Part shown: positions 1 through 64,000 of the stretch, in pieces
How the letters are laid out: every line of letters starts with the position of its first letter
Numbering within the stretch: position 1 is the stretch's first letter
Origin: Bradymonadia bacterium
GTDB lineage: Bacteria; Myxococcota_A; Bradymonadia; UBA7976; UBA1532
Reading direction: 5' to 3'
DNA length: 64,000 nucleotides
NCBI GenBank assembly: GCA_049889275.1
Contig: JBMHDS010000049.1
Span: forward strand, 61,501 to 125,500
Made by a program: the position numbers and the translations under genes
Notes under the pieces: generated by a model
What the model saw: only the letters and a program-made list of their open reading frames with translations
Databases searched by the model: none
What the model was told of the DNA's origin: nothing

Positions 1-134
1 TGATTGCCGACATAGATCCAGAGGAACGCCACTGCAGCGAGAAACGCTGCACCAACAAATCCCCCAAGCAGAAGCTTTTCGCGGAGCGACAGTCGGTCTA
101 TTGAATCAAATATTGAGCTGCTTTTTCTCGCCAT
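1..134 (-). CDS. gspM: Type II secretion protein GspM-like (runs off the window)
   Basis: Not in the ORF track. Manual translation from ATG 134 (GGAG RBS upstream) gives MARKSSSIFDSIDRLSLREKLLLGGFVGAAFLAAVAFLWIYVGN, with the LSxRE motif then a TM helix; lies directly after gspL. Confidence 0.7.
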   Translation of the reverse strand, partial: MARKSSSIFDSIDRLSLREKLLLGGFVGAAFLAAVAFLWIYVGN

Positions 135-144
135 GACCGTCTCC

Positions 145-1734
145 TTAGCTACACGTTAATTTACCGGTGATACGAAAACGCCGACGTTCGTCCATGGCCT
201 TTTCATTCCGGTTGATTTCGGTTTGGCGAAAACATCGATTTTGCTTCAGTGCTCTCACGATATTATCGACGTCAGATGTGGACCCGGTTTTTCCGCGAAT
301 TGATAAAGACTTCCGTTCGACGTCGATCTCAATACTGTCAACATCCACCTTAATATTCGGATCCACCGCCGTAGAGATCTCAGCGAGGAGCCTCAGGGCG
401 CTGTATTCGGGAATACCACGGTCGGCCGCCTCGTTGTCCGCCGCGACCGTCGTCAGCAAGAAATCAACGTTATCATTCTCAGCGCCGAGAATTTCTTGGC
501 TCAGCACAGAAACCTCGCCGAGTAAGCGGCTATGCTCAGCTTCGAGAACCCGTTTCTTTGTCACCGCGAACATGGCACCGAGCGCGATCATGAGGACGAA
601 AGCTAAGGCGACCGTAATGATACGTCCGCGGAGAAAACCTAACTCGCCGGTGTAAGCGTAATCACCTTGTCGCAAGTTCACTTTGTTGCGATTGAGTCGT
701 GCGAAGGGTTCGATTGATACCGACAATGCTTTGGCGATGAGTGGTTGATTGGCCTCTCGATCGGTTGTGATCTTAGAGAAGGGGACATTGAGCGACTCGA
801 AGGCCTTGCAGGGGGTTCCCACGGCTGTCTCAACGTAAGTGGTCAGACCCTTAAGTTTACTGCCGCCGCCGGTGAGATAGACCGTCGTGATCGGCTGCCC
901 CACCTCTTTCTCAAAGTATGCGACCGACCGCTGAATCTCCGAGACCAATGGGGCGAGCGCTGAGCGGCAGACATGATTTAATGTTGCCATTCGTTCCCCG
1001 TGCCCCACTTGATCTGTGACCGTAACAAACGCTTCGGCATGTTTTGCTTGCTCTGCATCGAGGCTGCTGATTTGAAAGGCTTCCGCAATGCGTTCTGTGA
1101 TGTCTCGACCTCCGTAGCCGATATCTCGCAGCACCTTTGGCACGCCCGCTGAAAAGACGACGATCTCTGAGTGGGTGTGGCCAATATCGACCAGAGCAAC
1201 CCCATCGTCTATGTGATGGGTGAGCAAATGCTCGTAGAGGTTGGTCAGGGCGAGGGGACCAAAATTGACGCGCTTCGGGTCGATGCCGACACTCTGTAAA
1301 GATTCGAGCAATTGGGCGATGTCGCTCTCGCGGACATACGCGCACACAACAGTGCAAGTGTTGTCATCTCGTGTTTGCAAGATCTGATAGTCAAAGACGA
1401 CCGAGTCGATATCGAATGGAATCACCTCTTCGAGTTGAAAAGGTAGAATCGCGTCGATTTTCTTCGGCTGGTCAAATGGCAGGTCTAGCTGTACGGACGA
1501 CGCGGTGCCCGGTGGCATCGATATCATGATGGTCTCACTCGCGAGTCCCCGCCTATCGAGAAGTTTCTTCGCAGCGGCCGCGTATGCGTCGAATTCCGAG
1601 ACGTCGGGGTCACTGTGATCGACAGACTCGATACCGAACCCGACGAGTTCGTATTTTCGTACGCTCGATACAACTTCGCAGAGCTTAACGGCATGGGAGC
1701 CGAGGTCTAAGCCTACAATTTTGGTTGCCATCAT
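145..1734 (-). CDS. gspL: Type II secretion protein GspL (PilM-like actin-fold domain, TM, PilN-like periplasmic domain)
   Basis: GLDLGSHAVK, DIGHTHS and LTGGGSKL actin-fold motifs; VNLR then TM helix; C-terminal PilN-like domain; position after gspK. Confidence 0.85.
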   Translation of the reverse strand: MMATKIVGLDLGSHAVKLCEVVSSVRKYELVGFGIESVDHSDPDVSEFDAYAAAAKKLLDRRGLASETIMISMPPGTASSVQLDLPFDQPKKIDAILPFQLEEVIPFDIDSVVFDYQILQTRDDNTCTVVCAYVRESDIAQLLESLQSVGIDPKRVNFGPLALTNLYEHLLTHHIDDGVALVDIGHTHSEIVVFSAGVPKVLRDIGYGGRDITERIAEAFQISSLDAEQAKHAEAFVTVTDQVGHGERMATLNHVCRSALAPLVSEIQRSVAYFEKEVGQPITTVYLTGGGSKLKGLTTYVETAVGTPCKAFESLNVPFSKITTDREANQPLIAKALSVSIEPFARLNRNKVNLRQGDYAYTGELGFLRGRIITVALAFVLMIALGAMFAVTKKRVLEAEHSRLLGEVSVLSQEILGAENDNVDFLLTTVAADNEAADRGIPEYSALRLLAEISTAVDPNIKVDVDSIEIDVERKSLSIRGKTGSTSDVDNIVRALKQNRCFRQTEINRNEKAMDERRRFRITGKLTCS

Positions 1735-3089
1735 TCCTCCCTATAGTAGAGGGTTCTTACTGTTTTTCCATCGCGCTTCAATACGGCAAAAATTCGCCTA
1801 GAGATCTGTCCCACCATACCCTGCGCTTGAACGCGGAGCAGTTTGCTCTCCGTTGTTATGCTGTCCTTGAGGTTGTCAGCATAACGTGAAAATTCGCCCT
1901 GAAGCTCTAAATATTGTGGTTCTGTCAAATTGTATCGGGCGAGAACATCCTGCGGTGTAATCTGCAGCAAGTTTCCCATCATTCTCTGTCCATAGTTGAC
2001 GAGCTGTCCGAGTGGGTCTTTGACAACCCCGATGAAGTCATTGACGCCGTTTTTACCCCGAAAAGGTTTGCTTAGTGGGGCCGGCGCCTTTCGTAGGTTG
2101 CGAGCATCCATGATGAGGCGGACATACATATTGAGCGCGTTCTCACCACGTTCCAGTGTCTCTGAATTCTCTCCGCACGCGCCGGCTTGGTTCTCCATGG
2201 CCGCAAACCAAGGCGACTCAGCTCTCAACAAAGTTGCGATCACATCCGATGTCGCGAAGTTGACATCGACCTTACCCGTCGAGTGTACGCTGATCTTGTG
2301 TTTGAGGTGATCAAAGATCTTATCGTTTATGCCTCGGATGAGTCTCAGCTCTTCGATGCTGTCGAAGGGCGCATCTTTACTACGATATCCATCACCACCC
2401 AGTATATCTCGATAGTATGAATCTTCGCCCTCGCCAGCACCTTCGGTGAATTGATTGGTCACAGCGCTGTAGACGATTCGGTTATTGTCAGCATCGATCC
2501 AGTCAACAAGGTTTCCAATGATGTCTTCGCGAGTGTATTCCTTACCGTCCGCCTGCGGCTTTTCGAATTCGGCGGCGATTGCGGGGTCGCAGAGAATGGC
2601 CCTAAGCTTTCGCGCCGTGGTTCGCCGATTCGCACAGTTACTGCCTTGGGTTCCACGTCCCGGACAATGGAGTCCAGCGAGCCCAATATAAGACTCTTCT
2701 GTCTTCATTTGGATATCGACATCGCCCTTAAACAGGCCGATGCCTTCAATATTGTTCATCTCAAAAGACAGCCCACCGATGGGTAGATCCACCCGTGCCT
2801 TGATAAAAAGGTTCAGCATGATGCGGCAGAGCTGCTCCAAGTCCATGTTCTCTTGGAAGCTGCGCAGCGAGTCCCATGCTGCCGGATCTAGGCAAGCTCG
2901 CGTCAACGTAAGAGCCGTCTCGGCCATCGTCGAGGCACGCATTTCATCGCGAAGATTCACGCTAGACTGCAAATGTGTACGGGTCGAGCTTGAAAATTCG
3001 ACAAGCACCAAAGCGAGCACGGTCACCAGTGTGATCACCATCAGAAGCGCCACACCTGCTTGATTTGAACGTGTACGGGGACTCGTCAT
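1731..3089 (-). CDS. gspK: Minor pseudopilin GspK
   Basis: G|VALLMVI prepilin-like start without E5; LVDWIDADN, DAPFDSIEELRLIRGI and GKVDVNFA motifs. Confidence 0.9.
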   Translation of the reverse strand: MTSPRTRSNQAGVALLMVITLVTVLALVLVEFSSSTRTHLQSSVNLRDEMRASTMAETALTLTRACLDPAAWDSLRSFQENMDLEQLCRIMLNLFIKARVDLPIGGLSFEMNNIEGIGLFKGDVDIQMKTEESYIGLAGLHCPGRGTQGSNCANRRTTARKLRAILCDPAIAAEFEKPQADGKEYTREDIIGNLVDWIDADNNRIVYSAVTNQFTEGAGEGEDSYYRDILGGDGYRSKDAPFDSIEELRLIRGINDKIFDHLKHKISVHSTGKVDVNFATSDVIATLLRAESPWFAAMENQAGACGENSETLERGENALNMYVRLIMDARNLRKAPAPLSKPFRGKNGVNDFIGVVKDPLGQLVNYGQRMMGNLLQITPQDVLARYNLTEPQYLELQGEFSRYADNLKDSITTESKLLRVQAQGMVGQISRRIFAVLKRDGKTVRTLYYREE

Positions 3090-3817
3090 CGGCTCACCCC
3101 TGTCACCGCACCGGGCACCTGGGATTCGATCACGTTAATGGGCCTGCGAATGCGCGGCTGTGCTTGCGTCACAAATCGAATTGGCGGTCTACGTTCAGTT
3201 TGTTCGAGCTCCAATGTGATCCGGATTCGGCTCGGTAGTAAGGGTTCGAGCTCGTTTTCGTGGCTGTCCCAGTCTCGCTGCCACGCGTCATCGCCGATCT
3301 CCTTGGAGTCATCCCAATATTCGAAGGTAAGCGTCTTTACACCCTCTAGTATTGGCCAGACAAAGCCGCCCTTATCGGGCTCACTGTCTAAGCGCTTACT
3401 CTCGCGCCGATAGAGTGTCTTCCCCCTATAGGGAGAGTCGGATTTGGCAGGTTCGAGAAAGTAGGCGACTTCTGCTTGGTCGCTCTCACGGGTCTTCGCA
3501 TAGAGACGGACATGGGCCGTACTCGCGAAATACAGCTCATCTGTGGTGCCCTTAAAGCGTGTGATGACCGCGGGCTCCTCTTCTCGCTTATCCCTCGGCA
3601 CCTCGGCCCGCAGAAAAGCCATGCGCATCTCGCGAGCCATGCGCGTTAGCACTTGCCGGCCTTCGTGGTAACGCCCATTCTGCTCCGTAACGATCCGTTT
3701 GGTCTCGTAGCTGGTGACCATGGTTTGCGAAACGGATGCACCGATGATCACAAGAATTGTTAGCGTGATCATGACTTCGACGAGGGTGAAGCCCGCTTGG
3801 AGACGGCTCTTGCTCAT
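3086..3817 (-). CDS. gspJ: Minor pseudopilin GspJ
   Basis: G|FTLVEVMI prepilin motif; LYRRE, WQRDWDS and LPSRIRITL motifs; operon order. Confidence 0.88.
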   Translation of the reverse strand: MSKSRLQAGFTLVEVMITLTILVIIGASVSQTMVTSYETKRIVTEQNGRYHEGRQVLTRMAREMRMAFLRAEVPRDKREEEPAVITRFKGTTDELYFASTAHVRLYAKTRESDQAEVAYFLEPAKSDSPYRGKTLYRRESKRLDSEPDKGGFVWPILEGVKTLTFEYWDDSKEIGDDAWQRDWDSHENELEPLLPSRIRITLELEQTERRPPIRFVTQAQPRIRRPINVIESQVPGAVTGVSR

Positions 3818-4449
3818 CGCGCTAAATCCAGTGCGCTCGGCGTGGGTTCAGCTTTACCATCCGCCGGTGGCGCCGCCCCGACCGCATCGGTCCCAAGGAT
3901 TGTGACAAAGGTCTCGACGACAACGTTACGCTCTTCCAGCATATCTTGCCACGTCACTTCAATCCTCACCTTACGCATCTTGTCTTCAAGCTTTTGAAGG
4001 AAAAATGGAATCGCTGCGATACCTTGCTGGAGCTGTCCGAGTTGTCGCTGCTGGTCTGGGCTTAAGGCCCCAGGGTCAGCAAAGTTGACGCCTAGTGAAC
4101 CGGAGAGCGTTGACAAGACTTGGTCGGCGATCTGCTCCGTCGCCCCTTCAGCGATCTCCATTTTGTAGCTACATGCTTTCCACTTAAAGCGGCGAAAGCC
4201 CTCATCTCTAAAATCGCCTTCTTCGCAATTATCGTAGACATCGATGCTGTCCTTAATAATCGTGTGCCGGATATCGAGCACCTTGCCATAGGCGAGAAGA
4301 TTTGCCTGGCTTACTCGATTGCCAAAGTCGCTCATATGAACAGCCGCTGACTCGTGACCCATGAGTGCGGTCAACGAAACAGCCATGATCGACAGGGCGA
4401 TCATGACCTCGAGAAGGGTAAACCCGCTCTGGTGTTTTCGCTGACTCAT
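3814..4449 (-). CDS. gspI: Minor pseudopilin GspI
   Basis: G|FTLLEVMIALSI; C-terminal MRKVRIEVTW; operon order. Confidence 0.85.
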   Translation of the reverse strand: MSQRKHQSGFTLLEVMIALSIMAVSLTALMGHESAAVHMSDFGNRVSQANLLAYGKVLDIRHTIIKDSIDVYDNCEEGDFRDEGFRRFKWKACSYKMEIAEGATEQIADQVLSTLSGSLGVNFADPGALSPDQQRQLGQLQQGIAAIPFFLQKLEDKMRKVRIEVTWQDMLEERNVVVETFVTILGTDAVGAAPPADGKAEPTPSALDLAR

Positions 4450-5099
4450 CGGCTCTCTTCTTCCACTCTGTCGGGTTGACCGAACTCGCGGTCTGGGTCA
4501 ATCCGTCCAGCCTCACGCTTGACGTGCCCTGTCATTGGATTAACCCGCAACGTAAAAAAATTGCCGGCTCCATCCGTGGTATAGATCATTGCTGGCTCGA
4601 CAAACCCGCTCGGAAAAAAGTGGATGGCGACATCTCCCGTCGTCACAACATCTTCCCGGCCAGCGGTAATGACGCCATCGATGCCGATGCCGCGGGTCAT
4701 GCCCGTTCTTTCGGTAATGACTTCAAAGCGCGCTGGTTTGACCTGCGGTTGCTCTTCATCGCGTTCGGACCGCTGCTTTCGCTCCGCATCTTCAGCCGCC
4801 TCAAGTGCATCTTGTTCAACATCGATAAAGACGCGTTCGGATGATGCTTCCACCCTGTACTGGTCTGTTTCTGGGCTGAGCACCAGCCGTACGTAGAGGC
4901 CTTCGGCGACCGACCTGTTGTATGCGTGGCGAATCGTGGCACTTAAACGATTGGTTTGCGTACGCAGTGCTGCACCCGTGACTTGGTCGAGCCCAGACAG
5001 ACCGACCCCCATCAACAGGACCAACACGGCCAAAACGACGAGCAGCTCGAGCAGCGTAACGCCGCGCGAACTCCGTCCAATGCGCGGAGTGCACGACAA
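4446..5099 (-). CDS. gspH: Minor pseudopilin GspH
   Basis: G|VTLLELLVVL; IHFFPSG and VNPMTG motifs; operon order. Confidence 0.85.
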   Translation of the reverse strand: MSCTPRIGRSSRGVTLLELLVVLAVLVLLMGVGLSGLDQVTGAALRTQTNRLSATIRHAYNRSVAEGLYVRLVLSPETDQYRVEASSERVFIDVEQDALEAAEDAERKQRSERDEEQPQVKPARFEVITERTGMTRGIGIDGVITAGREDVVTTGDVAIHFFPSGFVEPAMIYTTDGAGNFFTLRVNPMTGHVKREAGRIDPDREFGQPDRVEEESR

Positions 5100-5111
5100 C
5101 GAACGATGTCC

Positions 5112-5549
5112 TTATGGGCCGGACACTTTGATGTCATCGTCTGTACCCATCTGGCCGTCAGACCCCTTTGAAATTAACTCGAAGGGGACCCCGTTGCTGC
5201 CATTGGATGCCTTATAGATAATGGCGTTTCCAAAGCTATCCTTGGGTACGTCTTTACCCTTAAGGTACGGACGCATACCCTCCGGTGGGTTCAGCAGTTT
5301 CTTCAAACCATCGCCACCGGGGTACTCACCGTGATTTACCTTATATTGGTTGAGTGCGGTCTTGATTGTACCCATCTTGAGTTTTGTGGTTTTTACCTTG
5401 CTGTTTTCGAGCTGATCCATAACCGCGACGACGACTACGGATGCGAGTAATCCAAGGATGGCGATCACGATCATCACTTCAAGAAGCGTCATGCCTCTCT
5501 CAAAACGGCTCCGGTCGACTGCTCGTCGGTGAGCTGGCATATATCCCAT
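5112..5549 (-). CDS. gspG: Major pseudopilin GspG
   Basis: G|MTLLEVMIVIAILGLL; YP..GL..L, PKDSFGN, SKGSDGQMGTDDDI. Start placed at ATG 5549 behind AAAAGGAG (ORF track starts at 5576). Confidence 0.92.
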   Translation of the reverse strand: MGYMPAHRRAVDRSRFERGMTLLEVMIVIAILGLLASVVVVAVMDQLENSKVKTTKLKMGTIKTALNQYKVNHGEYPGGDGLKKLLNPPEGMRPYLKGKDVPKDSFGNAIIYKASNGSNGVPFELISKGSDGQMGTDDDIKVSGP

Positions 5550-5575
5550 GATATTTCTCCTTTTATCAGCCTTCA

Positions 5576-6802
5576 TTAATTGAGTAGTTCATTCATTTGC
5601 ATGATGGGCAGCAAGACCGCGAAGACGATGACGCCTATCGTGATGCCCATGCCGAGAATCATAAGGGGTTCGAGTAAGCTGGTGAGACCAGCAATCTTGC
5701 TGTCCACCTGCGATTCATACGTATCCGATACAACTGCAAGCATATCCTCTAGGGCGCCCGACTGCTCACCGATGGCGATCATATGAACGACGATGGGCGG
5801 AAACTTGCCGCTCGTTTTAAGCGGGTCGGCAAGGCTCGAGCCTTCCTTCACAGAGAGTCTTGCTTTTTCAACAACTTCGACGAGGAGCTGGTTTCCAAGC
5901 ACGTTCTTCGTGATATCAAGTGCCTTTAAGAGCGGGACACCAGAGCGAAGAAGGGTTGCCAAGGTGCGTGTAAAGCGCGCTACGCCAATCATCAAGATAA
6001 GTTTTCCGACAACTGGTATACGTAACTTGATTTTGTCCCAGCTGTAGCTCCCTTTGGGGGTCTGCTTCCACTTTCTAAATCCCCAAAAGAAGGCGATGAC
6101 GAGCATTAGCATCAGCCAATAGTAGTTGCGTAAGAAGTGACTCGCAGCGATCAGCAGCGTGGTCAACGGTGGCAGGTCTTGTCCGCTGTCCTCAAAGATC
6201 TGAGTAATCTGCGGAATCACGAAGACAAATAGGCCCGCGAGTATCGCGCCGCCGATCAGAACCATGATGATCGGGTACATCATGGCGCTTTGCACCTTAC
6301 TTTTGAGCTTAACCGAATTCTCTGTGAAGTCTGCCAGACGGGCCAAAACCTGGTCCAACGTACCCGACGCTTCACCGGCTCGAATCATATTTGGAAAGAT
6401 TGGGCTGAAGACGGTTGGGTGCTGTTCCAGGGCACCGGCAAGGCTTGAGCCTTCACTGACATCCTGACGGACTTTGGCGAGAACCCGCCGAAGCTTTTTC
6501 TTATCGGTTTGGTCAACCGTCGCGCTGATCGCTTCGACGAGAGGGATGCCTGCCTTTGTTAACGTCGCTAGCTGTCGAGAAAATAGGGCGATATCGCTTT
6601 GTGATATCCGTTCAAGATACTGCTCGAAGTCGATTTCAGTGGCGAGGAGGCCCTGGCCCTTCTTCTGACCACGACCGACACGGGTGATGAAAATGCCCTC
6701 TCGCTTGAGCGCCGCGCGCAGCGCCTTCTCGCTGTCGGCGTCGCGAACACCCGCGACTTCCTTACCTGCGCGGTTTAGTCCTTTAAATTCAAAGGCTGGC
6801 AC
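5576..6802 (-). CDS. gspF: T2SS inner-membrane platform protein GspF
   Basis: FSRQLATL..AGIPL, AGEASGTLD, AMMYP, GEQSGALE and LLEPLMI motifs. Confidence 0.95.
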   Translation of the reverse strand: MPAFEFKGLNRAGKEVAGVRDADSEKALRAALKREGIFITRVGRGQKKGQGLLATEIDFEQYLERISQSDIALFSRQLATLTKAGIPLVEAISATVDQTDKKKLRRVLAKVRQDVSEGSSLAGALEQHPTVFSPIFPNMIRAGEASGTLDQVLARLADFTENSVKLKSKVQSAMMYPIIMVLIGGAILAGLFVFVIPQITQIFEDSGQDLPPLTTLLIAASHFLRNYYWLMLMLVIAFFWGFRKWKQTPKGSYSWDKIKLRIPVVGKLILMIGVARFTRTLATLLRSGVPLLKALDITKNVLGNQLLVEVVEKARLSVKEGSSLADPLKTSGKFPPIVVHMIAIGEQSGALEDMLAVVSDTYESQVDSKIAGLTSLLEPLMILGMGITIGVIVFAVLLPIMQMNELLN

Positions 6803-6817
6803 TCAGAAACTCCCGAC

Positions 6818-8545
6818 TTAGTCCAGGTTGAGAAGGTCGTCTTGAGTGACGCGAAGTACTTCTGCAATGGTTGTCTCGCCCAAAAGGACTTTTCGAGCGC
6901 CGTCGTCTCTGAGCGTCGTCATCCCATGCTTCATTGCTTCCTTCTTGAGCGTTGCACTATCGACATTCTTCATGATCAAGTGGCGTACATCATCGTTCAC
7001 GACGAGAAGCTCGTAGATACCTGTCCGACCGCTGTAGCCACTATCGAGACATTCCTGGCATCCAACCGCTTGGTATACATGGCCAGGACTCCTCGCGATA
7101 AACTCTTCGCGCGTCAAGCCCAGCTGCATCAACTCTGTTTCGGTAGGCACCACGGGCGCTTTGCAGCTGTTACACAGACGCCGCACGAGCCGCTGAGCCA
7201 TCATACCGTTGACTGAAGACGAAACCAGGAACGGCTCTACACCCATGTCCACGAGCCGCGTCACCGCGCTGGCTGCATCGTTGGTGTGTAAGGTACTGAA
7301 AACCAAGTGGCCCGTCAGAGACGCTTGGATCGCGATTTCGGCGGTCTCTCCATCTCGAATTTCACCGACCATCACCACATCGGGATCCTGCCGAAGTATC
7401 GAACGAAGACCAGACGCGAATGTGAGCCCGACTTTGCTGTTTACTTGAATCTGCCCAATCCCGTTGAGCTGATATTCGACCGGGTCTTCGACGGTGATAA
7501 TGTTTCTTGTCGGGCTGTTGATCTTGGCTAGACATGCGTAGAGCGTCGTCGTCTTACCGCTACCCGTTGGACCCGTGACGAGGATGATGCCGTGCGAGCG
7601 ACCAAGCAGCTCATTGATATTGGAGAGTACGGAAGCACCCATACCGATATGTGAGAGGTCTTGGAGCACCGCCGACTTGTCGAGGAGACGCATGACGATA
7701 CGTTCACCATGGCTCGTCGGGACTGTCGACAGACGAATATCGATGTCTTTACCGGCGACTTTAATTTTAATTCGACCGTCTTGGGGGATCCGTTTTTCAG
7801 CAATATCTAGGCCACTCATGACCTTGAGGCGGCTACAAATGGACGCATGGAAACGCTTCGGTGGTTGAAGCACCTCAGAGAGAACACCATCAACACGAAA
7901 TCGAACGGCGATGTGTCGGTCAAAAGGCTCTATGTGGATATCACTCGCTCGCGCTTTGACGGCTTGGTTTAAAATCGCGTTCACCAATCGAATAATCGGT
8001 GCTTCGTCGTCTGCGTCAATGATGTCGATGTCGATCTGGTCGATACCCTCCGCACCACTGATGACTTGCTCGTCTGCGATATCCGACATGACCTGATCTG
8101 CGGCGGCACGTCGATCAAAAACTTTGTTGATGGCATCGACAACGATTTGCTCGGGAAGGATCACCGGGATCACAGGCTGCTTTAAGGCCACGCGTACGGC
8201 GTCTAGACTGCTCAAATCGTACGGGTCGGACAGCGCGACGGCGACAGCGTCATTACGGCGCCAGAGTGGTAAGACGCGCTTGCCGCGGGCGTAGGACACG
8301 GGCAGACTGTCAGATAGCTCAAAGTCGACGCTCTCGATATCGATGCCTTCGAGCCATTCGAGTCCCAGGCAGAGTGTTGTCGCCCGCGCGATGTCGGTTG
8401 CCTCAACCATCTGAAGATGAACCATGGCATCGGCGAGCCCAGTGCCACGTTCGAATGCGGTTTCGCGCGCACGCTCCACTTGGTCGAAACTGACCTGCCC
8501 ATCATCGATCAAACGCTCAACGAGTCGACGCTCAAACATGATCAC
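6818..8545 (-). CDS. gspE: T2SS ATPase GspE
   Basis: ASDIHIEP, Walker A GPTGSGKTTT, TVEDPVEY, LRQDPD, GHLVFSTLH, tetracysteine CNSC/CQEC. Confidence 0.96.
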   Translation of the reverse strand: MIMFERRLVERLIDDGQVSFDQVERARETAFERGTGLADAMVHLQMVEATDIARATTLCLGLEWLEGIDIESVDFELSDSLPVSYARGKRVLPLWRRNDAVAVALSDPYDLSSLDAVRVALKQPVIPVILPEQIVVDAINKVFDRRAAADQVMSDIADEQVISGAEGIDQIDIDIIDADDEAPIIRLVNAILNQAVKARASDIHIEPFDRHIAVRFRVDGVLSEVLQPPKRFHASICSRLKVMSGLDIAEKRIPQDGRIKIKVAGKDIDIRLSTVPTSHGERIVMRLLDKSAVLQDLSHIGMGASVLSNINELLGRSHGIILVTGPTGSGKTTTLYACLAKINSPTRNIITVEDPVEYQLNGIGQIQVNSKVGLTFASGLRSILRQDPDVVMVGEIRDGETAEIAIQASLTGHLVFSTLHTNDAASAVTRLVDMGVEPFLVSSSVNGMMAQRLVRRLCNSCKAPVVPTETELMQLGLTREEFIARSPGHVYQAVGCQECLDSGYSGRTGIYELLVVNDDVRHLIMKNVDSATLKKEAMKHGMTTLRDDGARKVLLGETTIAEVLRVTQDDLLNLD

Positions 8546-11271
8546 TCCAACCCATCGAGCCCGATTGACGCGGACCGTTCGTCCGAGTGGGTGGTATTGG
8601 ATTGCTGCCCGTCGTCCTCGTCTTCATCAACGCCATCGATGTCCTGTGGAAGGGGAGGACCCTGTTCCTGCTTGCGGATCTCTTCAAGGAGTTCTTGTTC
8701 TTTTCGGACTTCCCTGATGGATTGTCGAATCGATTCGAGCACACCGTGTTTCTTGCGGTAGTCGATATTGAGGACCAGCTTGTCGCCCTTCTTGTGGAAA
8801 CGTTCCGCAAACTCACGATGCTCTTCGAGTTTACGCTTCATGATCGTCTTAAAGTCGTTGGGCCCCTCGATCACGTATGGTGTCAACATAAGGAGCAGAT
8901 TGACTCGCTCTCTCTTCTTGGTGGAACTCCGGAACAGGTAGCCGATGATTGGAATCTCACCTAGAAACGGGAAGGCTGTCTTGCTGTTGCTCTGCTTACT
9001 CTTCTGTAGACCCCCGATAACAACCGTATTCTGGTCTTTGACCACGACGGTGCTCTTCACACTTCGCTTCGATGTTGTCGGGCCGAGCCGTTCGTCAAAC
9101 CTCGAGATCTCCTCGACAACTTGGTCGATCTCCAGAGTCACGAAGCTCGCAGCGTTGATGCGCGGCGTAATTTTAAGTGTCAAAGCCACATCTTGACGCT
9201 GAACGTTGACCGTTGGCAGTAGGCCAAGTCCACCGGTCAAGCCGCCGGCACCGCCCGGTAAACCGCCCCCGCCGCCGCCAACGAAACCGCTGACAAAGGG
9301 TACATTATCACCAACGACGATCTCAGCTTGCTCATTGTCCGTCGTCAGAATGTGAGGGGTGCTCAAGACGTTGACATCGTTATTGCTGGCGAGCGCACGC
9401 ATAACCGCACCGAACGAAGGTAGACTCACGCCGGAGATCTCGATGGGAGGCCCCTGAACCGCGAGACCTGTCAGTGAAGCTGCGCTGGTTAAATCGAGTA
9501 TACTGCCGCCTTTCGGGCCCGGGTTGCCAAAGACGACAAGTCCTTTTTCGCCAGAAAAGTCGGGGTCATAGCCGATATGACTCGAGATACCGAACTCACG
9601 ATTGTTCTCGACGGCGACCTCCATGACCACGGCCTCGATAAAGACCTGGCGTCTTGGCCTGTCGAGTACATCGATCACCTTCTTCAGTGCGAGGTAGTCT
9701 TTTAAGCTCGCCGTGATGACCAGTGAGTTTGTGTCTTCGTCCGCCGTGATGTTCACCTCGCCTTCAAAAAGCGCCGCTGAACTGGAACCGCTGCTGCTCG
9801 AACGGCTTTTCGATTTCGATTTTTTCGACCGAGATGTTTTGCGTCGAGAGCTCGTTCGAGACCGCTGATTACTCGACAGATTGCCCAGCACGGTCGAGAT
9901 GTCGGCCGCTTTCGCATGGTTGAGTTGGTGGATGTGCACTTGGCCATCGCCCTCTACGGCAATGTCGAGACGCTTAATGAGTTTCTTTACGCGCTTGTAA
10001 GAGCGCCTGGTTGCCACGATCAGCAATCGATTCGTACGTTCGTCGGCAATGACCTTGCTGACCGTTGCGTCGAGCTCGGATTCACCGACGCTCGTCGACT
10101 CCGCGGAGCCTTTCTTCTTTCGTCCACGCTTCTTCGATGAGCGTTTGCGACTACTCTTCTTCGATTTCTTGGCGCCTTCTTTTTCGAAGACCTCGAGGAT
10201 CTTCTGTGCGATCTCGTTGGCTTCGGCGTTGACCACCTGATAAATCCAAAGCTCTTCCGACCCACCGGGCTGGTCGAGGTCGCGAATCAGGTCCTTGAGC
10301 TTCCTGAGGTTACTACCCGTCTCTGTGATAATGAGTGAGTTGTTGGGCTGATAGACGATGAACTGGGCGTTTGGTGTTGCGAGCTTGCTGATGACCTCGT
10401 TGATCTCGCCTGCATCCACGTGCTTGAGCGTCACGATTTGAGTCACCATTCGATCTTGATTCGGCGGGGTGGTCTCGGGATTGAGAAGCGGGTCGGAGGC
10501 GCGCGCAAAGTCTTTGATGTCGATGATGCGAATAAACTTCCCTTGCCGCGATATGGTCAAGCCATTGGTCTCCAGCGCAGTGAGGAAGGCACGATAAGCT
10601 TCCTGCTTTGTGACCTTTTGAGGCGCCCAGATGGTAATTTTCTTTCCCTTGATGGACTTGGGAAGAATGATGTTCTGCTGGGTTAAGCAACCGATGAGCC
10701 ACACGACATCCGCGATGTCATGTTCGTAAATATCCAGTGTGAATTTGGCGTCATCAGGTAAGTCAGGTACGACCGCCTGACACTTTTCGATGAAGTCTTT
10801 GTTCAGCGTTTTCTTCTCGTCGTCTTTCTTTTTGTCCTTTAAGCCGGCCTTCCAGCTCGGTGGTAAAGAGCTCTGGTCGTCTCCGCCCGATGCGCCCGAC
10901 GTCTCGGTCGTTTTCGCCGTCTTGTCTGCGGGACCTTTCAAAGAGGGAAGTGGCTTAGCACTCTCAGTTTTTGGGCGAAGCGAGGGCTTTGCGGTACTCT
11001 CAGCGTTTGCCTGTTGGGCTTTCTTTTTTGCATCCAAGACTTGCTGAAGAGAGCCGGGGTTAACCAAAGCCTTCTCGATGCCCGCTTTGCTCTTCACTGA
11101 TGATTTGAGCTTGTTGATGTTCTTGAGACGTGGCGTCTTGAGACGATCGATTTGGCTCTTCTTCGTCGGTTGTTTCGGCTTTACCGGCGTCGGCTCCTGC
11201 GCGCTTGCGTCGCAGAGGAGGCCGAACAAAGCCAGCGTGAAAACAGATGTTAGACGTCCGATGTTGTTCAT
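8542..11271 (-). CDS. gspD: T2SS secretin GspD
   Basis: Signal peptide; N-domains (IADERTNRLLI, ADEDTNSLVI); secretin core QVFIEAVVMEV, NVLSTPHILT, PFLGEIPIIGYLF, LLLMLTPYVI. Confidence 0.95.
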   Translation of the reverse strand: MNNIGRLTSVFTLALFGLLCDASAQEPTPVKPKQPTKKSQIDRLKTPRLKNINKLKSSVKSKAGIEKALVNPGSLQQVLDAKKKAQQANAESTAKPSLRPKTESAKPLPSLKGPADKTAKTTETSGASGGDDQSSLPPSWKAGLKDKKKDDEKKTLNKDFIEKCQAVVPDLPDDAKFTLDIYEHDIADVVWLIGCLTQQNIILPKSIKGKKITIWAPQKVTKQEAYRAFLTALETNGLTISRQGKFIRIIDIKDFARASDPLLNPETTPPNQDRMVTQIVTLKHVDAGEINEVISKLATPNAQFIVYQPNNSLIITETGSNLRKLKDLIRDLDQPGGSEELWIYQVVNAEANEIAQKILEVFEKEGAKKSKKSSRKRSSKKRGRKKKGSAESTSVGESELDATVSKVIADERTNRLLIVATRRSYKRVKKLIKRLDIAVEGDGQVHIHQLNHAKAADISTVLGNLSSNQRSRTSSRRKTSRSKKSKSKSRSSSSGSSSAALFEGEVNITADEDTNSLVITASLKDYLALKKVIDVLDRPRRQVFIEAVVMEVAVENNREFGISSHIGYDPDFSGEKGLVVFGNPGPKGGSILDLTSAASLTGLAVQGPPIEISGVSLPSFGAVMRALASNNDVNVLSTPHILTTDNEQAEIVVGDNVPFVSGFVGGGGGGLPGGAGGLTGGLGLLPTVNVQRQDVALTLKITPRINAASFVTLEIDQVVEEISRFDERLGPTTSKRSVKSTVVVKDQNTVVIGGLQKSKQSNSKTAFPFLGEIPIIGYLFRSSTKKRERVNLLLMLTPYVIEGPNDFKTIMKRKLEEHREFAERFHKKGDKLVLNIDYRKKHGVLESIRQSIREVRKEQELLEEIRKQEQGPPLPQDIDGVDEDEDDGQQSNTTHSDERSASIGLDGLE

Positions 11272-12254
11272 TTGATGAGGTACTCGTATGTCGTTTTTCG
11301 GCCGCGGCGCTCAAGGTCGATTGTTACGCTCTCGGTCGATTTCAGTTTTTCAAATAATTCTAATGCTTTAGTTGGGCTTGTTATGCCCTCGCCATTCACG
11401 GATTTAAGGATGTCACCTGAGCGGACGCCTAGGTGGCTGTAGAGGCTACCTGGGCGTACACCAACAAGCTTGAAGCCCTGTGGTTTGCCGCCACGATAGT
11501 GCGGAATCACTCGTGCTTGTCGGCTGAGTTTGCCGAGGTCATCGAGCTGTTCATTGAGCATGTCGCGGTCCACCTGGTAGGTGTTCTTGCCAACCTTTTT
11601 GACGCCTGCTTTGACCTTTTCAGAGTCCGATTTACTCGAAGACTTGCTGTATCGCGATTTAGAGCCAGAGTAAGTTGAGCGACCAGAGGGGTATTTCTTG
11701 CCCTTCGATGACGCAATGCGTGCGCTTTTTACGCACTTGAATTTATTACCTTCAGCCAGGATGAGGCGTTCACGTTGTATCGCGACGAGTTCGTGGTTGC
11801 CCACCATATCTCCCACGCGGAGCATTCGGGATGCGCCATCTTCCGTGACCGTTGCGGTCGACCACGCAGCGGGATCAGCCACGAGCGTTGCATTGAGCCT
11901 GACCGTCGCTTCCTCCCATTCGGTACAATCTTCGCCTGGCTGTGGCGCCTTCTCGGGGTTGAGTGCTTCCTCTTTCTTCTCTTCTTCGGTCTCGTCTGGG
12001 CTGTCTGGGTCTTCGGGCTCTGGCGGATTCGCGTTGAAGAGATTGCGGTTGCGGATGTCCTCACCCCACTCGGCCGCGGCTCCCTTTACTGTGGATGGCT
12101 TCTTCGCGGTTTTCGTCACTTTTTTACGGACCGGCTCAAACCCCACGATTTGTTCTGCGACGAGGTTGTTGGCCACAAGCGCCGCTAAGTAGGCGAGGAC
12201 TGCCAACAGAGCGAGATTGACGATCCAAAAGTATCTTTTCGCGGCGCTTTCCAT
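11268..12254 (-). CDS. gspC: T2SS protein GspC (TM, HR domain, PDZ)
   Basis: N-terminal TM; RNLFN; PDZ GFKLVGVRPGSLYSHLGVRSGDILKSVNG. Start placed at ATG 12254 behind AAGGGAA. Confidence 0.9.
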   Translation of the reverse strand: MESAAKRYFWIVNLALLAVLAYLAALVANNLVAEQIVGFEPVRKKVTKTAKKPSTVKGAAAEWGEDIRNRNLFNANPPEPEDPDSPDETEEEKKEEALNPEKAPQPGEDCTEWEEATVRLNATLVADPAAWSTATVTEDGASRMLRVGDMVGNHELVAIQRERLILAEGNKFKCVKSARIASSKGKKYPSGRSTYSGSKSRYSKSSSKSDSEKVKAGVKKVGKNTYQVDRDMLNEQLDDLGKLSRQARVIPHYRGGKPQGFKLVGVRPGSLYSHLGVRSGDILKSVNGEGITSPTKALELFEKLKSTESVTIDLERRGRKTTYEYLIK

Positions 12255-12319
12255 CGTTTCCCTTAATTTGCGTACGGTATCCGACGAGACTCGTGACGGC
12301 GTTAATCTAACAAGCAACA

Positions 12320-12335
12320 TACAAGAATTATGCCG
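12320..12335 (-). promoter_or_regulatory. Candidate sigma54 -24/-12 promoter of the gsp operon
   Basis: Minus strand CGGCATAATTCTTGTA versus consensus TGGCAC-N5-TTGCW: spacing correct, with GT instead of GC at -12; about 65 bp upstream of the gspC ATG. Confidence 0.55.
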
Positions 12336-12402
12336 AGACAGGCGTTTCTTCGATTTCCCCTCAACGAGCGGATTTATACACACATTGATGGCCGCTGTCG
12401 TG

Positions 12403-12454
12403 TGTCAATTTGTCAAATCTGCCTGCTAAAATCGTTCAAGATGACAAAATGACA
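12403..12454. promoter_or_regulatory. Paired candidate enhancer (UAS) sites
   Basis: TGTCAATTTGTCA (12403-12415) and TGACAAAATGACA (12442-12454) are inverted copies with a 12/13 match, about 70-120 bp upstream of the -24 box. Confidence 0.55.
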
Positions 12455-12456
12455 TC

Positions 12457-13809
12457 TCAAGCTGAGTTGTCGAGCTTGCGATAAATGGTTCGTGTCGCAA
12501 TTCCGAGGAGCTGGGCGGCTCGTTTTTTGTCACCGTTGGTGAACCGGAGCGTCTCTTGTATTGCGCGGCGCTCGATCTCATCGAGGGGAGTACCGATCGG
12601 GATCGATAATCCCTCTGCATCACGGACTTGGCTGCAGATCGCTTCTGGTAGATCCGCTTCGTTCAGAACTGTCTTCTTGGCAAGTACGACCGCGCGTTCG
12701 ATTGTGTTCTGCAGCTCCCGCACATTGCCAGGCCACGAATAGTCCACCATCTTTTGAAGCGCTGATGGCGCAATGCCTTCGATTGGTTTGCCATTCTGTT
12801 CTGCATAGTGGCGCACGAAATAATCCGCGAGCAAGGGAATGTCATCTCTGCGCGCACGCAGCGGCGGTACGATGATTGGAATCACATTCAATCGATAGAA
12901 AAGGTCTTCTCTAAAGTCGCCCCGGTGCACGGCGGCCGGTAGGTCTCGATTGGTCGCTGCGATCACTCGGCAGTCTGTAAACAGCGTTTGCTGTCCGCCA
13001 ACCCTCTCGTAATCACCGGACTGCAAGACCCGCAGTATCTTGACCTGAATTTGCGGTGATAACTCACCGATCTCGTCTAGGAAAATCGTTCCGCCGTTCG
13101 CTCTGGTGAAGCGGCCGTCTCGCTGAACGTGGGCGCCGGTAAAAGCGCCTTTTTCAGCACCGAATAATTCTGCCTCAATGACCGACTCGGGCAGTGCGCT
13201 GCAGTTAACGGTCACCAATGGTTTTTCTGCTCGCGGCGACTGCTGATGGATCGCGCGTGCGAACAGCTCCTTGCCTGTGCCGCTCTCTCCCATGAGGAGA
13301 ACGGTCGCGGTGGATGGTGCCGCTTGAAGAGCTGTGTCGAGAACATGTCTAAGGGCAGGGGCGTTGCCAATGATCTGCCCGCCATGTTTGCGATTACGTG
13401 CATCCGCAAGTTGAGCTTTAAGTGCACGGTTTTCCGCCACCAGGGTTAACTTCTCGATGGCTCGGGTGACCGTCCGTTCAATCTCGGCGCGCCGGAAGGG
13501 TTTGGTGACAAAATCGTAGGCGCCTTCGCGCATCGCTGCAACGGCGCGCTCAATTGTTCCGTACGCAGTCATCAGCACAACCTCAACATCAGGGTTGAAG
13601 ACTTTAGCGTTCTGCAGCAACTCGATACCGCTCATTTGGGGCATCATCAGGTCGGTTAGAATGACACCGACGTTCTTTTGTCGAATGATTGAAAGTGCCT
13701 CTTGACCGTTTGTCGCCGCGAGCGTTCGCAGCTCGAGCTTTTCGAATATGCGGACAAGGCTGGCGAGGTTGGACGTATCGTCGTCTACGACGAGAAGTGT
13801 TGGCTGCAT
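12457..13809 (-). CDS. NtrC-family sigma54-dependent response regulator (REC-AAA+-Fis HTH)
   Basis: DDD / LTDLMMP / TAYG / KP receiver; GESGTGKE, GAFTGA, FLDEIGE, WPGNVRELQN; C-terminal HTH. Start likely MQPT at 13809. Confidence 0.95.
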   Translation of the reverse strand: MQPTLLVVDDDTSNLASLVRIFEKLELRTLAATNGQEALSIIRQKNVGVILTDLMMPQMSGIELLQNAKVFNPDVEVVLMTAYGTIERAVAAMREGAYDFVTKPFRRAEIERTVTRAIEKLTLVAENRALKAQLADARNRKHGGQIIGNAPALRHVLDTALQAAPSTATVLLMGESGTGKELFARAIHQQSPRAEKPLVTVNCSALPESVIEAELFGAEKGAFTGAHVQRDGRFTRANGGTIFLDEIGELSPQIQVKILRVLQSGDYERVGGQQTLFTDCRVIAATNRDLPAAVHRGDFREDLFYRLNVIPIIVPPLRARRDDIPLLADYFVRHYAEQNGKPIEGIAPSALQKMVDYSWPGNVRELQNTIERAVVLAKKTVLNEADLPEAICSQVRDAEGLSIPIGTPLDEIERRAIQETLRFTNGDKKRAAQLLGIATRTIYRKLDNSA

Positions 13810-13944
13810 GAGACCTGTTTTCTCCCGTGCGTTGGCCTGATGGCACATGCTCGACTGAATACACCAAACGGTTCCTGTTTTGGAAGAACGCTGGGCGAAT
13901 ACTCAAGTCTTTTCAGGCCGGCGCGTTGGCTTGCGGCCGTCCTG

Positions 13945-15555
13945 CTACTCGTCCTCAATCGTCGTTGGCTGATCGAGGGACAGCACATTGTAAAGCTGCA
14001 CATCGTGAGACTTGCCTTTGAACTTAACGGCATCGAGGCGATCAAGTTCGAGCCTGTTTCCAAGCGCCGAGGCGATAGAATCGGAGATGAGCACCTGACC
14101 GGATTCGGCATGATGACACATACGGGAAGCCGTGTTGACCGCGTCTCCGATGACCGTGTACGAGAGCGTTTTCGTCGACCCCATGTAACCGGCGACCATT
14201 TGCCCGGTATTGATGGCCGTTCGCGCGAGCACGCGAGACGCCCCATTCGCGACGCGAAATCGGTTCCAATCCTCCAAGCTTCGGCGCATTTCGAGGGCGG
14301 CTCGTACTGCCCGCTCGACGTGGTCGCTCTGTTCCATCGGTGCACCCCAGACCGCCATCAGTTCGTCGCCGATAAACTTATCGAGAGTGCCTTCGTGACG
14401 AAAGACGATGTCGACCATGATTTCGAAGAACTCGTTTAAAAGAGAAATGGTTTGCTCAGGTCCGATTTCCTCACTCAAACTGGTAAAGCCGCGGACGTCA
14501 GTGAACAGCACGGTGGCCTCGCGCGACGTACCGCCTTTGTCCATGCTAATGCCACCCGATACGACCTGTTCTACAAGATTTGGCGACAGCAGACGCGACA
14601 GACTGCTACGGGCAACAGCCTCATCTTCGGCGCGCTGAGCGAGGCGCGCGTTTTGAATACGCATCGCGGCTTCGTTTGCGAAGACCGTGAGGATTTGTAG
14701 GTCCTTTTCAGTGAAGACGCCGGTGGCGATACGCGTATCCAAGTGGATCATGCCGAGCAGATCCGAGCCAGCCATCAGCGGGACACACATAGTACTGCGA
14801 ATCCCTTGCATGATGATGCTGTGAGAGCCGCCAAATCGACTGTCCATCGTGGCGTCTGAGGACAGCACAGCATGATGTTGTTCCAGCACTTCGTTTAGAA
14901 TCGTACTCGATAGTTGGATCTGCTCATCGTCGCCGCGCCGGTGTCGTGATGCGCGGGGTTCCGGAACGCCCTGCTCATTGAGCAAAAGGATCACACCACG
15001 GTCAGCGGAGGAATACTCGAGCGCTTTATCGAGGATTCGATTCAGAACGATGTCGAGCTCGATGTCGGCACCGAGCGCTTGGTTAAACTCGAAAACCACG
15101 CGCAACTTCTCGTAATCGGTCCTGAGGGTGTGTTCGTCGAGGATATCCGCTTCGGGAAGAAACTCTTTTTGCTGGGCTTCGCGCGCCTGTAGTCGAGAGC
15201 GAATTGCAGTCTCGGAAGCGACGGCATGGATCGTTACGTTACCGGACAAACGATGAGTGGTCTCTTCATCGTCAGCAAAGAATAAGATCCGACTGCCACC
15301 CATCGTAACGGCGTCTTGGTCATTGAGCTTCGTGCGACCACGCACTTGGACGCCGTTGATAAACGTACCGTTACGGGAGCCGATGTCTTGAAGCCAGTAG
15401 ACGTCGTCGGCAAAGGTGATAAGCGCATGTTCTTTACTCACCACCCGGTCGAGGATTTGCACGGTCTGCTCTGGATGACGCCCAAGTGTATTGATCGCCC
15501 GCAGTTCGTGCTCACGTTGTGCTCCATCTGGAGTTGTGACGACGAGTCGCGCCAA
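13945..15555 (-). CDS. FHA-GAF-class III adenylate cyclase
   Basis: FHA (LGRH, VSKEHA, SRNGT); GAF (IRSTMCVPL, FTEKDL); cyclase FTDVRGFT, DKFIGD, YTVIGDAVNTASR with ATP-specifying Lys/Thr. TTG start behind GAAGGAG. Confidence 0.92.
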   Translation of the reverse strand: MARLVVTTPDGAQREHELRAINTLGRHPEQTVQILDRVVSKEHALITFADDVYWLQDIGSRNGTFINGVQVRGRTKLNDQDAVTMGGSRILFFADDEETTHRLSGNVTIHAVASETAIRSRLQAREAQQKEFLPEADILDEHTLRTDYEKLRVVFEFNQALGADIELDIVLNRILDKALEYSSADRGVILLLNEQGVPEPRASRHRRGDDEQIQLSSTILNEVLEQHHAVLSSDATMDSRFGGSHSIIMQGIRSTMCVPLMAGSDLLGMIHLDTRIATGVFTEKDLQILTVFANEAAMRIQNARLAQRAEDEAVARSSLSRLLSPNLVEQVVSGGISMDKGGTSREATVLFTDVRGFTSLSEEIGPEQTISLLNEFFEIMVDIVFRHEGTLDKFIGDELMAVWGAPMEQSDHVERAVRAALEMRRSLEDWNRFRVANGASRVLARTAINTGQMVAGYMGSTKTLSYTVIGDAVNTASRMCHHAESGQVLISDSIASALGNRLELDRLDAVKFKGKSHDVQLYNVLSLDQPTTIEDE

Positions 15556-15659
15556 GTGTGGATCTCCTTCTTCCGCAGAATGATAACAGAGTTTTTCTTC
15601 GAATGTGCAGCAAATACCTGGGATGTGGATTCGCCCCTACTCTAAAGCGCAATCGGTGC

Positions 15660-16379
15660 TCAGGAGGTTGTGGAAGTGACAGTCTCAGGTCGGAGAGCGA
15701 GGTCCGCGGTCAATGGGAAGTGGTCGCTCTGTTCAATATGTCGTTCGACCTGTGCTGTCCGAATCTCCCAATGTTGAGGTGAGACAAAAATGTAATCGAT
15801 TTGGCGATGTGGGTCCTTGACGCTGAATGTGACGCCAGGACCGATGCCTTTGGCAGCGAAGGCATCGAGGCCGCTCTGCGCCAAACATTCATACTCCGTT
15901 GATTCTGGGCGTGCATTGAAATCACCGAGCAAAATCCAGGGTAGATCTAGGCCTCGAAGCCGATTTACAACCTCATCGGATTGAGCCAGCCGATCCTGAA
16001 CGGCGATACTGAAATGCGAGGTGACGACAATAAACGGATGTGGGGCATCAATTCGAGCAACGAGGCAGACACGCTGCTCATCATCGGCCCGAAACAAGGT
16101 CATCTCGTCGATAATTGTGATCGGATATCGAGCAAGAAGTGCGATGCCATAACGGCCGCCGTCTGCATCGGTCAGCGCGCCGCAGAAGAATGAATGCAGG
16201 CCGAGCATCTTGCCGAGTTCTGTCGCCTGGTCGGTCGGTCCACCCATGTGCCAATGGTGGCCAACTTCTTGGAGAGCCACTACGTCGAGTGGCCCCAGCT
16301 CATCCAATGCGACACCTACTGCTTGGATATCGCTGTCGAGACCGAGCCTGATATTGTACGTGCATGCGCGAATCTGCAT
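15660..16379 (-). CDS. Endonuclease/exonuclease/phosphatase (EEP) family hydrolase
   Basis: TYNI, ALQEV, GDFN, IDYIF and SDHFP motifs. Confidence 0.92.
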   Translation of the reverse strand: MQIRACTYNIRLGLDSDIQAVGVALDELGPLDVVALQEVGHHWHMGGPTDQATELGKMLGLHSFFCGALTDADGGRYGIALLARYPITIIDEMTLFRADDEQRVCLVARIDAPHPFIVVTSHFSIAVQDRLAQSDEVVNRLRGLDLPWILLGDFNARPESTEYECLAQSGLDAFAAKGIGPGVTFSVKDPHRQIDYIFVSPQHWEIRTAQVERHIEQSDHFPLTADLALRPETVTSTTS

Positions 16380-16396
16380 CGTTCCTCCGCCAAATG

Positions 16397-17989
16397 TTAA
16401 GTTTTCTTCTGCCGCGGAAACGTCAGACGGATCGTGGTGCCTTGACCAGGTGCCGAGTTGACGTCAATGCGACCGGCATGGGCATCGACGATTTGCTTGA
16501 CCATGGACAAACCAAGTCCGGTGCCTTGGGCTTTGGTGCTGAAGAACGGTTCAAACAGCCGCCGCTGCACATCTTTTTCGATGCCTGGCCCTGTGTCCGA
16601 GACTTCGATATAGGCTTCGGCGCCGATCGTTCGCGCCTTGACCACTACGTGCCCTCCATTTGGCATCGCCTCGCGTGCGTTCCGCAATAGGTTGAGTAAA
16701 GCGGCTCGAAGCTGGTTTGGGTCCACGCCGATGGAGTTCGTGATCGGGTCGCGGTCCAGGCGTAACTTGATTTGCGACCTTTCCATTTCTGAGCGCAAAA
16801 ACTCGATCAACTCTGCCGCCGCGTGATTGAGATCCACCGGCACGGGCTCGGGGATAGGAAGCCGCGCGAACCGCAGGTAGTGTTCTGTGATCTCTTTGAG
16901 TCGCTCAACTTCATTTGTAATACTGACCAGCAGGTCTCGCGCTGATTCGAGTTGCCCAGGCAGCTCCGTTGAGTGCAATTCTTCCATCAGAAGCTCTGAA
17001 TTCAAGCCAATGCTACTCAAGGGATTCCGCAGTTCATGAGTGATCTGAGCTGACATACGCCCGACGGTCGCCAATTGCTCGCGTTGGAGCAGCGCTTCTT
17101 GTTGGTCGCTGAGTTGACTGTCACGACGTCTAATCGCTTCGGCCATGCGGTTGAATTCGGCTGCGAGCACGCCCAATTCATCTCTGGCGGTAATCGCGAC
17201 GGGCTCGTCATATCGTCCCGCCGCCACCCGCTCTACGCCTTTGCGAAGTGCACGCAGTGGATTGAGTGTTCGAGTGGCGAAGAAAGTGATCAACAGACCG
17301 ATGACCGTTGCCACTGAGGCCAGCAGGATTGCCCCCCAAGCAAGTTCATCTTCATCTTGCTCAAATTCATCAATAGTGCGGCTCAGCGCCCGATTCGTCT
17401 CCAGTCCAAAAAACTCAACCTCACGGGCAAATTTGGCGATTGCCCGGCGGGTTGGCCGCCGCAGATCAGCGACGTCGTTACCCGACTCGATGGCAGCGAT
17501 GAACAGGTCGAGTTGGGTTTGCATTTCTCCGTGCTGACTTTCGAGTTTCTGGAAGTGTTCGAGCAAGGCTTGTGCTTGCGGTGAACCATCCCTCCGCTCA
17601 AGACGTTCACGCATTTTCGTCAGACGTTGGTCGAGTCGCTGGGGTGTTTGCTCCGACTGTTGGAGGTGCTCGACGGCACGCTTGAGGCTGCTTGCTTCTC
17701 GCAAACCCACCACGAGAGAGAGACGCCTCAAATCGGACTTGACCTCGGTGACCATCGACGGCAACGGCACCAGGCTGGTGTGCAACCGGGCGAGGGTGGC
17801 ACCCAGCTCATTGATACCCCAGGCAGTGTAGGCCATGACCCCCCCAAAGGTGAGCATGAGCGCCACAAATCCTGCAAATATCTTGCCGGTGAGTGAGATC
17901 CGCAAAGAGGCTCCTTGTGCATCAGTCGTTGACTGCAGCGTGGGCGGTATGATACCCGCTTGCGACGTCATATGACGTTTAGCCCGCAT
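16397..17989 (-). CDS. Membrane sensor histidine kinase (2 TM, helical periplasmic domain, HAMP)
   Basis: DELGVLAAEFNRM HAMP; H-box THELRNPL; NLLRNA, DTGPGI, FEPFFSTK, GTGLGL. Exact start uncertain. Confidence 0.93.
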   Translation of the reverse strand: MRAKRHMTSQAGIIPPTLQSTTDAQGASLRISLTGKIFAGFVALMLTFGGVMAYTAWGINELGATLARLHTSLVPLPSMVTEVKSDLRRLSLVVGLREASSLKRAVEHLQQSEQTPQRLDQRLTKMRERLERRDGSPQAQALLEHFQKLESQHGEMQTQLDLFIAAIESGNDVADLRRPTRRAIAKFAREVEFFGLETNRALSRTIDEFEQDEDELAWGAILLASVATVIGLLITFFATRTLNPLRALRKGVERVAAGRYDEPVAITARDELGVLAAEFNRMAEAIRRRDSQLSDQQEALLQREQLATVGRMSAQITHELRNPLSSIGLNSELLMEELHSTELPGQLESARDLLVSITNEVERLKEITEHYLRFARLPIPEPVPVDLNHAAAELIEFLRSEMERSQIKLRLDRDPITNSIGVDPNQLRAALLNLLRNAREAMPNGGHVVVKARTIGAEAYIEVSDTGPGIEKDVQRRLFEPFFSTKAQGTGLGLSMVKQIVDAHAGRIDVNSAPGQGTTIRLTFPRQKKT

Positions 17990-18036
17990 CGGTCAAGGAA
18001 CCACCGATGTTAACCATGAGCAAATAACCAGAGGCG

Positions 18037-19575
18037 GTGATGATGTTCAGGCGACCGATGTTTGCAGCGCTCGCTGTTTTATTGGGTGTACCCAGCGTAA
18101 GCTATGTGACCCAGGCCGAGGGACTCAAACCTCGCGTTTGGATCGGGCCGATTAAGGCGCGAGACGGCGTAGCAGGGGCAAGTTTATTGGCCGAGAAGTT
18201 CGATGAGGTGGCTCGCTCGCAACTGAGGCGTAGCAAGAAGGTGGAGACCTCAGACCAAGGTGGAATGGGTCCGGTCGCCGCCGGTGAGACGGACCCGCGT
18301 ATCGAGAAGGCAGAGCGCTTCTCTGTTGCGGCTAAAGCAGCGTATGCGGCAGGCAAAAAAGACGTCGCGTTCAAGCAACTGAAGGCTGCACTCGAGTTGT
18401 TCGAGGCAGGGCTTGCGTCTGTCAAAAAGATCGATCCGCTGCTCGCGACCCTTGGATATCTTGGCGCGGCGGCGTTTGACCTGGGATACGAAGGCGATGC
18501 GCGCGACTACTTCCGACGGGTGATTGCCATGCTGCCGGACGCGGAGCCACTCGACGAGTACAGCGAAGGCGCCAAAGAATACTTCAAGAAAGTCCAGAAA
18601 AAGTTACTGCGTAAAAAGCGTGGCAGCATTTACGTCACATCGAAACCGCGCGGCGCAGTTGTAAAACTCAACGGCGTTGTCAAAGGCAAAACACCCCTAT
18701 CGGTGAAGAAACTTGTTCGCGGCGAACATTACATTCAAGCTGAGCATCCGGAGGCCGGTCTCGCCGGTGCGGTTGTCAAAGTGAAGAGTAGGCGAAATAG
18801 TCGCGTCAAGCTTGCGTTGTCGAACGATGTCGGTCCCAAGGCACCTGAAAAGGCGTCGCCCGAGGATGTAAACGTCCTGATCGGGGCGGTGGCTTCGAAT
18901 CAGCTCGACCGGAAGTTCAAGGACAAGGCACGGCAGGTTGGTGAGATGACGCAGTCGAGCTATGTCGTCGTGGGCGTTATCGATGCAGAAGGTAACGGGT
19001 TTGTGCTCAACGCTTTTGTGTATGGACAAAAGGAAAAACAGGTCGTCGCGCTTGATCGCTTCAAGTTCAAGGCGGATATCGCGAGTACGATGATTCAGGC
19101 TGCTCGGTTTGCGAAAGAGGTTGAGAAGTCGGCGCTCGCATTCCCGCAGGACAAGGTCTTGTCTGGCGGCGTTTTTGTCGTGCGGGCCGAGCCGATTCCA
19201 GCGCCGTCTGTTCCAGCGTCCAAGCCAGCACCGGCCCCCGCACCGCCGGTTGTCGTCGCACCGACGCCGAAGCCGGTGGCTAAGCCTACGCCCAAGCCTC
19301 AGCCGAAGCCGGTGGTTGTCAAGCCAGCCGAACCAAAGCCTGCGCCTGTGGTCACGCCCTTGCCGCAACCGAAGCCGAAAGCAGGCCCTGACTTGGCGCG
19401 GCCTGCGCCCTCTGCACCGACACCTGCGCCCTATACCTCTCGGCCCAAATGGTACAAATCATGGTGGTTTTGGTCCGTCACGGGTGCGGTTGTCGTAGCC
19501 GGTGGGGTCGGCGGGTATTTTCTCTTGGCCGAGGATGAGCCAAGCGACCAATTCCAATTAAACGTGAGGTGGTAA
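18037..19575 (+). CDS. Exported TPR/PEGA-domain protein with Pro-rich linker and C-terminal hydrophobic anchor
   Basis: Signal peptide; TPR-like helices; PEGA (GSIYVTSKPRGAVVKLNG..GKTP); P/K/A-rich linker; WYKSWWFW followed by a Gly-rich hydrophobic helix. Confidence 0.8.
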   Translation: MMMFRRPMFAALAVLLGVPSVSYVTQAEGLKPRVWIGPIKARDGVAGASLLAEKFDEVARSQLRRSKKVETSDQGGMGPVAAGETDPRIEKAERFSVAAKAAYAAGKKDVAFKQLKAALELFEAGLASVKKIDPLLATLGYLGAAAFDLGYEGDARDYFRRVIAMLPDAEPLDEYSEGAKEYFKKVQKKLLRKKRGSIYVTSKPRGAVVKLNGVVKGKTPLSVKKLVRGEHYIQAEHPEAGLAGAVVKVKSRRNSRVKLALSNDVGPKAPEKASPEDVNVLIGAVASNQLDRKFKDKARQVGEMTQSSYVVVGVIDAEGNGFVLNAFVYGQKEKQVVALDRFKFKADIASTMIQAARFAKEVEKSALAFPQDKVLSGGVFVVRAEPIPAPSVPASKPAPAPAPPVVVAPTPKPVAKPTPKPQPKPVVVKPAEPKPAPVVTPLPQPKPKAGPDLARPAPSAPTPAPYTSRPKWYKSWWFWSVTGAVVVAGGVGGYFLLAEDEPSDQFQLNVRW

Positions 19576-19576
19576 A

Positions 19577-21190
19577 ATGTTGAAGCGATACCTACCAATA
19601 TTGTGCGCCATCTCTCTGTCATGCGGTGAACCAGATCCGACTTCCGTCAGTTTGCAAGTGTATCCTGCTGAAGGCGCGATGCATGACAACGTACTCGTCG
19701 ATAACAGCGCATCGTTTATGGAGCTGTTGCTGACGGGCGGCCCGCGCCCGTTCGTCGAACGCTTTTCGCTGACAGGTAGTAGCGGTAGGCTCACCGACTT
19801 GCCTCTCGGTACCGGATATCAGCTGACAGCTCGAGGCTACCAAATGAACGCTGATGGCTCCTCGTCCTTAGTTTTTTACGGCGGGACGTCTCGTTTTGAT
19901 GTGACCGGTGATGGACTGCCGCCGCTTTCCATTCAGGTGGGCCGCGCGAACTGTGTCGCTTATAACCGACCGTCGATCTATCGCTCGCTTATCGGCAAGG
20001 CTGACCTTGTTGATAAGCGAGTCGGCTTTGCTGTCACTAAGTTGCCCGACGGTCGCGTTCTGATTACGGGTGGGGCGGAGCTCGATGCCAACGGAAATAT
20101 TCAGTCGATTTCCGATACCGTAGAACTCTACGATCCGGTCCAGGGTCAGTTCATCTCGCTGCTCGACGCGTCGGGCATACCCGTGCGTATGAGCCAGCCA
20201 CGCGCCTTTCATACAGCCGTGGCGCTCACTGATGGCTCCGTTCTTCTAGCAGGCGGCCAGCTCACCGCAGCGGGCGATCTATCCAATAGCGTGTCCATGT
20301 TCTTTCCAAACGGCCCGATTTTCGAGGGCCCGGTCAGCGCACCTGACTTCATCGCTCGAAAATCGCATCGAGCCAGGCGCCTTAACGATGGTTCAGTTCT
20401 CCTCGCCGGTGGCCTTGACCTCAATGGACAGCCGCTTGCATCAACCTATCGCTATTTCCCTGCAGACCAGTCGTTCCGTCCACAGGGGGACATGGCGACA
20501 GCGCGCAGTGGTCACTCTCTAAATGACATAGAGCGCGGCGGCGAGCTGGCTCTGGTTGCGGGCGGCTACAACGGGAATGGTGTTCAGCGGACCATAGAGA
20601 TTTTCACGACAAATGCGAATCAAGCCGGATGTTTTGGTGGGCTCACACCCAGCGCGACTACGGGCTGCTGGATCTCGCTCGGAACCGCACTCGAATTGCC
20701 GACACCCGTTTGGGGACATTCAGCGGTCACTGTGAATAACGGGTCCGAGGTCGTGGTGGTCGGTGGATATACATCGTCCGACCGCACTCAGGTATCGCAA
20801 GAGGTCACTGTGATTCCTTCATCGCTGAGTGGTACTCAGAGTGCCGGCACCCTAGGCGTTGGTGGTGGTGACTTGGCTGTCGCCGTGACTTCAAACGGGC
20901 AGTCACCTGAGCTCGTTGTGGCTGGTGGTCGTCAGGGAGATACACCACAACAACGGTTTGTTCGACTCGTACGATCTCAAGTCAGCGATGTGGTGCAGTA
21001 TCAGCAGCAGGAGCTGGCTCCAGGCTGCGTGCAGCAGGGATTTCCAGAAGCTCGGTATGGTGCTGAGGCGATCGCGCTGGATAATCAGACCGTCTTAGTC
21101 ATCGGCGGTGCGAATCGAAGTGTTAACGGGTTTTCGTCGACACGTAGAGCAGAACTTTTCTTTCCCGCAAACGTGCCGGCCGGGCTCTAA
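19577..21190 (+). CDS. Kelch-repeat (7-blade propeller) lipoprotein
   Basis: Lipobox SLSC; seven hydrophobic-GG blades (VLITGG, VLLAGG x2, ALVAGG, VVVVGG, LVVAGG, VLVIGG); PRAFHTA, ARSGHS. Confidence 0.85.
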   Translation: MLKRYLPILCAISLSCGEPDPTSVSLQVYPAEGAMHDNVLVDNSASFMELLLTGGPRPFVERFSLTGSSGRLTDLPLGTGYQLTARGYQMNADGSSSLVFYGGTSRFDVTGDGLPPLSIQVGRANCVAYNRPSIYRSLIGKADLVDKRVGFAVTKLPDGRVLITGGAELDANGNIQSISDTVELYDPVQGQFISLLDASGIPVRMSQPRAFHTAVALTDGSVLLAGGQLTAAGDLSNSVSMFFPNGPIFEGPVSAPDFIARKSHRARRLNDGSVLLAGGLDLNGQPLASTYRYFPADQSFRPQGDMATARSGHSLNDIERGGELALVAGGYNGNGVQRTIEIFTTNANQAGCFGGLTPSATTGCWISLGTALELPTPVWGHSAVTVNNGSEVVVVGGYTSSDRTQVSQEVTVIPSSLSGTQSAGTLGVGGGDLAVAVTSNGQSPELVVAGGRQGDTPQQRFVRLVRSQVSDVVQYQQQELAPGCVQQGFPEARYGAEAIALDNQTVLVIGGANRSVNGFSSTRRAELFFPANVPAGL

Positions 21191-21422
21191 CGCACCGCGA
21201 CTCTTGGATGTCGCAGTCGCTGTCTTCGGGCGAGCGGCTCCGCTGGTCGTAGCGCGACCTGGTCCTTGACTCATGCCTCACACTCTTTAGCGGCTCATCG
21301 GATCGTACATTCGTCGCAGATTCGTACGTACACCAAACCCGAGACAGCATTTTTCCGGCGTTGAGATCGCGTCAATCCAAAAAACGATCAATACTGCCGG
21401 TCGCAGCTTAATAACAGGCGAG

Positions 21423-24400
21423 ATGATGTTGAAACGATCAGGTGTGTTCACATTCGCATTGGTGTGCCTGGTGTTCTGCGTGACACCGGTCGGGCACGCA
21501 CGTGTTGATGGTGAACCACACGCACTCTATGCCCAACATCGATTGTTTGGTGGCGTGGTGACCACAGGCAATACGTTGATGACACAATCTGTGGTTGCCC
21601 CCCAGGTCAACAGTGTGCTGCTTCCTCAATCGGCGGGCGATGTTCGTGGATTACCCTTCGACGCTGAGTTGGAGGGCGCCTATCTCTTCTGGAGTGGCAG
21701 TCTTGATGGCGGTATCGATCGAACCGTAACTCTCACGGCAGCGGACGGTACACGCTTCAATAACGTCCAAGCCGATCGCTGTGTATCTGTGCCCAGTTTA
21801 GGTGGTTTTTTCTATTGCCGCGCCAATGTCACCGACATATTGCGTGATAGACCAGGGCCCGGTCGGTTTAACGGGACTTATTTCGTCGGTGATGTGCGCG
21901 CATCTGTCGGTCAACTACGGCAAGATGGTTCGTGTATTGATCGCTTCTGTCAGGCTAAATATGCTGCGTGGAGCCTCGCGCTTGTCTACCGTTCGGCAAC
22001 CGCTCGCACATTACGCGACGTTTTCATTCACGATGGATTTCGCGGCCTAGATGAGGATGAGAACTCGCCGGGGGTCGATCGCTTCACCATTCGTGGATTC
22101 GATTTTCCCGAGGGTGGACGCGCGTCGCTGAGTTTCTTTGGTTTAGAAGGGGATTCGTTTTTGGGGGTCCCACCCCAAGACACCGATCCGATCATCCCCT
22201 GCGACACATGTTTTGACTATTTGGCGTTCGCGGGCACGAAGCTCAATGATGCCCTGAATCCAGCCAACAACCTGTTTAACAGTAGCTCCCCAGGCGGTTT
22301 TACGCTTGGCCTAGACCTTGACAGTTTTGACGTCTCGAATTTGCTCAATATCGGTCAGACTCAAGCTGAGATTGAGGTGGGTTCAGGAGATGGGCGGGTG
22401 ATACCCGGCCGTCCAGACCCGACCGGCGGTGGCGAGTCATTCTTCCTCGGATACGTTCTGCTCAGCGTTGACCGCAACGCACCAAATTTCAGCCGGGACG
22501 GAACTCGTCTGACCGTTGTCCCGGATGAGGGGGCGCCAAACGAGCGTGTGGTGCTCACACTGCGGGTGACCAACGAGGGGACTCGAGATGCGCCCAATAC
22601 AACCGTTACGCTGCGTCTACCACAGGGCCTGACTTATCTGCCCGATAGCCTTCGTGTCGACGGCGTTGACCCGGTGGCGGGCGCCGAGGTCGCTAATCCG
22701 CTAGCCAACGGTTTCAACCTTGGCCTGATCCCGTTCCGGGGTGACACAGACCGGCTGATAACGCTTCGCGCGACCGTGGATGGCGACGCTGAGCCTGGCA
22801 CGCGCATCGTAAGTCAAGGGACGGTAACCGCAGACACCTTGGAGTTGCCGGTCACCACCAATGAAGCGGTCCTGACCGTGCTTGGGGCGCTACAAATTGA
22901 GTCAGCCTCGAAGTCGGTTCGTGATGGCAACGGGGACGGTGTATTTGCGCCCGGTGAGGTCGCGAGCTACACAATCACCATCGCCAATCCAAATGTCCGC
23001 TCTGTTCAAGGCGTAACCATCCGCGACACCTTGCCTGCCTATCTAGACATTCTGCAGGTTGTCTCGACCAGTGGCGATGCAAGGCACAACCTTGAGAATG
23101 GTGAGATCGAGTTTACCAATGTCACCGTTTTGCCCGGCGCTGAGGGCGCACGGGTCAGCATTGTCACCCGAATCCATGATGAGGTGCAGTTGCTCGCTGA
23201 TGGCGTCCCGCAGGCAGAGATCAATGGCCTGGCTGTCGATAATCAAGCGACGGTGATCAACGGCAATCGAGTGTTGAGCACCCGTGACCCATCACCCGTG
23301 GATGGCGCGCCCGATGGGGTGACCCGTTTTATCATTTCATCCGCATTCAACATTGCAGTGGATGGTACCATCAAATCCGTTCGTGACCTGAATGATGGCG
23401 CTTTAGCGCCAGGCGACGAGTTGGAATACACCGTTCGCGTGGTCAATGGTGGCACACAGAATGCGCTGACATTCATCGATGATGAGTTTCCCGCTGGGCT
23501 GGGCGAATGTCGGCTCGTCTCTGAGTTGGCTGACGTCAGTTGCGAAGGTGGCCGGCGTCTGCGGGGCTTTGTCAATGTACCGGCCAATGGGCGTATTGAG
23601 GTTGTCTTCAGGGGGACGGTGGCTGCTGAGGCCAATGACGGTACGGTCATCCAGAATCGGGTTGTTTTGACGGCGGGCAACCAGCGGGTGGAACGTTTGA
23701 GTGATGCACTCACGGTGCAGGCTGGGCCAGACTTGAGCCGACTCACAAAGAGCGCCATCGGTGTCGTTGACGGTGTCGCTGTGCCCGGTCAGACTTTCAC
23801 CTATCGCATCAGCGTGACCAATTCAGGTAATCAGGCCGCGAGAAATTTTCGTATTGTCGATCCGTTACCGATTCGGTTTGCCGCCGTTAATCCTGCCGAT
23901 GGCGGCCGTTACGATGCCGTCTCCAATACGGTGTCTTGGGATATCGCGGAGCTCGCACCAAATTCAGCTGCGGTGGTTTCCTTCGAGGTCACCCTGAGCG
24001 ACGCCGTTGCCAATGGTACAGACATCTCGAACCAAGCGGAGATCAGCTTCGAGGGTACGCGTATTCTGTCCGATGATCCGTCGACGGACGTCAGTCTCGA
24101 CCCAACTCGAGTTGTTGTACGCTCGCAGCCACTCTTGGTGGTCACGCAGCGCGCCTCGCTCATTTTTGCCCAGCCGCGGGATACCATCGTCTATGACATC
24201 ATCATTCGTAATGAGGGAACAGATGCAGCGGAACGTGTTCGGGTGGATGGGCAACTACCCAACGAGCTGTTTCGGAGCATTGTGGCGGTGGATGGCGCCG
24301 TCGAGGCGGGAGCGCTCAGTTGGCGCTTTGACTCGGTACCTGAGCTGGCCCGTATTGAAGTCGGACAGTCGGTCGCCCTAAGGGCCCGGGGGCGTTTGAA

Positions 24401-27400
24401 TCCTATCGTTGACAACGGAACCCGGATTTCGAGTCAAATTCGGGTGAACGCCGGCTTCGGTGATGTTGTGTCGGACGACCCGAGGACGGCGGAACCAAAT
24501 GATCCGACGGTAGTCACCGTGAGATCAGCGCCAATTTATGCGCTCAGCAAGACCGTCAGTGACCTCAATGGCGGCTCGCCTCAGGCAGGAGATCGAGTCA
24601 GGTATACACTTGCGCTTGTGAATCAAGGCAACAGCGCCGGCACCAATGTGACTGTGCGCGACCCCTTGCCACCGGAGCTTGTTGATGTGATTGCGCTCGA
24701 TGGCGGCGTGGTCGTGGGCCAACAGATATCATGGCCCAGCCGTGACCGTTTGGAGGTCGGCGCAGAGCCGCTCGTCTACGAGTTCGAAGCGACGATTCGG
24801 CGGGACTTGCTCAGCGGTGCCGTGATCGCAAATCAGGCTCAAGTCTTGAGTGATGGCATAGACCCGGCCAACAGTGACGACCCCGCAACGCCCGAGCCGC
24901 TGGACCCAACCCAACTGACCATCACGGCTGAGGCCGATTTGAGCAACTCGATCAAGTTGGTCGAACCACCCAATCCGGAACCAGGAGATGTGGTTACGTG
25001 GGTGATTCAAGTGGTCAATTCAGGGACTGTGGATGCTCGCGATGTCAATGTCCTAGACCCATTGCCGACGAACTCTATATTGGATGCCAACACCGACACG
25101 GGTGAGATAGTCAATGGCACCTTGCAGGCATCTCTTGGCGTCATCCCGGCGGGAGGGGCGCGTAGCGTGATCGTCACCGCACGCCTTCGAGATGGCCTTG
25201 TGGACGGCACCGAGGTCGCCAATCAGGCTCAAATATCTGCAGCGGGCCTCGATGTCGTACTCACCGATGATCCGTCAACTCAGGCCGATGATGACCCGAC
25301 AACGCTCGTTGTAAATGCCACGCCTCAGTTGGTCATGACCAAATTCATCGATGGCCTCGCTGCTGATTCAGTGGAGCCTGGGCAGCGCATCGACTACGTG
25401 ATTCGCATCGCCAACGTCGGGTCTGGTCGGGCTGATGATGTGGTGGTCAGGGATCCAATCCCCGAAGAGACCACGTTGTCAGATGTAGGGGCAGGACAAC
25501 TGGATGGAGATGCTGTCGAATGGCGGTTATTGGACATCGCGCCCGGTGAAGAGGCCGAATTGCGGATGTCCGTATTGGTCGACGATGTCCTGGATAACGG
25601 CACATTGATCTCCAACCAAGCCAGCCTCTCGGCACCTTTTTTAGGACCACAGCCCCTCTTAAGTGATAACCCGGCCACACCTGCGGCGTTTGACCCAACC
25701 GTCGTTAGAGTGCTCAGTGGGCCAGACTTTTCAACGGCTCAACTCACTGTCCGCGATTTAGAAGACGGCGTGTTCCGACCTGATGATGTTGTCGAGTACA
25801 CACTCTCCGTGCCAAATACGGGTAACGCGGTCGGTCGGGCCGTACAGGTGCGGGCGACTCTTCCTGAGACCTTAGAGCTCTTGAGCGCGCCTGGCGCTGC
25901 GTTAATCGGTGATGAGTTGACCTGGCGTGACCTCTCCCTTGAGCCTGGAGAGCGTCAAGTTCTCACTTTTCAGGCTCGGATCGCGACACCGTTAGCAAAC
26001 GGGCGCCAAATCGCTGTGCAAGCCCGCATCGACGGCGTTGGCATTGCAGAGCCCTTTTTGTCCGATGACCCTGCGACCCCTGAAGACGACGATGCCACCG
26101 TTCTGACGGTGACCTCGGCTGCGCTGCTCACTCTGGCTAAGGATGTTGAAATTCCCCCCGGTGCGCAGTTTACGCCGGGCAGACAAGTGACATATACCTT
26201 TGTGGTTGGTAATCAGGGCGATGCCCGTTCTGAGATTAAGCAGCTGCTCGACACCTTACCGGCCGGGCTTGTGCCGCCTTTCGATACGGAGCCCGCTGCA
26301 GAGGTCGTTGGGCGCACAGTCAATTGGACCGTGCCTTCACTTGCACCGCTAGAGGAAGCACGTTTCGTCTTGACCGCCTTCATCGCTGCCGACGCGAGCG
26401 ATGGTCTTCGGGTCGCGAATCGGGCGTCCGTGGATTCGCTGGTGGCGACGGCGACTTTTGATGTTGTCAATCAAGCTTCACTCGCCACATCCACCAAGTC
26501 CGTTCGTGCCGAGAATCCGTTTCCCGGTCAGCAAGTCAGATATACACTGACGGTTGCCAATGATGGCAGCCAGCCTGCAGCGTCGGTATCGCTCGTGGAC
26601 CGACTACCCGAGGGCCTGACCCTCATCGGTGCACGGCCGCCCGCTCAAGTTGTGGGCCGTGTTTTGAGTTGGCAGTTCGATGAAGTACCAGCGAATGGTC
26701 AGCAGACAGTCGAGGTGATTTGTCAAATCGATGCGGACGTTGAAGATGGACGCCGTATGGTCAATCAAGCGACGATCTCCGCTCTTGGCATTGGCGATGC
26801 AGTGACCGATGATCCGAGCACCCCAGCAGTTGATGACGCGACGGCGTTTGTTGTTGTAAGCCGACCGTCTATCGAGCTCGCTAAGACGGTTCGTGACGAT
26901 AACGGAGGCGTATTTAGTCCGGGTGACCCGATTACGTATCGATTGGTCATTCGAAACAGCGGTTCAAGCACAGCAACAAATCTCGTCGTTACCGATAACG
27001 TACCCGGTGGCGTCAATAACGCAGTCGCCGTTGATGGCAACGTGGTTGAAGGTGTCGCGACTTGGAATATCGCGTCATTGGAGGCGGGGGAGAGAGTTGA
27101 ACGGGTGCTCCGCGGCCGCATTGATGTCGGCGCAGCCAACGCCCAGGTGATCAGTAATCAGTTCACCGTCACTGGAGCCGGTCTCGAGGCACAAACGAGC
27201 CCCGCCGCCACGCTTGAGGTGATTACAGGGTCCGTCAACCTCAGTAAAACGGTGGTCCCGCTCGCTGGCGAGTTTCAGCCAGGTACGCTGGTTGAGTATC
27301 GATTACGCGTGACTAATGAACGCGAAGTCGGCGCAGCTGAAATCACGGTCAGTGATATTCTCGATTTTGAGTCGCTTTCGGATATCGATGTTGCTGACGG

Positions 27401-30400
27401 TGGGCTTATCGACCGAGCCAACGGGCGCATCGAATGGACGCCCCAGACGACGGCCGCGCTTCGCTTCATTCCAGCAGGAGAATTTGTGGAGCTGCGGCTC
27501 AGGGCCCGTATCGGGGACGATATTATGCCTGGTGCTGAAGTCATCAACCGGGCTCGTTCGGTGGTTCGCGGCGACCCAGCACAGGCGGAGGCGTCCGCTC
27601 GATTCACGGTTGTCGGCTCGGCGGAATACAACCTCACGAAGACCACGGCGCGTGAGCGTTACCGGCGAGATGAAACGATAGAATACGAAATCGTGCTGAC
27701 CAACCGTGGGCAGGTCGCAGGCACCAACGTGACCATCACCGATGTCTTGCCTGCTGAACTTGAGTACGTGCGCGGGTCCACCATTGTGGGTGACAGGCGA
27801 GTCGCGGACCTCCCAGAGGGTCGTTCTGCGTTGGAAGCAGGACTTGTTGTTGGTTCAGGTTCTCCAGCTGTGCTCGCCCCCGGTGAGGTTGTCACAGTTC
27901 GGTTGCGGGCGCGGGCGCGAGACGCCGTGGCCGCCGGCACCCGCGTTATCAATCAGGCGCGCATGGTCGATGCACAGGGGACTGAGGTTGATGCGTCTGC
28001 TGAAGTTCTCATCGATGGCATCCCAGATCTTTCAAATCTTGTGAAGACCGGTGTACCGGAGGCAGACCCAAGCGCGCCGCGCGTTGTCTTGGGTGAATCC
28101 ATTCGCTGGCGTATTCAGGTGGAGAACCAGGGCGATGGTACAGCCGAGAATGTACGCATCTTTGATGAGTTAAACCCTCAACATACTTACATCGAAAACA
28201 GTCTCGAGGTCGATGGTCAGGTGATGACAGACGCTCAGGATGAGGATATCGCAGAGGTCATCGACGAGACCATTCGTGTGCGTGTGGCTGCACTCGAGCC
28301 AGGGGCGAGCCTTGTGGTGACTTTCCTGACTCGCGCGGTCGCCACACCGGCTGTGTCAAATCAAGCATTTGTGGATGCCGATGGCCTTGAACGTGAGCCG
28401 AGTGATGATGGTGGTGATGACCGAAATACACCGACGCGATTAGAAATCGGCGAGCCGTTAGAGAGACGTATAGACGTATCGAAAACCCTGGTTGCGGGCA
28501 GCGGGGACCGAGTGCCCATCGGTACGTCACTCGGCTATCTATTGTCGGTTGAGAACACAGGTAACGTCGCACTCGTGGGGATTGAGATTGAGGACACGCT
28601 GCCATCAGGCCTCCGTTTCGAGGGCGTTGAGGATGCGAGCGGTCCAGTCAACGTCGTTTTTAACGATGACGACCCAGAGTTAGGGTCTGGCCAGCTCATC
28701 TTGACTGATATTGGCCTTGAGCCAGGTGCGCGATTCTCAATTACGGTGAGGGTATCGACAATCGTCTCCGAGACCCCGGAGGGAGAGCTTTGCAATGAAG
28801 CCTTCTTTTCGGCACCGGGTGTTGATGCGAGCAGCGCTAAAGCTTGTGTGGAGCTTTTCTTGGACTCGGGGTCGTTGGTCGGCACGGTTTTCGAAGACCT
28901 GAACGGAGACGGGCGGTACACCGCAACCGAGGACCTCAGTGTGACGGGGATGACGCTCAGAATCTTCCCTGAGGGAGCCGATACGCTTGAACCGGTCGCT
29001 GAGGTCACCACCGATGATGATGGGCGCTACGCATTTGAATCACTGCCGGCTGGCACCTATCGGGTCGAGGTTGTTACCGCCAATGATGTGGTGGTCAAAG
29101 TGGCGCGCGATGTGCGCCTCAGCATGGACAACGATGGACTTGAAGACGTGGTGATTGCGCCGATGGGACGCATTTATGATTCGGTCTCAGGTGTGCTCCT
29201 TGATGGCGCTACGGTGACGCTTTACGAAGACCTAGACGTCGATGATGACCCCCTCGACGCCGATTCAATCGCGCAACGTGTGCGCGTCGACCCAAGTAAA
29301 CTTGAACATCCATCTCAACAGAACCAGCGCACTGCGCACGGTGGCTTGTACCATTTTGTAGTGCGGGAACCGGGCCGTTATCTCATCGAAGTACAACCGG
29401 GGGGGGTCGCCCATGTGAGCCCCTCATTGTCGAATCCGCCCTCAGTTGGCTACGCGGCAACAGAGGACGCACGTGGTCGCATCGTCGACCAACCGCTTCC
29501 CATCGCTACAGCGGGTGTGGACCAACGCTATTTTCTCGCTTTTCAAGTTGGGGTTCGAGAAGAGCGCGTTATCCACAATCACATCCCACTCGATCCTATA
29601 TCGTCGTTGATCGATATTACGAAGAGGGCCGATCGCGCCGATGTGATGGTGGGACAAATTGTCACATTTGAAGTGACAATGACCAACCGCAGTCCGAGGG
29701 ATTTACGCTTTGACGAGAGCACAGGGTTTGGCGGCGTCATCGTCCAGGACCGCCTGCCTGCGGGTCTAAAATACGTGGCGGGTTCAGCCGTCATGACGAC
29801 CTTAGAAGCGGGTCGTGAGCGCGCGTTGTTTGCCAGTGATCCGGTTGGCGCCCGCATACTGTCGTTTGGGCAACAGATCTCTGCCGATGGCGAACCCATA
29901 CCATTTGACCTGCCATCCGGTGGTGCCCGTCGATTGAAATACCAGGCAACCGTTGATGCCTCTGCGAAGCCTCTCACCACCTTGACCAATCGAGCGTTGC
30001 TGCTGAGCGATGGGAACGTGCCTGTGACAGAGACTGCAGTGGCGTCGGTAAGAGTCGCGGCTGATCCTGATTTCGACCAAGGCTTGTTACTTGGTCGTGT
30101 GTATTGCGATACCGACGAAGATGGGCAGCAAGATGATGACGAGGTTGGCTTTGCCGGCGCTCAGCTGTACATGGACACGGGCTATAGAGTCACCACCGAT
30201 GCCTATGGTCGATTTCGTTTCAAAGATATCAACCCGGGCACTCATATGGTGAAACTGGATATGCGTTCGGTGTTGCCGGGGGCGACGCTGACTACGCAAG
30301 AGTCTCGAATCATATCGTTTACCCGGGGTCTGCCTGCCCGCGTCACATTTGGCGTCACTTGCCCCGCCGATAAGGTCACCGAGGCTGTGACGGCTATCAC

Positions 30401-33400
30401 CGATGAAGGCCTCGCCATCGCGATGACGAAATGGGGCCTCGTTCAGCGAGACCTACGCTATGATAGGGCGCGTCAAACTGTCCGACTCGCGGAGTTCGAG
30501 TTAAGCCTCCGCGCGGTGACGACAGAGCATGAACTTCGGGTGGCTGATGAACAGAAGGCGATCACCATCAGACCGACTGTAAGACAACCTGAGGTTTGGT
30601 CGAATTGGTCGCTCATGGTGCGTCAGCCCGACGGTGAAGTCGTAAAGGTATTAGACGGCGAAGGTCCGCCTCGAAGAATCGACTGGCAGGTGCCAAATGA
30701 TTGGCCTGAGCAGGCTTGGTCATATCAACTCCGTTTAGTTGGCGCGAGCGGCTCAGCTGCGGGTAGCCCGTGGATGCCTGTGACGGCAGGTGCAGCTACG
30801 AAACCACAAGTGATCGCCTCGCTATCGGGCGATGGCTTCCTGAAGGGGCGTCGACTCGCCAAACCTTTCGTCGCAGCGCTAGATAAAATCCTCCCAAAGA
30901 TAAAGTCGCTCACGGGTCCAATTGAGATCGCGGTCCATTTCGATGACACGAAAGGGCCACTCACAGCGCGTTCATTGACCCGTAAACGAGCGGAAGATGT
31001 GGTCGATTATCTGGTGTCCAAAGGGATTGAGCGGGGCAAGCTTAAGGCTGTCGGTTACGGCGGTCAGAAACCGATTCGACCCAATATCACCGAGCGCAGT
31101 CGACGTAAGAATCGACGCGTCGAGATTATCCATCTCGGGCCACCCATGAAGCCCGTGGGGCAGACCACACCTGAGGTGGCTGAGCAAAAGCTCGACGAGG
31201 GAACGAAAGCACCATCTGGTTCGGCGAAGCTAGACGCAGAGACGACATCCGCAGTCGACTTAGTGGCACAGAAACCCGCCGCCGAGAGCGGTGACACAAG
31301 CGCGACCGAGATGGCCGAGGATGGAACGTCTGTCCGAGAGTCGGTTTCGGTGACTCTGGGTCTCGAGAATTTGGCACTGGCGCAAGGCGCGCCATCGCGA
31401 CGGGTCTGGGTGCCGAGCCGACGACCGTTACCGATTCGAGTGACAGCGCTGAGCGGGGCCTACATCCAACGGATTCGAGCGGCGATGCCTGCGGCCAAGG
31501 CGCAACAAAGGTTCACGCAGCGGCGTTTCGAAGGGCGCCTCTCTGGCAAGCGTATCGATATGCTGGGGAGAGTGCTCAGTCGACCTACGGTCGCGCTCGA
31601 GAAGCAGACAAACAATTCAGCGACCAAAGCGGCAAAGAGTCGATTGAGTTGGCGGGTAGACAGCCCTGGTACGGCGAATCGCTGGTCGTTCATGGTCACA
31701 GACCAGTCAGGGCAAGCGATTCATACAGCGAGTGGCGTTGGAAATCCGCCCGCGGTTCTCCGTTGGACGCCCACGGAACGACTCGCTAAAGGCACCTATG
31801 GCGCTCGACTTACGGTGATCGGCAGCCGACAGGTGATCCAATCAGCGACGTCATATTTTGGCGTTGATACCAAACCGCAGTCGAAGGCACCGGAACCGAT
31901 CCTCGCTGTCTCGGGTTATCGAGCAACGCTCGCGGACAATGGTACATTTGATGTGTCTGCAAAGCTCAGCCAAGAGTCTGCGCTCGTTCTGGATGTGGAA
32001 GATAAGCTCGGCCGGTGGCTGGTTTTACTCCCGTCAACCGTTGGTTCGAGCAAGTCATCGGTTGAATCTGAATCGAAACAAGAGAGCACAGCTGTGGTTG
32101 ATGCACGCTCACGTCCTGCAGGCGCAGGCTCAGCGCTTCCGTCACCAAACCGCCCAGGTGCAGGCGCGCCGATCGGTGCTTCGGCTGTTCCTGGTGCTTT
32201 GATGCCGGGGTCACCGGCGCGGCAGAGTGCAGTCTCTTCTTCTCCGTCCTCAGGGTCTTTGAGTCTGGAAGGGCAGAAGCTCTCTCGAGTTGGGGCTCGG
32301 CCGACGAATCTCACTCTGTTGGAGAGCCTCGTGCCGGGGCGTCGGCAAGCTCAGGTCGAGGCTAAGTCGGTGCTCGATGTCCGCTTGCCGCGCGTTGGCG
32401 AAAAACTTAAGGAGCGCGCCATACCTTTTCAAGGGACCACCGAGCCCGGTCGCACGGTCACAGTCAACGGGCGGGCGTTTCCGGTAGACGAACGCGGTGG
32501 ATTCGGCGGAAGCATAGCCGTTCATGGGAAGACAGCGAGAATCGAGATCGTTTCAGAGGGTGAGGGCGGTGACCGTTCGATTATCGAACGTACCTATGAG
32601 ACCCCTCAACAAAGTTGGTTCTTGATGGCCCTCGGTGAAGGCGTGACCGGTACTATCGGCTCTGAACTCGATGGCGTACAGGCACACACGAGCACCGAAA
32701 TAGGAGAACAGGTCTACGTACATGGTCGTGCGGTTGGGTGGCTACGCGGCTATGCCTCCGGTGAGCAAATCCTTGGCGGTTTGTTTAAGCAATATAGCGT
32801 GGACGCCCACGTGGACACCGCGAGGCGAGACGAGTTCACTAGCGCATTCCGCCAGTTGATCGATCCGACGCAGTTCTACCCCGTCTACGGCGACCAAAGT
32901 ACCGAAGAGAAGTTAATTAACAGCAACGGGCCGGTCTATGTCTTGATCAAGGCCGATAGCAGTCGAATCAATGTCGGTAACTTTAGAACCACGCTAAAGG
33001 GTGTTGAGCTTTTCAGATACGATCGTACGCACTACGGTGCACAAGTGGTCGGTGACGTCAAAACCGGTGACATGCGCCATGAGGTCACTGTTTTCGGCAC
33101 CGATGAGGAGACGGAACGACAGCATGGCTATGTTGAATTCCGTGGAACAGGTGGCTCACTCTACTATTTGCCTCACCGGGAAGTTGTAGAAGGTTCTGAA
33201 CGGGTCTTTCTCGTAGAAAAAGACCGGTTGTCTGGCATGGAACGGCGTCGTTTGTCCCTCGTGAGAGATCAGGATTATCGCATCCGTTATATGGACGGCC
33301 GAATCATGTTCACACGGCCTGTCTCGTCGTCTGCCTTTGGCCTTTTTGGGGTCCAAGAAGGAGATTTGGGTCAGGCACCCCTCGATGGGCATCCCGTTCA

Positions 33401-35330
33401 GGTCCTTGTCGAATATGACCATCGTGATCCCACCGCCCCGGGCGAGCGAAGTCTAGGTTTTCATGCTCGAGAGTCCTACAAAAACAACGTCAGCGTGGGC
33501 GGAGGATATGTACAGTCCGGACAGGTTGGGGCCGCCACGCCACGCTACCGGTTATGGGGCGCGGATCTTAAGCTGCGTCATGGACGCCGCACTCATTTTG
33601 ACGCCGAATTCGCCGAAAGCAGCGGTCAGAACAGCCCGAGTCTCTTCAGCGAGGACGGCGGTCTGACCTTTAGGCCTTTTCACCGCCGCTCGGCTGATTT
33701 TGACCGCGGCGCGAGTTTCTTGATTCGCGGCGGACTTGAACTCGACGATCTGGTCGGTCAAGCGCAGAAAAACGCCTGGTATAACGAGGGGTATTACCAG
33801 TACATCGCACCGGGGTTTTCATCGGGGGGCACGATTCAACAGCAAGGCTTGGAGCGTTACGGTGCGCTTTCTGTTGGATATCTCGGCGATGGCCACACGG
33901 TGCATGTACGGCATGACGGTTGGCGTGCTGCCGAACGCCAAACTCAAGGCTACACCTTCACCGACCTGCAGCCATTCAGGCAGGAAACAAGTCGCTTAGG
34001 TTACGCCTACCAGATGGAAAAGCTCAGGCTTGATTCCGAGTTTGTGTATACACAGTATGACCAGGGCGTTGACGAAGAGGCGATGCGCATCGGCGCCCTC
34101 GCTGCCGGAGCCGAGCTTGATTTGAATGCGCGATGGACCCTTCTCGCTCAGCAGCAGGTAACCGTTCTCGGCGATCGTCGATTGCATGAGACCACTGGGG
34201 ACTTGTTTACAACCAGCGTTGGCGCGCGGTATCAGGCCGCCAAATCATTGTTCTTTGAGGCTGTTGAGACCCTCCGATGGTCGGGTGATAATGCCACACG
34301 AGTAGGCATTCGCAGTCAATTGAGCGACCGACACACTTTCTATGTTCAGGAACGCTTTACCCAAGAGCAGGGCCGTCAATCTGCAACTACGGTCTTGGGT
34401 GGTGAAGAGCTGTTCGGAGAGGATAAGTCCGGTCGGGCATACGGTGAATATCAATTGGAGACCGGTACGGCGGGACCGCAGAATCGTACCGTAGTTGGCT
34501 TAGGTAAACGCTGGCTGTTGAGCAAACGACTGACGCTTGATGCGGCATATGAGCGAAGCCAAACATCAAGCCAGGTCCCTGGCGCGACAAGTCGGGATGC
34601 GCTCTCTTCAGGTGTCGCCTGGTCACCGATTCGGCCGATGAAATTGAGTGGTCGATATGAATTTCGGTTGGAGGACCATGACGCCGAGCGGACAAATCGT
34701 CGGGATATCTACCAAGTGGTCGCGCTCAACCGGCTCGATCTGAAGTTAAGTCCAGATTGGTCTTTCTCGGCCGTCGGTAACTACAGCCATACCTTCGATA
34801 TAGAGCTCGCCGGCACTGAAGCTGAGCTGCTTGAACTCAGCCTCGGATTGGCTTACCGGCCGGTGGTGATCAATTGGTTTGTTTTGCTCACCCGCTACAC
34901 AAAACGTTACGAACAGCGTCCTACAGACATCGCCACTGAACTCGTGACCCGCGAAGAAAATGATGTCGGGACATTGATTCCAATCATTGAACTCCCAGGT
35001 GGGTTTCAGCTGGTTGAAAAACTCGCGATCCGGCGCACAGCCTATCGCACAGCTGAATTGCCCACGAGCATTGGGTACACGCTGTTGTGGATAAATCGCT
35101 TGAACTATCACTTGACCAATGCCTGGGACGTGGGCGCGGAATATCGGCAATTGCACACCACTTTGGCGCAGAATCAGCAGGACGGGTTCCTCGTTGAGAT
35201 AAATTACATCATCAAGAAGAAGATTCGATTAGGCTTAGGCTATAACTTTACCCAGTTCTCCGACGACGAGTTTGCTCGGCTTGATGAAACCTTTGGGGGA
35301 CCATTCTTCCGCGTGATCGCAAACTACTAA
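21423..35330 (+). CDS. Giant 4635-aa outer-membrane/surface protein: tip domain, about 17 DUF11-like repeats, SdrD-B-like domains, OmpA-like domain, C-terminal beta-barrel region
   Basis: Signal peptide; repeated K..PG..Y.I.V.N.G..D.LP..NQA units; GTVFEDLNGDG and GRVYCDTDEDG; OmpA-like RA..V.DYL..GYG..P..NRRVEI; amphipathic strands ending FFRVIANY. Confidence 0.9.
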   Translation: MMLKRSGVFTFALVCLVFCVTPVGHARVDGEPHALYAQHRLFGGVVTTGNTLMTQSVVAPQVNSVLLPQSAGDVRGLPFDAELEGAYLFWSGSLDGGIDRTVTLTAADGTRFNNVQADRCVSVPSLGGFFYCRANVTDILRDRPGPGRFNGTYFVGDVRASVGQLRQDGSCIDRFCQAKYAAWSLALVYRSATARTLRDVFIHDGFRGLDEDENSPGVDRFTIRGFDFPEGGRASLSFFGLEGDSFLGVPPQDTDPIIPCDTCFDYLAFAGTKLNDALNPANNLFNSSSPGGFTLGLDLDSFDVSNLLNIGQTQAEIEVGSGDGRVIPGRPDPTGGGESFFLGYVLLSVDRNAPNFSRDGTRLTVVPDEGAPNERVVLTLRVTNEGTRDAPNTTVTLRLPQGLTYLPDSLRVDGVDPVAGAEVANPLANGFNLGLIPFRGDTDRLITLRATVDGDAEPGTRIVSQGTVTADTLELPVTTNEAVLTVLGALQIESASKSVRDGNGDGVFAPGEVASYTITIANPNVRSVQGVTIRDTLPAYLDILQVVSTSGDARHNLENGEIEFTNVTVLPGAEGARVSIVTRIHDEVQLLADGVPQAEINGLAVDNQATVINGNRVLSTRDPSPVDGAPDGVTRFIISSAFNIAVDGTIKSVRDLNDGALAPGDELEYTVRVVNGGTQNALTFIDDEFPAGLGECRLVSELADVSCEGGRRLRGFVNVPANGRIEVVFRGTVAAEANDGTVIQNRVVLTAGNQRVERLSDALTVQAGPDLSRLTKSAIGVVDGVAVPGQTFTYRISVTNSGNQAARNFRIVDPLPIRFAAVNPADGGRYDAVSNTVSWDIAELAPNSAAVVSFEVTLSDAVANGTDISNQAEISFEGTRILSDDPSTDVSLDPTRVVVRSQPLLVVTQRASLIFAQPRDTIVYDIIIRNEGTDAAERVRVDGQLPNELFRSIVAVDGAVEAGALSWRFDSVPELARIEVGQSVALRARGRLNPIVDNGTRISSQIRVNAGFGDVVSDDPRTAEPNDPTVVTVRSAPIYALSKTVSDLNGGSPQAGDRVRYTLALVNQGNSAGTNVTVRDPLPPELVDVIALDGGVVVGQQISWPSRDRLEVGAEPLVYEFEATIRRDLLSGAVIANQAQVLSDGIDPANSDDPATPEPLDPTQLTITAEADLSNSIKLVEPPNPEPGDVVTWVIQVVNSGTVDARDVNVLDPLPTNSILDANTDTGEIVNGTLQASLGVIPAGGARSVIVTARLRDGLVDGTEVANQAQISAAGLDVVLTDDPSTQADDDPTTLVVNATPQLVMTKFIDGLAADSVEPGQRIDYVIRIANVGSGRADDVVVRDPIPEETTLSDVGAGQLDGDAVEWRLLDIAPGEEAELRMSVLVDDVLDNGTLISNQASLSAPFLGPQPLLSDNPATPAAFDPTVVRVLSGPDFSTAQLTVRDLEDGVFRPDDVVEYTLSVPNTGNAVGRAVQVRATLPETLELLSAPGAALIGDELTWRDLSLEPGERQVLTFQARIATPLANGRQIAVQARIDGVGIAEPFLSDDPATPEDDDATVLTVTSAALLTLAKDVEIPPGAQFTPGRQVTYTFVVGNQGDARSEIKQLLDTLPAGLVPPFDTEPAAEVVGRTVNWTVPSLAPLEEARFVLTAFIAADASDGLRVANRASVDSLVATATFDVVNQASLATSTKSVRAENPFPGQQVRYTLTVANDGSQPAASVSLVDRLPEGLTLIGARPPAQVVGRVLSWQFDEVPANGQQTVEVICQIDADVEDGRRMVNQATISALGIGDAVTDDPSTPAVDDATAFVVVSRPSIELAKTVRDDNGGVFSPGDPITYRLVIRNSGSSTATNLVVTDNVPGGVNNAVAVDGNVVEGVATWNIASLEAGERVERVLRGRIDVGAANAQVISNQFTVTGAGLEAQTSPAATLEVITGSVNLSKTVVPLAGEFQPGTLVEYRLRVTNEREVGAAEITVSDILDFESLSDIDVADGGLIDRANGRIEWTPQTTAALRFIPAGEFVELRLRARIGDDIMPGAEVINRARSVVRGDPAQAEASARFTVVGSAEYNLTKTTARERYRRDETIEYEIVLTNRGQVAGTNVTITDVLPAELEYVRGSTIVGDRRVADLPEGRSALEAGLVVGSGSPAVLAPGEVVTVRLRARARDAVAAGTRVINQARMVDAQGTEVDASAEVLIDGIPDLSNLVKTGVPEADPSAPRVVLGESIRWRIQVENQGDGTAENVRIFDELNPQHTYIENSLEVDGQVMTDAQDEDIAEVIDETIRVRVAALEPGASLVVTFLTRAVATPAVSNQAFVDADGLEREPSDDGGDDRNTPTRLEIGEPLERRIDVSKTLVAGSGDRVPIGTSLGYLLSVENTGNVALVGIEIEDTLPSGLRFEGVEDASGPVNVVFNDDDPELGSGQLILTDIGLEPGARFSITVRVSTIVSETPEGELCNEAFFSAPGVDASSAKACVELFLDSGSLVGTVFEDLNGDGRYTATEDLSVTGMTLRIFPEGADTLEPVAEVTTDDDGRYAFESLPAGTYRVEVVTANDVVVKVARDVRLSMDNDGLEDVVIAPMGRIYDSVSGVLLDGATVTLYEDLDVDDDPLDADSIAQRVRVDPSKLEHPSQQNQRTAHGGLYHFVVREPGRYLIEVQPGGVAHVSPSLSNPPSVGYAATEDARGRIVDQPLPIATAGVDQRYFLAFQVGVREERVIHNHIPLDPISSLIDITKRADRADVMVGQIVTFEVTMTNRSPRDLRFDESTGFGGVIVQDRLPAGLKYVAGSAVMTTLEAGRERALFASDPVGARILSFGQQISADGEPIPFDLPSGGARRLKYQATVDASAKPLTTLTNRALLLSDGNVPVTETAVASVRVAADPDFDQGLLLGRVYCDTDEDGQQDDDEVGFAGAQLYMDTGYRVTTDAYGRFRFKDINPGTHMVKLDMRSVLPGATLTTQESRIISFTRGLPARVTFGVTCPADKVTEAVTAITDEGLAIAMTKWGLVQRDLRYDRARQTVRLAEFELSLRAVTTEHELRVADEQKAITIRPTVRQPEVWSNWSLMVRQPDGEVVKVLDGEGPPRRIDWQVPNDWPEQAWSYQLRLVGASGSAAGSPWMPVTAGAATKPQVIASLSGDGFLKGRRLAKPFVAALDKILPKIKSLTGPIEIAVHFDDTKGPLTARSLTRKRAEDVVDYLVSKGIERGKLKAVGYGGQKPIRPNITERSRRKNRRVEIIHLGPPMKPVGQTTPEVAEQKLDEGTKAPSGSAKLDAETTSAVDLVAQKPAAESGDTSATEMAEDGTSVRESVSVTLGLENLALAQGAPSRRVWVPSRRPLPIRVTALSGAYIQRIRAAMPAAKAQQRFTQRRFEGRLSGKRIDMLGRVLSRPTVALEKQTNNSATKAAKSRLSWRVDSPGTANRWSFMVTDQSGQAIHTASGVGNPPAVLRWTPTERLAKGTYGARLTVIGSRQVIQSATSYFGVDTKPQSKAPEPILAVSGYRATLADNGTFDVSAKLSQESALVLDVEDKLGRWLVLLPSTVGSSKSSVESESKQESTAVVDARSRPAGAGSALPSPNRPGAGAPIGASAVPGALMPGSPARQSAVSSSPSSGSLSLEGQKLSRVGARPTNLTLLESLVPGRRQAQVEAKSVLDVRLPRVGEKLKERAIPFQGTTEPGRTVTVNGRAFPVDERGGFGGSIAVHGKTARIEIVSEGEGGDRSIIERTYETPQQSWFLMALGEGVTGTIGSELDGVQAHTSTEIGEQVYVHGRAVGWLRGYASGEQILGGLFKQYSVDAHVDTARRDEFTSAFRQLIDPTQFYPVYGDQSTEEKLINSNGPVYVLIKADSSRINVGNFRTTLKGVELFRYDRTHYGAQVVGDVKTGDMRHEVTVFGTDEETERQHGYVEFRGTGGSLYYLPHREVVEGSERVFLVEKDRLSGMERRRLSLVRDQDYRIRYMDGRIMFTRPVSSSAFGLFGVQEGDLGQAPLDGHPVQVLVEYDHRDPTAPGERSLGFHARESYKNNVSVGGGYVQSGQVGAATPRYRLWGADLKLRHGRRTHFDAEFAESSGQNSPSLFSEDGGLTFRPFHRRSADFDRGASFLIRGGLELDDLVGQAQKNAWYNEGYYQYIAPGFSSGGTIQQQGLERYGALSVGYLGDGHTVHVRHDGWRAAERQTQGYTFTDLQPFRQETSRLGYAYQMEKLRLDSEFVYTQYDQGVDEEAMRIGALAAGAELDLNARWTLLAQQQVTVLGDRRLHETTGDLFTTSVGARYQAAKSLFFEAVETLRWSGDNATRVGIRSQLSDRHTFYVQERFTQEQGRQSATTVLGGEELFGEDKSGRAYGEYQLETGTAGPQNRTVVGLGKRWLLSKRLTLDAAYERSQTSSQVPGATSRDALSSGVAWSPIRPMKLSGRYEFRLEDHDAERTNRRDIYQVVALNRLDLKLSPDWSFSAVGNYSHTFDIELAGTEAELLELSLGLAYRPVVINWFVLLTRYTKRYEQRPTDIATELVTREENDVGTLIPIIELPGGFQLVEKLAIRRTAYRTAELPTSIGYTLLWINRLNYHLTNAWDVGAEYRQLHTTLAQNQQDGFLVEINYIIKKKIRLGLGYNFTQFSDDEFARLDETFGGPFFRVIANY
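22498..28865 (+). repeat. Tandem array of 16 diverged DUF11-like protein repeats of about 120-150 aa (a 17th at about 29600-30080)
   Basis: Manual alignment of the translation; repeats are clear in protein but diverged in DNA. Confidence 0.85.
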
Positions 35331-35331
35331 A

Positions 35332-35373
35332 GCGCCATGGCCAACTTTCGGGTTGTTTTTCTAGGCATGGCGT
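35332..35373 (+). terminator. Possible hairpin or weak terminator after the giant gene
   Basis: CGCCATG...CATGGCG outer stem, CAAC/GTTG inner stem, short T run. Confidence 0.25.
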
Positions 35374-35457
35374 TCAAATCAAGCTAATGGGAGAGACGAG
35401 TGAGTGCTCGTATTTGGGCCAACCCGACTTTGATAATGAGAGACGCTGAGCATATTC

Positions 35458-36183
35458 ATGTCTGAATCGATGGCAAGCCGCATTCTAACGGTCGAAGATA
35501 GCGACAACATTAGGCGTATGATCGCCTACAATCTCGAACGGGCGGGCTATGAAGTCTTCCAGGCTGCCCACGGCAAGGACGCCGTACGGATTCTGCAGAA
35601 GGTTGTTCCCGACCTGATCATTCTGGATGTACGCATGCCTGAAATGAACGGCTTTCAGCTGTTAGAGCTCATGCGTAAGTATCCCAAGGCGGCAGCCATA
35701 CCTGTGATCATGCTCTCGGCGTTGAGCCAGCCGGAAAACATCGATCGAGCCCTGTCTTTGGGCGTGGTTGATTATATTGTAAAGCCGCTCGATCCAACCG
35801 TTCTGCTCGCTAAGGTAAAAGAAGCACTCTCACACAGCAAAAACAGCGACGGCGGTTGGCTTGGACCCAATCGCCGGCAGTTCGAACGGGTCACTTTGGA
35901 CGGCGTTGAGCTCAAGCCGCAGCCAGGCGGTAGGGGAGTGGACCTCAGTGAAGGTGGTTTGAGTTGGCGGACGAAATCTCCACCCGCTGAGAATGATGTT
36001 TTGGTCATTGAAGCCCACGAGCTGTTTGAATTGGTGGGCATTGACGAACAGACACTGCGTGCTCGAGTCGCTTACGTAAAGCCTGTGGGCCTGGGTTATT
36101 TTCGGGTGGGCGCGGCGTTTATTGGCTTACCTTCAAACGGTCGCGATGCGGTGCGACGATACGTCAAACGGCACTTGGCTTAG
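35458..36183 (+). CDS. Response regulator with C-terminal PilZ domain (REC-PilZ)
   Basis: Receiver VEDS, ILDVRMP, LSA, VKP; PilZ motifs RQFER (RxxxR) and DLSEGG (DxSxxG). Confidence 0.9.
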   Translation: MSESMASRILTVEDSDNIRRMIAYNLERAGYEVFQAAHGKDAVRILQKVVPDLIILDVRMPEMNGFQLLELMRKYPKAAAIPVIMLSALSQPENIDRALSLGVVDYIVKPLDPTVLLAKVKEALSHSKNSDGGWLGPNRRQFERVTLDGVELKPQPGGRGVDLSEGGLSWRTKSPPAENDVLVIEAHELFELVGIDEQTLRARVAYVKPVGLGYFRVGAAFIGLPSNGRDAVRRYVKRHLA

Positions 36184-36210
36184 GGCATCTCTGAAGGAGA
36201 CTTTGGCGAT

Positions 36211-37320
36211 TCACAGACGCCGGCTATTGTCTCTGAGCCGAAATCGTCGGGAGCTACCTCGCCATGCCCAGACGGTGACCCAAATGCCGAGCAGAATCAC
36301 TTCAATGGGTAAATTTAGATCGATGAGTCGCATCCGTTTTTTGGCGACCGGCATTTTTTCTGGCAAGACCTTCATCTTTGTGAATCGCAAAACGTCGAAC
36401 TGCGTGCGGTCATTTAGACGGTAACCTGTCAGGTGCCCATCTGATTGATAATCCCATGGAAACCCTCTGGCTCGCTTACGCAACCGCTCAAGTTGAACCG
36501 CTGTGATCGGCTTCGACATGAGCAACTCAAGGTCGCCCTCAGACTCTGAACCGACCGGCCACTCCGAGAGGATAACCAACTCGAGCGGGACCCGGCTCCG
36601 GTCTTGTGCGCCAGTCAGCGATGGTGGGGGCTGATGTACATTAAATGCCGGGTTTTCGGCCTTGTGCGTGTAGGCGACAATCGGTGACAAAAGCGGTTCC
36701 GTCGGATCATCGGATGAGGGGGGCGTCACTTCGACCGCGAGAAATGTCCAACCTTGCTTGCGCAAATCTCGCATCCAAGCCAGCTGGCCGGCAGTGAGAT
36801 GCGCGCCGCGCTGCATCAACCATTGTCTGGTGGCTGTCCCATCCCGTAAGAATTCGTGAACGCCAAGTTTCAAATTGCGAATTCGTCCGAGCACCTCTTC
36901 ATTCGGCTCAACACCCACCTCCGGGATGACGCAACTACCGACCCACGATGTCATCTTCACATCGATGTTGCGGATAGTCGCTGATACGGGATGCAATTGG
37001 CGCAGCATGTTTTTAAACGAGCGAATATGTCCGAAGTGCGTGTTCGCTTTGCCCTTCACCGGAAAGAGAATCGTAAAGGGCTTCGTAGCCCCACGTGTCT
37101 CCAAACGAATCAATGTGGTTTGCGAACCACGAAGTGTATCAAACACCATGATCGCCTGTTCTTGGACGACGGTGACGTTCTGATCGAGCTCGCTAACGAT
37201 CAGTGCAGCCTCCACTCGCATGCACAACAGAAACGCACCAAGCGCAGCGGCCCGCCGAACCAACCACCGGACCCGCGCCAGCGAATGCATCGCAAGCAGC
37301 ATTTTTTTGTCGTGCCTCAA
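36211..37320 (-). CDS. Exported DUF2330-like protein with C-terminal TM and basic tail
   Basis: Signal-like N-terminus; QEQAIMVFD, FTILFPV, WL..G and GWTFLAV resemble DUF2330; ends LPIEVILLGIWVTVWAWRGSSRRFR. Start uncertain. Confidence 0.55.
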   Translation of the reverse strand: MRHDKKMLLAMHSLARVRWLVRRAAALGAFLLCMRVEAALIVSELDQNVTVVQEQAIMVFDTLRGSQTTLIRLETRGATKPFTILFPVKGKANTHFGHIRSFKNMLRQLHPVSATIRNIDVKMTSWVGSCVIPEVGVEPNEEVLGRIRNLKLGVHEFLRDGTATRQWLMQRGAHLTAGQLAWMRDLRKQGWTFLAVEVTPPSSDDPTEPLLSPIVAYTHKAENPAFNVHQPPPSLTGAQDRSRVPLELVILSEWPVGSESEGDLELLMSKPITAVQLERLRKRARGFPWDYQSDGHLTGYRLNDRTQFDVLRFTKMKVLPEKMPVAKKRMRLIDLNLPIEVILLGIWVTVWAWRGSSRRFRLRDNSRRL

Positions 37321-37515
37321 TTGTATCTAACCTTCGATGTATGCATGCAGACGCACGACCCAAGTGGACGTCGAGTCTCACGCTATCCGATTAGGACGGT
37401 CGGAAATACCTGTCAACATCTAAGCGTTATGTGGCCATGGCGACAGCTGGTCTCGAAGCCCGTTAGCGTGTACAATTACGACCGACATACTTTAGGTTAC
37501 CCAGGAGGTTGACCC

Positions 37516-38412
37516 ATGTGGAAATACCTAGCAGCGCTTTGCGTATTGCTTCCACTCAAAGCCATCAGCCAAGAAACTGAGTCTGATAGCGGACCCGCCG
37601 AGCCCAAGACAGGCGTTTCCGCGATACTTGGAAAGCTTGATTGGGGTAGTTCGAAAGCGCAAATCTTTGACGACGCCAAAGCTCGACTAGAGCGTGAGTG
37701 GCGAGGGAAAGTGAAAAAACTAGACGCACTCGGCGTCGACAAATTGCGGAAAGCAAAGAAACGTGAGCTCAAGCAGATAGAAGGCTCCTATACACATCTC
37801 ATCGGCCGGAGTTCGGTGCTTGATACGTCTATGCTCGCGGGAGAGTTATCTCGTGGGCTTGGCGACGCGATCATCGAGCAGTCGGTCAAAGGGCAAAAAC
37901 GTTACTATTTCTTGCGGGATGACCGGTTGTGGAAGGTCGCCGTCGTTTTTGACTCTTTTAGCGCCAAGACGTTCAAGAGCTTTACGCAGTTGTTACAGAA
38001 GTCCTTTGGCAAAAAGGCCAAGTCAGGGAAGCCAAAGTCAAAGCACCAGACCCGGGTTTGGCAAGACAAGCTTACAGTTGCCATCGCACATGATTTTCTC
38101 GAATTTTACAGCGGTTACCTCGTGGTCTTCATTCAGAAAGGCATCGGGGAGGAATATCAAGAGACCGTAAAGAAACAAGAGCGCCCGAGTACAGCCGCTG
38201 CCCCGTCCGATGCGATTGGGAATTTGTTCGATGACGATGGAGATGTCGACGACGGCGATGGCAATGTTGTCGACGACCTGACGGGCAGTAAACATGAGGT
38301 CAATCTGAATCGGGCACGTCTTTTTGAAACTCAGGCAGTGCCGACGTTTGAGCCTGAAGATGACGATTCATCAGATCGAAAGAAAAAAAAGACTCGTAAG
38401 AAGAAAAAATAG
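37516..38412 (+). CDS. Exported hypothetical protein
   Basis: GGAGG RBS; signal peptide; LDWGSS and RYYFLRDDRLWKV core; acidic stretch then poly-Lys C-terminus. Confidence 0.75.
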   Translation: MWKYLAALCVLLPLKAISQETESDSGPAEPKTGVSAILGKLDWGSSKAQIFDDAKARLEREWRGKVKKLDALGVDKLRKAKKRELKQIEGSYTHLIGRSSVLDTSMLAGELSRGLGDAIIEQSVKGQKRYYFLRDDRLWKVAVVFDSFSAKTFKSFTQLLQKSFGKKAKSGKPKSKHQTRVWQDKLTVAIAHDFLEFYSGYLVVFIQKGIGEEYQETVKKQERPSTAAAPSDAIGNLFDDDGDVDDGDGNVVDDLTGSKHEVNLNRARLFETQAVPTFEPEDDDSSDRKKKKTRKKKK

Positions 38413-38503
38413 ACGGCCAATGTGGCTCTGTGTATCCCTCGGCTAGGAAATCGTGTACTCAGAAGCCTAGGATTTGATGACGTGTTGAGTGAGAGGAACT
38501 GAT

Positions 38504-39844
38504 ATGTTGGCACACAGGCGGATTTCGTTTTGGGCCCCGCTCTTGGGTCTTGCGCTTTTAGTGGGTTGTGGAAGCGACGGTGAAGCCGAGAAGCCTGTTC
38601 CAGAGGCGATTCCGGATATGCCGAGCATGAGCTATTCGGCAGGGCACCTGTCGGTGAACCAGAGAGCGCTCCCTCTCGACCGCTTCGATCTGCAAGTCTT
38701 GCCTGGTATCAGGACTCACTCGGTGAGCGAGATCAGCGAACTTTTTGGTGCTGTTGTGATCAATGCGCCGTTTGTTGAGTGGCCGGCAGCGTGTGCGCCC
38801 GCGAGTGAATCGAATAATGTTCAGCCCGCAGCAATCGTTGAGGAGAGGCTGAGCGCCATACGTGCAGCGGGGATTGAAAGTCCGACTGTGGCGGTAAACG
38901 TCGACATCCTGACACCTGGGCGCAGCAGCATGTACCACATCTGTTTCGCTGAAGGTGCGAGTCGACCACGTTTCGACGTGTCGGAATATCAGCGACAACT
39001 ATCGGCGGCGATGATGGACTTAGCAGATATCGAGGCCGTGAAGTACATCACCATTGGTGTTGATATGAACGTTTATTATCACAACGAAGTCGACGGAGAA
39101 CGTCCCGCTGACGATTACACGAACTTCATGCTCACCTACCAAAGCCTTTTCGACCAGCTGAAGGAAAAGAGAGCTGATCTGAAAGTTGGGCCGGGCCTTA
39201 ACTACGCTTACTTTCGGGCCCTCGCCATGAGCGAAATTGGTGCTGAATATGGTTACGAACGCCCAGAAGACGATGCGTCGTCGAAGGCATGGGATACATT
39301 CGACGCCGCCGCTTCATATTTTGCGGACCGTCGCCTTGTTGAGCCCTTGATCGCCACAGGAACCGGAGCGAACCGCGTCGTCAAAGCCGATTATATCGGT
39401 TTAAGCTTTATGCCGTTCCCGAATGCCTATCCTTTTAACGGTGAACCACGCCCATCGGACGCAGGTCAACTGCAGCGAGTCATCGATTGGTATCGGCCAC
39501 TCCAGCACCTCGTGAAGGTGGGAGTCGCGGAAGACGCGCCGACGCTGCCGATCGTCGTGACACAAGCCGATTGGCCAGAAGGGCAGATAAAGCGACCAAA
39601 AAAAGCTGTCTTTTTGGAGACACTCAAAGAGGTCCTCAGCCCGTTTCAGGTCGAATGGTTTGCTTGGCGCCGTTTTTCAGACCTGCCCGATCCAGAGGTG
39701 GGGAGCCCTTGTGCCCAGTTTACCCGGTCGAGCGACCCGGAGTTTAGCTTCCCTGGAGAATATTGCGGCAGTGGGATGGTAGACCAGTATGGGACGGTTG
39801 AGGAGTCGGATAGCGTTTTCCGTACACTCACAGAGAGCCCGTAA
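38504..39844 (+). CDS. Lipoprotein with a glycoside-hydrolase-like TIM-barrel domain (catalytic residues apparently degenerate)
   Basis: GAGGAA RBS; lipobox LVGC; YITIGVDMN, LKVGPG, DYIGLSFMP and PIVVTQADWP track clan GH-A strand motifs. Confidence 0.6.
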   Translation: MLAHRRISFWAPLLGLALLVGCGSDGEAEKPVPEAIPDMPSMSYSAGHLSVNQRALPLDRFDLQVLPGIRTHSVSEISELFGAVVINAPFVEWPAACAPASESNNVQPAAIVEERLSAIRAAGIESPTVAVNVDILTPGRSSMYHICFAEGASRPRFDVSEYQRQLSAAMMDLADIEAVKYITIGVDMNVYYHNEVDGERPADDYTNFMLTYQSLFDQLKEKRADLKVGPGLNYAYFRALAMSEIGAEYGYERPEDDASSKAWDTFDAAASYFADRRLVEPLIATGTGANRVVKADYIGLSFMPFPNAYPFNGEPRPSDAGQLQRVIDWYRPLQHLVKVGVAEDAPTLPIVVTQADWPEGQIKRPKKAVFLETLKEVLSPFQVEWFAWRRFSDLPDPEVGSPCAQFTRSSDPEFSFPGEYCGSGMVDQYGTVEESDSVFRTLTESP

Positions 39845-39874
39845 CGAACACATGACAGAGACGGCGACGAGACC

Positions 39875-40246
39875 ATGCCAAAAATAGTATTTTTACCGAC
39901 CTTTCTAACTAAAGACCCCATCTCGGTCGACGTTGAAGAAGGTGTGAGCCTTCAGGAAGCAGCGTTCGATGCCGGCGTCCCTATGGGCGACGCCTGCGGA
40001 GGTAACTGCGGGTGTAGTACCTGTCACGTGTTCGTGACTGACGGCGAGTCGACGCTGAGTGAAATGGAAGATGACGAGGATGATGTTCTCGGCAAAGCCG
40101 ACGATGTTCGTCTTGAGAGCAGACTTGGCTGCCAGGCCTTCGTTGGGACAGGCGATGTGACGGTTCAGATATCCCGAGAGAGCCAGCAAGCATTTATTAA
40201 CGAGCATCCTGAATATCGCGACCGCGTCGGCGACATCATTGATTGA
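39875..40246 (+). CDS. fdx: 2Fe-2S ferredoxin (adrenodoxin/ISC type)
   Basis: ACGGNCGCSTCHV ... SRLGCQ. Confidence 0.92.
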   Translation: MPKIVFLPTFLTKDPISVDVEEGVSLQEAAFDAGVPMGDACGGNCGCSTCHVFVTDGESTLSEMEDDEDDVLGKADDVRLESRLGCQAFVGTGDVTVQISRESQQAFINEHPEYRDRVGDIID

Positions 40247-40261
40247 TCCATTCTCCATCGC

Positions 40262-41494
40262 ATGAATTTTGAACTCCAGATCGCCTTAAGACACCTTCGC
40301 GCGCAGAAGTCGAAGGGCTTATCGCTCGTTGCGTGGTTGTCGATCATTGGCGTAGGTGCTGGTGTGGCGGCCCTCGTTGGGGGGTTCTCGGTGACCAGCG
40401 GTTTTAATCAAGCCTTCTCGGAGAAGCTCCTCGGCGTGACCGCTCACCTCAAAGTCATGAGACCCCAAAACCCCGACCGAGTGATCGAGCAAGCAGAGGC
40501 AGTTCCGGGTATCGTTTCAGCGTCTCCGGCGACACATAATCAAGCTTTGATCACCGGCCCAGCGGGCTCTGTTGGTAGCATCGTAAAGGGGCTACAGCCC
40601 GCTCGGGCCATGAAGACGCTCGCGATCGACAAGCACATGATTCAAGGCGAACTCGGTTCGCTGCGGCGACGGTCGAGCACGCGACCCGCAACAATCGTAC
40701 TTGGAAAGGAACTGGCCAAGGCGATAGATGCCAAGGTAGGGGACGTCGTGTCGTTGCTGTCGCCGGCTCAGAAAGGCGATCAGAAGCAATGGGGGAACGT
40801 CCGAGGGACACCGAAGATGCTGGCCCTCGAGGTGGTGGGTATCTTCAGCTCGGGATACTATGAGTTTGACCGCCTTTATGGGTATATAGAGCTCGGCGAG
40901 GCGCAAAGATTTTTTGAAGTCGGTAGCCGCGTTGACATGGTCGAGTTGCGGGCTGAAAAACCCGATGAAGCGGCCGCTCTCGGTGATATGTTGCGGGAGA
41001 AAATTTCGCTACCTTTTGGCCGCATCATGGATTGGCGGACATCCAATACCAATCTATTCGTCAGCCTCACCATGCAGCGGGTCGCGATCTTGATCGTGCT
41101 GGGCGTGATGGTCATCCTCGCGGCTTGTAACGTCGCGAGCATGTTGATCATGATGGTTATCGAACGTACACGCGATATTGCGATCCTCAAGGCGATGGGT
41201 GTCCGTAATGGCAGTATTCGTAAGATCTTCTTACTCGAAGGGGCGCTTATAGCGCTTGTCGGTACGGTCGGCGGTCTGAGCGTCGCTTTCCTTCTCTTTG
41301 AAGCCATATTGGCCCAGGGGATTCGGCTCGATCCGACGGTCTATGGAATTGAGCGACTCCCCATCTTGTTCAACCTGAGCGACTACCTATTTGCCGCGGC
41401 AGGCGCAATGCTGATCACGGTTGTAGCCGCCCTGATTCCATCCATGAGAGCAGCTCAGCTCAATCCCGTAGATGGTTTAAGGGAGCTTCGGTAA
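40262..41494 (+). CDS. Lipoprotein-releasing ABC permease, LolC/E family
   Basis: IALRHLR, TM1, periplasmic domain, DWRTSN, AACNVASML.M.V.ERTRDIAILKAMG, P..RAA.LNPV..LR. Confidence 0.88.
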   Translation: MNFELQIALRHLRAQKSKGLSLVAWLSIIGVGAGVAALVGGFSVTSGFNQAFSEKLLGVTAHLKVMRPQNPDRVIEQAEAVPGIVSASPATHNQALITGPAGSVGSIVKGLQPARAMKTLAIDKHMIQGELGSLRRRSSTRPATIVLGKELAKAIDAKVGDVVSLLSPAQKGDQKQWGNVRGTPKMLALEVVGIFSSGYYEFDRLYGYIELGEAQRFFEVGSRVDMVELRAEKPDEAAALGDMLREKISLPFGRIMDWRTSNTNLFVSLTMQRVAILIVLGVMVILAACNVASMLIMMVIERTRDIAILKAMGVRNGSIRKIFLLEGALIALVGTVGGLSVAFLLFEAILAQGIRLDPTVYGIERLPILFNLSDYLFAAAGAMLITVVAALIPSMRAAQLNPVDGLRELR

Positions 41495-41538
41495 CGAAGG
41501 TCGCTGCGAGGCCGTTAGATTGACCAGATCGGGTTGCT

Positions 41539-42363
41539 ATGGTAATCGGCGCTATGATGATGAACCACATGAAATATGACGTCCGCCGCCTCATGTTCTT
41601 CTCGATGCTGGCCCTTGTGAGCTTCTGCGGGTGTGGGACGAGTCAGAGACAGGCGAAGGCGGCTAAAGAGTCGGCTCAGTATCACTACAACTTGGCCCAC
41701 GGTTATTATTTCAACTCGACGCGTGCGAATAATGTTGATGGCGCGATGCAAGAAGTCCTCAAAAGCCTTAAGGCCGATCCGTCATATCCCGAAGCACATA
41801 TGCTTGCCGGCATGATCTATATGGGTCGTGAGATACATGTGAAGGCGATTAGACACTTCAAAAAGGCTCTCGAGCTCAAGCCTAATTACTACAAGGCAGC
41901 CAATAACCTTGGCGCAGCTTACCTGCATTTGGGTCGTTGGGATGATGCGATTGAGGTTTATCAGAAGCTGACCAGTAACATCATGTATGTCACGCCTGGC
42001 CACGGCCACAACAACTTGGGGTGGGCTTGGTACAAGAAGGGTGACTTTGATAAAGCCGCCCGTCACTTTCGCATGGCCATCAACCTCGCACCCGAACTGT
42101 GTGTTGCTCAAAACAATCTCGGTTTGGTCATGATGCAGCAGCGAAATACACGTCGCGCGACAAAATTTTTGAAGCGAGCGATAAAAAAATGTCCGAAATA
42201 TGCAGAACCGCACTATCATCTGGGACGAGCTTACAGTGACACCGGTTCATTCACAGACGCTCGCGAGAGTTTCGAGCGATGTTTGAAGCTAGCCGGTGAC
42301 TCAAAATGGGGTGATCGTTGTGCCCAGCGGTTGACGACGCTGCCAAGCTCGAGAGGAAACTGA
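41539..42363 (+). CDS. tgl: Tgl/PilF-type TPR lipoprotein (type IV pilus secretin pilotin)
   Basis: Lipobox-like FCGC; about 6 TPRs (NNLG repeats), Y.TP...NNLGW, several Cys; followed by a RodZ-like HTH gene. True start may be one of the downstream Mets. Confidence 0.8.
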   Translation: MVIGAMMMNHMKYDVRRLMFFSMLALVSFCGCGTSQRQAKAAKESAQYHYNLAHGYYFNSTRANNVDGAMQEVLKSLKADPSYPEAHMLAGMIYMGREIHVKAIRHFKKALELKPNYYKAANNLGAAYLHLGRWDDAIEVYQKLTSNIMYVTPGHGHNNLGWAWYKKGDFDKAARHFRMAINLAPELCVAQNNLGLVMMQQRNTRRATKFLKRAIKKCPKYAEPHYHLGRAYSDTGSFTDARESFERCLKLAGDSKWGDRCAQRLTTLPSSRGN

Positions 42364-42860
42364 TGATAGACTTCACACCCAAGAACGAAACGACGCCGGG
42401 GCAGGTTCTTTATGCTGCGCGGGCACGCCTTGGTCTCTCTCTCGACGCCTGTTCATCGCGTACACGCATTCCAGCTCAATCATTACGCGCACTCGAGCAT
42501 GATAATTGGGCGGCTCTGCCTGCACCGGTTTATGTGAAGGGGTTCATTCGCGCCTACGCCACCGAGCTTGGTCTCGACCCCGATCCGATCGTCGAGGCAT
42601 GGCGCGCAGCTGGTGGAGACAGACGACTTGAGCCCTATCTGGTGAGCACGACGCCCTTTGCTCTTAAAGAGGTCAAAACCGACCGAAAAGGCGCGGTGTG
42701 GGGCGTTGCTGCGGGCTTGGCGGTGGGGGCTGCGGTTCTTGCCATTTGGCTATTTGGTGGCTGGAACGGCAGTCAAACCGTTTTGGGTGACAACGGAGAT
42801 GCCGGCATTGAGGTACCTATCGACGAGGCTGGCGAATCACGCACAACTGTCAGTCCCTGA
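42363..42860 (+). CDS. RodZ-like HTH membrane protein
   Basis: TRI..L.ALE..LPAPVYVKGFIRAYA..LGLD plus one TM; TGATG overlap with the tgl stop, GAGG RBS. Confidence 0.85.
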   Translation: MIDFTPKNETTPGQVLYAARARLGLSLDACSSRTRIPAQSLRALEHDNWAALPAPVYVKGFIRAYATELGLDPDPIVEAWRAAGGDRRLEPYLVSTTPFALKEVKTDRKGAVWGVAAGLAVGAAVLAIWLFGGWNGSQTVLGDNGDAGIEVPIDEAGESRTTVSP

Positions 42861-42886
42861 CCCAAACTCATTGAAGTGAATGTCCA

Positions 42887-44254
42887 ATGCTAAACGCGCG
42901 ACTCCAGCTGCTTCGTGAAAGCCTTCAGAAACTCCTTAGACGAAGCGCCGATGGCCACGTAGAGAGACTCCTAGGCCGAACCCGTAGTGAGGACGTCGCT
43001 GTGGTGATGCGGTTTTTGGACGAACGCCAACAGACTCGGGTTTTTGAGCTGCTGCCTCACGATGAGGCGAGGGCGGAAATCCTCGCGGAAGTCGATGAGC
43101 ATCTTGTCGATGATCTGATTGCCCATCGCTCAGTGTCGGAGCTCAAGCCCGTAATCGCGGCAATGAACGCTGATGATCAAGCTGATATTTTAGCGCTCTT
43201 GCCTGCTGAACTACGCACGGGCTTAATCGATGCGCTGAGGCCTGCAGAGAAGGAAGAACTCGAGGAACTGCTGCATTATGACGCGGAGACCGCGGGCGGC
43301 ATTATGTCGCCCCAATTTTTTGCTCTTCCATCGAGCACCGCAGTCTCCGAGGCGATTAGCGCTTTACAGGCGTCGGCCGATGTTGAGATGGCCTTCTACA
43401 TTTACGTGGTTAACGAACCAGGGCATCTCGTAGGCGTTGTCTCACTCAGAGCGTTAGTGACTCATCCGCCTGACACGACGCTTGAGACTTTGATGGTCAG
43501 CGATGTCATTTCGGTTGCGACCAATACAGATCAGGAAGAGGTGGCGAGATTAGCAGCGCGCTACAACCTACTCGCGATCCCTGTTGTCGACGAGGGGAAT
43601 TGCCTTGTCGGTATCGTCACAATCGATGATGTCATTGACGTCATTCGAGAAGAGGCGACAGAAGACATCCTAAAGATGGCCGGTGCGGATGAGACGGCGT
43701 ACGAGAATAACTCGATCATGCGTAACTTTCGGACCCGCGCGCCTTGGTTGTTTGCGACTTGGTTGGGCGGGCTGAGCGCGAGCGTGCTGATCAGCACCTT
43801 CGAACACCATTTACAGGCCACTGTGGCATTGGCGGCCTTCATACCGATCGTCCTCGGTATGGGTGGTAATGTCGGTATCCAGACAGCGACAATCATTGTT
43901 CGTGGTCTCGCGACCGGTCATGTATCCGAAGGTGTGGGCATGCAATATCTGTTTAGAGAGACATTGATCGGCGTCTTTCTGGGTCTATTGTATGGTGCCC
44001 TAATCGGTGCATATACCGCGGTCGCTTATGGCGAAACAGCGACGGTAATGGAGTTGGCGCTCACCGTCGGTATCAGCGTTTTGGCGAGTATGGCGTCTTC
44101 CGCTGCAGTCGGGGCTTTCACACCTCTCTTGTTTCATCGGATGCGCATTGATCCAGCCATCGCTACGGGGCCCATCGTGACAACATCGGTCGATGTTCTC
44201 GGCATTCTCGTCTATTTCTGGACTGCGACCCTGATTCTTGGCTTGCCAACATGA
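42887..44254 (+). CDS. mgtE: Magnesium transporter MgtE
   Basis: TAGGIM, CBS pair, GIVTIDD, EEATED, R.PWL, GGNVG.Q, DPAIATGP.VTT..D. Confidence 0.96.
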   Translation: MLNARLQLLRESLQKLLRRSADGHVERLLGRTRSEDVAVVMRFLDERQQTRVFELLPHDEARAEILAEVDEHLVDDLIAHRSVSELKPVIAAMNADDQADILALLPAELRTGLIDALRPAEKEELEELLHYDAETAGGIMSPQFFALPSSTAVSEAISALQASADVEMAFYIYVVNEPGHLVGVVSLRALVTHPPDTTLETLMVSDVISVATNTDQEEVARLAARYNLLAIPVVDEGNCLVGIVTIDDVIDVIREEATEDILKMAGADETAYENNSIMRNFRTRAPWLFATWLGGLSASVLISTFEHHLQATVALAAFIPIVLGMGGNVGIQTATIIVRGLATGHVSEGVGMQYLFRETLIGVFLGLLYGALIGAYTAVAYGETATVMELALTVGISVLASMASSAAVGAFTPLLFHRMRIDPAIATGPIVTTSVDVLGILVYFWTATLILGLPT

Positions 44255-44964
44255 CCCGAGAAGGGGTCGTTCTAAAGACACGACCGCATCGCGACCATGA
44301 CATTATAGTGGAGTTACTGACGGGCGAGTACGGGCGTTTATCCTTGGTGGCCCGGGCGGCTCGGAAAAGCACGAAGCGCTTCGGCGGCGCGCTGGAGCTC
44401 GGCACCAAGATTCAGGCTGAGATAAAGCCGGCTCGGCGCGGGCCTTTGAATTCGTTAAGTACCTGTTCCATTCTCAGGGCGCCGCGGAATACCAGTCGTC
44501 ACCTCGAGAGGATCTACCAACTCGCCTACGTCCTGGAGATTATGGAGCGGCTCACGCTACAAGGACAAGAAGAACGGGCAAATACCGCCGGTCTGGAAGC
44601 CTACCTCGAGCTGCTCGAAGACGTTACACCGTCCCACGCCGACTTAGTGAATTGGGAACTGTGGGTCCTGCGACAAAATGGCTATGACTTTCAGCTTTGG
44701 CCGTGTATGGAGAGCGGTTTACAGGCGGATGGCTTTAGTCTCGCGTTTGGCGGCGCCATCTCGACGGCCCGAATCAGAGCAAATGACACCTTCGTCTGTC
44801 CGGGCGCTGCTCTGAAGGCGGCATCTGAGATGTCTACAGGTGAGTTCTCAGGGGCAGGGGACGAAGTGCATGGTGGTGTGAGAGGTTTACTCAACCATAT
44901 TTGGAATGGAGTGTTGGAGCGTCCTCTGAAGAGTGCTGTGTTTATCGGGCCGGGAAGTTTTTGA
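44251..44964 (+). CDS. recO: DNA repair protein RecO
   Basis: EGVVLK..D.IV.LLT.EYGR..VAR.ARKS.KRFGG.LE OB fold; C-terminal LKS. Confidence 0.85.
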   Translation: MTREGVVLKTRPHRDHDIIVELLTGEYGRLSLVARAARKSTKRFGGALELGTKIQAEIKPARRGPLNSLSTCSILRAPRNTSRHLERIYQLAYVLEIMERLTLQGQEERANTAGLEAYLELLEDVTPSHADLVNWELWVLRQNGYDFQLWPCMESGLQADGFSLAFGGAISTARIRANDTFVCPGAALKAASEMSTGEFSGAGDEVHGGVRGLLNHIWNGVLERPLKSAVFIGPGSF

Positions 44965-45042
44965 GCCGCACGAGAGGCCACCAAGAGCAAAGTCTCCGTT
45001 TACAGTGGGAACAATCTGAGGCAATTTAGACGGCGTCGGTAA

Positions 45043-45717
45043 ATGAGGAGTGATCATATGAGTAGCAATAATCGTAAGATTTCATACAGTTTTCAGGTGC
45101 TTATCATCGCGTCGATGTTGTTTTCTGGATTGGCGTTTGCCGATAAGGGCAAGTCCGCGCCCGGTGGGAAGAAAAGTGACTTAGGTTTTACAGCGCCGGG
45201 TAAAGGAAATGACTTACTGCTTCAGTTCGTGACGAAGCAGGGCACGATTCGTTGTCGCCTATTCTACAAACGAGCCCCTAAAACCGTTGCGAACTTTGCA
45301 GCGCTCGCATTGGGTCAAAAGGAGTTCCGGGACGCCAACACCATGATGATGCAGAAGAAACCGTATTATGACGGCCTCATTTTTCACCGTGTGATTCCGG
45401 ACTTCATGATTCAGGGTGGGTGTCCCCTCAAATCCGGTAGCGGCGGACCTGGTTATAGCATCCCGGACGAGTTTCATCCCGAACTCCAGCACGACCGAGC
45501 GGGCATTCTGAGCATGGCCAACCGCGGCCCGAATACGGGTGGCAGTCAGTTCTTTATCACCGATAAGGCGACGCCCTGGCTCAATAACCGGCATGCTGTT
45601 TTCGGTGAGTGCAAAGACCTGAAGGTGGTGAGTAAAATTGCGCGCGTGCCAGCGATTCAGACCAGACCACGAGATGAAGTGCCGATGCAGGTCAAGATTC
45701 AATGGGGCACATGGTAA
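45043..45717 (+). CDS. Exported cyclophilin-type peptidyl-prolyl isomerase
   Basis: APKTVANF, YDGLIFHRVIPDFMIQGG, LSMANRGPNTGGSQFFIT, HAVFG; signal peptide. Confidence 0.95.
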   Translation: MRSDHMSSNNRKISYSFQVLIIASMLFSGLAFADKGKSAPGGKKSDLGFTAPGKGNDLLLQFVTKQGTIRCRLFYKRAPKTVANFAALALGQKEFRDANTMMMQKKPYYDGLIFHRVIPDFMIQGGCPLKSGSGGPGYSIPDEFHPELQHDRAGILSMANRGPNTGGSQFFITDKATPWLNNRHAVFGECKDLKVVSKIARVPAIQTRPRDEVPMQVKIQWGTW

Positions 45718-45748
45718 GCGCATTGCCATTAGGTTCATCTTTTATCTA

Positions 45749-45771
45749 GGCGAGTTCGGCGGAAACTTGCC
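45749..45771 (+). terminator. Possible terminator hairpin
   Basis: GGCGAGTT-loop-AACTTGCC (one G:U pair) with a weak T tract. Confidence 0.25.
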
Positions 45772-45805
45772 CGTTTGATAACTTGCATCGTAGCATCCGG
45801 GAATC

Positions 45806-48232
45806 ATGGCTGAGTCAGATCAACAGAATATGCCAGATTCCGGCCGAGGTGGTGATTGGTCGGCTGGAGAGTTTCACGCGGCCATGCGTGAACGCAGGAG
45901 TATTGTACTCGCTCATCTAGAGAATCAAATCAAGACGCCATTGATCGCGGAGGTTGTCTTCGACCTCTTGGTTCACTTGGCCTTGAATCCGGACATTGAG
46001 CTCGATGCGCAATTGGTTGAATCCTTCGCATGGCGCCATGAACTTGATGCCAAGGAAACAGCGCTTCAACGACCGAGTGGCGCGCGCGTTCCGTTGGTTG
46101 AGCTACTTCTCGATAAAGAAAAGTGGGAGCACGTTGAGTTGGTCAACGCGCTTCTCACTCTGGGCCTGTTTGGCAAATTGCGCCCCCTAGAGGAGGTTGA
46201 CCGTCAGAGCTTTACGCTGCGTATCGTCGGTTTGTTGCCCGGCATCGAGCGGATCGGCCCCTACACGTTTTGCGATTACCTAGACCTGGTCTGCTCAGAG
46301 GCAGATGCCCAGCGGTTCTGGACGCTCTACACTGAGCGTTTAATCATCGAGATAAACAAGAGAAGCGAGTCTGCAGACAATCGCCAAATCTCCTGGCTCT
46401 TACATCATCTCTTGGCTTTCCATCGTCACGGTCTACCCGAAACACGTGGACGCGCCTGGAAGACTCTCAAACGTCATATTAGACGTATTTTAGCGATCGA
46501 TCGGAACCGATCCCAGTTCATAAAGATGCTCATTCAGGGCATAGACGACATGGCGGTCCTGCACTATATTTGTACCGCACCGGGTTTTGTTAACGACGCA
46601 CAGCTCCTTCATCAGTTCCTTGTGAGAGGTGAGGAGAAGTTAATCTCATGCGCGCTCTGTGCGCTCCAAATTCATGGCGAACTTGATCATATCGTGGCGC
46701 GGACCATCGAGCACTATCGCGCGCGTCCGCTACCAGAGATCGCGCACCGGGTGACCGAGATCTACGCTCAGCTCGCACTGCCGCGTATACCGAGCGCAAA
46801 TCTCAAATATCTGACCTTGGGCTTGCGCTCTGTCATCCTGGAACATGTCACCAATAACGCATCGGTTGAGAGTCTCGCCCAGGCGATCGCGAATGACGCT
46901 CGGGCGCTCCGGCAATGTTTACTCATTGCGGACCTCAGTAAAATTGAGGACTTTCGTTCACGCCCTCAGGGACAGCGGCTGCTCGATCGCATTGTCACGG
47001 TTTTCTTCCAGTCCTTCACGCCCACAGCTGTTGACCACCCCTTTAACGACGAGATCTTCGAGGGCGCGATTACGCGGGTTTTAAAGGCGATGATTCAACA
47101 TGGTGCGGGTCGAATCCGCGACCGGCTAGAATCATTTGGACTTGAACTGTCCGACCATGTTGAACGTTGGGCTGGGCAGAATGTCCCTGAAGACGTCAGG
47201 CGCAAGTTGCTGGCCCGGTTCGCGATAGTCTACGTTCGCACAGTTGTCTCGGTGGCAAGGCTGTTACGGGCCGATGAAGAGACGGCCGAACAAGGACGAA
47301 ATCTCTATCGGACACTGATTAAAGTCTATCTCGAGCATCACAAAGCCCTCGAAGGGGAAGCGAGTTTTGGTGCCATCGCGTTTGCACTCAAACCTTTGTT
47401 TCCTGAAATGTGTGCACGTCGCCTTGACGACATCGAAATCGGAGACATCATTGATGCCTCTCATGTCATCGCGAGAATTGATGGCGAATTTGGCGCCTTT
47501 GAAGATGAGGATGAAGAGTTACTCGACACTCGAAGCAACTCTGAAATCAGTCCACTGATTCTGCGTAAGCCAGACCGAGAAGCACCGCTCATGGCAAAGG
47601 TGCGCGTTTTGGAGCGCCGCCAAAATCACGCAAAATCAGTCCTCCGTGCTTATCTGGGGCTCGAGGTGTTGGCCGATTTGAAAGAGCGGCTCCTGAGCCT
47701 CTTGGGTCTGCGTCGAGAGGGTCAGCTTATGCTGACCGACCGAGAACTCGTGGTCAGTAGTAAACGGACGCTCGCGGGCCGAGTTTTTGAAAGAACGGGC
47801 GATAGTCATGCGCTCAGCGATCTACTCGCGGTCAATGTGAAAAGGCGGCTTAGACTGTTTTACGTTGTCCTCGGCGCATTGGGTTTGCTCCTCTCGGGGC
47901 TTGTGGGTGGGCATCTGCTTTTCGTTGGCCTGCGCGGCGCAGATTCGAGCCTGTCGATTTTGGGTGGTGCATCGATCGCGCTCGGCATTGTCTTCGATGC
48001 GGCGATGTCGAGGATGAGTGAGCGCAACGAGAACTCTGTGATCATTGAGTTGGCGTTTAGCAGCCGCCCCCAAGCTTTTAGCTTAGCGATAGATACCGAA
48101 GAAGGCGCCGATATCTTGGATGCTTTTATGGCAGGCGATGCGGAACGACGAGAGATGGCCCTGATGGCTGATGTCGTCCATCAGGACGTTGAGTGGGAGC
48201 CGCTTGACGGACCGATTGACCTCGAGGTCTAA
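45806..48232 (+). CDS. Hypothetical 808-aa helical protein with C-terminal membrane hairpin
   Basis: Long ORF; Leu-rich helical N-terminus, acidic linker, two TM segments near the C-terminus. Confidence 0.75.
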   Translation: MAESDQQNMPDSGRGGDWSAGEFHAAMRERRSIVLAHLENQIKTPLIAEVVFDLLVHLALNPDIELDAQLVESFAWRHELDAKETALQRPSGARVPLVELLLDKEKWEHVELVNALLTLGLFGKLRPLEEVDRQSFTLRIVGLLPGIERIGPYTFCDYLDLVCSEADAQRFWTLYTERLIIEINKRSESADNRQISWLLHHLLAFHRHGLPETRGRAWKTLKRHIRRILAIDRNRSQFIKMLIQGIDDMAVLHYICTAPGFVNDAQLLHQFLVRGEEKLISCALCALQIHGELDHIVARTIEHYRARPLPEIAHRVTEIYAQLALPRIPSANLKYLTLGLRSVILEHVTNNASVESLAQAIANDARALRQCLLIADLSKIEDFRSRPQGQRLLDRIVTVFFQSFTPTAVDHPFNDEIFEGAITRVLKAMIQHGAGRIRDRLESFGLELSDHVERWAGQNVPEDVRRKLLARFAIVYVRTVVSVARLLRADEETAEQGRNLYRTLIKVYLEHHKALEGEASFGAIAFALKPLFPEMCARRLDDIEIGDIIDASHVIARIDGEFGAFEDEDEELLDTRSNSEISPLILRKPDREAPLMAKVRVLERRQNHAKSVLRAYLGLEVLADLKERLLSLLGLRREGQLMLTDRELVVSSKRTLAGRVFERTGDSHALSDLLAVNVKRRLRLFYVVLGALGLLLSGLVGGHLLFVGLRGADSSLSILGGASIALGIVFDAAMSRMSERNENSVIIELAFSSRPQAFSLAIDTEEGADILDAFMAGDAERREMALMADVVHQDVEWEPLDGPIDLEV

Positions 48233-48244
48233 CCCCCCGATTAT

Positions 48245-49273
48245 CTAGCGGTATGCTTCACACGATACGGTAGGTGTCTCATGATGTGTTGCAAACGTGA
48301 TGCGTTCCATCGAGATGTATTTGTATACAGTGGTTGGGCTCACGCCGAGCGCTCGAGCCGTCGCCCTGATGTTTCCATCGTGCAGTTTGAGAGCTTGGGT
48401 GATGTGTTGATGGATGGTTTGGCGTAAGGGGTTGACCCGGACTCGGCCGGGCGCCTGCGATCGAGCCATGTCGTCTCCACTTGAATCCGTACATGTATTG
48501 TCGAAGGCGATATACTCTTCCGAGATTGGACAGGACAGATTCTCTATGCCGGCTCGGATCAGAACATTGCGGAGCTCTCGCACGTTGCCAGGCCAATGAT
48601 GCATCTCGAGCTTCGTCCATGCCGAGGCGGTCAATCTTGCGGCGACGTTGGCTGAGAGGTCATGAGCTAAGGTCTTGAGGTCCGGTCGCCGCTGGCGCAG
48701 AGGCGGCATCTTGAGCTGTAGGGTTGATATGCGATGAAATAGGTCGAGCCGGAAGTGACCTGCACTGATCTGCTTCATCAATGCTTGGTGTGTGGCACAA
48801 ATGATCCGCACGTCCACTCGCTTCGGGCGTTCGGCGCCAATGGGCCAAACGAGTCCTGTCTCCAATACACGCAGTAGTCGAGTTTGCGCGGCGGTTGGCA
48901 TATCTCCAATCTCGTCGAGAAAGAGTGTGCCTTGGTGCGCGCGCTCAAACCAGCCGGCCCGCTGTTTCGCGCCAGTGAAAGCACCGACCTGAGTGCCAAA
49001 TAGTTCAGACTCCAATAGGGAGGGTGGGATTGCGGCGCAGTTGACAGCGAGCAGGGACATTTGCTTTCGGTCTGATAGTCCGTGGAGCGCCCTCGCCACA
49101 TGTTCTTTACCTGAGCCCGAGGGGCCTGTGATCAGAACCGGTTCTGTCGTGGCTGCGTATCGCCGAATGCGTGTGGCGAGTTTAACCATCACCGGACTGC
49201 GGCAGACGAGGTAGTCGCTCACGTCAACTTTTTCGGGCTGGGAGATTCTAGATTGGATACCTTGCATGACCAT
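48245..49273 (-). CDS. Sigma54-dependent activator without an N-terminal regulatory domain (AAA+ and Fis HTH)
   Basis: GPSGSGKE, ESELFG..GAFTGA, FLDEIGDM, WPGNVRELRN, GNIRATARALGVS; only about 20 aa precede the AAA+ domain. Confidence 0.9.
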   Translation of the reverse strand: MVMQGIQSRISQPEKVDVSDYLVCRSPVMVKLATRIRRYAATTEPVLITGPSGSGKEHVARALHGLSDRKQMSLLAVNCAAIPPSLLESELFGTQVGAFTGAKQRAGWFERAHQGTLFLDEIGDMPTAAQTRLLRVLETGLVWPIGAERPKRVDVRIICATHQALMKQISAGHFRLDLFHRISTLQLKMPPLRQRRPDLKTLAHDLSANVAARLTASAWTKLEMHHWPGNVRELRNVLIRAGIENLSCPISEEYIAFDNTCTDSSGDDMARSQAPGRVRVNPLRQTIHQHITQALKLHDGNIRATARALGVSPTTVYKYISMERITFATHHETPTVSCEAYR

Positions 49274-49359
49274 TGTTTTCCGCTAAATGAACATCTCAAG
49301 GCTTATCGATGTCAGGCCAAACGTGTTGCATAAACTTTTGCTAGACTTGGCGGGACGGG

Positions 49360-49414
49360 AATTCGCACGATAACCACGCATCGTGGTTATCTGATATTTG
49401 TTATCGTGCCAATT
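49360..49414. promoter_or_regulatory. Nested inverted repeats in a divergent intergenic region
   Basis: AATTCGCACGATAAC (49360-74) / GTTATCGTGCCAATT (49400-14), 14/15 match; plus perfect GATAACCACG-cat-CGTGGTTATC (49369-91). Confidence 0.6.
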
Positions 49415-49518
49415 GTTGGGAGTTGCACTAAATGAAAGCAAAGGTTAGTGGTTTTTTTTGTGTGCTGTTGTAGCCTGCTTGCGATGTTAGAATTGCTGCC
49501 GACCAAAGGGGCGAAACC

Positions 49519-50205
49519 TTGCTAGAGACACGAGATGTCTACCTCAGTGGGACTCGGGGGAACGCCCGGTTGAGCGGTTGCTCGACGACGATTCGGAGGG
49601 GAGAGACGGTTGCGCTCGTCGGCCGACGCGGCAGCGGGAAATCAACCTTGCTGCAAGTTCTTGCAGGTATTCTGGTGCCTAAGAAGGGAACTGTTCAGGT
49701 TCACAAAAACGCGGCGAACTTGCGGGGCGACACAGCGTTTCTAGGTGACACAGTGCCCGGCCCTTATCATCTCACCGGACGACAATGGTTGGATTTCTGG
49801 CTCGATGCTGCCAAAGCGCTGAAACCCAGCACGAGAGAGCGTGTTTCGCGCGAACTTGAACGTTTTTCATCCGGATTTGTCGACGCACCCGTCGAACACT
49901 GCTCTCGGACCGAGGGCAGAATTCTGGACTTTGTCCGCGTCGCGGCGCTTGACACGCCGGTGCTTTTGCTTGACGCCCCCGACGCAGGATTGTCGGGCTA
50001 TGACTTTGAGGCGCTTGCGGCGTCGCTAGAGTTTCAAAAAGCAGAGGGGCGTACCATCGTGATGACCCTTGACCGGCCAGAGCTCGCTATCCGTCTCTGC
50101 GATCGGGTTTTGTACATGGCAGGGGGCTGCATTGTTTCCGAGTCGGCCCGTGGTGAGAAGGACTTCGCGAACAAACTCACGCGCGAGATGGGTTGGGCAT
50201 CATGA
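49519..50205 (+). CDS. ABC ATP-binding-like protein with degenerate catalytic motifs
   Basis: Walker A GRRGSGKST intact; signature CSRTE, Walker B LLLDAP and no H-loop His. TTG start. Confidence 0.75.
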   Translation: MLETRDVYLSGTRGNARLSGCSTTIRRGETVALVGRRGSGKSTLLQVLAGILVPKKGTVQVHKNAANLRGDTAFLGDTVPGPYHLTGRQWLDFWLDAAKALKPSTRERVSRELERFSSGFVDAPVEHCSRTEGRILDFVRVAALDTPVLLLDAPDAGLSGYDFEALAASLEFQKAEGRTIVMTLDRPELAIRLCDRVLYMAGGCIVSESARGEKDFANKLTREMGWAS

Positions 50206-50708
50206 CGTTTTTGAGCGTCCGCACCAACGCTCTCACTGGACTCGGTGTCGTCGTATTTGCGTCAGCTGTATTCTTTCCTGTCTGGGCGAATGTCGGTTTT
50301 AGCCATATCGGACACTGGCACGCAGGACCTGCTCAAGAAGGTTGGCAGGTTGTTGTCGGTCCGGCAGCAGGGCTCACTTGGGCACTGCTTATGGCATTTA
50401 TGATGACCGGCTGGGCAGCGCACGCCGCCGATCCCTTCGAACCCGCTGCTCATCGAGTCGTTCACTTAGCTTTTGCTCATTTGATGGCTTTTTTGGGCGC
50501 CTTGCCGGGCGCGTTTTGGTTTGCGAGGGTGGGGGATTTAGCCTTCATTAAGTTCGTGTTGGACCTATGTGTCTATACGCTGCCGGCGTTGTTTGCGAGC
50601 GCTTTAGTGGTGACTCTGGTCGGTCGAGTAGACCGACGTTTTGCTCATTTTCTCGGCCTCGGGTTCGGCGGCGGGATCTGGTATTGGATTTTTTCTTATG
50701 GCCGATGA
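50202..50708 (+). CDS. Small multi-TM membrane protein (possible ABC permease-like partner)
   Basis: About 5 hydrophobic segments; ATGA overlap with the ABC gene. Confidence 0.6.
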   Translation: MTFLSVRTNALTGLGVVVFASAVFFPVWANVGFSHIGHWHAGPAQEGWQVVVGPAAGLTWALLMAFMMTGWAAHAADPFEPAAHRVVHLAFAHLMAFLGALPGAFWFARVGDLAFIKFVLDLCVYTLPALFASALVVTLVGRVDRRFAHFLGLGFGGGIWYWIFSYGR

Positions 50709-51543
50709 CATCAGCCATAGAGTCACGAGATTTGTACGCCGTGTTGCCGCGAGGCGGGCGGCGTGGCGAACCCTCCGACAGGTGACCGTCGCGGCGGTTG
50801 TATTCGGGGCCGGCATCGCGTTCGGGGTGTGGCCACCCGCTGTCATCGCGTCGCTTGGTCTTCTCGCTCTCGGTACGCTCATATTGGAGAAACCTCGGGT
50901 GACAGCTGAGTATATGGACCGAAAAGGGGGACATTTAGGTTTAATCGAGTGCGCCATCGATCATATTGAATCGCGCGAACCGATTATTGTCGCCCAGCGT
51001 GGCCGCGCTTGGAAGATCCTTTCGGACAGTGCCCCGCATTTATATGCGCCGTCGCCATCGGCCGTCTGGTGGCTACCAGTGATCGGTGTCATCGTGATCA
51101 GCGTTGTGGTCGCGGGCGAACGCTCGGTCAGGGAACAGGATTCTGACCATTCAACGCCTGCAAAGGTGGCTACATCGCAGGAACAAGGGCATTCCGAACC
51201 GGGGGGCGTTAAACCATCCAAAAAGAATCCTAGAGTCGACACAGTCGCGCAACCGTTCCTGACTCAAAGGGCCCAAGAGAGTAATCAGAGTGCCGAAAAT
51301 GCAATGATGGAGGCGGAGGGACAAGCCGGTCGAAAAGTCGGTACATCGAAGGGGGGCCAACTCGGAGAGAAGCGAACGGCGATTGAGCACGCAAAGAACG
51401 CCTCCAAGATTCACTTGAAGGGAAGTAGGCAGAATGTCATCAGGGGTGGTATAATCCAGTCCACAGTGGGTGAGCCGGCGCGGCCCTATCCCGAGAAGTA
51501 TCACGAGGTTATCGAGTCTTGGTTCAAGCGAAGAAAACAATGA
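50698..51543 (+). CDS. Membrane protein typical of MoxR/vWA clusters
   Basis: N-terminal TMs, low-complexity linker, C-terminal P.KY..VIE.WF; overlaps both neighbours. Confidence 0.65.
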   Translation: MADDISHRVTRFVRRVAARRAAWRTLRQVTVAAVVFGAGIAFGVWPPAVIASLGLLALGTLILEKPRVTAEYMDRKGGHLGLIECAIDHIESREPIIVAQRGRAWKILSDSAPHLYAPSPSAVWWLPVIGVIVISVVVAGERSVREQDSDHSTPAKVATSQEQGHSEPGGVKPSKKNPRVDTVAQPFLTQRAQESNQSAENAMMEAEGQAGRKVGTSKGGQLGEKRTAIEHAKNASKIHLKGSRQNVIRGGIIQSTVGEPARPYPEKYHEVIESWFKRRKQ

Positions 51544-52517
51544 ACTCAGTGGAGCAGGCGGAAGACGTCGCCGTTGAGCTACGGGAAGCAGTTTTAGAAC
51601 TCAAGACTCAATTGAATGCACGTTTTGTCGGTCAAGAGCTGATCATCGACCAGGTTCTCGCCTCGATTCTCGCCCGTGGGCATGCTCTGCTCGAAGGGGG
51701 GCCAGGCTTGGGCAAAACGCTGTTGGTGAAGCTGACGGGTAAGCTCCTTGGCCTCGAAGTGAGCAGAATTCAGTTCACGCCGGATCTCATGCCCTCCGAC
51801 ATCATTGGCGGCCAAGTGTTGGAGTCGACAGCGACTGGACCCGTCACGAGATTTGAGCCCGGCCCAATCTTCAGTCAGCTCGTACTCGCCGATGAAATCA
51901 ATCGAGCGAATCCCAGGACACAGGCTGCAATGCTCGAGGCAATGGCTGAGCGCCAGGTGACGATCGGCGGTGTGAGTAAACCCTTAGGGCCGCCCTTCTT
52001 TGTGCTGGCGACCAATAACCCGATCGAGATGGAGGGGACCTATCCACTGCCCGAGGCTCAGGCCGACCGATTCATGATCAAGTTAGTGGTCAAACCGCCG
52101 AATCGCGAGACGCTCCTGCGTATTCTTGATGTTCAACCGGATGATGTTCTGGCATCTGCGGAGCCTGTGATTTCGGTTGAGCGACTTTTGCTCTTCCAAG
52201 CGCATGTAGCCCGTCTACCGGCAGCGGAGAGCGTGCGACAGTTGATCGCTGATTTAGTCCTCGCGACCCAACCAGATTCACCGGTTCTAGAGAGAGGCAA
52301 CTATGTGCAATTGGGTGCGAGCCCACGCGCCGCACAAGCCATTCTCGCTGTCGCGAGGGCGCGAGCTGCGATGGCAGGCCGACTGCATGTTGTCGAGGAT
52401 GATGTTCGCAGCATCGCGGCGGATGTCTTGGGACACCGTTTGGTCTTGGACTATGCGGCGCGCGCTGATGGGATTGAACCGCGCGCTTTGATCGCGGACG
52501 TTCTTAAGAGAATTTAG
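51540..52517 (+). CDS. moxR: MoxR-family AAA+ ATPase
   Basis: GHALLEGGPGLGKT, RIQFTPDLMPSDI, LADEINRA, NPIEMEGTYPLPEAQ.DRF, GASPR. Confidence 0.95.
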   Translation: MNSVEQAEDVAVELREAVLELKTQLNARFVGQELIIDQVLASILARGHALLEGGPGLGKTLLVKLTGKLLGLEVSRIQFTPDLMPSDIIGGQVLESTATGPVTRFEPGPIFSQLVLADEINRANPRTQAAMLEAMAERQVTIGGVSKPLGPPFFVLATNNPIEMEGTYPLPEAQADRFMIKLVVKPPNRETLLRILDVQPDDVLASAEPVISVERLLLFQAHVARLPAAESVRQLIADLVLATQPDSPVLERGNYVQLGASPRAAQAILAVARARAAMAGRLHVVEDDVRSIAADVLGHRLVLDYAARADGIEPRALIADVLKRI

Positions 52518-52536
52518 ATACCCGAGGCAGCGCAGA

Positions 52537-53436
52537 GTGACGGCTGAATACGTCCACATTGAAGAGACAACAGCATCTGATCTATGGCAGTTGGCGGCTC
52601 GCTATCGTCTTCCTCGTCCGTCGATTGGTGGCCGCTCCACCTCCACTGGAGGCAGCGCTCGGCAGTCACGCCTCGGTCGTGACTTTGACGGTTACGTTCC
52701 CTATCGGACCGGTGAGGATGTGCGGCACGTCGATTGGCCTCTATATGCTCGCACGGGTGGTTTGTATGTCCGAAGGTATCAGGATGAGGACGCAGGGCGG
52801 TATCTTCTGGTCTTGGATTGCTCTGGCTCGATGTCGGTGCTCGGTGGTAAGAAATGGGTTTGGGCTAAATGCCTGGCCACTCTGATCGGCTTCGTGGCTT
52901 TGCGTGCGGGCCATGAGATCGAAGTCGCCCTCTGTGTGGATGGCTCCATCCGCCGCGGGCAAATCTGGAGTGGAACGGACGCCGCGCACCTACTTGTGGC
53001 CATGCTGGATTCTTTTCAGCCGACTGGACCTTGCCGACTCGACAGCCTGTTTCAAGGGGCTGTCTCGATGTCCTCATACCGCCAAGTGTTTGTCCTGAGC
53101 GATATGTTAATGACCGAAACGGTTGGGGCTGACCTAGAGTGGTTGGCACCATATGCACACAAATCACTGGTTGTGAGGATCCTAGCGCCAAAAGAACTCG
53201 TGCCCGTCGAAGGCCAAGCATCTAACCCCGAAAAGCAACAAGATGTCTTTCTACGACGGTCAGACGCTCAGCGCCTTCAGGCACAGATCGACTTATACGA
53301 AACGCGGTTGCAGCAGGGGGTCAGACGTCACTCCATCCCTATGGTGAATGTAGACCTAACGGGTCGATTTGACCGAGAGGCAGCTCAGGTTTTCACGCGT
53401 CTTACAAGACGCTCAGTCAACTCGTTGGTCCTTTGA
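52537..53436 (+). CDS. DUF58 domain protein
   Basis: Y..GEDVRHVDW..YAR...YVRRY..E, LDCSGSM, VLSD; follows moxR. Confidence 0.9.
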   Translation: MTAEYVHIEETTASDLWQLAARYRLPRPSIGGRSTSTGGSARQSRLGRDFDGYVPYRTGEDVRHVDWPLYARTGGLYVRRYQDEDAGRYLLVLDCSGSMSVLGGKKWVWAKCLATLIGFVALRAGHEIEVALCVDGSIRRGQIWSGTDAAHLLVAMLDSFQPTGPCRLDSLFQGAVSMSSYRQVFVLSDMLMTETVGADLEWLAPYAHKSLVVRILAPKELVPVEGQASNPEKQQDVFLRRSDAQRLQAQIDLYETRLQQGVRRHSIPMVNVDLTGRFDREAAQVFTRLTRRSVNSLVL

Positions 53437-56400
53437 GTTTGTACGTTGCACTGCCGATAGGTGTGTCACTGCTTACGGGTCTCTTGTATCTGGTCTGGGT
53501 GCATCTACGCGGCCCACAAACTCGTGGTCGCCCCCTGTCTACTTTTTTTCTCCTAGAGGCATCGCAAGTCGAACCGCGGCGAGGGTTGTCAGCTTTGCAT
53601 GCTTGGCCGCTGTTCTTGATTCGCAGTGCATTGATCTTGGCGCTGACAGGGCTCATCGCAGGCATCACGCTTCGAGATAACGCCGGTCTGGTTATCCTCA
53701 CCGATGGTCCGCTGGATAATGCGGTGTCGTCAGATGAACAAACGATCTTGATTCGAGCCGGTCACCCGCCAAGCGTCGTCGCTGACGGTGAGTCTATCGC
53801 GGCGGTAGACGCTGAACCACGCTGGAGTGCTGCAGCATCTCTTGGTTTGAGCTTAGCATCTGAAGAAGCCCAAATCCGGATGATGAGAAGCAAGCGAAAG
53901 GCAGAGCGTGTCGTTCATGCGAACGCCCGACTCGCAGGTGCTGAGGTGTCAGTGAGTGCACTGGTGGCGGGCGACGGAAAACCCACGCTTGTGGCCGGGG
54001 GACGACGGTTTCCACTCCTACAGCGAAGTCCCGATTGGTTTACGAAGGCAAAGCTACCCGCGGGTGGGGCCGTGATTAAACTTGAGGGTGGCAGAGATTA
54101 CCCACTCTGTATTCCAGGATCCGCGCCCCTAAAAGTCGCTGATAGTGGCTGGCCGCCCGACGTGATGAATGTTCTCGAGGTCCTACCTCACGTAGAGCTT
54201 GTGCCAGCACAACAAGCAAGTTGGATGGTTGGGCAAGCACTTCCAGCTGGCTCCGCTTGGGCACCATTCGCGCCTTTGGTGACTCACTTTGTGTTTCAGC
54301 CAGGTGCCGTTGATTCGCCAAGTGCCCCATTGCGCTTTGCCGACCGTTTGCCTGCACCAGGGGTACTCGTCAATCACTGGAGCCCACTCCCCCGAGGTGG
54401 CGAGCCGCTGATGCTCGCAGGTCAGCAAACCATCGTCGACGTCTTGACTGGACCGGCGGGTCAGACCAGGCGATTCGGGTTTAATCCGAGCGCGACGGAG
54501 TTGCCGAAGACGGCTGCTTGGCCGGTGTTGTTTTTGGAAGCGAGCCTGATAGATCGAGCTGCGACCGCGCGTTGCCGAGAGGTGACAGCAGGTGAAACGG
54601 TTATGATCGCGACAAGCGCGCCAGTTCAGCTGCGGCGACCCGATGGGACTGCGACGCAGCTTGTGCCGGATGACGGACGGATCGTCCTCTCTGGTTTGGA
54701 CCGCCAAGGTCTTTATCGGCTAGAAGCCGACGGCCAGTTTGCTGATCTCGCTGTGACGCCTGTAGAGCATGGAAATCGTCTGGACGTAGGGGGGTCGGTT
54801 ACGCTTGGATCACAGACGCACACACGCGCTGTCGATCGGCGTCCTTGGCTCATCGCTGCGGGGGTCATGGCGCTCTTGCTTGGTTTTGTCAGTCAGACCA
54901 GCCGTGCAAGACTGTTGATGTTCCTGACCTCTGGACTCTTGTTCGCCCCGCTCTACCTTGACCTCGGCGACAATCCAGATGTGTCGTTCGTGCTCGCGGT
55001 CGACACATCGTCATCGATGCCGCCGGAAGAGACAGAGGCAACCGTTCAGAGACTGGCTAAACGGCTTGGAGAGCGACTTTTAGCTGTGGTGTCCGGTGGT
55101 GAAAGAGTGGAGCATCTTGGTGGCGTTGAGGGGGCGTTGAAGACATTTCGCGGGGCAACCCGCCACGGGCCCCTGTTGGGCACCGCAGCTGAGGTCGCAG
55201 GTGAGAATGGTGCTGTCATCTTGGTCTCCGATGGGCGTGCCGAGGACGGTCCAGCCTATGTTGATGTCCCTGTCTTTACCAAAGCGGTCAGCTCCAAATC
55301 CGTCGATGCCCGGATCGAGTCGGCCAGTGTCATCGACATTGGACAGAATCGGTTTATCCATGTGGAGGTGTCCAGCGACCGCGCTTGCGATGGTCATTTG
55401 CGCATCGGTAAACAGAAGATTCCGGTCTCGCTATCGGCTGGTCAAAGGCAGGTGGTCAGGTCTGTGAGTGATGTGTCCAACGGGGTCCACCTTACAGTTG
55501 ATCTCGACGTTGCTGACGACCGGTTAGTTGAAAACAATACTTGGCTCGCGCGAATAGAACGGATTGGTCGTGCGACGGGTATTGCCGTTGGCGGTGGGGG
55601 CGCTTGGCTCTCGGCTGCGGGCTTCTCCGTTACACAAATTGAAGCTGAAGATTTAAGCTCACGGGGTGCTGAACTGGCTGACGCGCGGGCGCTGTCGGTG
55701 GTCGATATTGCTGCTTCACGTTTACCAAAACCTGTCCGGCAAGGGCTGGCCCGATGGGTTGAGGCAGGCGGGTTACTGCTTCTCGCGGGTCATCAGAATG
55801 CCTTTGCTCTTGGGGGGTGGATAGGTACGTCCCTCGATGAGTTATCGGCCCTTGATAGTCGACCTCCGCGCACTGATAGCCGTCCGGTTGGCGTGACCGT
55901 TCTGATCGACCGGAGTGGGAGTCAGGCAGCCGAAGCGGGTGGTGATGGACTCGATTTTGTTGGGCGCTTAGCGGCGAATATGCTTTCAAGCTTATTGCCA
56001 AAAGACTTGGTCTCGGTGATCGCATTCGCGGCCGAGCCAAAGGTGATGCTTCCGCTTACACCATACGGCCAGCTGGAGACCGAACTCTCGGTCCCGACAC
56101 TCGCACGTGGTGGCACAGTACTCGAGCCCGCCTTCGCGTTGGCCCTTGAGACGCTCGATGGCTCTCAATTGAGCCAGAAGTTTGTTGTGCTCGTCTCTGA
56201 TGGAGATTTCGCAGACCGCGATAAGATTGCCGAGATGGTGCGCACCGCAAAGGAAAGGGGTGTTGTGGTCATTGCTGTCGGCGTTGGTGAAACACCCCGA
56301 ATGAAGATACTCGAAACGCTCGCATCGGGTACGAGTGGTGTCGCTCTGAGTGCGAAACAACGCAAGCCAAACCTGGTTTTCGAAAGAAGCCAACTCAGCG

Positions 56401-57122
56401 GAGACAATCCGTCGTTGGGCAAAGGTGGTCAGCTCGGGACAAAGGATAGTTGGGCGCTGCGTGTCGGTGGACCCGCGCCGAGCATCGGGCATCGTGTGAG
56501 AACGCAAATCAAAGACAAAGCACGCGAACTCGCTCATGTTGATGGCGAGCCCGTACTCGCCGAATGGCGCGTGGGCCGAGGTCGGGTGATCTCGCTTGCG
56601 ACCGATGTGCTCGAACTCGGTTCTGAGCAATGGGCGAGCTTGCTTGGCCCAGGCCTTCATCGGCCTCATTATGGTCCGCAAGTAAAGGTCTTGGGCGACA
56701 GACTCTATGTCGATGTCGGTTCAGACCGACCTGCGCCAGTGGGCTCTGTCTTGTTTGAAGACGAGGCTGGCATACGAACCAGAGGACAATTGACGCCCTC
56801 CGGGCCTGGCCAGGCATGGGCCCCTTTGCCGTCTGGACCGAAGGCGATTCTGAGGGCGACGGCGATGACGTCAAATGGTGCTGTGGTCGACACCGTCAGT
56901 CGAAACTACCCATCTGAACTACGTGCAACCGGTGTTGACCGAGATGCGCTCGCCGTGCAGGCCGGACTGACAGGTGCACGCCCCCTTTGGACTGAAGCGG
57001 ACCTCCAGTTTGCCCTGGGAACGAAAGGCAGAGGTAGAGATACACGCTGGATCTATTTAATCGGATTACTCGCGTTTTCTGTTGTGCTGGCCGATGCCCA
57101 TCTTTGGTGTCGCAGAGCATGA
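53433..57122 (+). CDS. Large membrane protein with BatA-like N-terminus and two vWA domains
   Basis: N-terminal TM/BatA-like segment; MIDAS motifs VDTSSSM..VSDG and IDRSGS..VSDG; GATase-like segment; C-terminal TM. Confidence 0.8.
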   Translation: MSLYVALPIGVSLLTGLLYLVWVHLRGPQTRGRPLSTFFLLEASQVEPRRGLSALHAWPLFLIRSALILALTGLIAGITLRDNAGLVILTDGPLDNAVSSDEQTILIRAGHPPSVVADGESIAAVDAEPRWSAAASLGLSLASEEAQIRMMRSKRKAERVVHANARLAGAEVSVSALVAGDGKPTLVAGGRRFPLLQRSPDWFTKAKLPAGGAVIKLEGGRDYPLCIPGSAPLKVADSGWPPDVMNVLEVLPHVELVPAQQASWMVGQALPAGSAWAPFAPLVTHFVFQPGAVDSPSAPLRFADRLPAPGVLVNHWSPLPRGGEPLMLAGQQTIVDVLTGPAGQTRRFGFNPSATELPKTAAWPVLFLEASLIDRAATARCREVTAGETVMIATSAPVQLRRPDGTATQLVPDDGRIVLSGLDRQGLYRLEADGQFADLAVTPVEHGNRLDVGGSVTLGSQTHTRAVDRRPWLIAAGVMALLLGFVSQTSRARLLMFLTSGLLFAPLYLDLGDNPDVSFVLAVDTSSSMPPEETEATVQRLAKRLGERLLAVVSGGERVEHLGGVEGALKTFRGATRHGPLLGTAAEVAGENGAVILVSDGRAEDGPAYVDVPVFTKAVSSKSVDARIESASVIDIGQNRFIHVEVSSDRACDGHLRIGKQKIPVSLSAGQRQVVRSVSDVSNGVHLTVDLDVADDRLVENNTWLARIERIGRATGIAVGGGGAWLSAAGFSVTQIEAEDLSSRGAELADARALSVVDIAASRLPKPVRQGLARWVEAGGLLLLAGHQNAFALGGWIGTSLDELSALDSRPPRTDSRPVGVTVLIDRSGSQAAEAGGDGLDFVGRLAANMLSSLLPKDLVSVIAFAAEPKVMLPLTPYGQLETELSVPTLARGGTVLEPAFALALETLDGSQLSQKFVVLVSDGDFADRDKIAEMVRTAKERGVVVIAVGVGETPRMKILETLASGTSGVALSAKQRKPNLVFERSQLSGDNPSLGKGGQLGTKDSWALRVGGPAPSIGHRVRTQIKDKARELAHVDGEPVLAEWRVGRGRVISLATDVLELGSEQWASLLGPGLHRPHYGPQVKVLGDRLYVDVGSDRPAPVGSVLFEDEAGIRTRGQLTPSGPGQAWAPLPSGPKAILRATAMTSNGAVVDTVSRNYPSELRATGVDRDALAVQAGLTGARPLWTEADLQFALGTKGRGRDTRWIYLIGLLAFSVVLADAHLWCRRA

Positions 57123-57183
57123 GCCTTTCTGCTTTAATCGCCTCGACAACTGTGAGCGAACACCACGTTGATTTGAGGACAAC

Positions 57184-58470
57184 ATGCCAAGTGAAGCACT
57201 GAATATTCTAGAGCGCCTTGCGCGGGATTATCCAACAACACCGGAGATCGTTCGATTAAAGGCGGCGTTGCTGTTCGAGGGGGTCCAATTTGATCCGTCT
57301 CTGGTGCGCGCGGCGGATTGGGCTTTTCCTAACTTTATGCCCTACCATTTACCCACAGGGGTTCCGGCGATCGATGGTAAACGCGTGGTCGCTCTACCGT
57401 ATCTTTTTCGTTTTCCCGACGATACTCAGGCCCGGCTTCGAATCAAGGAGTCGAGTCCCTTTACGGTGCGAGCGACCGAAGATGAGTATGAGCTATTTAT
57501 CGATGACGAGCTGGTGACCAGTACGTCGTTTGAGGTTCGCCAGCACTGGGCTGACCTTTTGACCGCGGATGGTACGCCGATGAAGGCAACGGGCCTGAGC
57601 CAACATGGTGACATGCTTGTTCTAAACGTGGCGCCAGGTTGTGAATATTTTGTTGTACCGCGCCAATCGGGTGAGGGAACGGAAAACCTAAGCTGTAAGT
57701 TTTGTCTGTATGGCTTACCTGACAAGCGCATGGAGCCGCTTGGGCAGGAGTTGTATGTGATCGATGTACCCACGCCGACTATCGAACGCGTGATCGAGGC
57801 ATGTGCCCATGAGTCCACTGACGCCAAGCAGCTCTACATGGTTGGCGGCAGCATGCTTGACATGGAGGCGGAAGGGGAGCGCTTCGTTCAGATAGCGGAG
57901 CGTCTTCATGCCGCTGGTCTCACCGAGCGGTACTATGTTGCCTGTGGGTCTGGCGCGATACCTAAGGCCGCGATGAAGCGATTGCGGGAACTCGGTGTCA
58001 AAGGTGCTTGCTTTAACCTGGAGGTTTGGGACCCTGTTCAATTCGAACGCGTTTGTCCCGGTAAGCACGCGATCGTTGGTCGAACACGTTGGCTTGAGAG
58101 CCTTGAGGATGCCGTTGATGTGTTTGGTCGTGGTCATGTGATGAGTGCATTCGTCGGTGGTGCTGAACTTGAGGGCGATGGTGTGTGCCAAACCCCCGAC
58201 GAGGCTCTCCAAAGCGCTATCGAAGCGGGCGAGTATTTGACGAAGCGAGGCATTCATGCGGTCTTCTCGTTGCACTGGAAAATGACCGGTAAGAATCGCG
58301 GACAAGAGCCGATCTACAGTCTCGATTTCTTTCTCAAGCTCAACGAAGCTCTCAGAGACATTCGGCGTCGTGAAGCGCTGCCGATCAACACCGATTTTTT
58401 CAGTAAACGTGCGGCCTATATGCAACTTGAACCCGATTATGATGCGCTTGAGAGTATGCATTCATGTTGA
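57184..58470 (+). CDS. Radical SAM protein (biotin-synthase-like) with non-canonical CX17CX2C motif
   Basis: C-EYFVVPRQSGEGTENLS-CKFC; VGG; FNLEVWD..F..VCPGK; AVDVFGRG.V; GAGGA RBS. Confidence 0.8.
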   Translation: MPSEALNILERLARDYPTTPEIVRLKAALLFEGVQFDPSLVRAADWAFPNFMPYHLPTGVPAIDGKRVVALPYLFRFPDDTQARLRIKESSPFTVRATEDEYELFIDDELVTSTSFEVRQHWADLLTADGTPMKATGLSQHGDMLVLNVAPGCEYFVVPRQSGEGTENLSCKFCLYGLPDKRMEPLGQELYVIDVPTPTIERVIEACAHESTDAKQLYMVGGSMLDMEAEGERFVQIAERLHAAGLTERYYVACGSGAIPKAAMKRLRELGVKGACFNLEVWDPVQFERVCPGKHAIVGRTRWLESLEDAVDVFGRGHVMSAFVGGAELEGDGVCQTPDEALQSAIEAGEYLTKRGIHAVFSLHWKMTGKNRGQEPIYSLDFFLKLNEALRDIRRREALPINTDFFSKRAAYMQLEPDYDALESMHSC

Positions 58471-58554
58471 ATCTAAGTCGGCCGCGAACTGCTCTTGATC
58501 TCCCTCTTCCGAACTGTTAGTCGACGATCTAGATGACCGCTAAGGAGGGTCTTT

Positions 58555-59415
58555 ATGACCGCGACCATCATAGACGGTAGAGCCATCGCAGCCAAGGTTC
58601 GCGACGAGGTCGCAACCCGGGTCAGTCTGCTGGCAGAGCGGGGCGTTAAACCGGGTTTGGCTGTGGTTCTGGCTGGTGATGACCCGGCGAGTCAAGTCTA
58701 CGTTCGGAATAAGGAACGTATGGCTGGCCGAGTGGGTATTGATGCCCGAACAATACGCTTGCCCGAAACGCTTGCGCCAAGCCAACTGCGAGACACCATC
58801 GCCGAGTTGAATCACGATGACTCAGTTCACGGAATCTTGGTTCAGCTGCCATTACCTATGTCGATTGAGCAAGACCTCGCCACGGAGATACTGAATACCA
58901 TCAGCGCGGATAAGGACGTAGATGGTCTACATCCGCTTAATCTTGGTCGACTGATGGCGGGGGAGTCAGGTTTTGTTGCCTGCACGCCCTCAGGTTGTAT
59001 GCGGTTACTACAGGAGACGGATGTCTCCTGTGAGGGCAAACGGGCCGTCGTTATAGGACGGAGCACGATCGTCGGTAAGCCCATGGCGCAACTTTTGCTG
59101 CAAGCGAATGCCACTGTGACCATCTGCCACTCTCGAACGGCTGATTTGGCGAGTCATGTCCGGGACGCGGATATTGTTATCGCTGCGGTTGGTCGGCCCA
59201 ATTTTGTCCGTGGTTCTTGGCTAAAGCCAGGGGCAGCTGTGATCGATGTAGGCATTAACCGTGGTGACGATGGTAAATTGGTCGGCGATGTGGCTTTCGA
59301 TGAGGCGATCACGGTCGCCGGTGCCGTAACACCTGTACCTGGCGGCGTAGGTCCGATGACCATCGCCTATTTGCTTAACAATGTGACGCTTGCGGCTGAG
59401 AGCGCATTAAGCTGA
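58555..59415 (+). CDS. folD: Methylenetetrahydrofolate dehydrogenase/cyclohydrolase
   Basis: IIDG, YVRNK, GILVQLPLP, KDVDGLH, CTP.G, GRS.IVGKP, TPVPGGVGPMT. Confidence 0.98.
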   Translation: MTATIIDGRAIAAKVRDEVATRVSLLAERGVKPGLAVVLAGDDPASQVYVRNKERMAGRVGIDARTIRLPETLAPSQLRDTIAELNHDDSVHGILVQLPLPMSIEQDLATEILNTISADKDVDGLHPLNLGRLMAGESGFVACTPSGCMRLLQETDVSCEGKRAVVIGRSTIVGKPMAQLLLQANATVTICHSRTADLASHVRDADIVIAAVGRPNFVRGSWLKPGAAVIDVGINRGDDGKLVGDVAFDEAITVAGAVTPVPGGVGPMTIAYLLNNVTLAAESALS

Positions 59416-59418
59416 AAG

Positions 59419-60501
59419 ATGAGTGCCATGAAGAGAACGCCACTGTATGAACGCCATAAGGCTGCCGGAGCGAGATTCGTTGACTTTGGCGGTTGGGAGA
59501 TGCCGGTACGCTATGAGACGACCATTCAAGTGGAGCATGAGTGTGTCCGGACTGCAGTCGGGCTCTTCGATGTAAGTCACATGGGTGAGGTGATGGTAAC
59601 GGGCGATGATGCTGTGGCAGCACTTAACCGCTTGGTGACCAATGACTTAGAACGAATCGCGGATGGTCAGGCCTGTTACACCGCAATGTGTCTACCGACC
59701 GGAGGCATTGTTGATGACCTGGTCATCTACCGATTCTCGCGTCAACGCCTGCTCATTTGTTGTAATGCGGCGAACCGCGAAAAAGATTTTGCCTGGATCA
59801 GTGAAAACTTAGAGGGTGCGGTCGCCGAGGACCATGGCGATGCCTACGCACAGCTTGCGTTGCAGGGGCCGGCGGCGGCCGAATTACTCCAGAAGATAAC
59901 CGATTATGATCTGTCTGCAATTAAACGTTATTGGTTTGCGGAAGCTCAAGTCGCTGGGATTGAGACACTGGTTAGCCGTACGGGCTACACCGGCGAAGAC
60001 GGCTTCGAATTGTACTGCCCGGCCGACCAGGGCGCAGCCTTATGGGACGCTTTGTTCGAGGCGGATTCTGGTACGCTCTTGCCGATTGGCCTTGGCGCAC
60101 GAGATACGATGCGTTTGGAAAAGAAGTACGCCTTGTATGGAAATGATATCGATGAGAGCACGACACCACTTGAGGCAGGCCTAGGCTGGATAACGAAGCT
60201 GGATGCGGGAGATTTCATCGGCAAGGACATTCTCGCCGACCAGAAGGCCGATGGGGTTGAACGCCGGCTCGTCGCTTTCAAAATGGATGGGCGAGGTATC
60301 GCTCGGCACGGATACCCGGTCGTGGATGATGAGGGCGCCGTGATCGGGCGTGTGACCAGTGGTACCCGTTCGCCATCACTGGGTGAGAGCATCGGTCTCG
60401 CGTACGTGCCCTGGGGGCAGCACAAGATCGGGTCTCCGCTGACCATAATGATTCGGGACCGCGCTCAAACAGCGACTATCTGTAAAGCACCTTTTATCTA
60501 G
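59419..60501 (+). CDS. gcvT: Glycine cleavage aminomethyltransferase
   Basis: [45 protein letters not shown]. Confidence 0.98.
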
Positions 60502-60542
60502 CTAAACCAACGAAACAGAGATCGAGAGAAGGGAGAAAATCT

Positions 60543-60932
60543 ATGTCTACTCCGAGTGAGCTTCGGTATACCAAGGAACATGAATGGGCCAAAGTAACCG
60601 ATGACGGAAGCGTCATCGTTGGTATTACCGCCCACGCCCAGGACGCACTTGGCGACGTTGTCTTCGTTGAGCTTCCTGAGGTCGGCGAGTCTTTCGATGC
60701 CGAGGATAAATTCGGCGTTGTTGAATCTGTAAAGACTGTGAGCGATTTGTACGCGCCTTGCGGTGGCGAAGTCTTAGAGGTCAATACATCGCTCGAAGAT
60801 GCACCGGAAACCGTTAACTCTGACCCTTATGGGGATGGTTGGATTATCAGGATCAAACTGGCCGACGCGTCAGAATTAGATGGCTTGATGACGGCCGACG
60901 CATATGATGCATTTGTGGCGGAAGAGGCTTGA
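60543..60932 (+). CDS. gcvH: Glycine cleavage H protein
   Basis: [22 protein letters not shown] (lipoyl Lys), PYGDGW. Confidence 0.98.
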
Positions 60933-60935
60933 ATT

Positions 60936-62153
60936 CTAGCGGAATAGCTTGAACCGGCTGCCACCTATCTCCAAAAAGAAACCGAATTGAAAGCGAATGC
61001 GGCCGTCTGGATCGCGTAGTCCCGCGGGCGGATTAGGGAAGGGTTGAGCCGTTCTAAATGCGGTTACTGCAGCTTCGTCTAGTACCGCTACGCCGCTGTC
61101 TTTCTTGACTGAAACCCCCTCAAGGCTGCCTTCGGAGCTCAGAGTGACATCCACGATGGTATAGCGGTCACGGACACCATAGATGCGGCCGCTCGGGTCG
61201 TTTCGGCGATATGTCTCCGCAGCGCGCCATTCACGTCTGACCCGGCGTTTCACGCGATTGAAGAACCAGGCGTGTTTGTAAGCGCGCGTGTTGAGAAACG
61301 TCCCTTCACCACGTTCCACATCCTTGACATGGTCGATCGAGCCGTCGCGGGCGAGCGCATCTTGCGGGCCGAGAGATGGCAATAAACTGCGCCAGTTTTG
61401 AGGCTGGCTGGCACCCGTAGACGAGCCCGTTTTACCTTTGCCGGCCGTCGCTCTGCGGGACTCGGAGCTGCGCTGATTCGGGTTAAACTTCCCATCACCC
61501 TTCGGTAGCGGTCGAGCGACTGTTGGTTGCTGCCGAGGTTTTTGTGCCAGCTGTTTTCTGCGTTTTTCAGCATTTGGTCGCTTTCTACCAGAGGCGGTCT
61601 TGTCGGACTGCGGCCGCTTGCGTCTACGTTTCGCTTGATCGCTTGGGTTTGGACGTCCAGCTCTCGAACCATCCAGATCTTTTCCTGGAGATATAAGTCT
61701 TCGGTCCGATTTGACCATTCTTTGCGACGGCGAGCGTTTGTTCGAGCTGACCTGCTGCTTTTTAACGCTGCTGTTGTATTCAGAAACGAACTTGGCATCT
61801 TTTGGCGGAGACTGATTCTGAGGCGGGTTGATTTCAACAATCTGAGCCCTCTTTTGGACTGGTTCGCGCTCGAGCTTGGGCTTTTCTTGTTCTTTCTTGC
61901 GTTTGCTCGCCGCGTATTGTCTGGCCGTCCGACCCGCTGTGAGGCGCTGGACGCGTTGCTGGCTGAGCAGCGGGACGACGGTGGCGGGTTTTCGATTGGT
62001 GACCGCTTTGGCCGTATCTTTGAACGCGCCAAGTGAGTCCCAGCAAACCAAGATGAGGCCATGGAGACAAAGCGATACCAAGATACCCACAGTGAGTGAA
62101 GCCTGCGTCTGTTGCCGGCGGTGAGTTGGTGTTCGCGAATCTCTTTGTCTCAT
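60936..62153 (-). CDS. TonB-family protein (TM with SxxxH, long basic linker, TonB C-terminal domain)
   Basis: VSLCLHG; SG...LDEAA..AF..AQPFPNPP. Start likely ATG 62153. Confidence 0.85.
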   Translation of the reverse strand: MRQRDSRTPTHRRQQTQASLTVGILVSLCLHGLILVCWDSLGAFKDTAKAVTNRKPATVVPLLSQQRVQRLTAGRTARQYAASKRKKEQEKPKLEREPVQKRAQIVEINPPQNQSPPKDAKFVSEYNSSVKKQQVSSNKRSPSQRMVKSDRRLISPGKDLDGSRAGRPNPSDQAKRRRKRPQSDKTASGRKRPNAEKRRKQLAQKPRQQPTVARPLPKGDGKFNPNQRSSESRRATAGKGKTGSSTGASQPQNWRSLLPSLGPQDALARDGSIDHVKDVERGEGTFLNTRAYKHAWFFNRVKRRVRREWRAAETYRRNDPSGRIYGVRDRYTIVDVTLSSEGSLEGVSVKKDSGVAVLDEAAVTAFRTAQPFPNPPAGLRDPDGRIRFQFGFFLEIGGSRFKLFR

Positions 62154-62346
62154 GGTGCTGGTTGACGCATGCGTTCTAATGACTGTTCTGTTACCAAAGC
62201 TTAGCAAAGTTCAGGGTCCCTCTGCCAATGGATGTGCAGAAAACAGAATGCCAGTGGCCGTAGACACTAGAACCCTCAGTCATAAGGGAGTAACGTACCC
62301 TGGGTGAGCGTTACTTTGCTATTCTTCGCTCGGGGGGGATTCGGTC

Positions 62347-62901
62347 ATGATGAAGCGAGTGGTCACCAGAAAGACCGCAGGATTTACACTCATCGAATTG
62401 ATGATTGTGGTGACGATTTTGGGGATCCTGGCCGCCATAGCCATACCGGCATTCAACCGCTCGGTACGTCGAAGCAAGACGTCCGAGGCTGTGGTTAATT
62501 TGCGGCGGATGTTCGATGGCGCGGTGACATCATACCAAGATGAACAGGTGACTCGGGACGGCGCGGTGTTGCCGCCTCGATTTCCACTCACTTCGCCCTT
62601 GAGCCCAGCGGAGAACTCGTGTTGTCAGACGAACCCAACCAGTGGGCGTTGCGCTGGAAACGCGGAATCATTTGCTCATTCGACCTGGCACAAGTTGGGG
62701 TTTAGCTTATCTGACCCTCACTTCTACTGGTACACATTCGAGAGCCGTGGGGAGGGCGGGGGTGCTCACTTTACGGCACGGGCGAATGGGAATCTCGATT
62801 GTGATGAGACCTTTAGTACCTTCGAGCGATTGGGATACGTTGATCTGATGGGCGGCCTCATGGGTGGCGCGGGCATCTACAGTAACCAAGAGCTTGAATA
62901 G
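62347..62901 (+). CDS. Type IV pilin, PilA-like
   Basis: G|FTLIELMIVVTILGILAAIAIP..RSKTSEA..NL; C-terminal A.GNLDCD. Confidence 0.88.
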   Translation: MMKRVVTRKTAGFTLIELMIVVTILGILAAIAIPAFNRSVRRSKTSEAVVNLRRMFDGAVTSYQDEQVTRDGAVLPPRFPLTSPLSPAENSCCQTNPTSGRCAGNAESFAHSTWHKLGFSLSDPHFYWYTFESRGEGGGAHFTARANGNLDCDETFSTFERLGYVDLMGGLMGGAGIYSNQELE

Positions 62902-62905
62902 GTGC

Positions 62906-63688
62906 TTACCCGCTTGTTGCAGCGTCGACGATCCGCTTTGCCTTCTCTTCGCTGACGACGCCACCTGTTTTGAGTGATGTCCCGATAATGAAGCCGTCGG
63001 CTGATGTCGGGTCGAAGTTATCCTCTGTGACACCACTACCGATGTAAACTGGGCAGCCAGGGACTGCTGTCTTGACCGTTTCAATGTCTGACACTGAGGT
63101 CGCAGCGCCAGTTGCGCTACCTGAGACGATCAGTCCGTCGGCGAGACCGCGATGATAGGTGTCTTGGGCCACCTGACCCAGATCCGACAAGCCAAGCGGT
63201 GCGGCATGCTTGACCCCCACGTCAGCCAAGATTGCGACCTGGCTTCGCCAAGCCTGCCGTATGCGCAGGAGCTCCGCGGCCTGACTCTGAATGATGCCCT
63301 GGTCTGTGACGCTGGTTCCGGCCAAGACGTTCACTCGTATAAACTGGGCGTCGCAAGCTTGTGCAATCGACAGGGCAGAAATAGCGTCATTTCGCAGCAC
63401 GTTAATCCCGACCTTGGTAGCTGGGTGATCCGCGATGATATGAGACGCAATACGCGCCATCGCTGCGATTGTGATGGCTGGTACTCTGTCCGCGAAAAAT
63501 GGAACATCACCATAATTTTCAATCATCAAGCCATCGAAACCACTTGCGACTAAGGCGCGCGCGTCCCGTTGGGCCCGTTTGAGTACATCCTCGAAATCAC
63601 CAGCGTAGAGTGGTGCTCCGGGCAAAGGCGGCAGGTGAACCATACCAACGAGCCTGGGCAAGTGATGAGTGTATTTCTGAGCGGACAT
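62906..63688 (-). CDS. btpA: BtpA/SgcQ family protein
   Basis: GMVHLPPLPG, ENYGDVPF, GINVLRND, FIRVN, DVGVKH, IVSGSATG. Start placed at ATG 63688. Confidence 0.92.
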   Translation of the reverse strand: MSAQKYTHHLPRLVGMVHLPPLPGAPLYAGDFEDVLKRAQRDARALVASGFDGLMIENYGDVPFFADRVPAITIAAMARIASHIIADHPATKVGINVLRNDAISALSIAQACDAQFIRVNVLAGTSVTDQGIIQSQAAELLRIRQAWRSQVAILADVGVKHAAPLGLSDLGQVAQDTYHRGLADGLIVSGSATGAATSVSDIETVKTAVPGCPVYIGSGVTEDNFDPTSADGFIIGTSLKTGGVVSEEKAKRIVDAATSG

Positions 63689-63827
63689 CGAAGTGAACTC
63701 CAGCTGAGTTGATGAGGCCTTGTGCCATCGACGAGTCACGGCCGCCGAAGGGTATGAGGAGACACTCGCATAAAGCACGCATGCCAGCAACTTGTCATGA
63801 CGCATGCGCACGCGTAATGTAGTGTCT

Positions 63828-64000
63828 ATGGAACGTCTAACGAAACAACTGTTACTGAGTTTTGTTGTGCTCCTGGGTGCTTGCGGCGATGAACGTGCTG
63901 ACGGGGCGCTGTATATCACCTGGAAGATTGGCGCACTGACCTGTGAAGAGGCATCAGTCGCTGAGGTCGTCGCCTCGGTGTATGATTATGAGCAGAGCGA
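63828..64000 (+). CDS. Lipoprotein (runs off the window)
   Basis: Not in the ORF track. Manual translation: MERLTKQLLLSFVVLLGAC-GDERADGALYITWKIG..., lipobox LGAC. Confidence 0.65.
   Translation, partial: MERLTKQLLLSFVVLLGACGDERADGALYITWKIGALTCEEASVAEVVASVYDYEQS

Follow-up and report, generated by a model that had tools for sequence, protein, structure and literature searches.

Retained RTX adhesins of the LapA/LapE kind are long repeat adhesins that pass through an outer-membrane pore, with a periplasmic stopper and c-di-GMP control, and intimin also carries a periplasmic wall-binding domain. SprA, which has large inserted domains and exceeds 2,000 aa, occurs together with PorV and PorK/L/M/N in the Bacteroidota and their relatives. 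SprA/Sov, the T9SS translocon, is described as the largest barrel solved, a single chain of 36 strands that is in principle wide enough for folded domains, and the SlpA barrel of Deinococcus, at 30 strands, is also described as among the largest. In the sources consulted, barrels above the 36 strands of SprA exist only as predictions, namely the 38- and 40-strand members (families 002 and 003) of a 'large OMBB' superfamily put forward by Solan et al. 2021 (PMC8346858), and three 38-strand barrels predicted in D. radiodurans (PMC9388160).

The locus described here lies in a 64,000-nt stretch of DNA (the window), in which a single ORF with an ATG start (21423..35330) encodes a protein of 4,635 aa; this gene and all other features given below are on the + strand. 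The source is a marine myxobacterium-like cell, and the product is likely a giant, barrel-anchored, wall-tethered fibre protein. Searches of the literature found no account of a protein combining DUF11 repeats, an OmpA-like domain and a giant barrel.

Layout of the protein and its N-terminal fibre

From the N- to the C-terminus, the protein consists of a signal peptide, a Cys-rich tip, 17 DUF11 repeats, SdrD_B-like domains, an OmpA-like domain, Ig-like domains and a module of 906 aa, which agrees with the features listed in the first-pass annotation, including its count of about 17 DUF11-like repeats. A Pfam scan of the whole protein returned DUF11, DUF7507, SdrD_B, OmpA and a weak Glucodextran_B-like Ig domain. 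The signal peptide (aa 1–26, 21423..21500) was recognised by eye from a basic N-terminus, a hydrophobic core and the residues GHA followed by RV. Two other assignments were considered and rejected, namely a lipoprotein, as inspection by eye found no good lipobox at the N-terminus, and a type I secretion substrate, as a Sec signal peptide is present and no RTX family matched.

The tip domain (aa 28–360, 21504..22502) includes six Cys arranged as three close pairs. It matched no Pfam family, and comparison with PDB sequences gave only chance-level rows. The tip is conserved and is found at the N-terminus of 44 long relatives, and in five relatives its identity is 87, 87, 70, 68 and 63 %, compared to 77, 77, 54, 53 and 53 % for the barrel module. 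Judged by these identities, the tip is better conserved than the barrel module.

Beyond the tip are 16 contiguous DUF11-type Ig-like repeats with a period of approximately 133 aa (aa 371–2471, 22533..28835), located using Pfam, NCBIfam and a self-built repeat profile. The profile finds exactly 17 DUF11-like repeats, these 16 and one further repeat at aa 2744–2869. Pfam DUF11 matches in 15 stretches (E 9.5e-149) and NCBIfam TIGR01451 in 13, placing the repeats in DUF11/TIGR01451, and the NCBIfam isopeptide-domain model TIGR04226 also matches the protein (E 1.6e-29). Repeats of the isopeptide type are typically found in external fibres that bear load. The 17th repeat falls in a region of SdrD_B/CarboxypepD_reg-like domains (aa 2487–2960, 28881..30302; Pfam and repeat profile), where Pfam SdrD_B matches in 2 stretches (E 3.1e-19, best at aa 2487–2559). 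In some relatives, Big_1, Invasin_D3, Calx-beta, cadherin-like or beta-helix domains are found in the place of the fibre, and the relatives range in length from 2680 to approximately 5300 aa and vary widely in repeat number. The match to the isopeptide model, the adhesin-type domains of the relatives and the conservation of the tip suggest that the fibre is most likely an adhesin.

Contigs from three RNA libraries match patches of the giant ORF, in 9, 11 and 6 of 30 bins. Expression is possible, though these are only short contigs and DNA carry-over could explain the matches; neither depth nor uncovered bins carry meaning in such data, and the contigs do not give the strand.

OmpA-like domain and C-terminal module

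The fibre is followed by an OmpA-like peptidoglycan-binding domain (aa 3125–3245, 30795..31157). Pfam OmpA (PF00691) matches at aa 3153–3231 with 34.5 bits (cut-off 27.2), and 47 solved OmpA/Pal/MotB-type domains in the PDB match at E<=1e-3, the best with E 1.2e-9. The alignment to the solved domains keeps the D of the TD motif, the R of the RA motif and NRRVEI; the kept D, RA and NRRVEI positions are presumably those that bind the wall. With the curated cut-off passed and these positions retained, the domain can be assigned to the OmpA_C/Pal/MotB group. Between it and the barrel lie two low-complexity linkers, located by a composition scan (aa 3271–3311 and 3536–3592), around an Ig-like part with a weak FlgD_ig match (31233..32198), and a Glucodextran_B-like Ig domain (aa 3651–3717, 32373..32573; weak Pfam match), also present in 5 of the 12 family members examined, immediately precedes the barrel module.

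The last 906 aa (nt 32610–35327) are made up of amphipathic strands and end in Tyr, as originally described, and the earlier remark that this part is far longer than an autotransporter barrel also holds, the factor being about 3. Pfam finds only a sub-threshold OMP_b-brl match over the final 50 aa, and sequence and profile searches of the PDB with the module returned OmpA-type domains only and no barrel. The assignment as a barrel comes from our own covariation analysis of 614 sequences, with an effective number of 413 (80 % identity weighting). The set had been grown from 354 sequences, the effective number being 344 at 427 sequences. Enlarging it sharpened the contacts between neighbours; a closing contact appeared at no stage.

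Covariation reveals an unbroken ladder of approximately 38 antiparallel strands. The 37 hairpin adjacencies have z values of 4.4–11.7, and 35 of them exceed 4.51, the 99th percentile of 741 non-adjacent strand blocks, though this block test is not fully independent because the strand boundaries were drawn by visual inspection, in part on the covariation map itself. At z>5.5 a parallel-diagonal control gave 14 peaks compared to 48 antiparallel ones, and hence single peaks near z 5–6 are unreliable. One face is hydrophobic in 36 of 40 segments of the module, and the turns alternate between short and long (median 3 vs 13 aa, Mann–Whitney p=1.7e-5). Of 450 family members, 413 end in Y, F or W, and the barrel of a Kangiella homologue matches Pfam Porin_4 with 46.5 bits (cut-off 27). 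An amphipathic antiparallel series of 38 predicted strands, with short turns on the periplasmic and long turns on the outer side and an aromatic C-terminus, has the characteristics of an outer-membrane barrel.

Three parts can be distinguished. The first five strands (A, B, C, m2 and m1; aa 3730–3857, 32610..32993), which include a 45-aa conserved loop, have hairpin contacts with z 5.8–11.0. Non-neighbour contacts are also seen among them (B–m2 5.4, A–C 5.1 and B–m1 4.6) and both faces of strand A are hydrophobic; these strands may open the barrel or make up a beta domain of their own. Next comes a long, paired excursion into which a small beta domain is inserted (aa 3883–4016, 33069..33470), delineated by covariation contacts 3879–4024, 3889–4014 and 3903–3997, which share one anti-diagonal, and by 3929–3945, 3949–3960 and 3963–3994 within it. 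This 124-aa excursion falls on the short-turn parity, which corresponds to the periplasmic side. The barrel core (aa 4017–4635, 33471..35330, including the aromatic C-terminal residue and the stop codon) comprises 32 strands, all amphipathic, and 29 of its 31 neighbour pairs have z>4.51, the other two being at 4.4.

A contact closing the barrel was not found, the first strand (A) and the last (32) giving z 3.2, within the null (mean 2.51, 99th percentile 4.51), and the last strand reaching no more than z 4.0 with any non-neighbour, below 4.51. A hint of closure at 4020–4600 (z 5.2 in the first run) was dropped when it fell to 3.6 with more data. The module is likely one very large outer-membrane barrel of 32–38 strands, and it is predicted to be a single closed one. 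The alternative, that the 906 aa fold as a tandem of at least two ordinary barrels or as an open beta-sheet groove like that of TamB/AsmA, draws on the undetected closing contact for the whole module and on the multi-barrel chains predicted to exist elsewhere (PMC8346858), but we regard it as rather improbable. No internal closing contact is seen, the best non-neighbour pairs in the core (4.7, 4.6 and 4.4) being at the edge of the null, and there are no linkers of approximately 20 aa on the periplasmic side that would separate sub-barrels, the 124-aa excursion excepted. The module is also conserved as a whole unit, with 345 of 369 matches complete, and the turn alternation, the aromatic C-terminus and the Porin_4 match fit an outer-membrane barrel and not a groove anchored in the inner membrane.

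The first-pass annotation had proposed a giant barrel akin to SprA, with a SprA-like motif as part of it. The large beta-meander of approximately 32–38 strands, in the size class of SprA, stands, but the kinship does not. The motif (aa ~3907–3967, nt 33141–33325) sits in the 124-aa excursion, on the periplasmic parity and outside the barrel wall, and neither SprA_N (PF14349) nor TIGR04189 matched at E<=10, whether the whole protein, the module or 12 family members (0 of 12) were searched. By these curated models the protein does not belong to SprA/Sov. A search of its own genome with the SprA models also gave 0 matches, but so did 14 control genomes, leaving that search unvalidated, and the verdict on membership is that of the curated HMMs. 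It is thus extremely improbable that the module is a diverged SprA/Sov homologue that exports the fibre in a T9SS-like manner. Though the size class is similar (approximately 38 predicted strands vs 36) and the SprA-like motif is part of a conserved stretch, the family profile returned OmpA-type domains only from the PDB sequences, SprA entries included, and the module has 906 aa where SprA is described as having over 2,600 aa. The phyla carrying the module family are also not known for T9SS. Homology to SprA is not supported by these comparisons.

Export of the fibre by the classical type V autotransporter route, C-to-N as a hairpin via a BamA–barrel hybrid and followed by display, is very unlikely too. 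A signal peptide, a passenger and a C-terminal barrel are present in the type Va order, but no autotransporter barrel family matches, which places the protein outside type Va with its 12-strand barrel, and the barrel exceeds the expected length about threefold. In addition, the folded OmpA-like domain and approximately 500 aa adjoin the barrel, and the hairpin mechanism would export them first. No known type V route readily accommodates an OmpA-like domain placed between the repeats and the barrel.

Family of the module and neighbouring genes

Searches with the 906-aa module found 2316 cluster representatives (50 % identity) at E<=1e-3 and 1556 at E<=1e-10, numbers well beyond chance, and the family was traced to at least 490 species genomes and, in metagenomes, to at least 430 stretches. 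According to record titles, these belong to six phyla (Myxococcota, Nitrospirota, Acidobacteriota, Desulfobacterota-type, Gammaproteobacteria and Omnitrophota). The module ends no more than 5 aa from the C-terminus of the protein in 341 of 358 cases. On the basis of these matches, it defines a large, widespread and uncharacterised family for which no Pfam model or description was found. Lysobacter, Kangiella and Arenimonas are among the cultured carriers.

An OmpA-like domain is present in 263 of 455 proteins with a complete module, and in 261 of these 263 it is N-terminal of the module, at a median distance of 270 aa. Among proteins with an N-terminal extension of 250–400 aa, largely a gammaproteobacterial short clade, it was found in 24 of 162, a point against the preferred explanation given below. 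One short-form relative has SPOR and OmpA domains at its N-terminus. Short relatives consist of a wall-binding domain and a giant barrel and nothing else.

Two genes precede the giant gene. The first (18037..19575) encodes a 512-aa PEGA-domain protein (Pfam PEGA E 9.8e-9) in which a signal peptide at the N-terminus, a Pro-rich spacer and a hydrophobic helix at the C-terminus can be read from the sequence. The second (19577..21190), which starts 2 bp after it, encodes a 537-aa Kelch-repeat beta-propeller protein (Kelch_4 E 2.3e-20, and other Kelch models). In all five relatives examined, a PEGA homologue is directly upstream of the Kelch and giant genes, and a Kelch homologue is upstream of the giant gene, adjacent in four and approximately 6.9 kb away in one. 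Downstream (35458..36183) is a gene for a response-regulator receiver fused to PilZ (Response_reg E 2.4e-28, PilZ E 2.8e-7), and a homologue immediately follows the giant gene in 22 of the 65 related loci that have >1.5 kb of downstream sequence. The conserved neighbours on both sides do not fit the self-contained, single-gene system that had been envisaged.

Proposed function and comparison with known systems

Our preferred explanation, which we consider somewhat more probable than all others together, is that this is a Sec-exported outer-membrane barrel protein, tethered to the wall, with an added fibre that threads through its own lumen. BAM would probably insert the barrel, recognising the aromatic C-terminal strand, and the OmpA-like domain, approximately 500 aa before the barrel on two flexible linkers, would tie it to the cell wall. 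Because the short relatives consist of the wall-binding domain and the giant barrel alone, the core job would be that of a connector between the outer membrane and the wall, with a wide pore. To this, the present lineage appears to have added a 3,100-aa N-terminal fibre made up of the tip, 17 isopeptide-type DUF11 repeats and SdrD_B domains. The fibre would most likely be adhesive or sensing and lie on the cell surface, having passed through the barrel of the same chain, with the OmpA-like domain left behind in the periplasm to act as a stopper. The protein may work with its PEGA and Kelch neighbours, under the receiver–PilZ (c-di-GMP type) regulator.

Regions N-terminal of a barrel are periplasmic by default, as in BamA, LptD, SlpA and the LysM domain of intimin, and as the OmpA-like domain lies between fibre and barrel, a surface fibre would need an unprecedented route. 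The protein could instead be a purely periplasmic connector: only the barrel would be in the outer membrane, and everything N-terminal of it, the DUF11 array included, would remain in the periplasm and form a layer or scaffold at the wall, partnered by an inner-membrane-anchored PEGA protein. We hold this to be unlikely, though not negligibly so. It agrees with the default topology of N-terminal domains, with the OmpA-like domain lying between array and barrel in 261 of 263 proteins, with the short forms and with the membrane-anchored, Pro-rich and periplasmic character read from the PEGA protein. In addition, the DUF11-type protein OmcB of chlamydiae is regarded as mainly periplasmic, and its family (PF03504) occurs in some relatives. 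It does not agree with the length of 17 Ig-like repeats and the tip, which, extended, would by our estimate from known domain sizes be several times that of the usual periplasm, nor with the domains that relatives carry there (Big_1, Invasin_D3, cadherin-like and beta-helix), which are typical of surface adhesins. The external, load-bearing role typical of isopeptide-type repeats and the wide variation in repeat number and total length also argue against it.

A more elaborate version of the threading explanation, in which the barrel of approximately 38 strands, broader than all single-chain barrels solved so far, is a surface-display machine of a new class that passes folded, isopeptide-locked Ig domains tip-first, with the OmpA-like domain as stopper, the excursion gating the pore and the PEGA, Kelch and receiver–PilZ proteins driving or controlling it, is put forward only tentatively. 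If true, its spread over six phyla would make this a common, unrecognised secretion route. More generally, a fibre that threads its own barrel would amount to a new principle of secretion; otherwise the protein would represent an envelope connector of a new kind, in phyla not known to have Braun's lipoprotein. With thousands of members, many in uncultured and some in cultured bacteria, the family would offer experimentally reachable barrels of approximately 38 strands and raises the questions of how BAM folds such barrels, what stops a wide pore from leaking, and why the barrel is so often fused to a wall-binding domain and adhesin arrays.

In architecture, the family resembles SlpA and the OmpM proteins of diderm Firmicutes, which also have a wall-binding domain, a spacer and a C-terminal barrel with a beta-signal, a layout matched by the short family members. 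The wall-binding domain is OmpA-like here (with SPOR in one member) and SLH in theirs, no coiled-coil family matched here, approximately 38 strands are predicted and a 3,100-aa fibre has been added. Comparison of the barrel with all solved chains found no sequence match; the likeness is one of architecture and not of homology. The superfamily of Solan et al. and the D. radiodurans barrels are alike in their strand number as predicted from contact maps, a comparison made by description only; the main texts (PMC8346858 and PMC9388160) do not name the families, the former gives no accession, and neither mentions fused adhesin arrays or OmpA-like domains.

SprA/Sov would share with the module a single-chain barrel, and the predicted strand number is comparable (32–38 here, from covariation), but the module is one third of its length, occurs in other phyla, shows no sequence or profile similarity to it and is fused to a possible cargo and a wall anchor. 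Type V proteins (autotransporters, and the inverse autotransporters intimin and invasin) likewise join a barrel and Ig-like adhesin arrays in one polypeptide, and relatives of the present protein carry Big_1 and Invasin_D3. Their barrels differ, the one here being approximately three times longer and matched by no type V barrel family, and the order fibre, wall anchor, barrel is that of neither type Va nor type Ve. Should the fibre indeed thread the barrel, there would be a parallel with the retained RTX adhesins of the LapA/LapE kind, to which the conserved receiver–PilZ neighbour may be compared, though those employ a separate TolC-like pore and type I secretion, whereas here a single chain with a Sec signal peptide contains both pore and fibre.

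Domain anatomy and spread of the module family

The giant protein of 4,635 aa is encoded by a single ORF (21423 to 35330, + strand). Its domain anatomy, read from the sequence in the first-pass annotation, agrees with Pfam and NCBIfam: DUF11 (Pfam, E 9.5e-149, 15 stretches) and TIGR01451 (NCBIfam, 13 stretches) matches in the whole protein, together with SdrD_B-like domains, an OmpA-family match spanning aa 3153-3231 with 34.5 bits (the cut-off is 27.2) and a weak Glucodextran_B-like Ig domain at aa 3651-3717. A Sec signal peptide was recognized at the N-terminus by reading of the sequence, and a profile made from one DUF11-like repeat finds exactly 17. Two low-complexity linkers (aa 3271-3311 and 3536-3592) separate the OmpA-like domain from the last 906 aa (32610-35327), here called the module, for which the sole Pfam match was a sub-threshold one to OMP_b-brl over the final 50 residues and no solved relative was found by sequence.

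An exhaustive HMMER search with the 906 aa module over 1.84 billion cluster representatives recovered 2,316 proteins with E<=1e-3, of which 647 reach E<=1e-30. Among the matches listed, the full 906 aa were aligned and C-terminal in proteins of approximately 1,000-5,300 aa. The module is complete in 345 of 369 family proteins examined; 358 reach its end, and in 341 of these that end lies no more than 5 aa from the protein C-terminus. One genome per species was scanned, and at least 490 of these genomes have a relative, the closest among the matches listed being in two Myxococcota MAGs (77 % identity); a metagenome scan added at least 430 matches. Record titles of the genomes name Myxococcota, Nitrospirota, Acidobacteriota, Desulfuromonadales/Geobacter, Gammaproteobacteria and Omnitrophota; a gammaproteobacterial clade, with proteins of about 1,230 aa, includes cultured Kangiella, Lysobacter, Arenimonas, Luteimonas and Pseudoxanthomonas. 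Members are named 'hypothetical', 'OmpA family protein', 'DUF11 domain-containing protein' or 'TIGR01451 repeat protein' in their sources, as well as 'TonB-dependent receptor' and 'flagellar motor protein', which we think are wrong. The family is real, widespread and unstudied. Seawater and marine metagenomes from 10 studies contain near-identical DNA, and three RNA libraries have short contigs matching patches of the giant ORF, a weak hint of expression.

Size of the probable barrel

A ridge-regularised Gaussian covariation map of the module was built from a final alignment of 614 sequences (effective number 413 at 80 % identity), and beta-hairpins were detected from scores summed along anti-diagonals, with parallel diagonals as the control. 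At z>5.5 there were 48 antiparallel peaks compared to 14 parallel, forming a hairpin ladder without a break from aa 3731 to 4635. Thirty-eight strands were set by eye from the amphipathic profile and the hairpin peaks. The 37 neighbouring strand pairs score z 4.4-11.7, and 35 of them exceed the 99th percentile (4.51) of the 741 non-neighbour blocks (mean 2.51, sd 0.69), a test that is not fully independent because the strand limits come partly from the same map.

Several independent features agree with an outer-membrane barrel. In the family profile, 36 of 40 segments have one hydrophobic and one polar face. Turn lengths strictly alternate: turns of the same parity as the last loop have a median of 13 aa and those of the opposite parity 3 aa (Mann-Whitney p=1.7e-5). 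Of 450 members, 413 end in Y, F or W, and the barrel of the Kangiella homologue matches Pfam Porin_4 (46.5 bits, cut-off 27). In known barrels the C-terminus is periplasmic, so the short turns would be periplasmic and strand 1 would enter from the periplasm, a topology compatible with the even number of strands, 38. The map contains no closing contact between the first and last strands (z 3.2; outside its neighbour, the last strand pairs best at 4.0) and no internal one (top non-neighbour core pairs 4.7, 4.6 and 4.4), hence there is no sign of tandem small barrels; the single closed barrel is inferred. Some cross contacts (5.4, 5.1 and 4.6) occur within the first five strands (aa 3731-3857), and both faces of strand A are hydrophobic. 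If these five are a beta domain of their own, as they may be, the wall would have 32-34 strands. Standard barrel geometry gives 32-38 strands a backbone diameter of roughly 6-7 nm.

The very large barrel proposed in the first-pass annotation is thus borne out as a ladder of about 38 strands with outer-membrane signatures, and the SprA-like motif quoted there is at the position given. That motif lies within a small beta domain (aa 3906-3994) inserted into the end of a very long hairpin, whose contacts (3879-4024, 3889-4014 and 3903-3997) fall on a single common anti-diagonal. The excursion of 124 aa that bears it has the short-turn (periplasmic) parity, is not part of the barrel wall and may be a periplasmic knob or plug. 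Neither Pfam SprA_N nor NCBIfam TIGR04189 matched the whole protein or the module at E<=10, nor any of 12 family members, and the family profile searched against all PDB sequences found only OmpA-type domains. Homology to SprA, the type IX translocon, is therefore unsupported; a likeness in size class remains.

The OmpA-like domain, the fibre and the neighbouring genes

The giant protein has an outer-membrane-type barrel module with a beta-signal and, upstream on flexible linkers, an intact OmpA-like domain. The latter aligns with 47 solved OmpA/Pal/MotB-type domains (best E 1.2e-9) and retains the Asp, the Arg of the 'RA' motif and the NRRVEI motif, residues that contact peptidoglycan in domains of this type. 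Using a local profile of this domain, 263 of 455 complete-module proteins were found to include one, N-terminal of the module in 261 (median distance 270 aa). It is present in 237 of 275 proteins with an N-terminal extension of >=400 aa and in 24 of 162 with 250-400 aa, largely the short gammaproteobacterial clade. Short forms consist of the barrel and a wall-binding domain and nothing else (Rivihabitans, 1,372 aa, OmpA at aa 94-197; Trichlorobacter, 1,542 aa, SPOR and OmpA). Long forms carry adhesin-type arrays N-terminal to the OmpA-like domain, made up of DUF11, SdrD_B, Big_1, Invasin_D3, Calx-beta, cadherin-like or beta-helix domains. A well-supported reading is that BAM would insert the barrel, that the OmpA-like domain would bind the wall, and that the core unit would connect the outer membrane to the wall and include a very wide barrel.

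The N-terminal part of about 3,100 aa (the fibre) begins with a tip (aa 28-360) that has six Cys arranged as three close pairs and no match in Pfam or among PDB sequences. In five relatives, the tip shares 87, 87, 70, 68 and 63 % identity and the barrel 77, 77, 54, 53 and 53 %, a difference that marks the tip as the probable working end. Two related genomes also have tip-like domains (32-35 % identity to the tip) in separate ORFs of about 650 aa (G005:C14:27609-28268 and G004:C32:115023-115658), so the tip is found outside the giant protein too.

The isopeptide-type repeats, their variable number, the conserved tip and the adhesin-type domains at the same position in relatives speak for a surface fibre. 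As the OmpA-like domain separates the fibre from the barrel, such a fibre would have only one simple way out, tip-first via the barrel lumen, with the wall-bound OmpA-like domain as stopper; we put this reading forward tentatively. Retained RTX adhesins sit in a TolC-like pore, a similar placement. That the fibre instead remains in the periplasm is the default topology; we consider it rather unlikely. The bolder proposal that the giant protein is a self-threading display machine, with a putative translocon role, is likewise doubtful.

The gene was also thought to be self-contained, which does not hold. All five relatives examined have homologues of the PEGA-domain gene (18037-19575, +) and of the Kelch-repeat gene (19577-21190, +) just before the giant gene and in the same order, and in 22 of the 65 related loci having downstream sequence a homologue of the receiver-PilZ gene (35458-36183, +) comes directly after the giant gene. 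One relative has a gap in the upstream set, about 6.9 kb (G004:C64:205407-212275) separating the Kelch and giant genes, which are adjacent in the other four. GAF histidine kinases are downstream of the giant gene in 33 loci, and the HAMP histidine kinase of the window (16397-17989, -) clusters with them. In 31 loci (L035:6416-7738 and 30 others), from lineages that include Nitrospirota and Acidobacteriota, the barrel gene is followed directly by one for a protein of about 440 aa. Its single Pfam match, at the C-terminus, is a Glucodextran_B-like Ig (E 4.8e-11), the type that also precedes the barrel in the giant protein, and this smaller protein is a possible docking partner.

Just past the receiver-PilZ gene is a DUF2330 protein (36211-37320, -; E 2.9e-7) whose start resembles a signal peptide and whose C-terminus has a hydrophobic stretch. 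The remaining assignments were made by reading translations. Upstream of the giant gene, the kinase belongs to a signalling cluster (12457-17989) with a sigma-54-type response regulator (12457-13848, -), an FHA-GAF-adenylate/guanylate cyclase-like protein (13945-15555, -) and an endonuclease/exonuclease/phosphatase-like protein (15660-16379, -). Type II secretion secretin-like and GspC-like PDZ genes (8542-12383, -) lie 9-13 kb upstream, the GspD-like secretin (909 aa) having an unusual Lys/Ser-rich insert.

Comparison with known systems

No description of a fusion of fibre, OmpA-like domain and giant barrel, or of its mechanism, was found by full-text literature searches. We rate the giant protein as a probable barrel-anchored wall connector or adhesin, keeping the very large barrel of the earlier interpretation and neither the relationship to SprA nor the self-contained gene. 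SprA has 36 strands and is described as the largest barrel known or solved. In architecture the core unit resembles both OmpM and SlpA, a 30-strand barrel with SLH domains. The literature also includes a large-barrel superfamily predicted from contact maps with 38 and 40 strands (Solan et al. 2021, PMC8346858) and three 38-strand barrels predicted in D. radiodurans (the SlpA paper, PMC9388160). The strand count of 38 invites the idea that the module family and the predicted 38-strand family may be the same.
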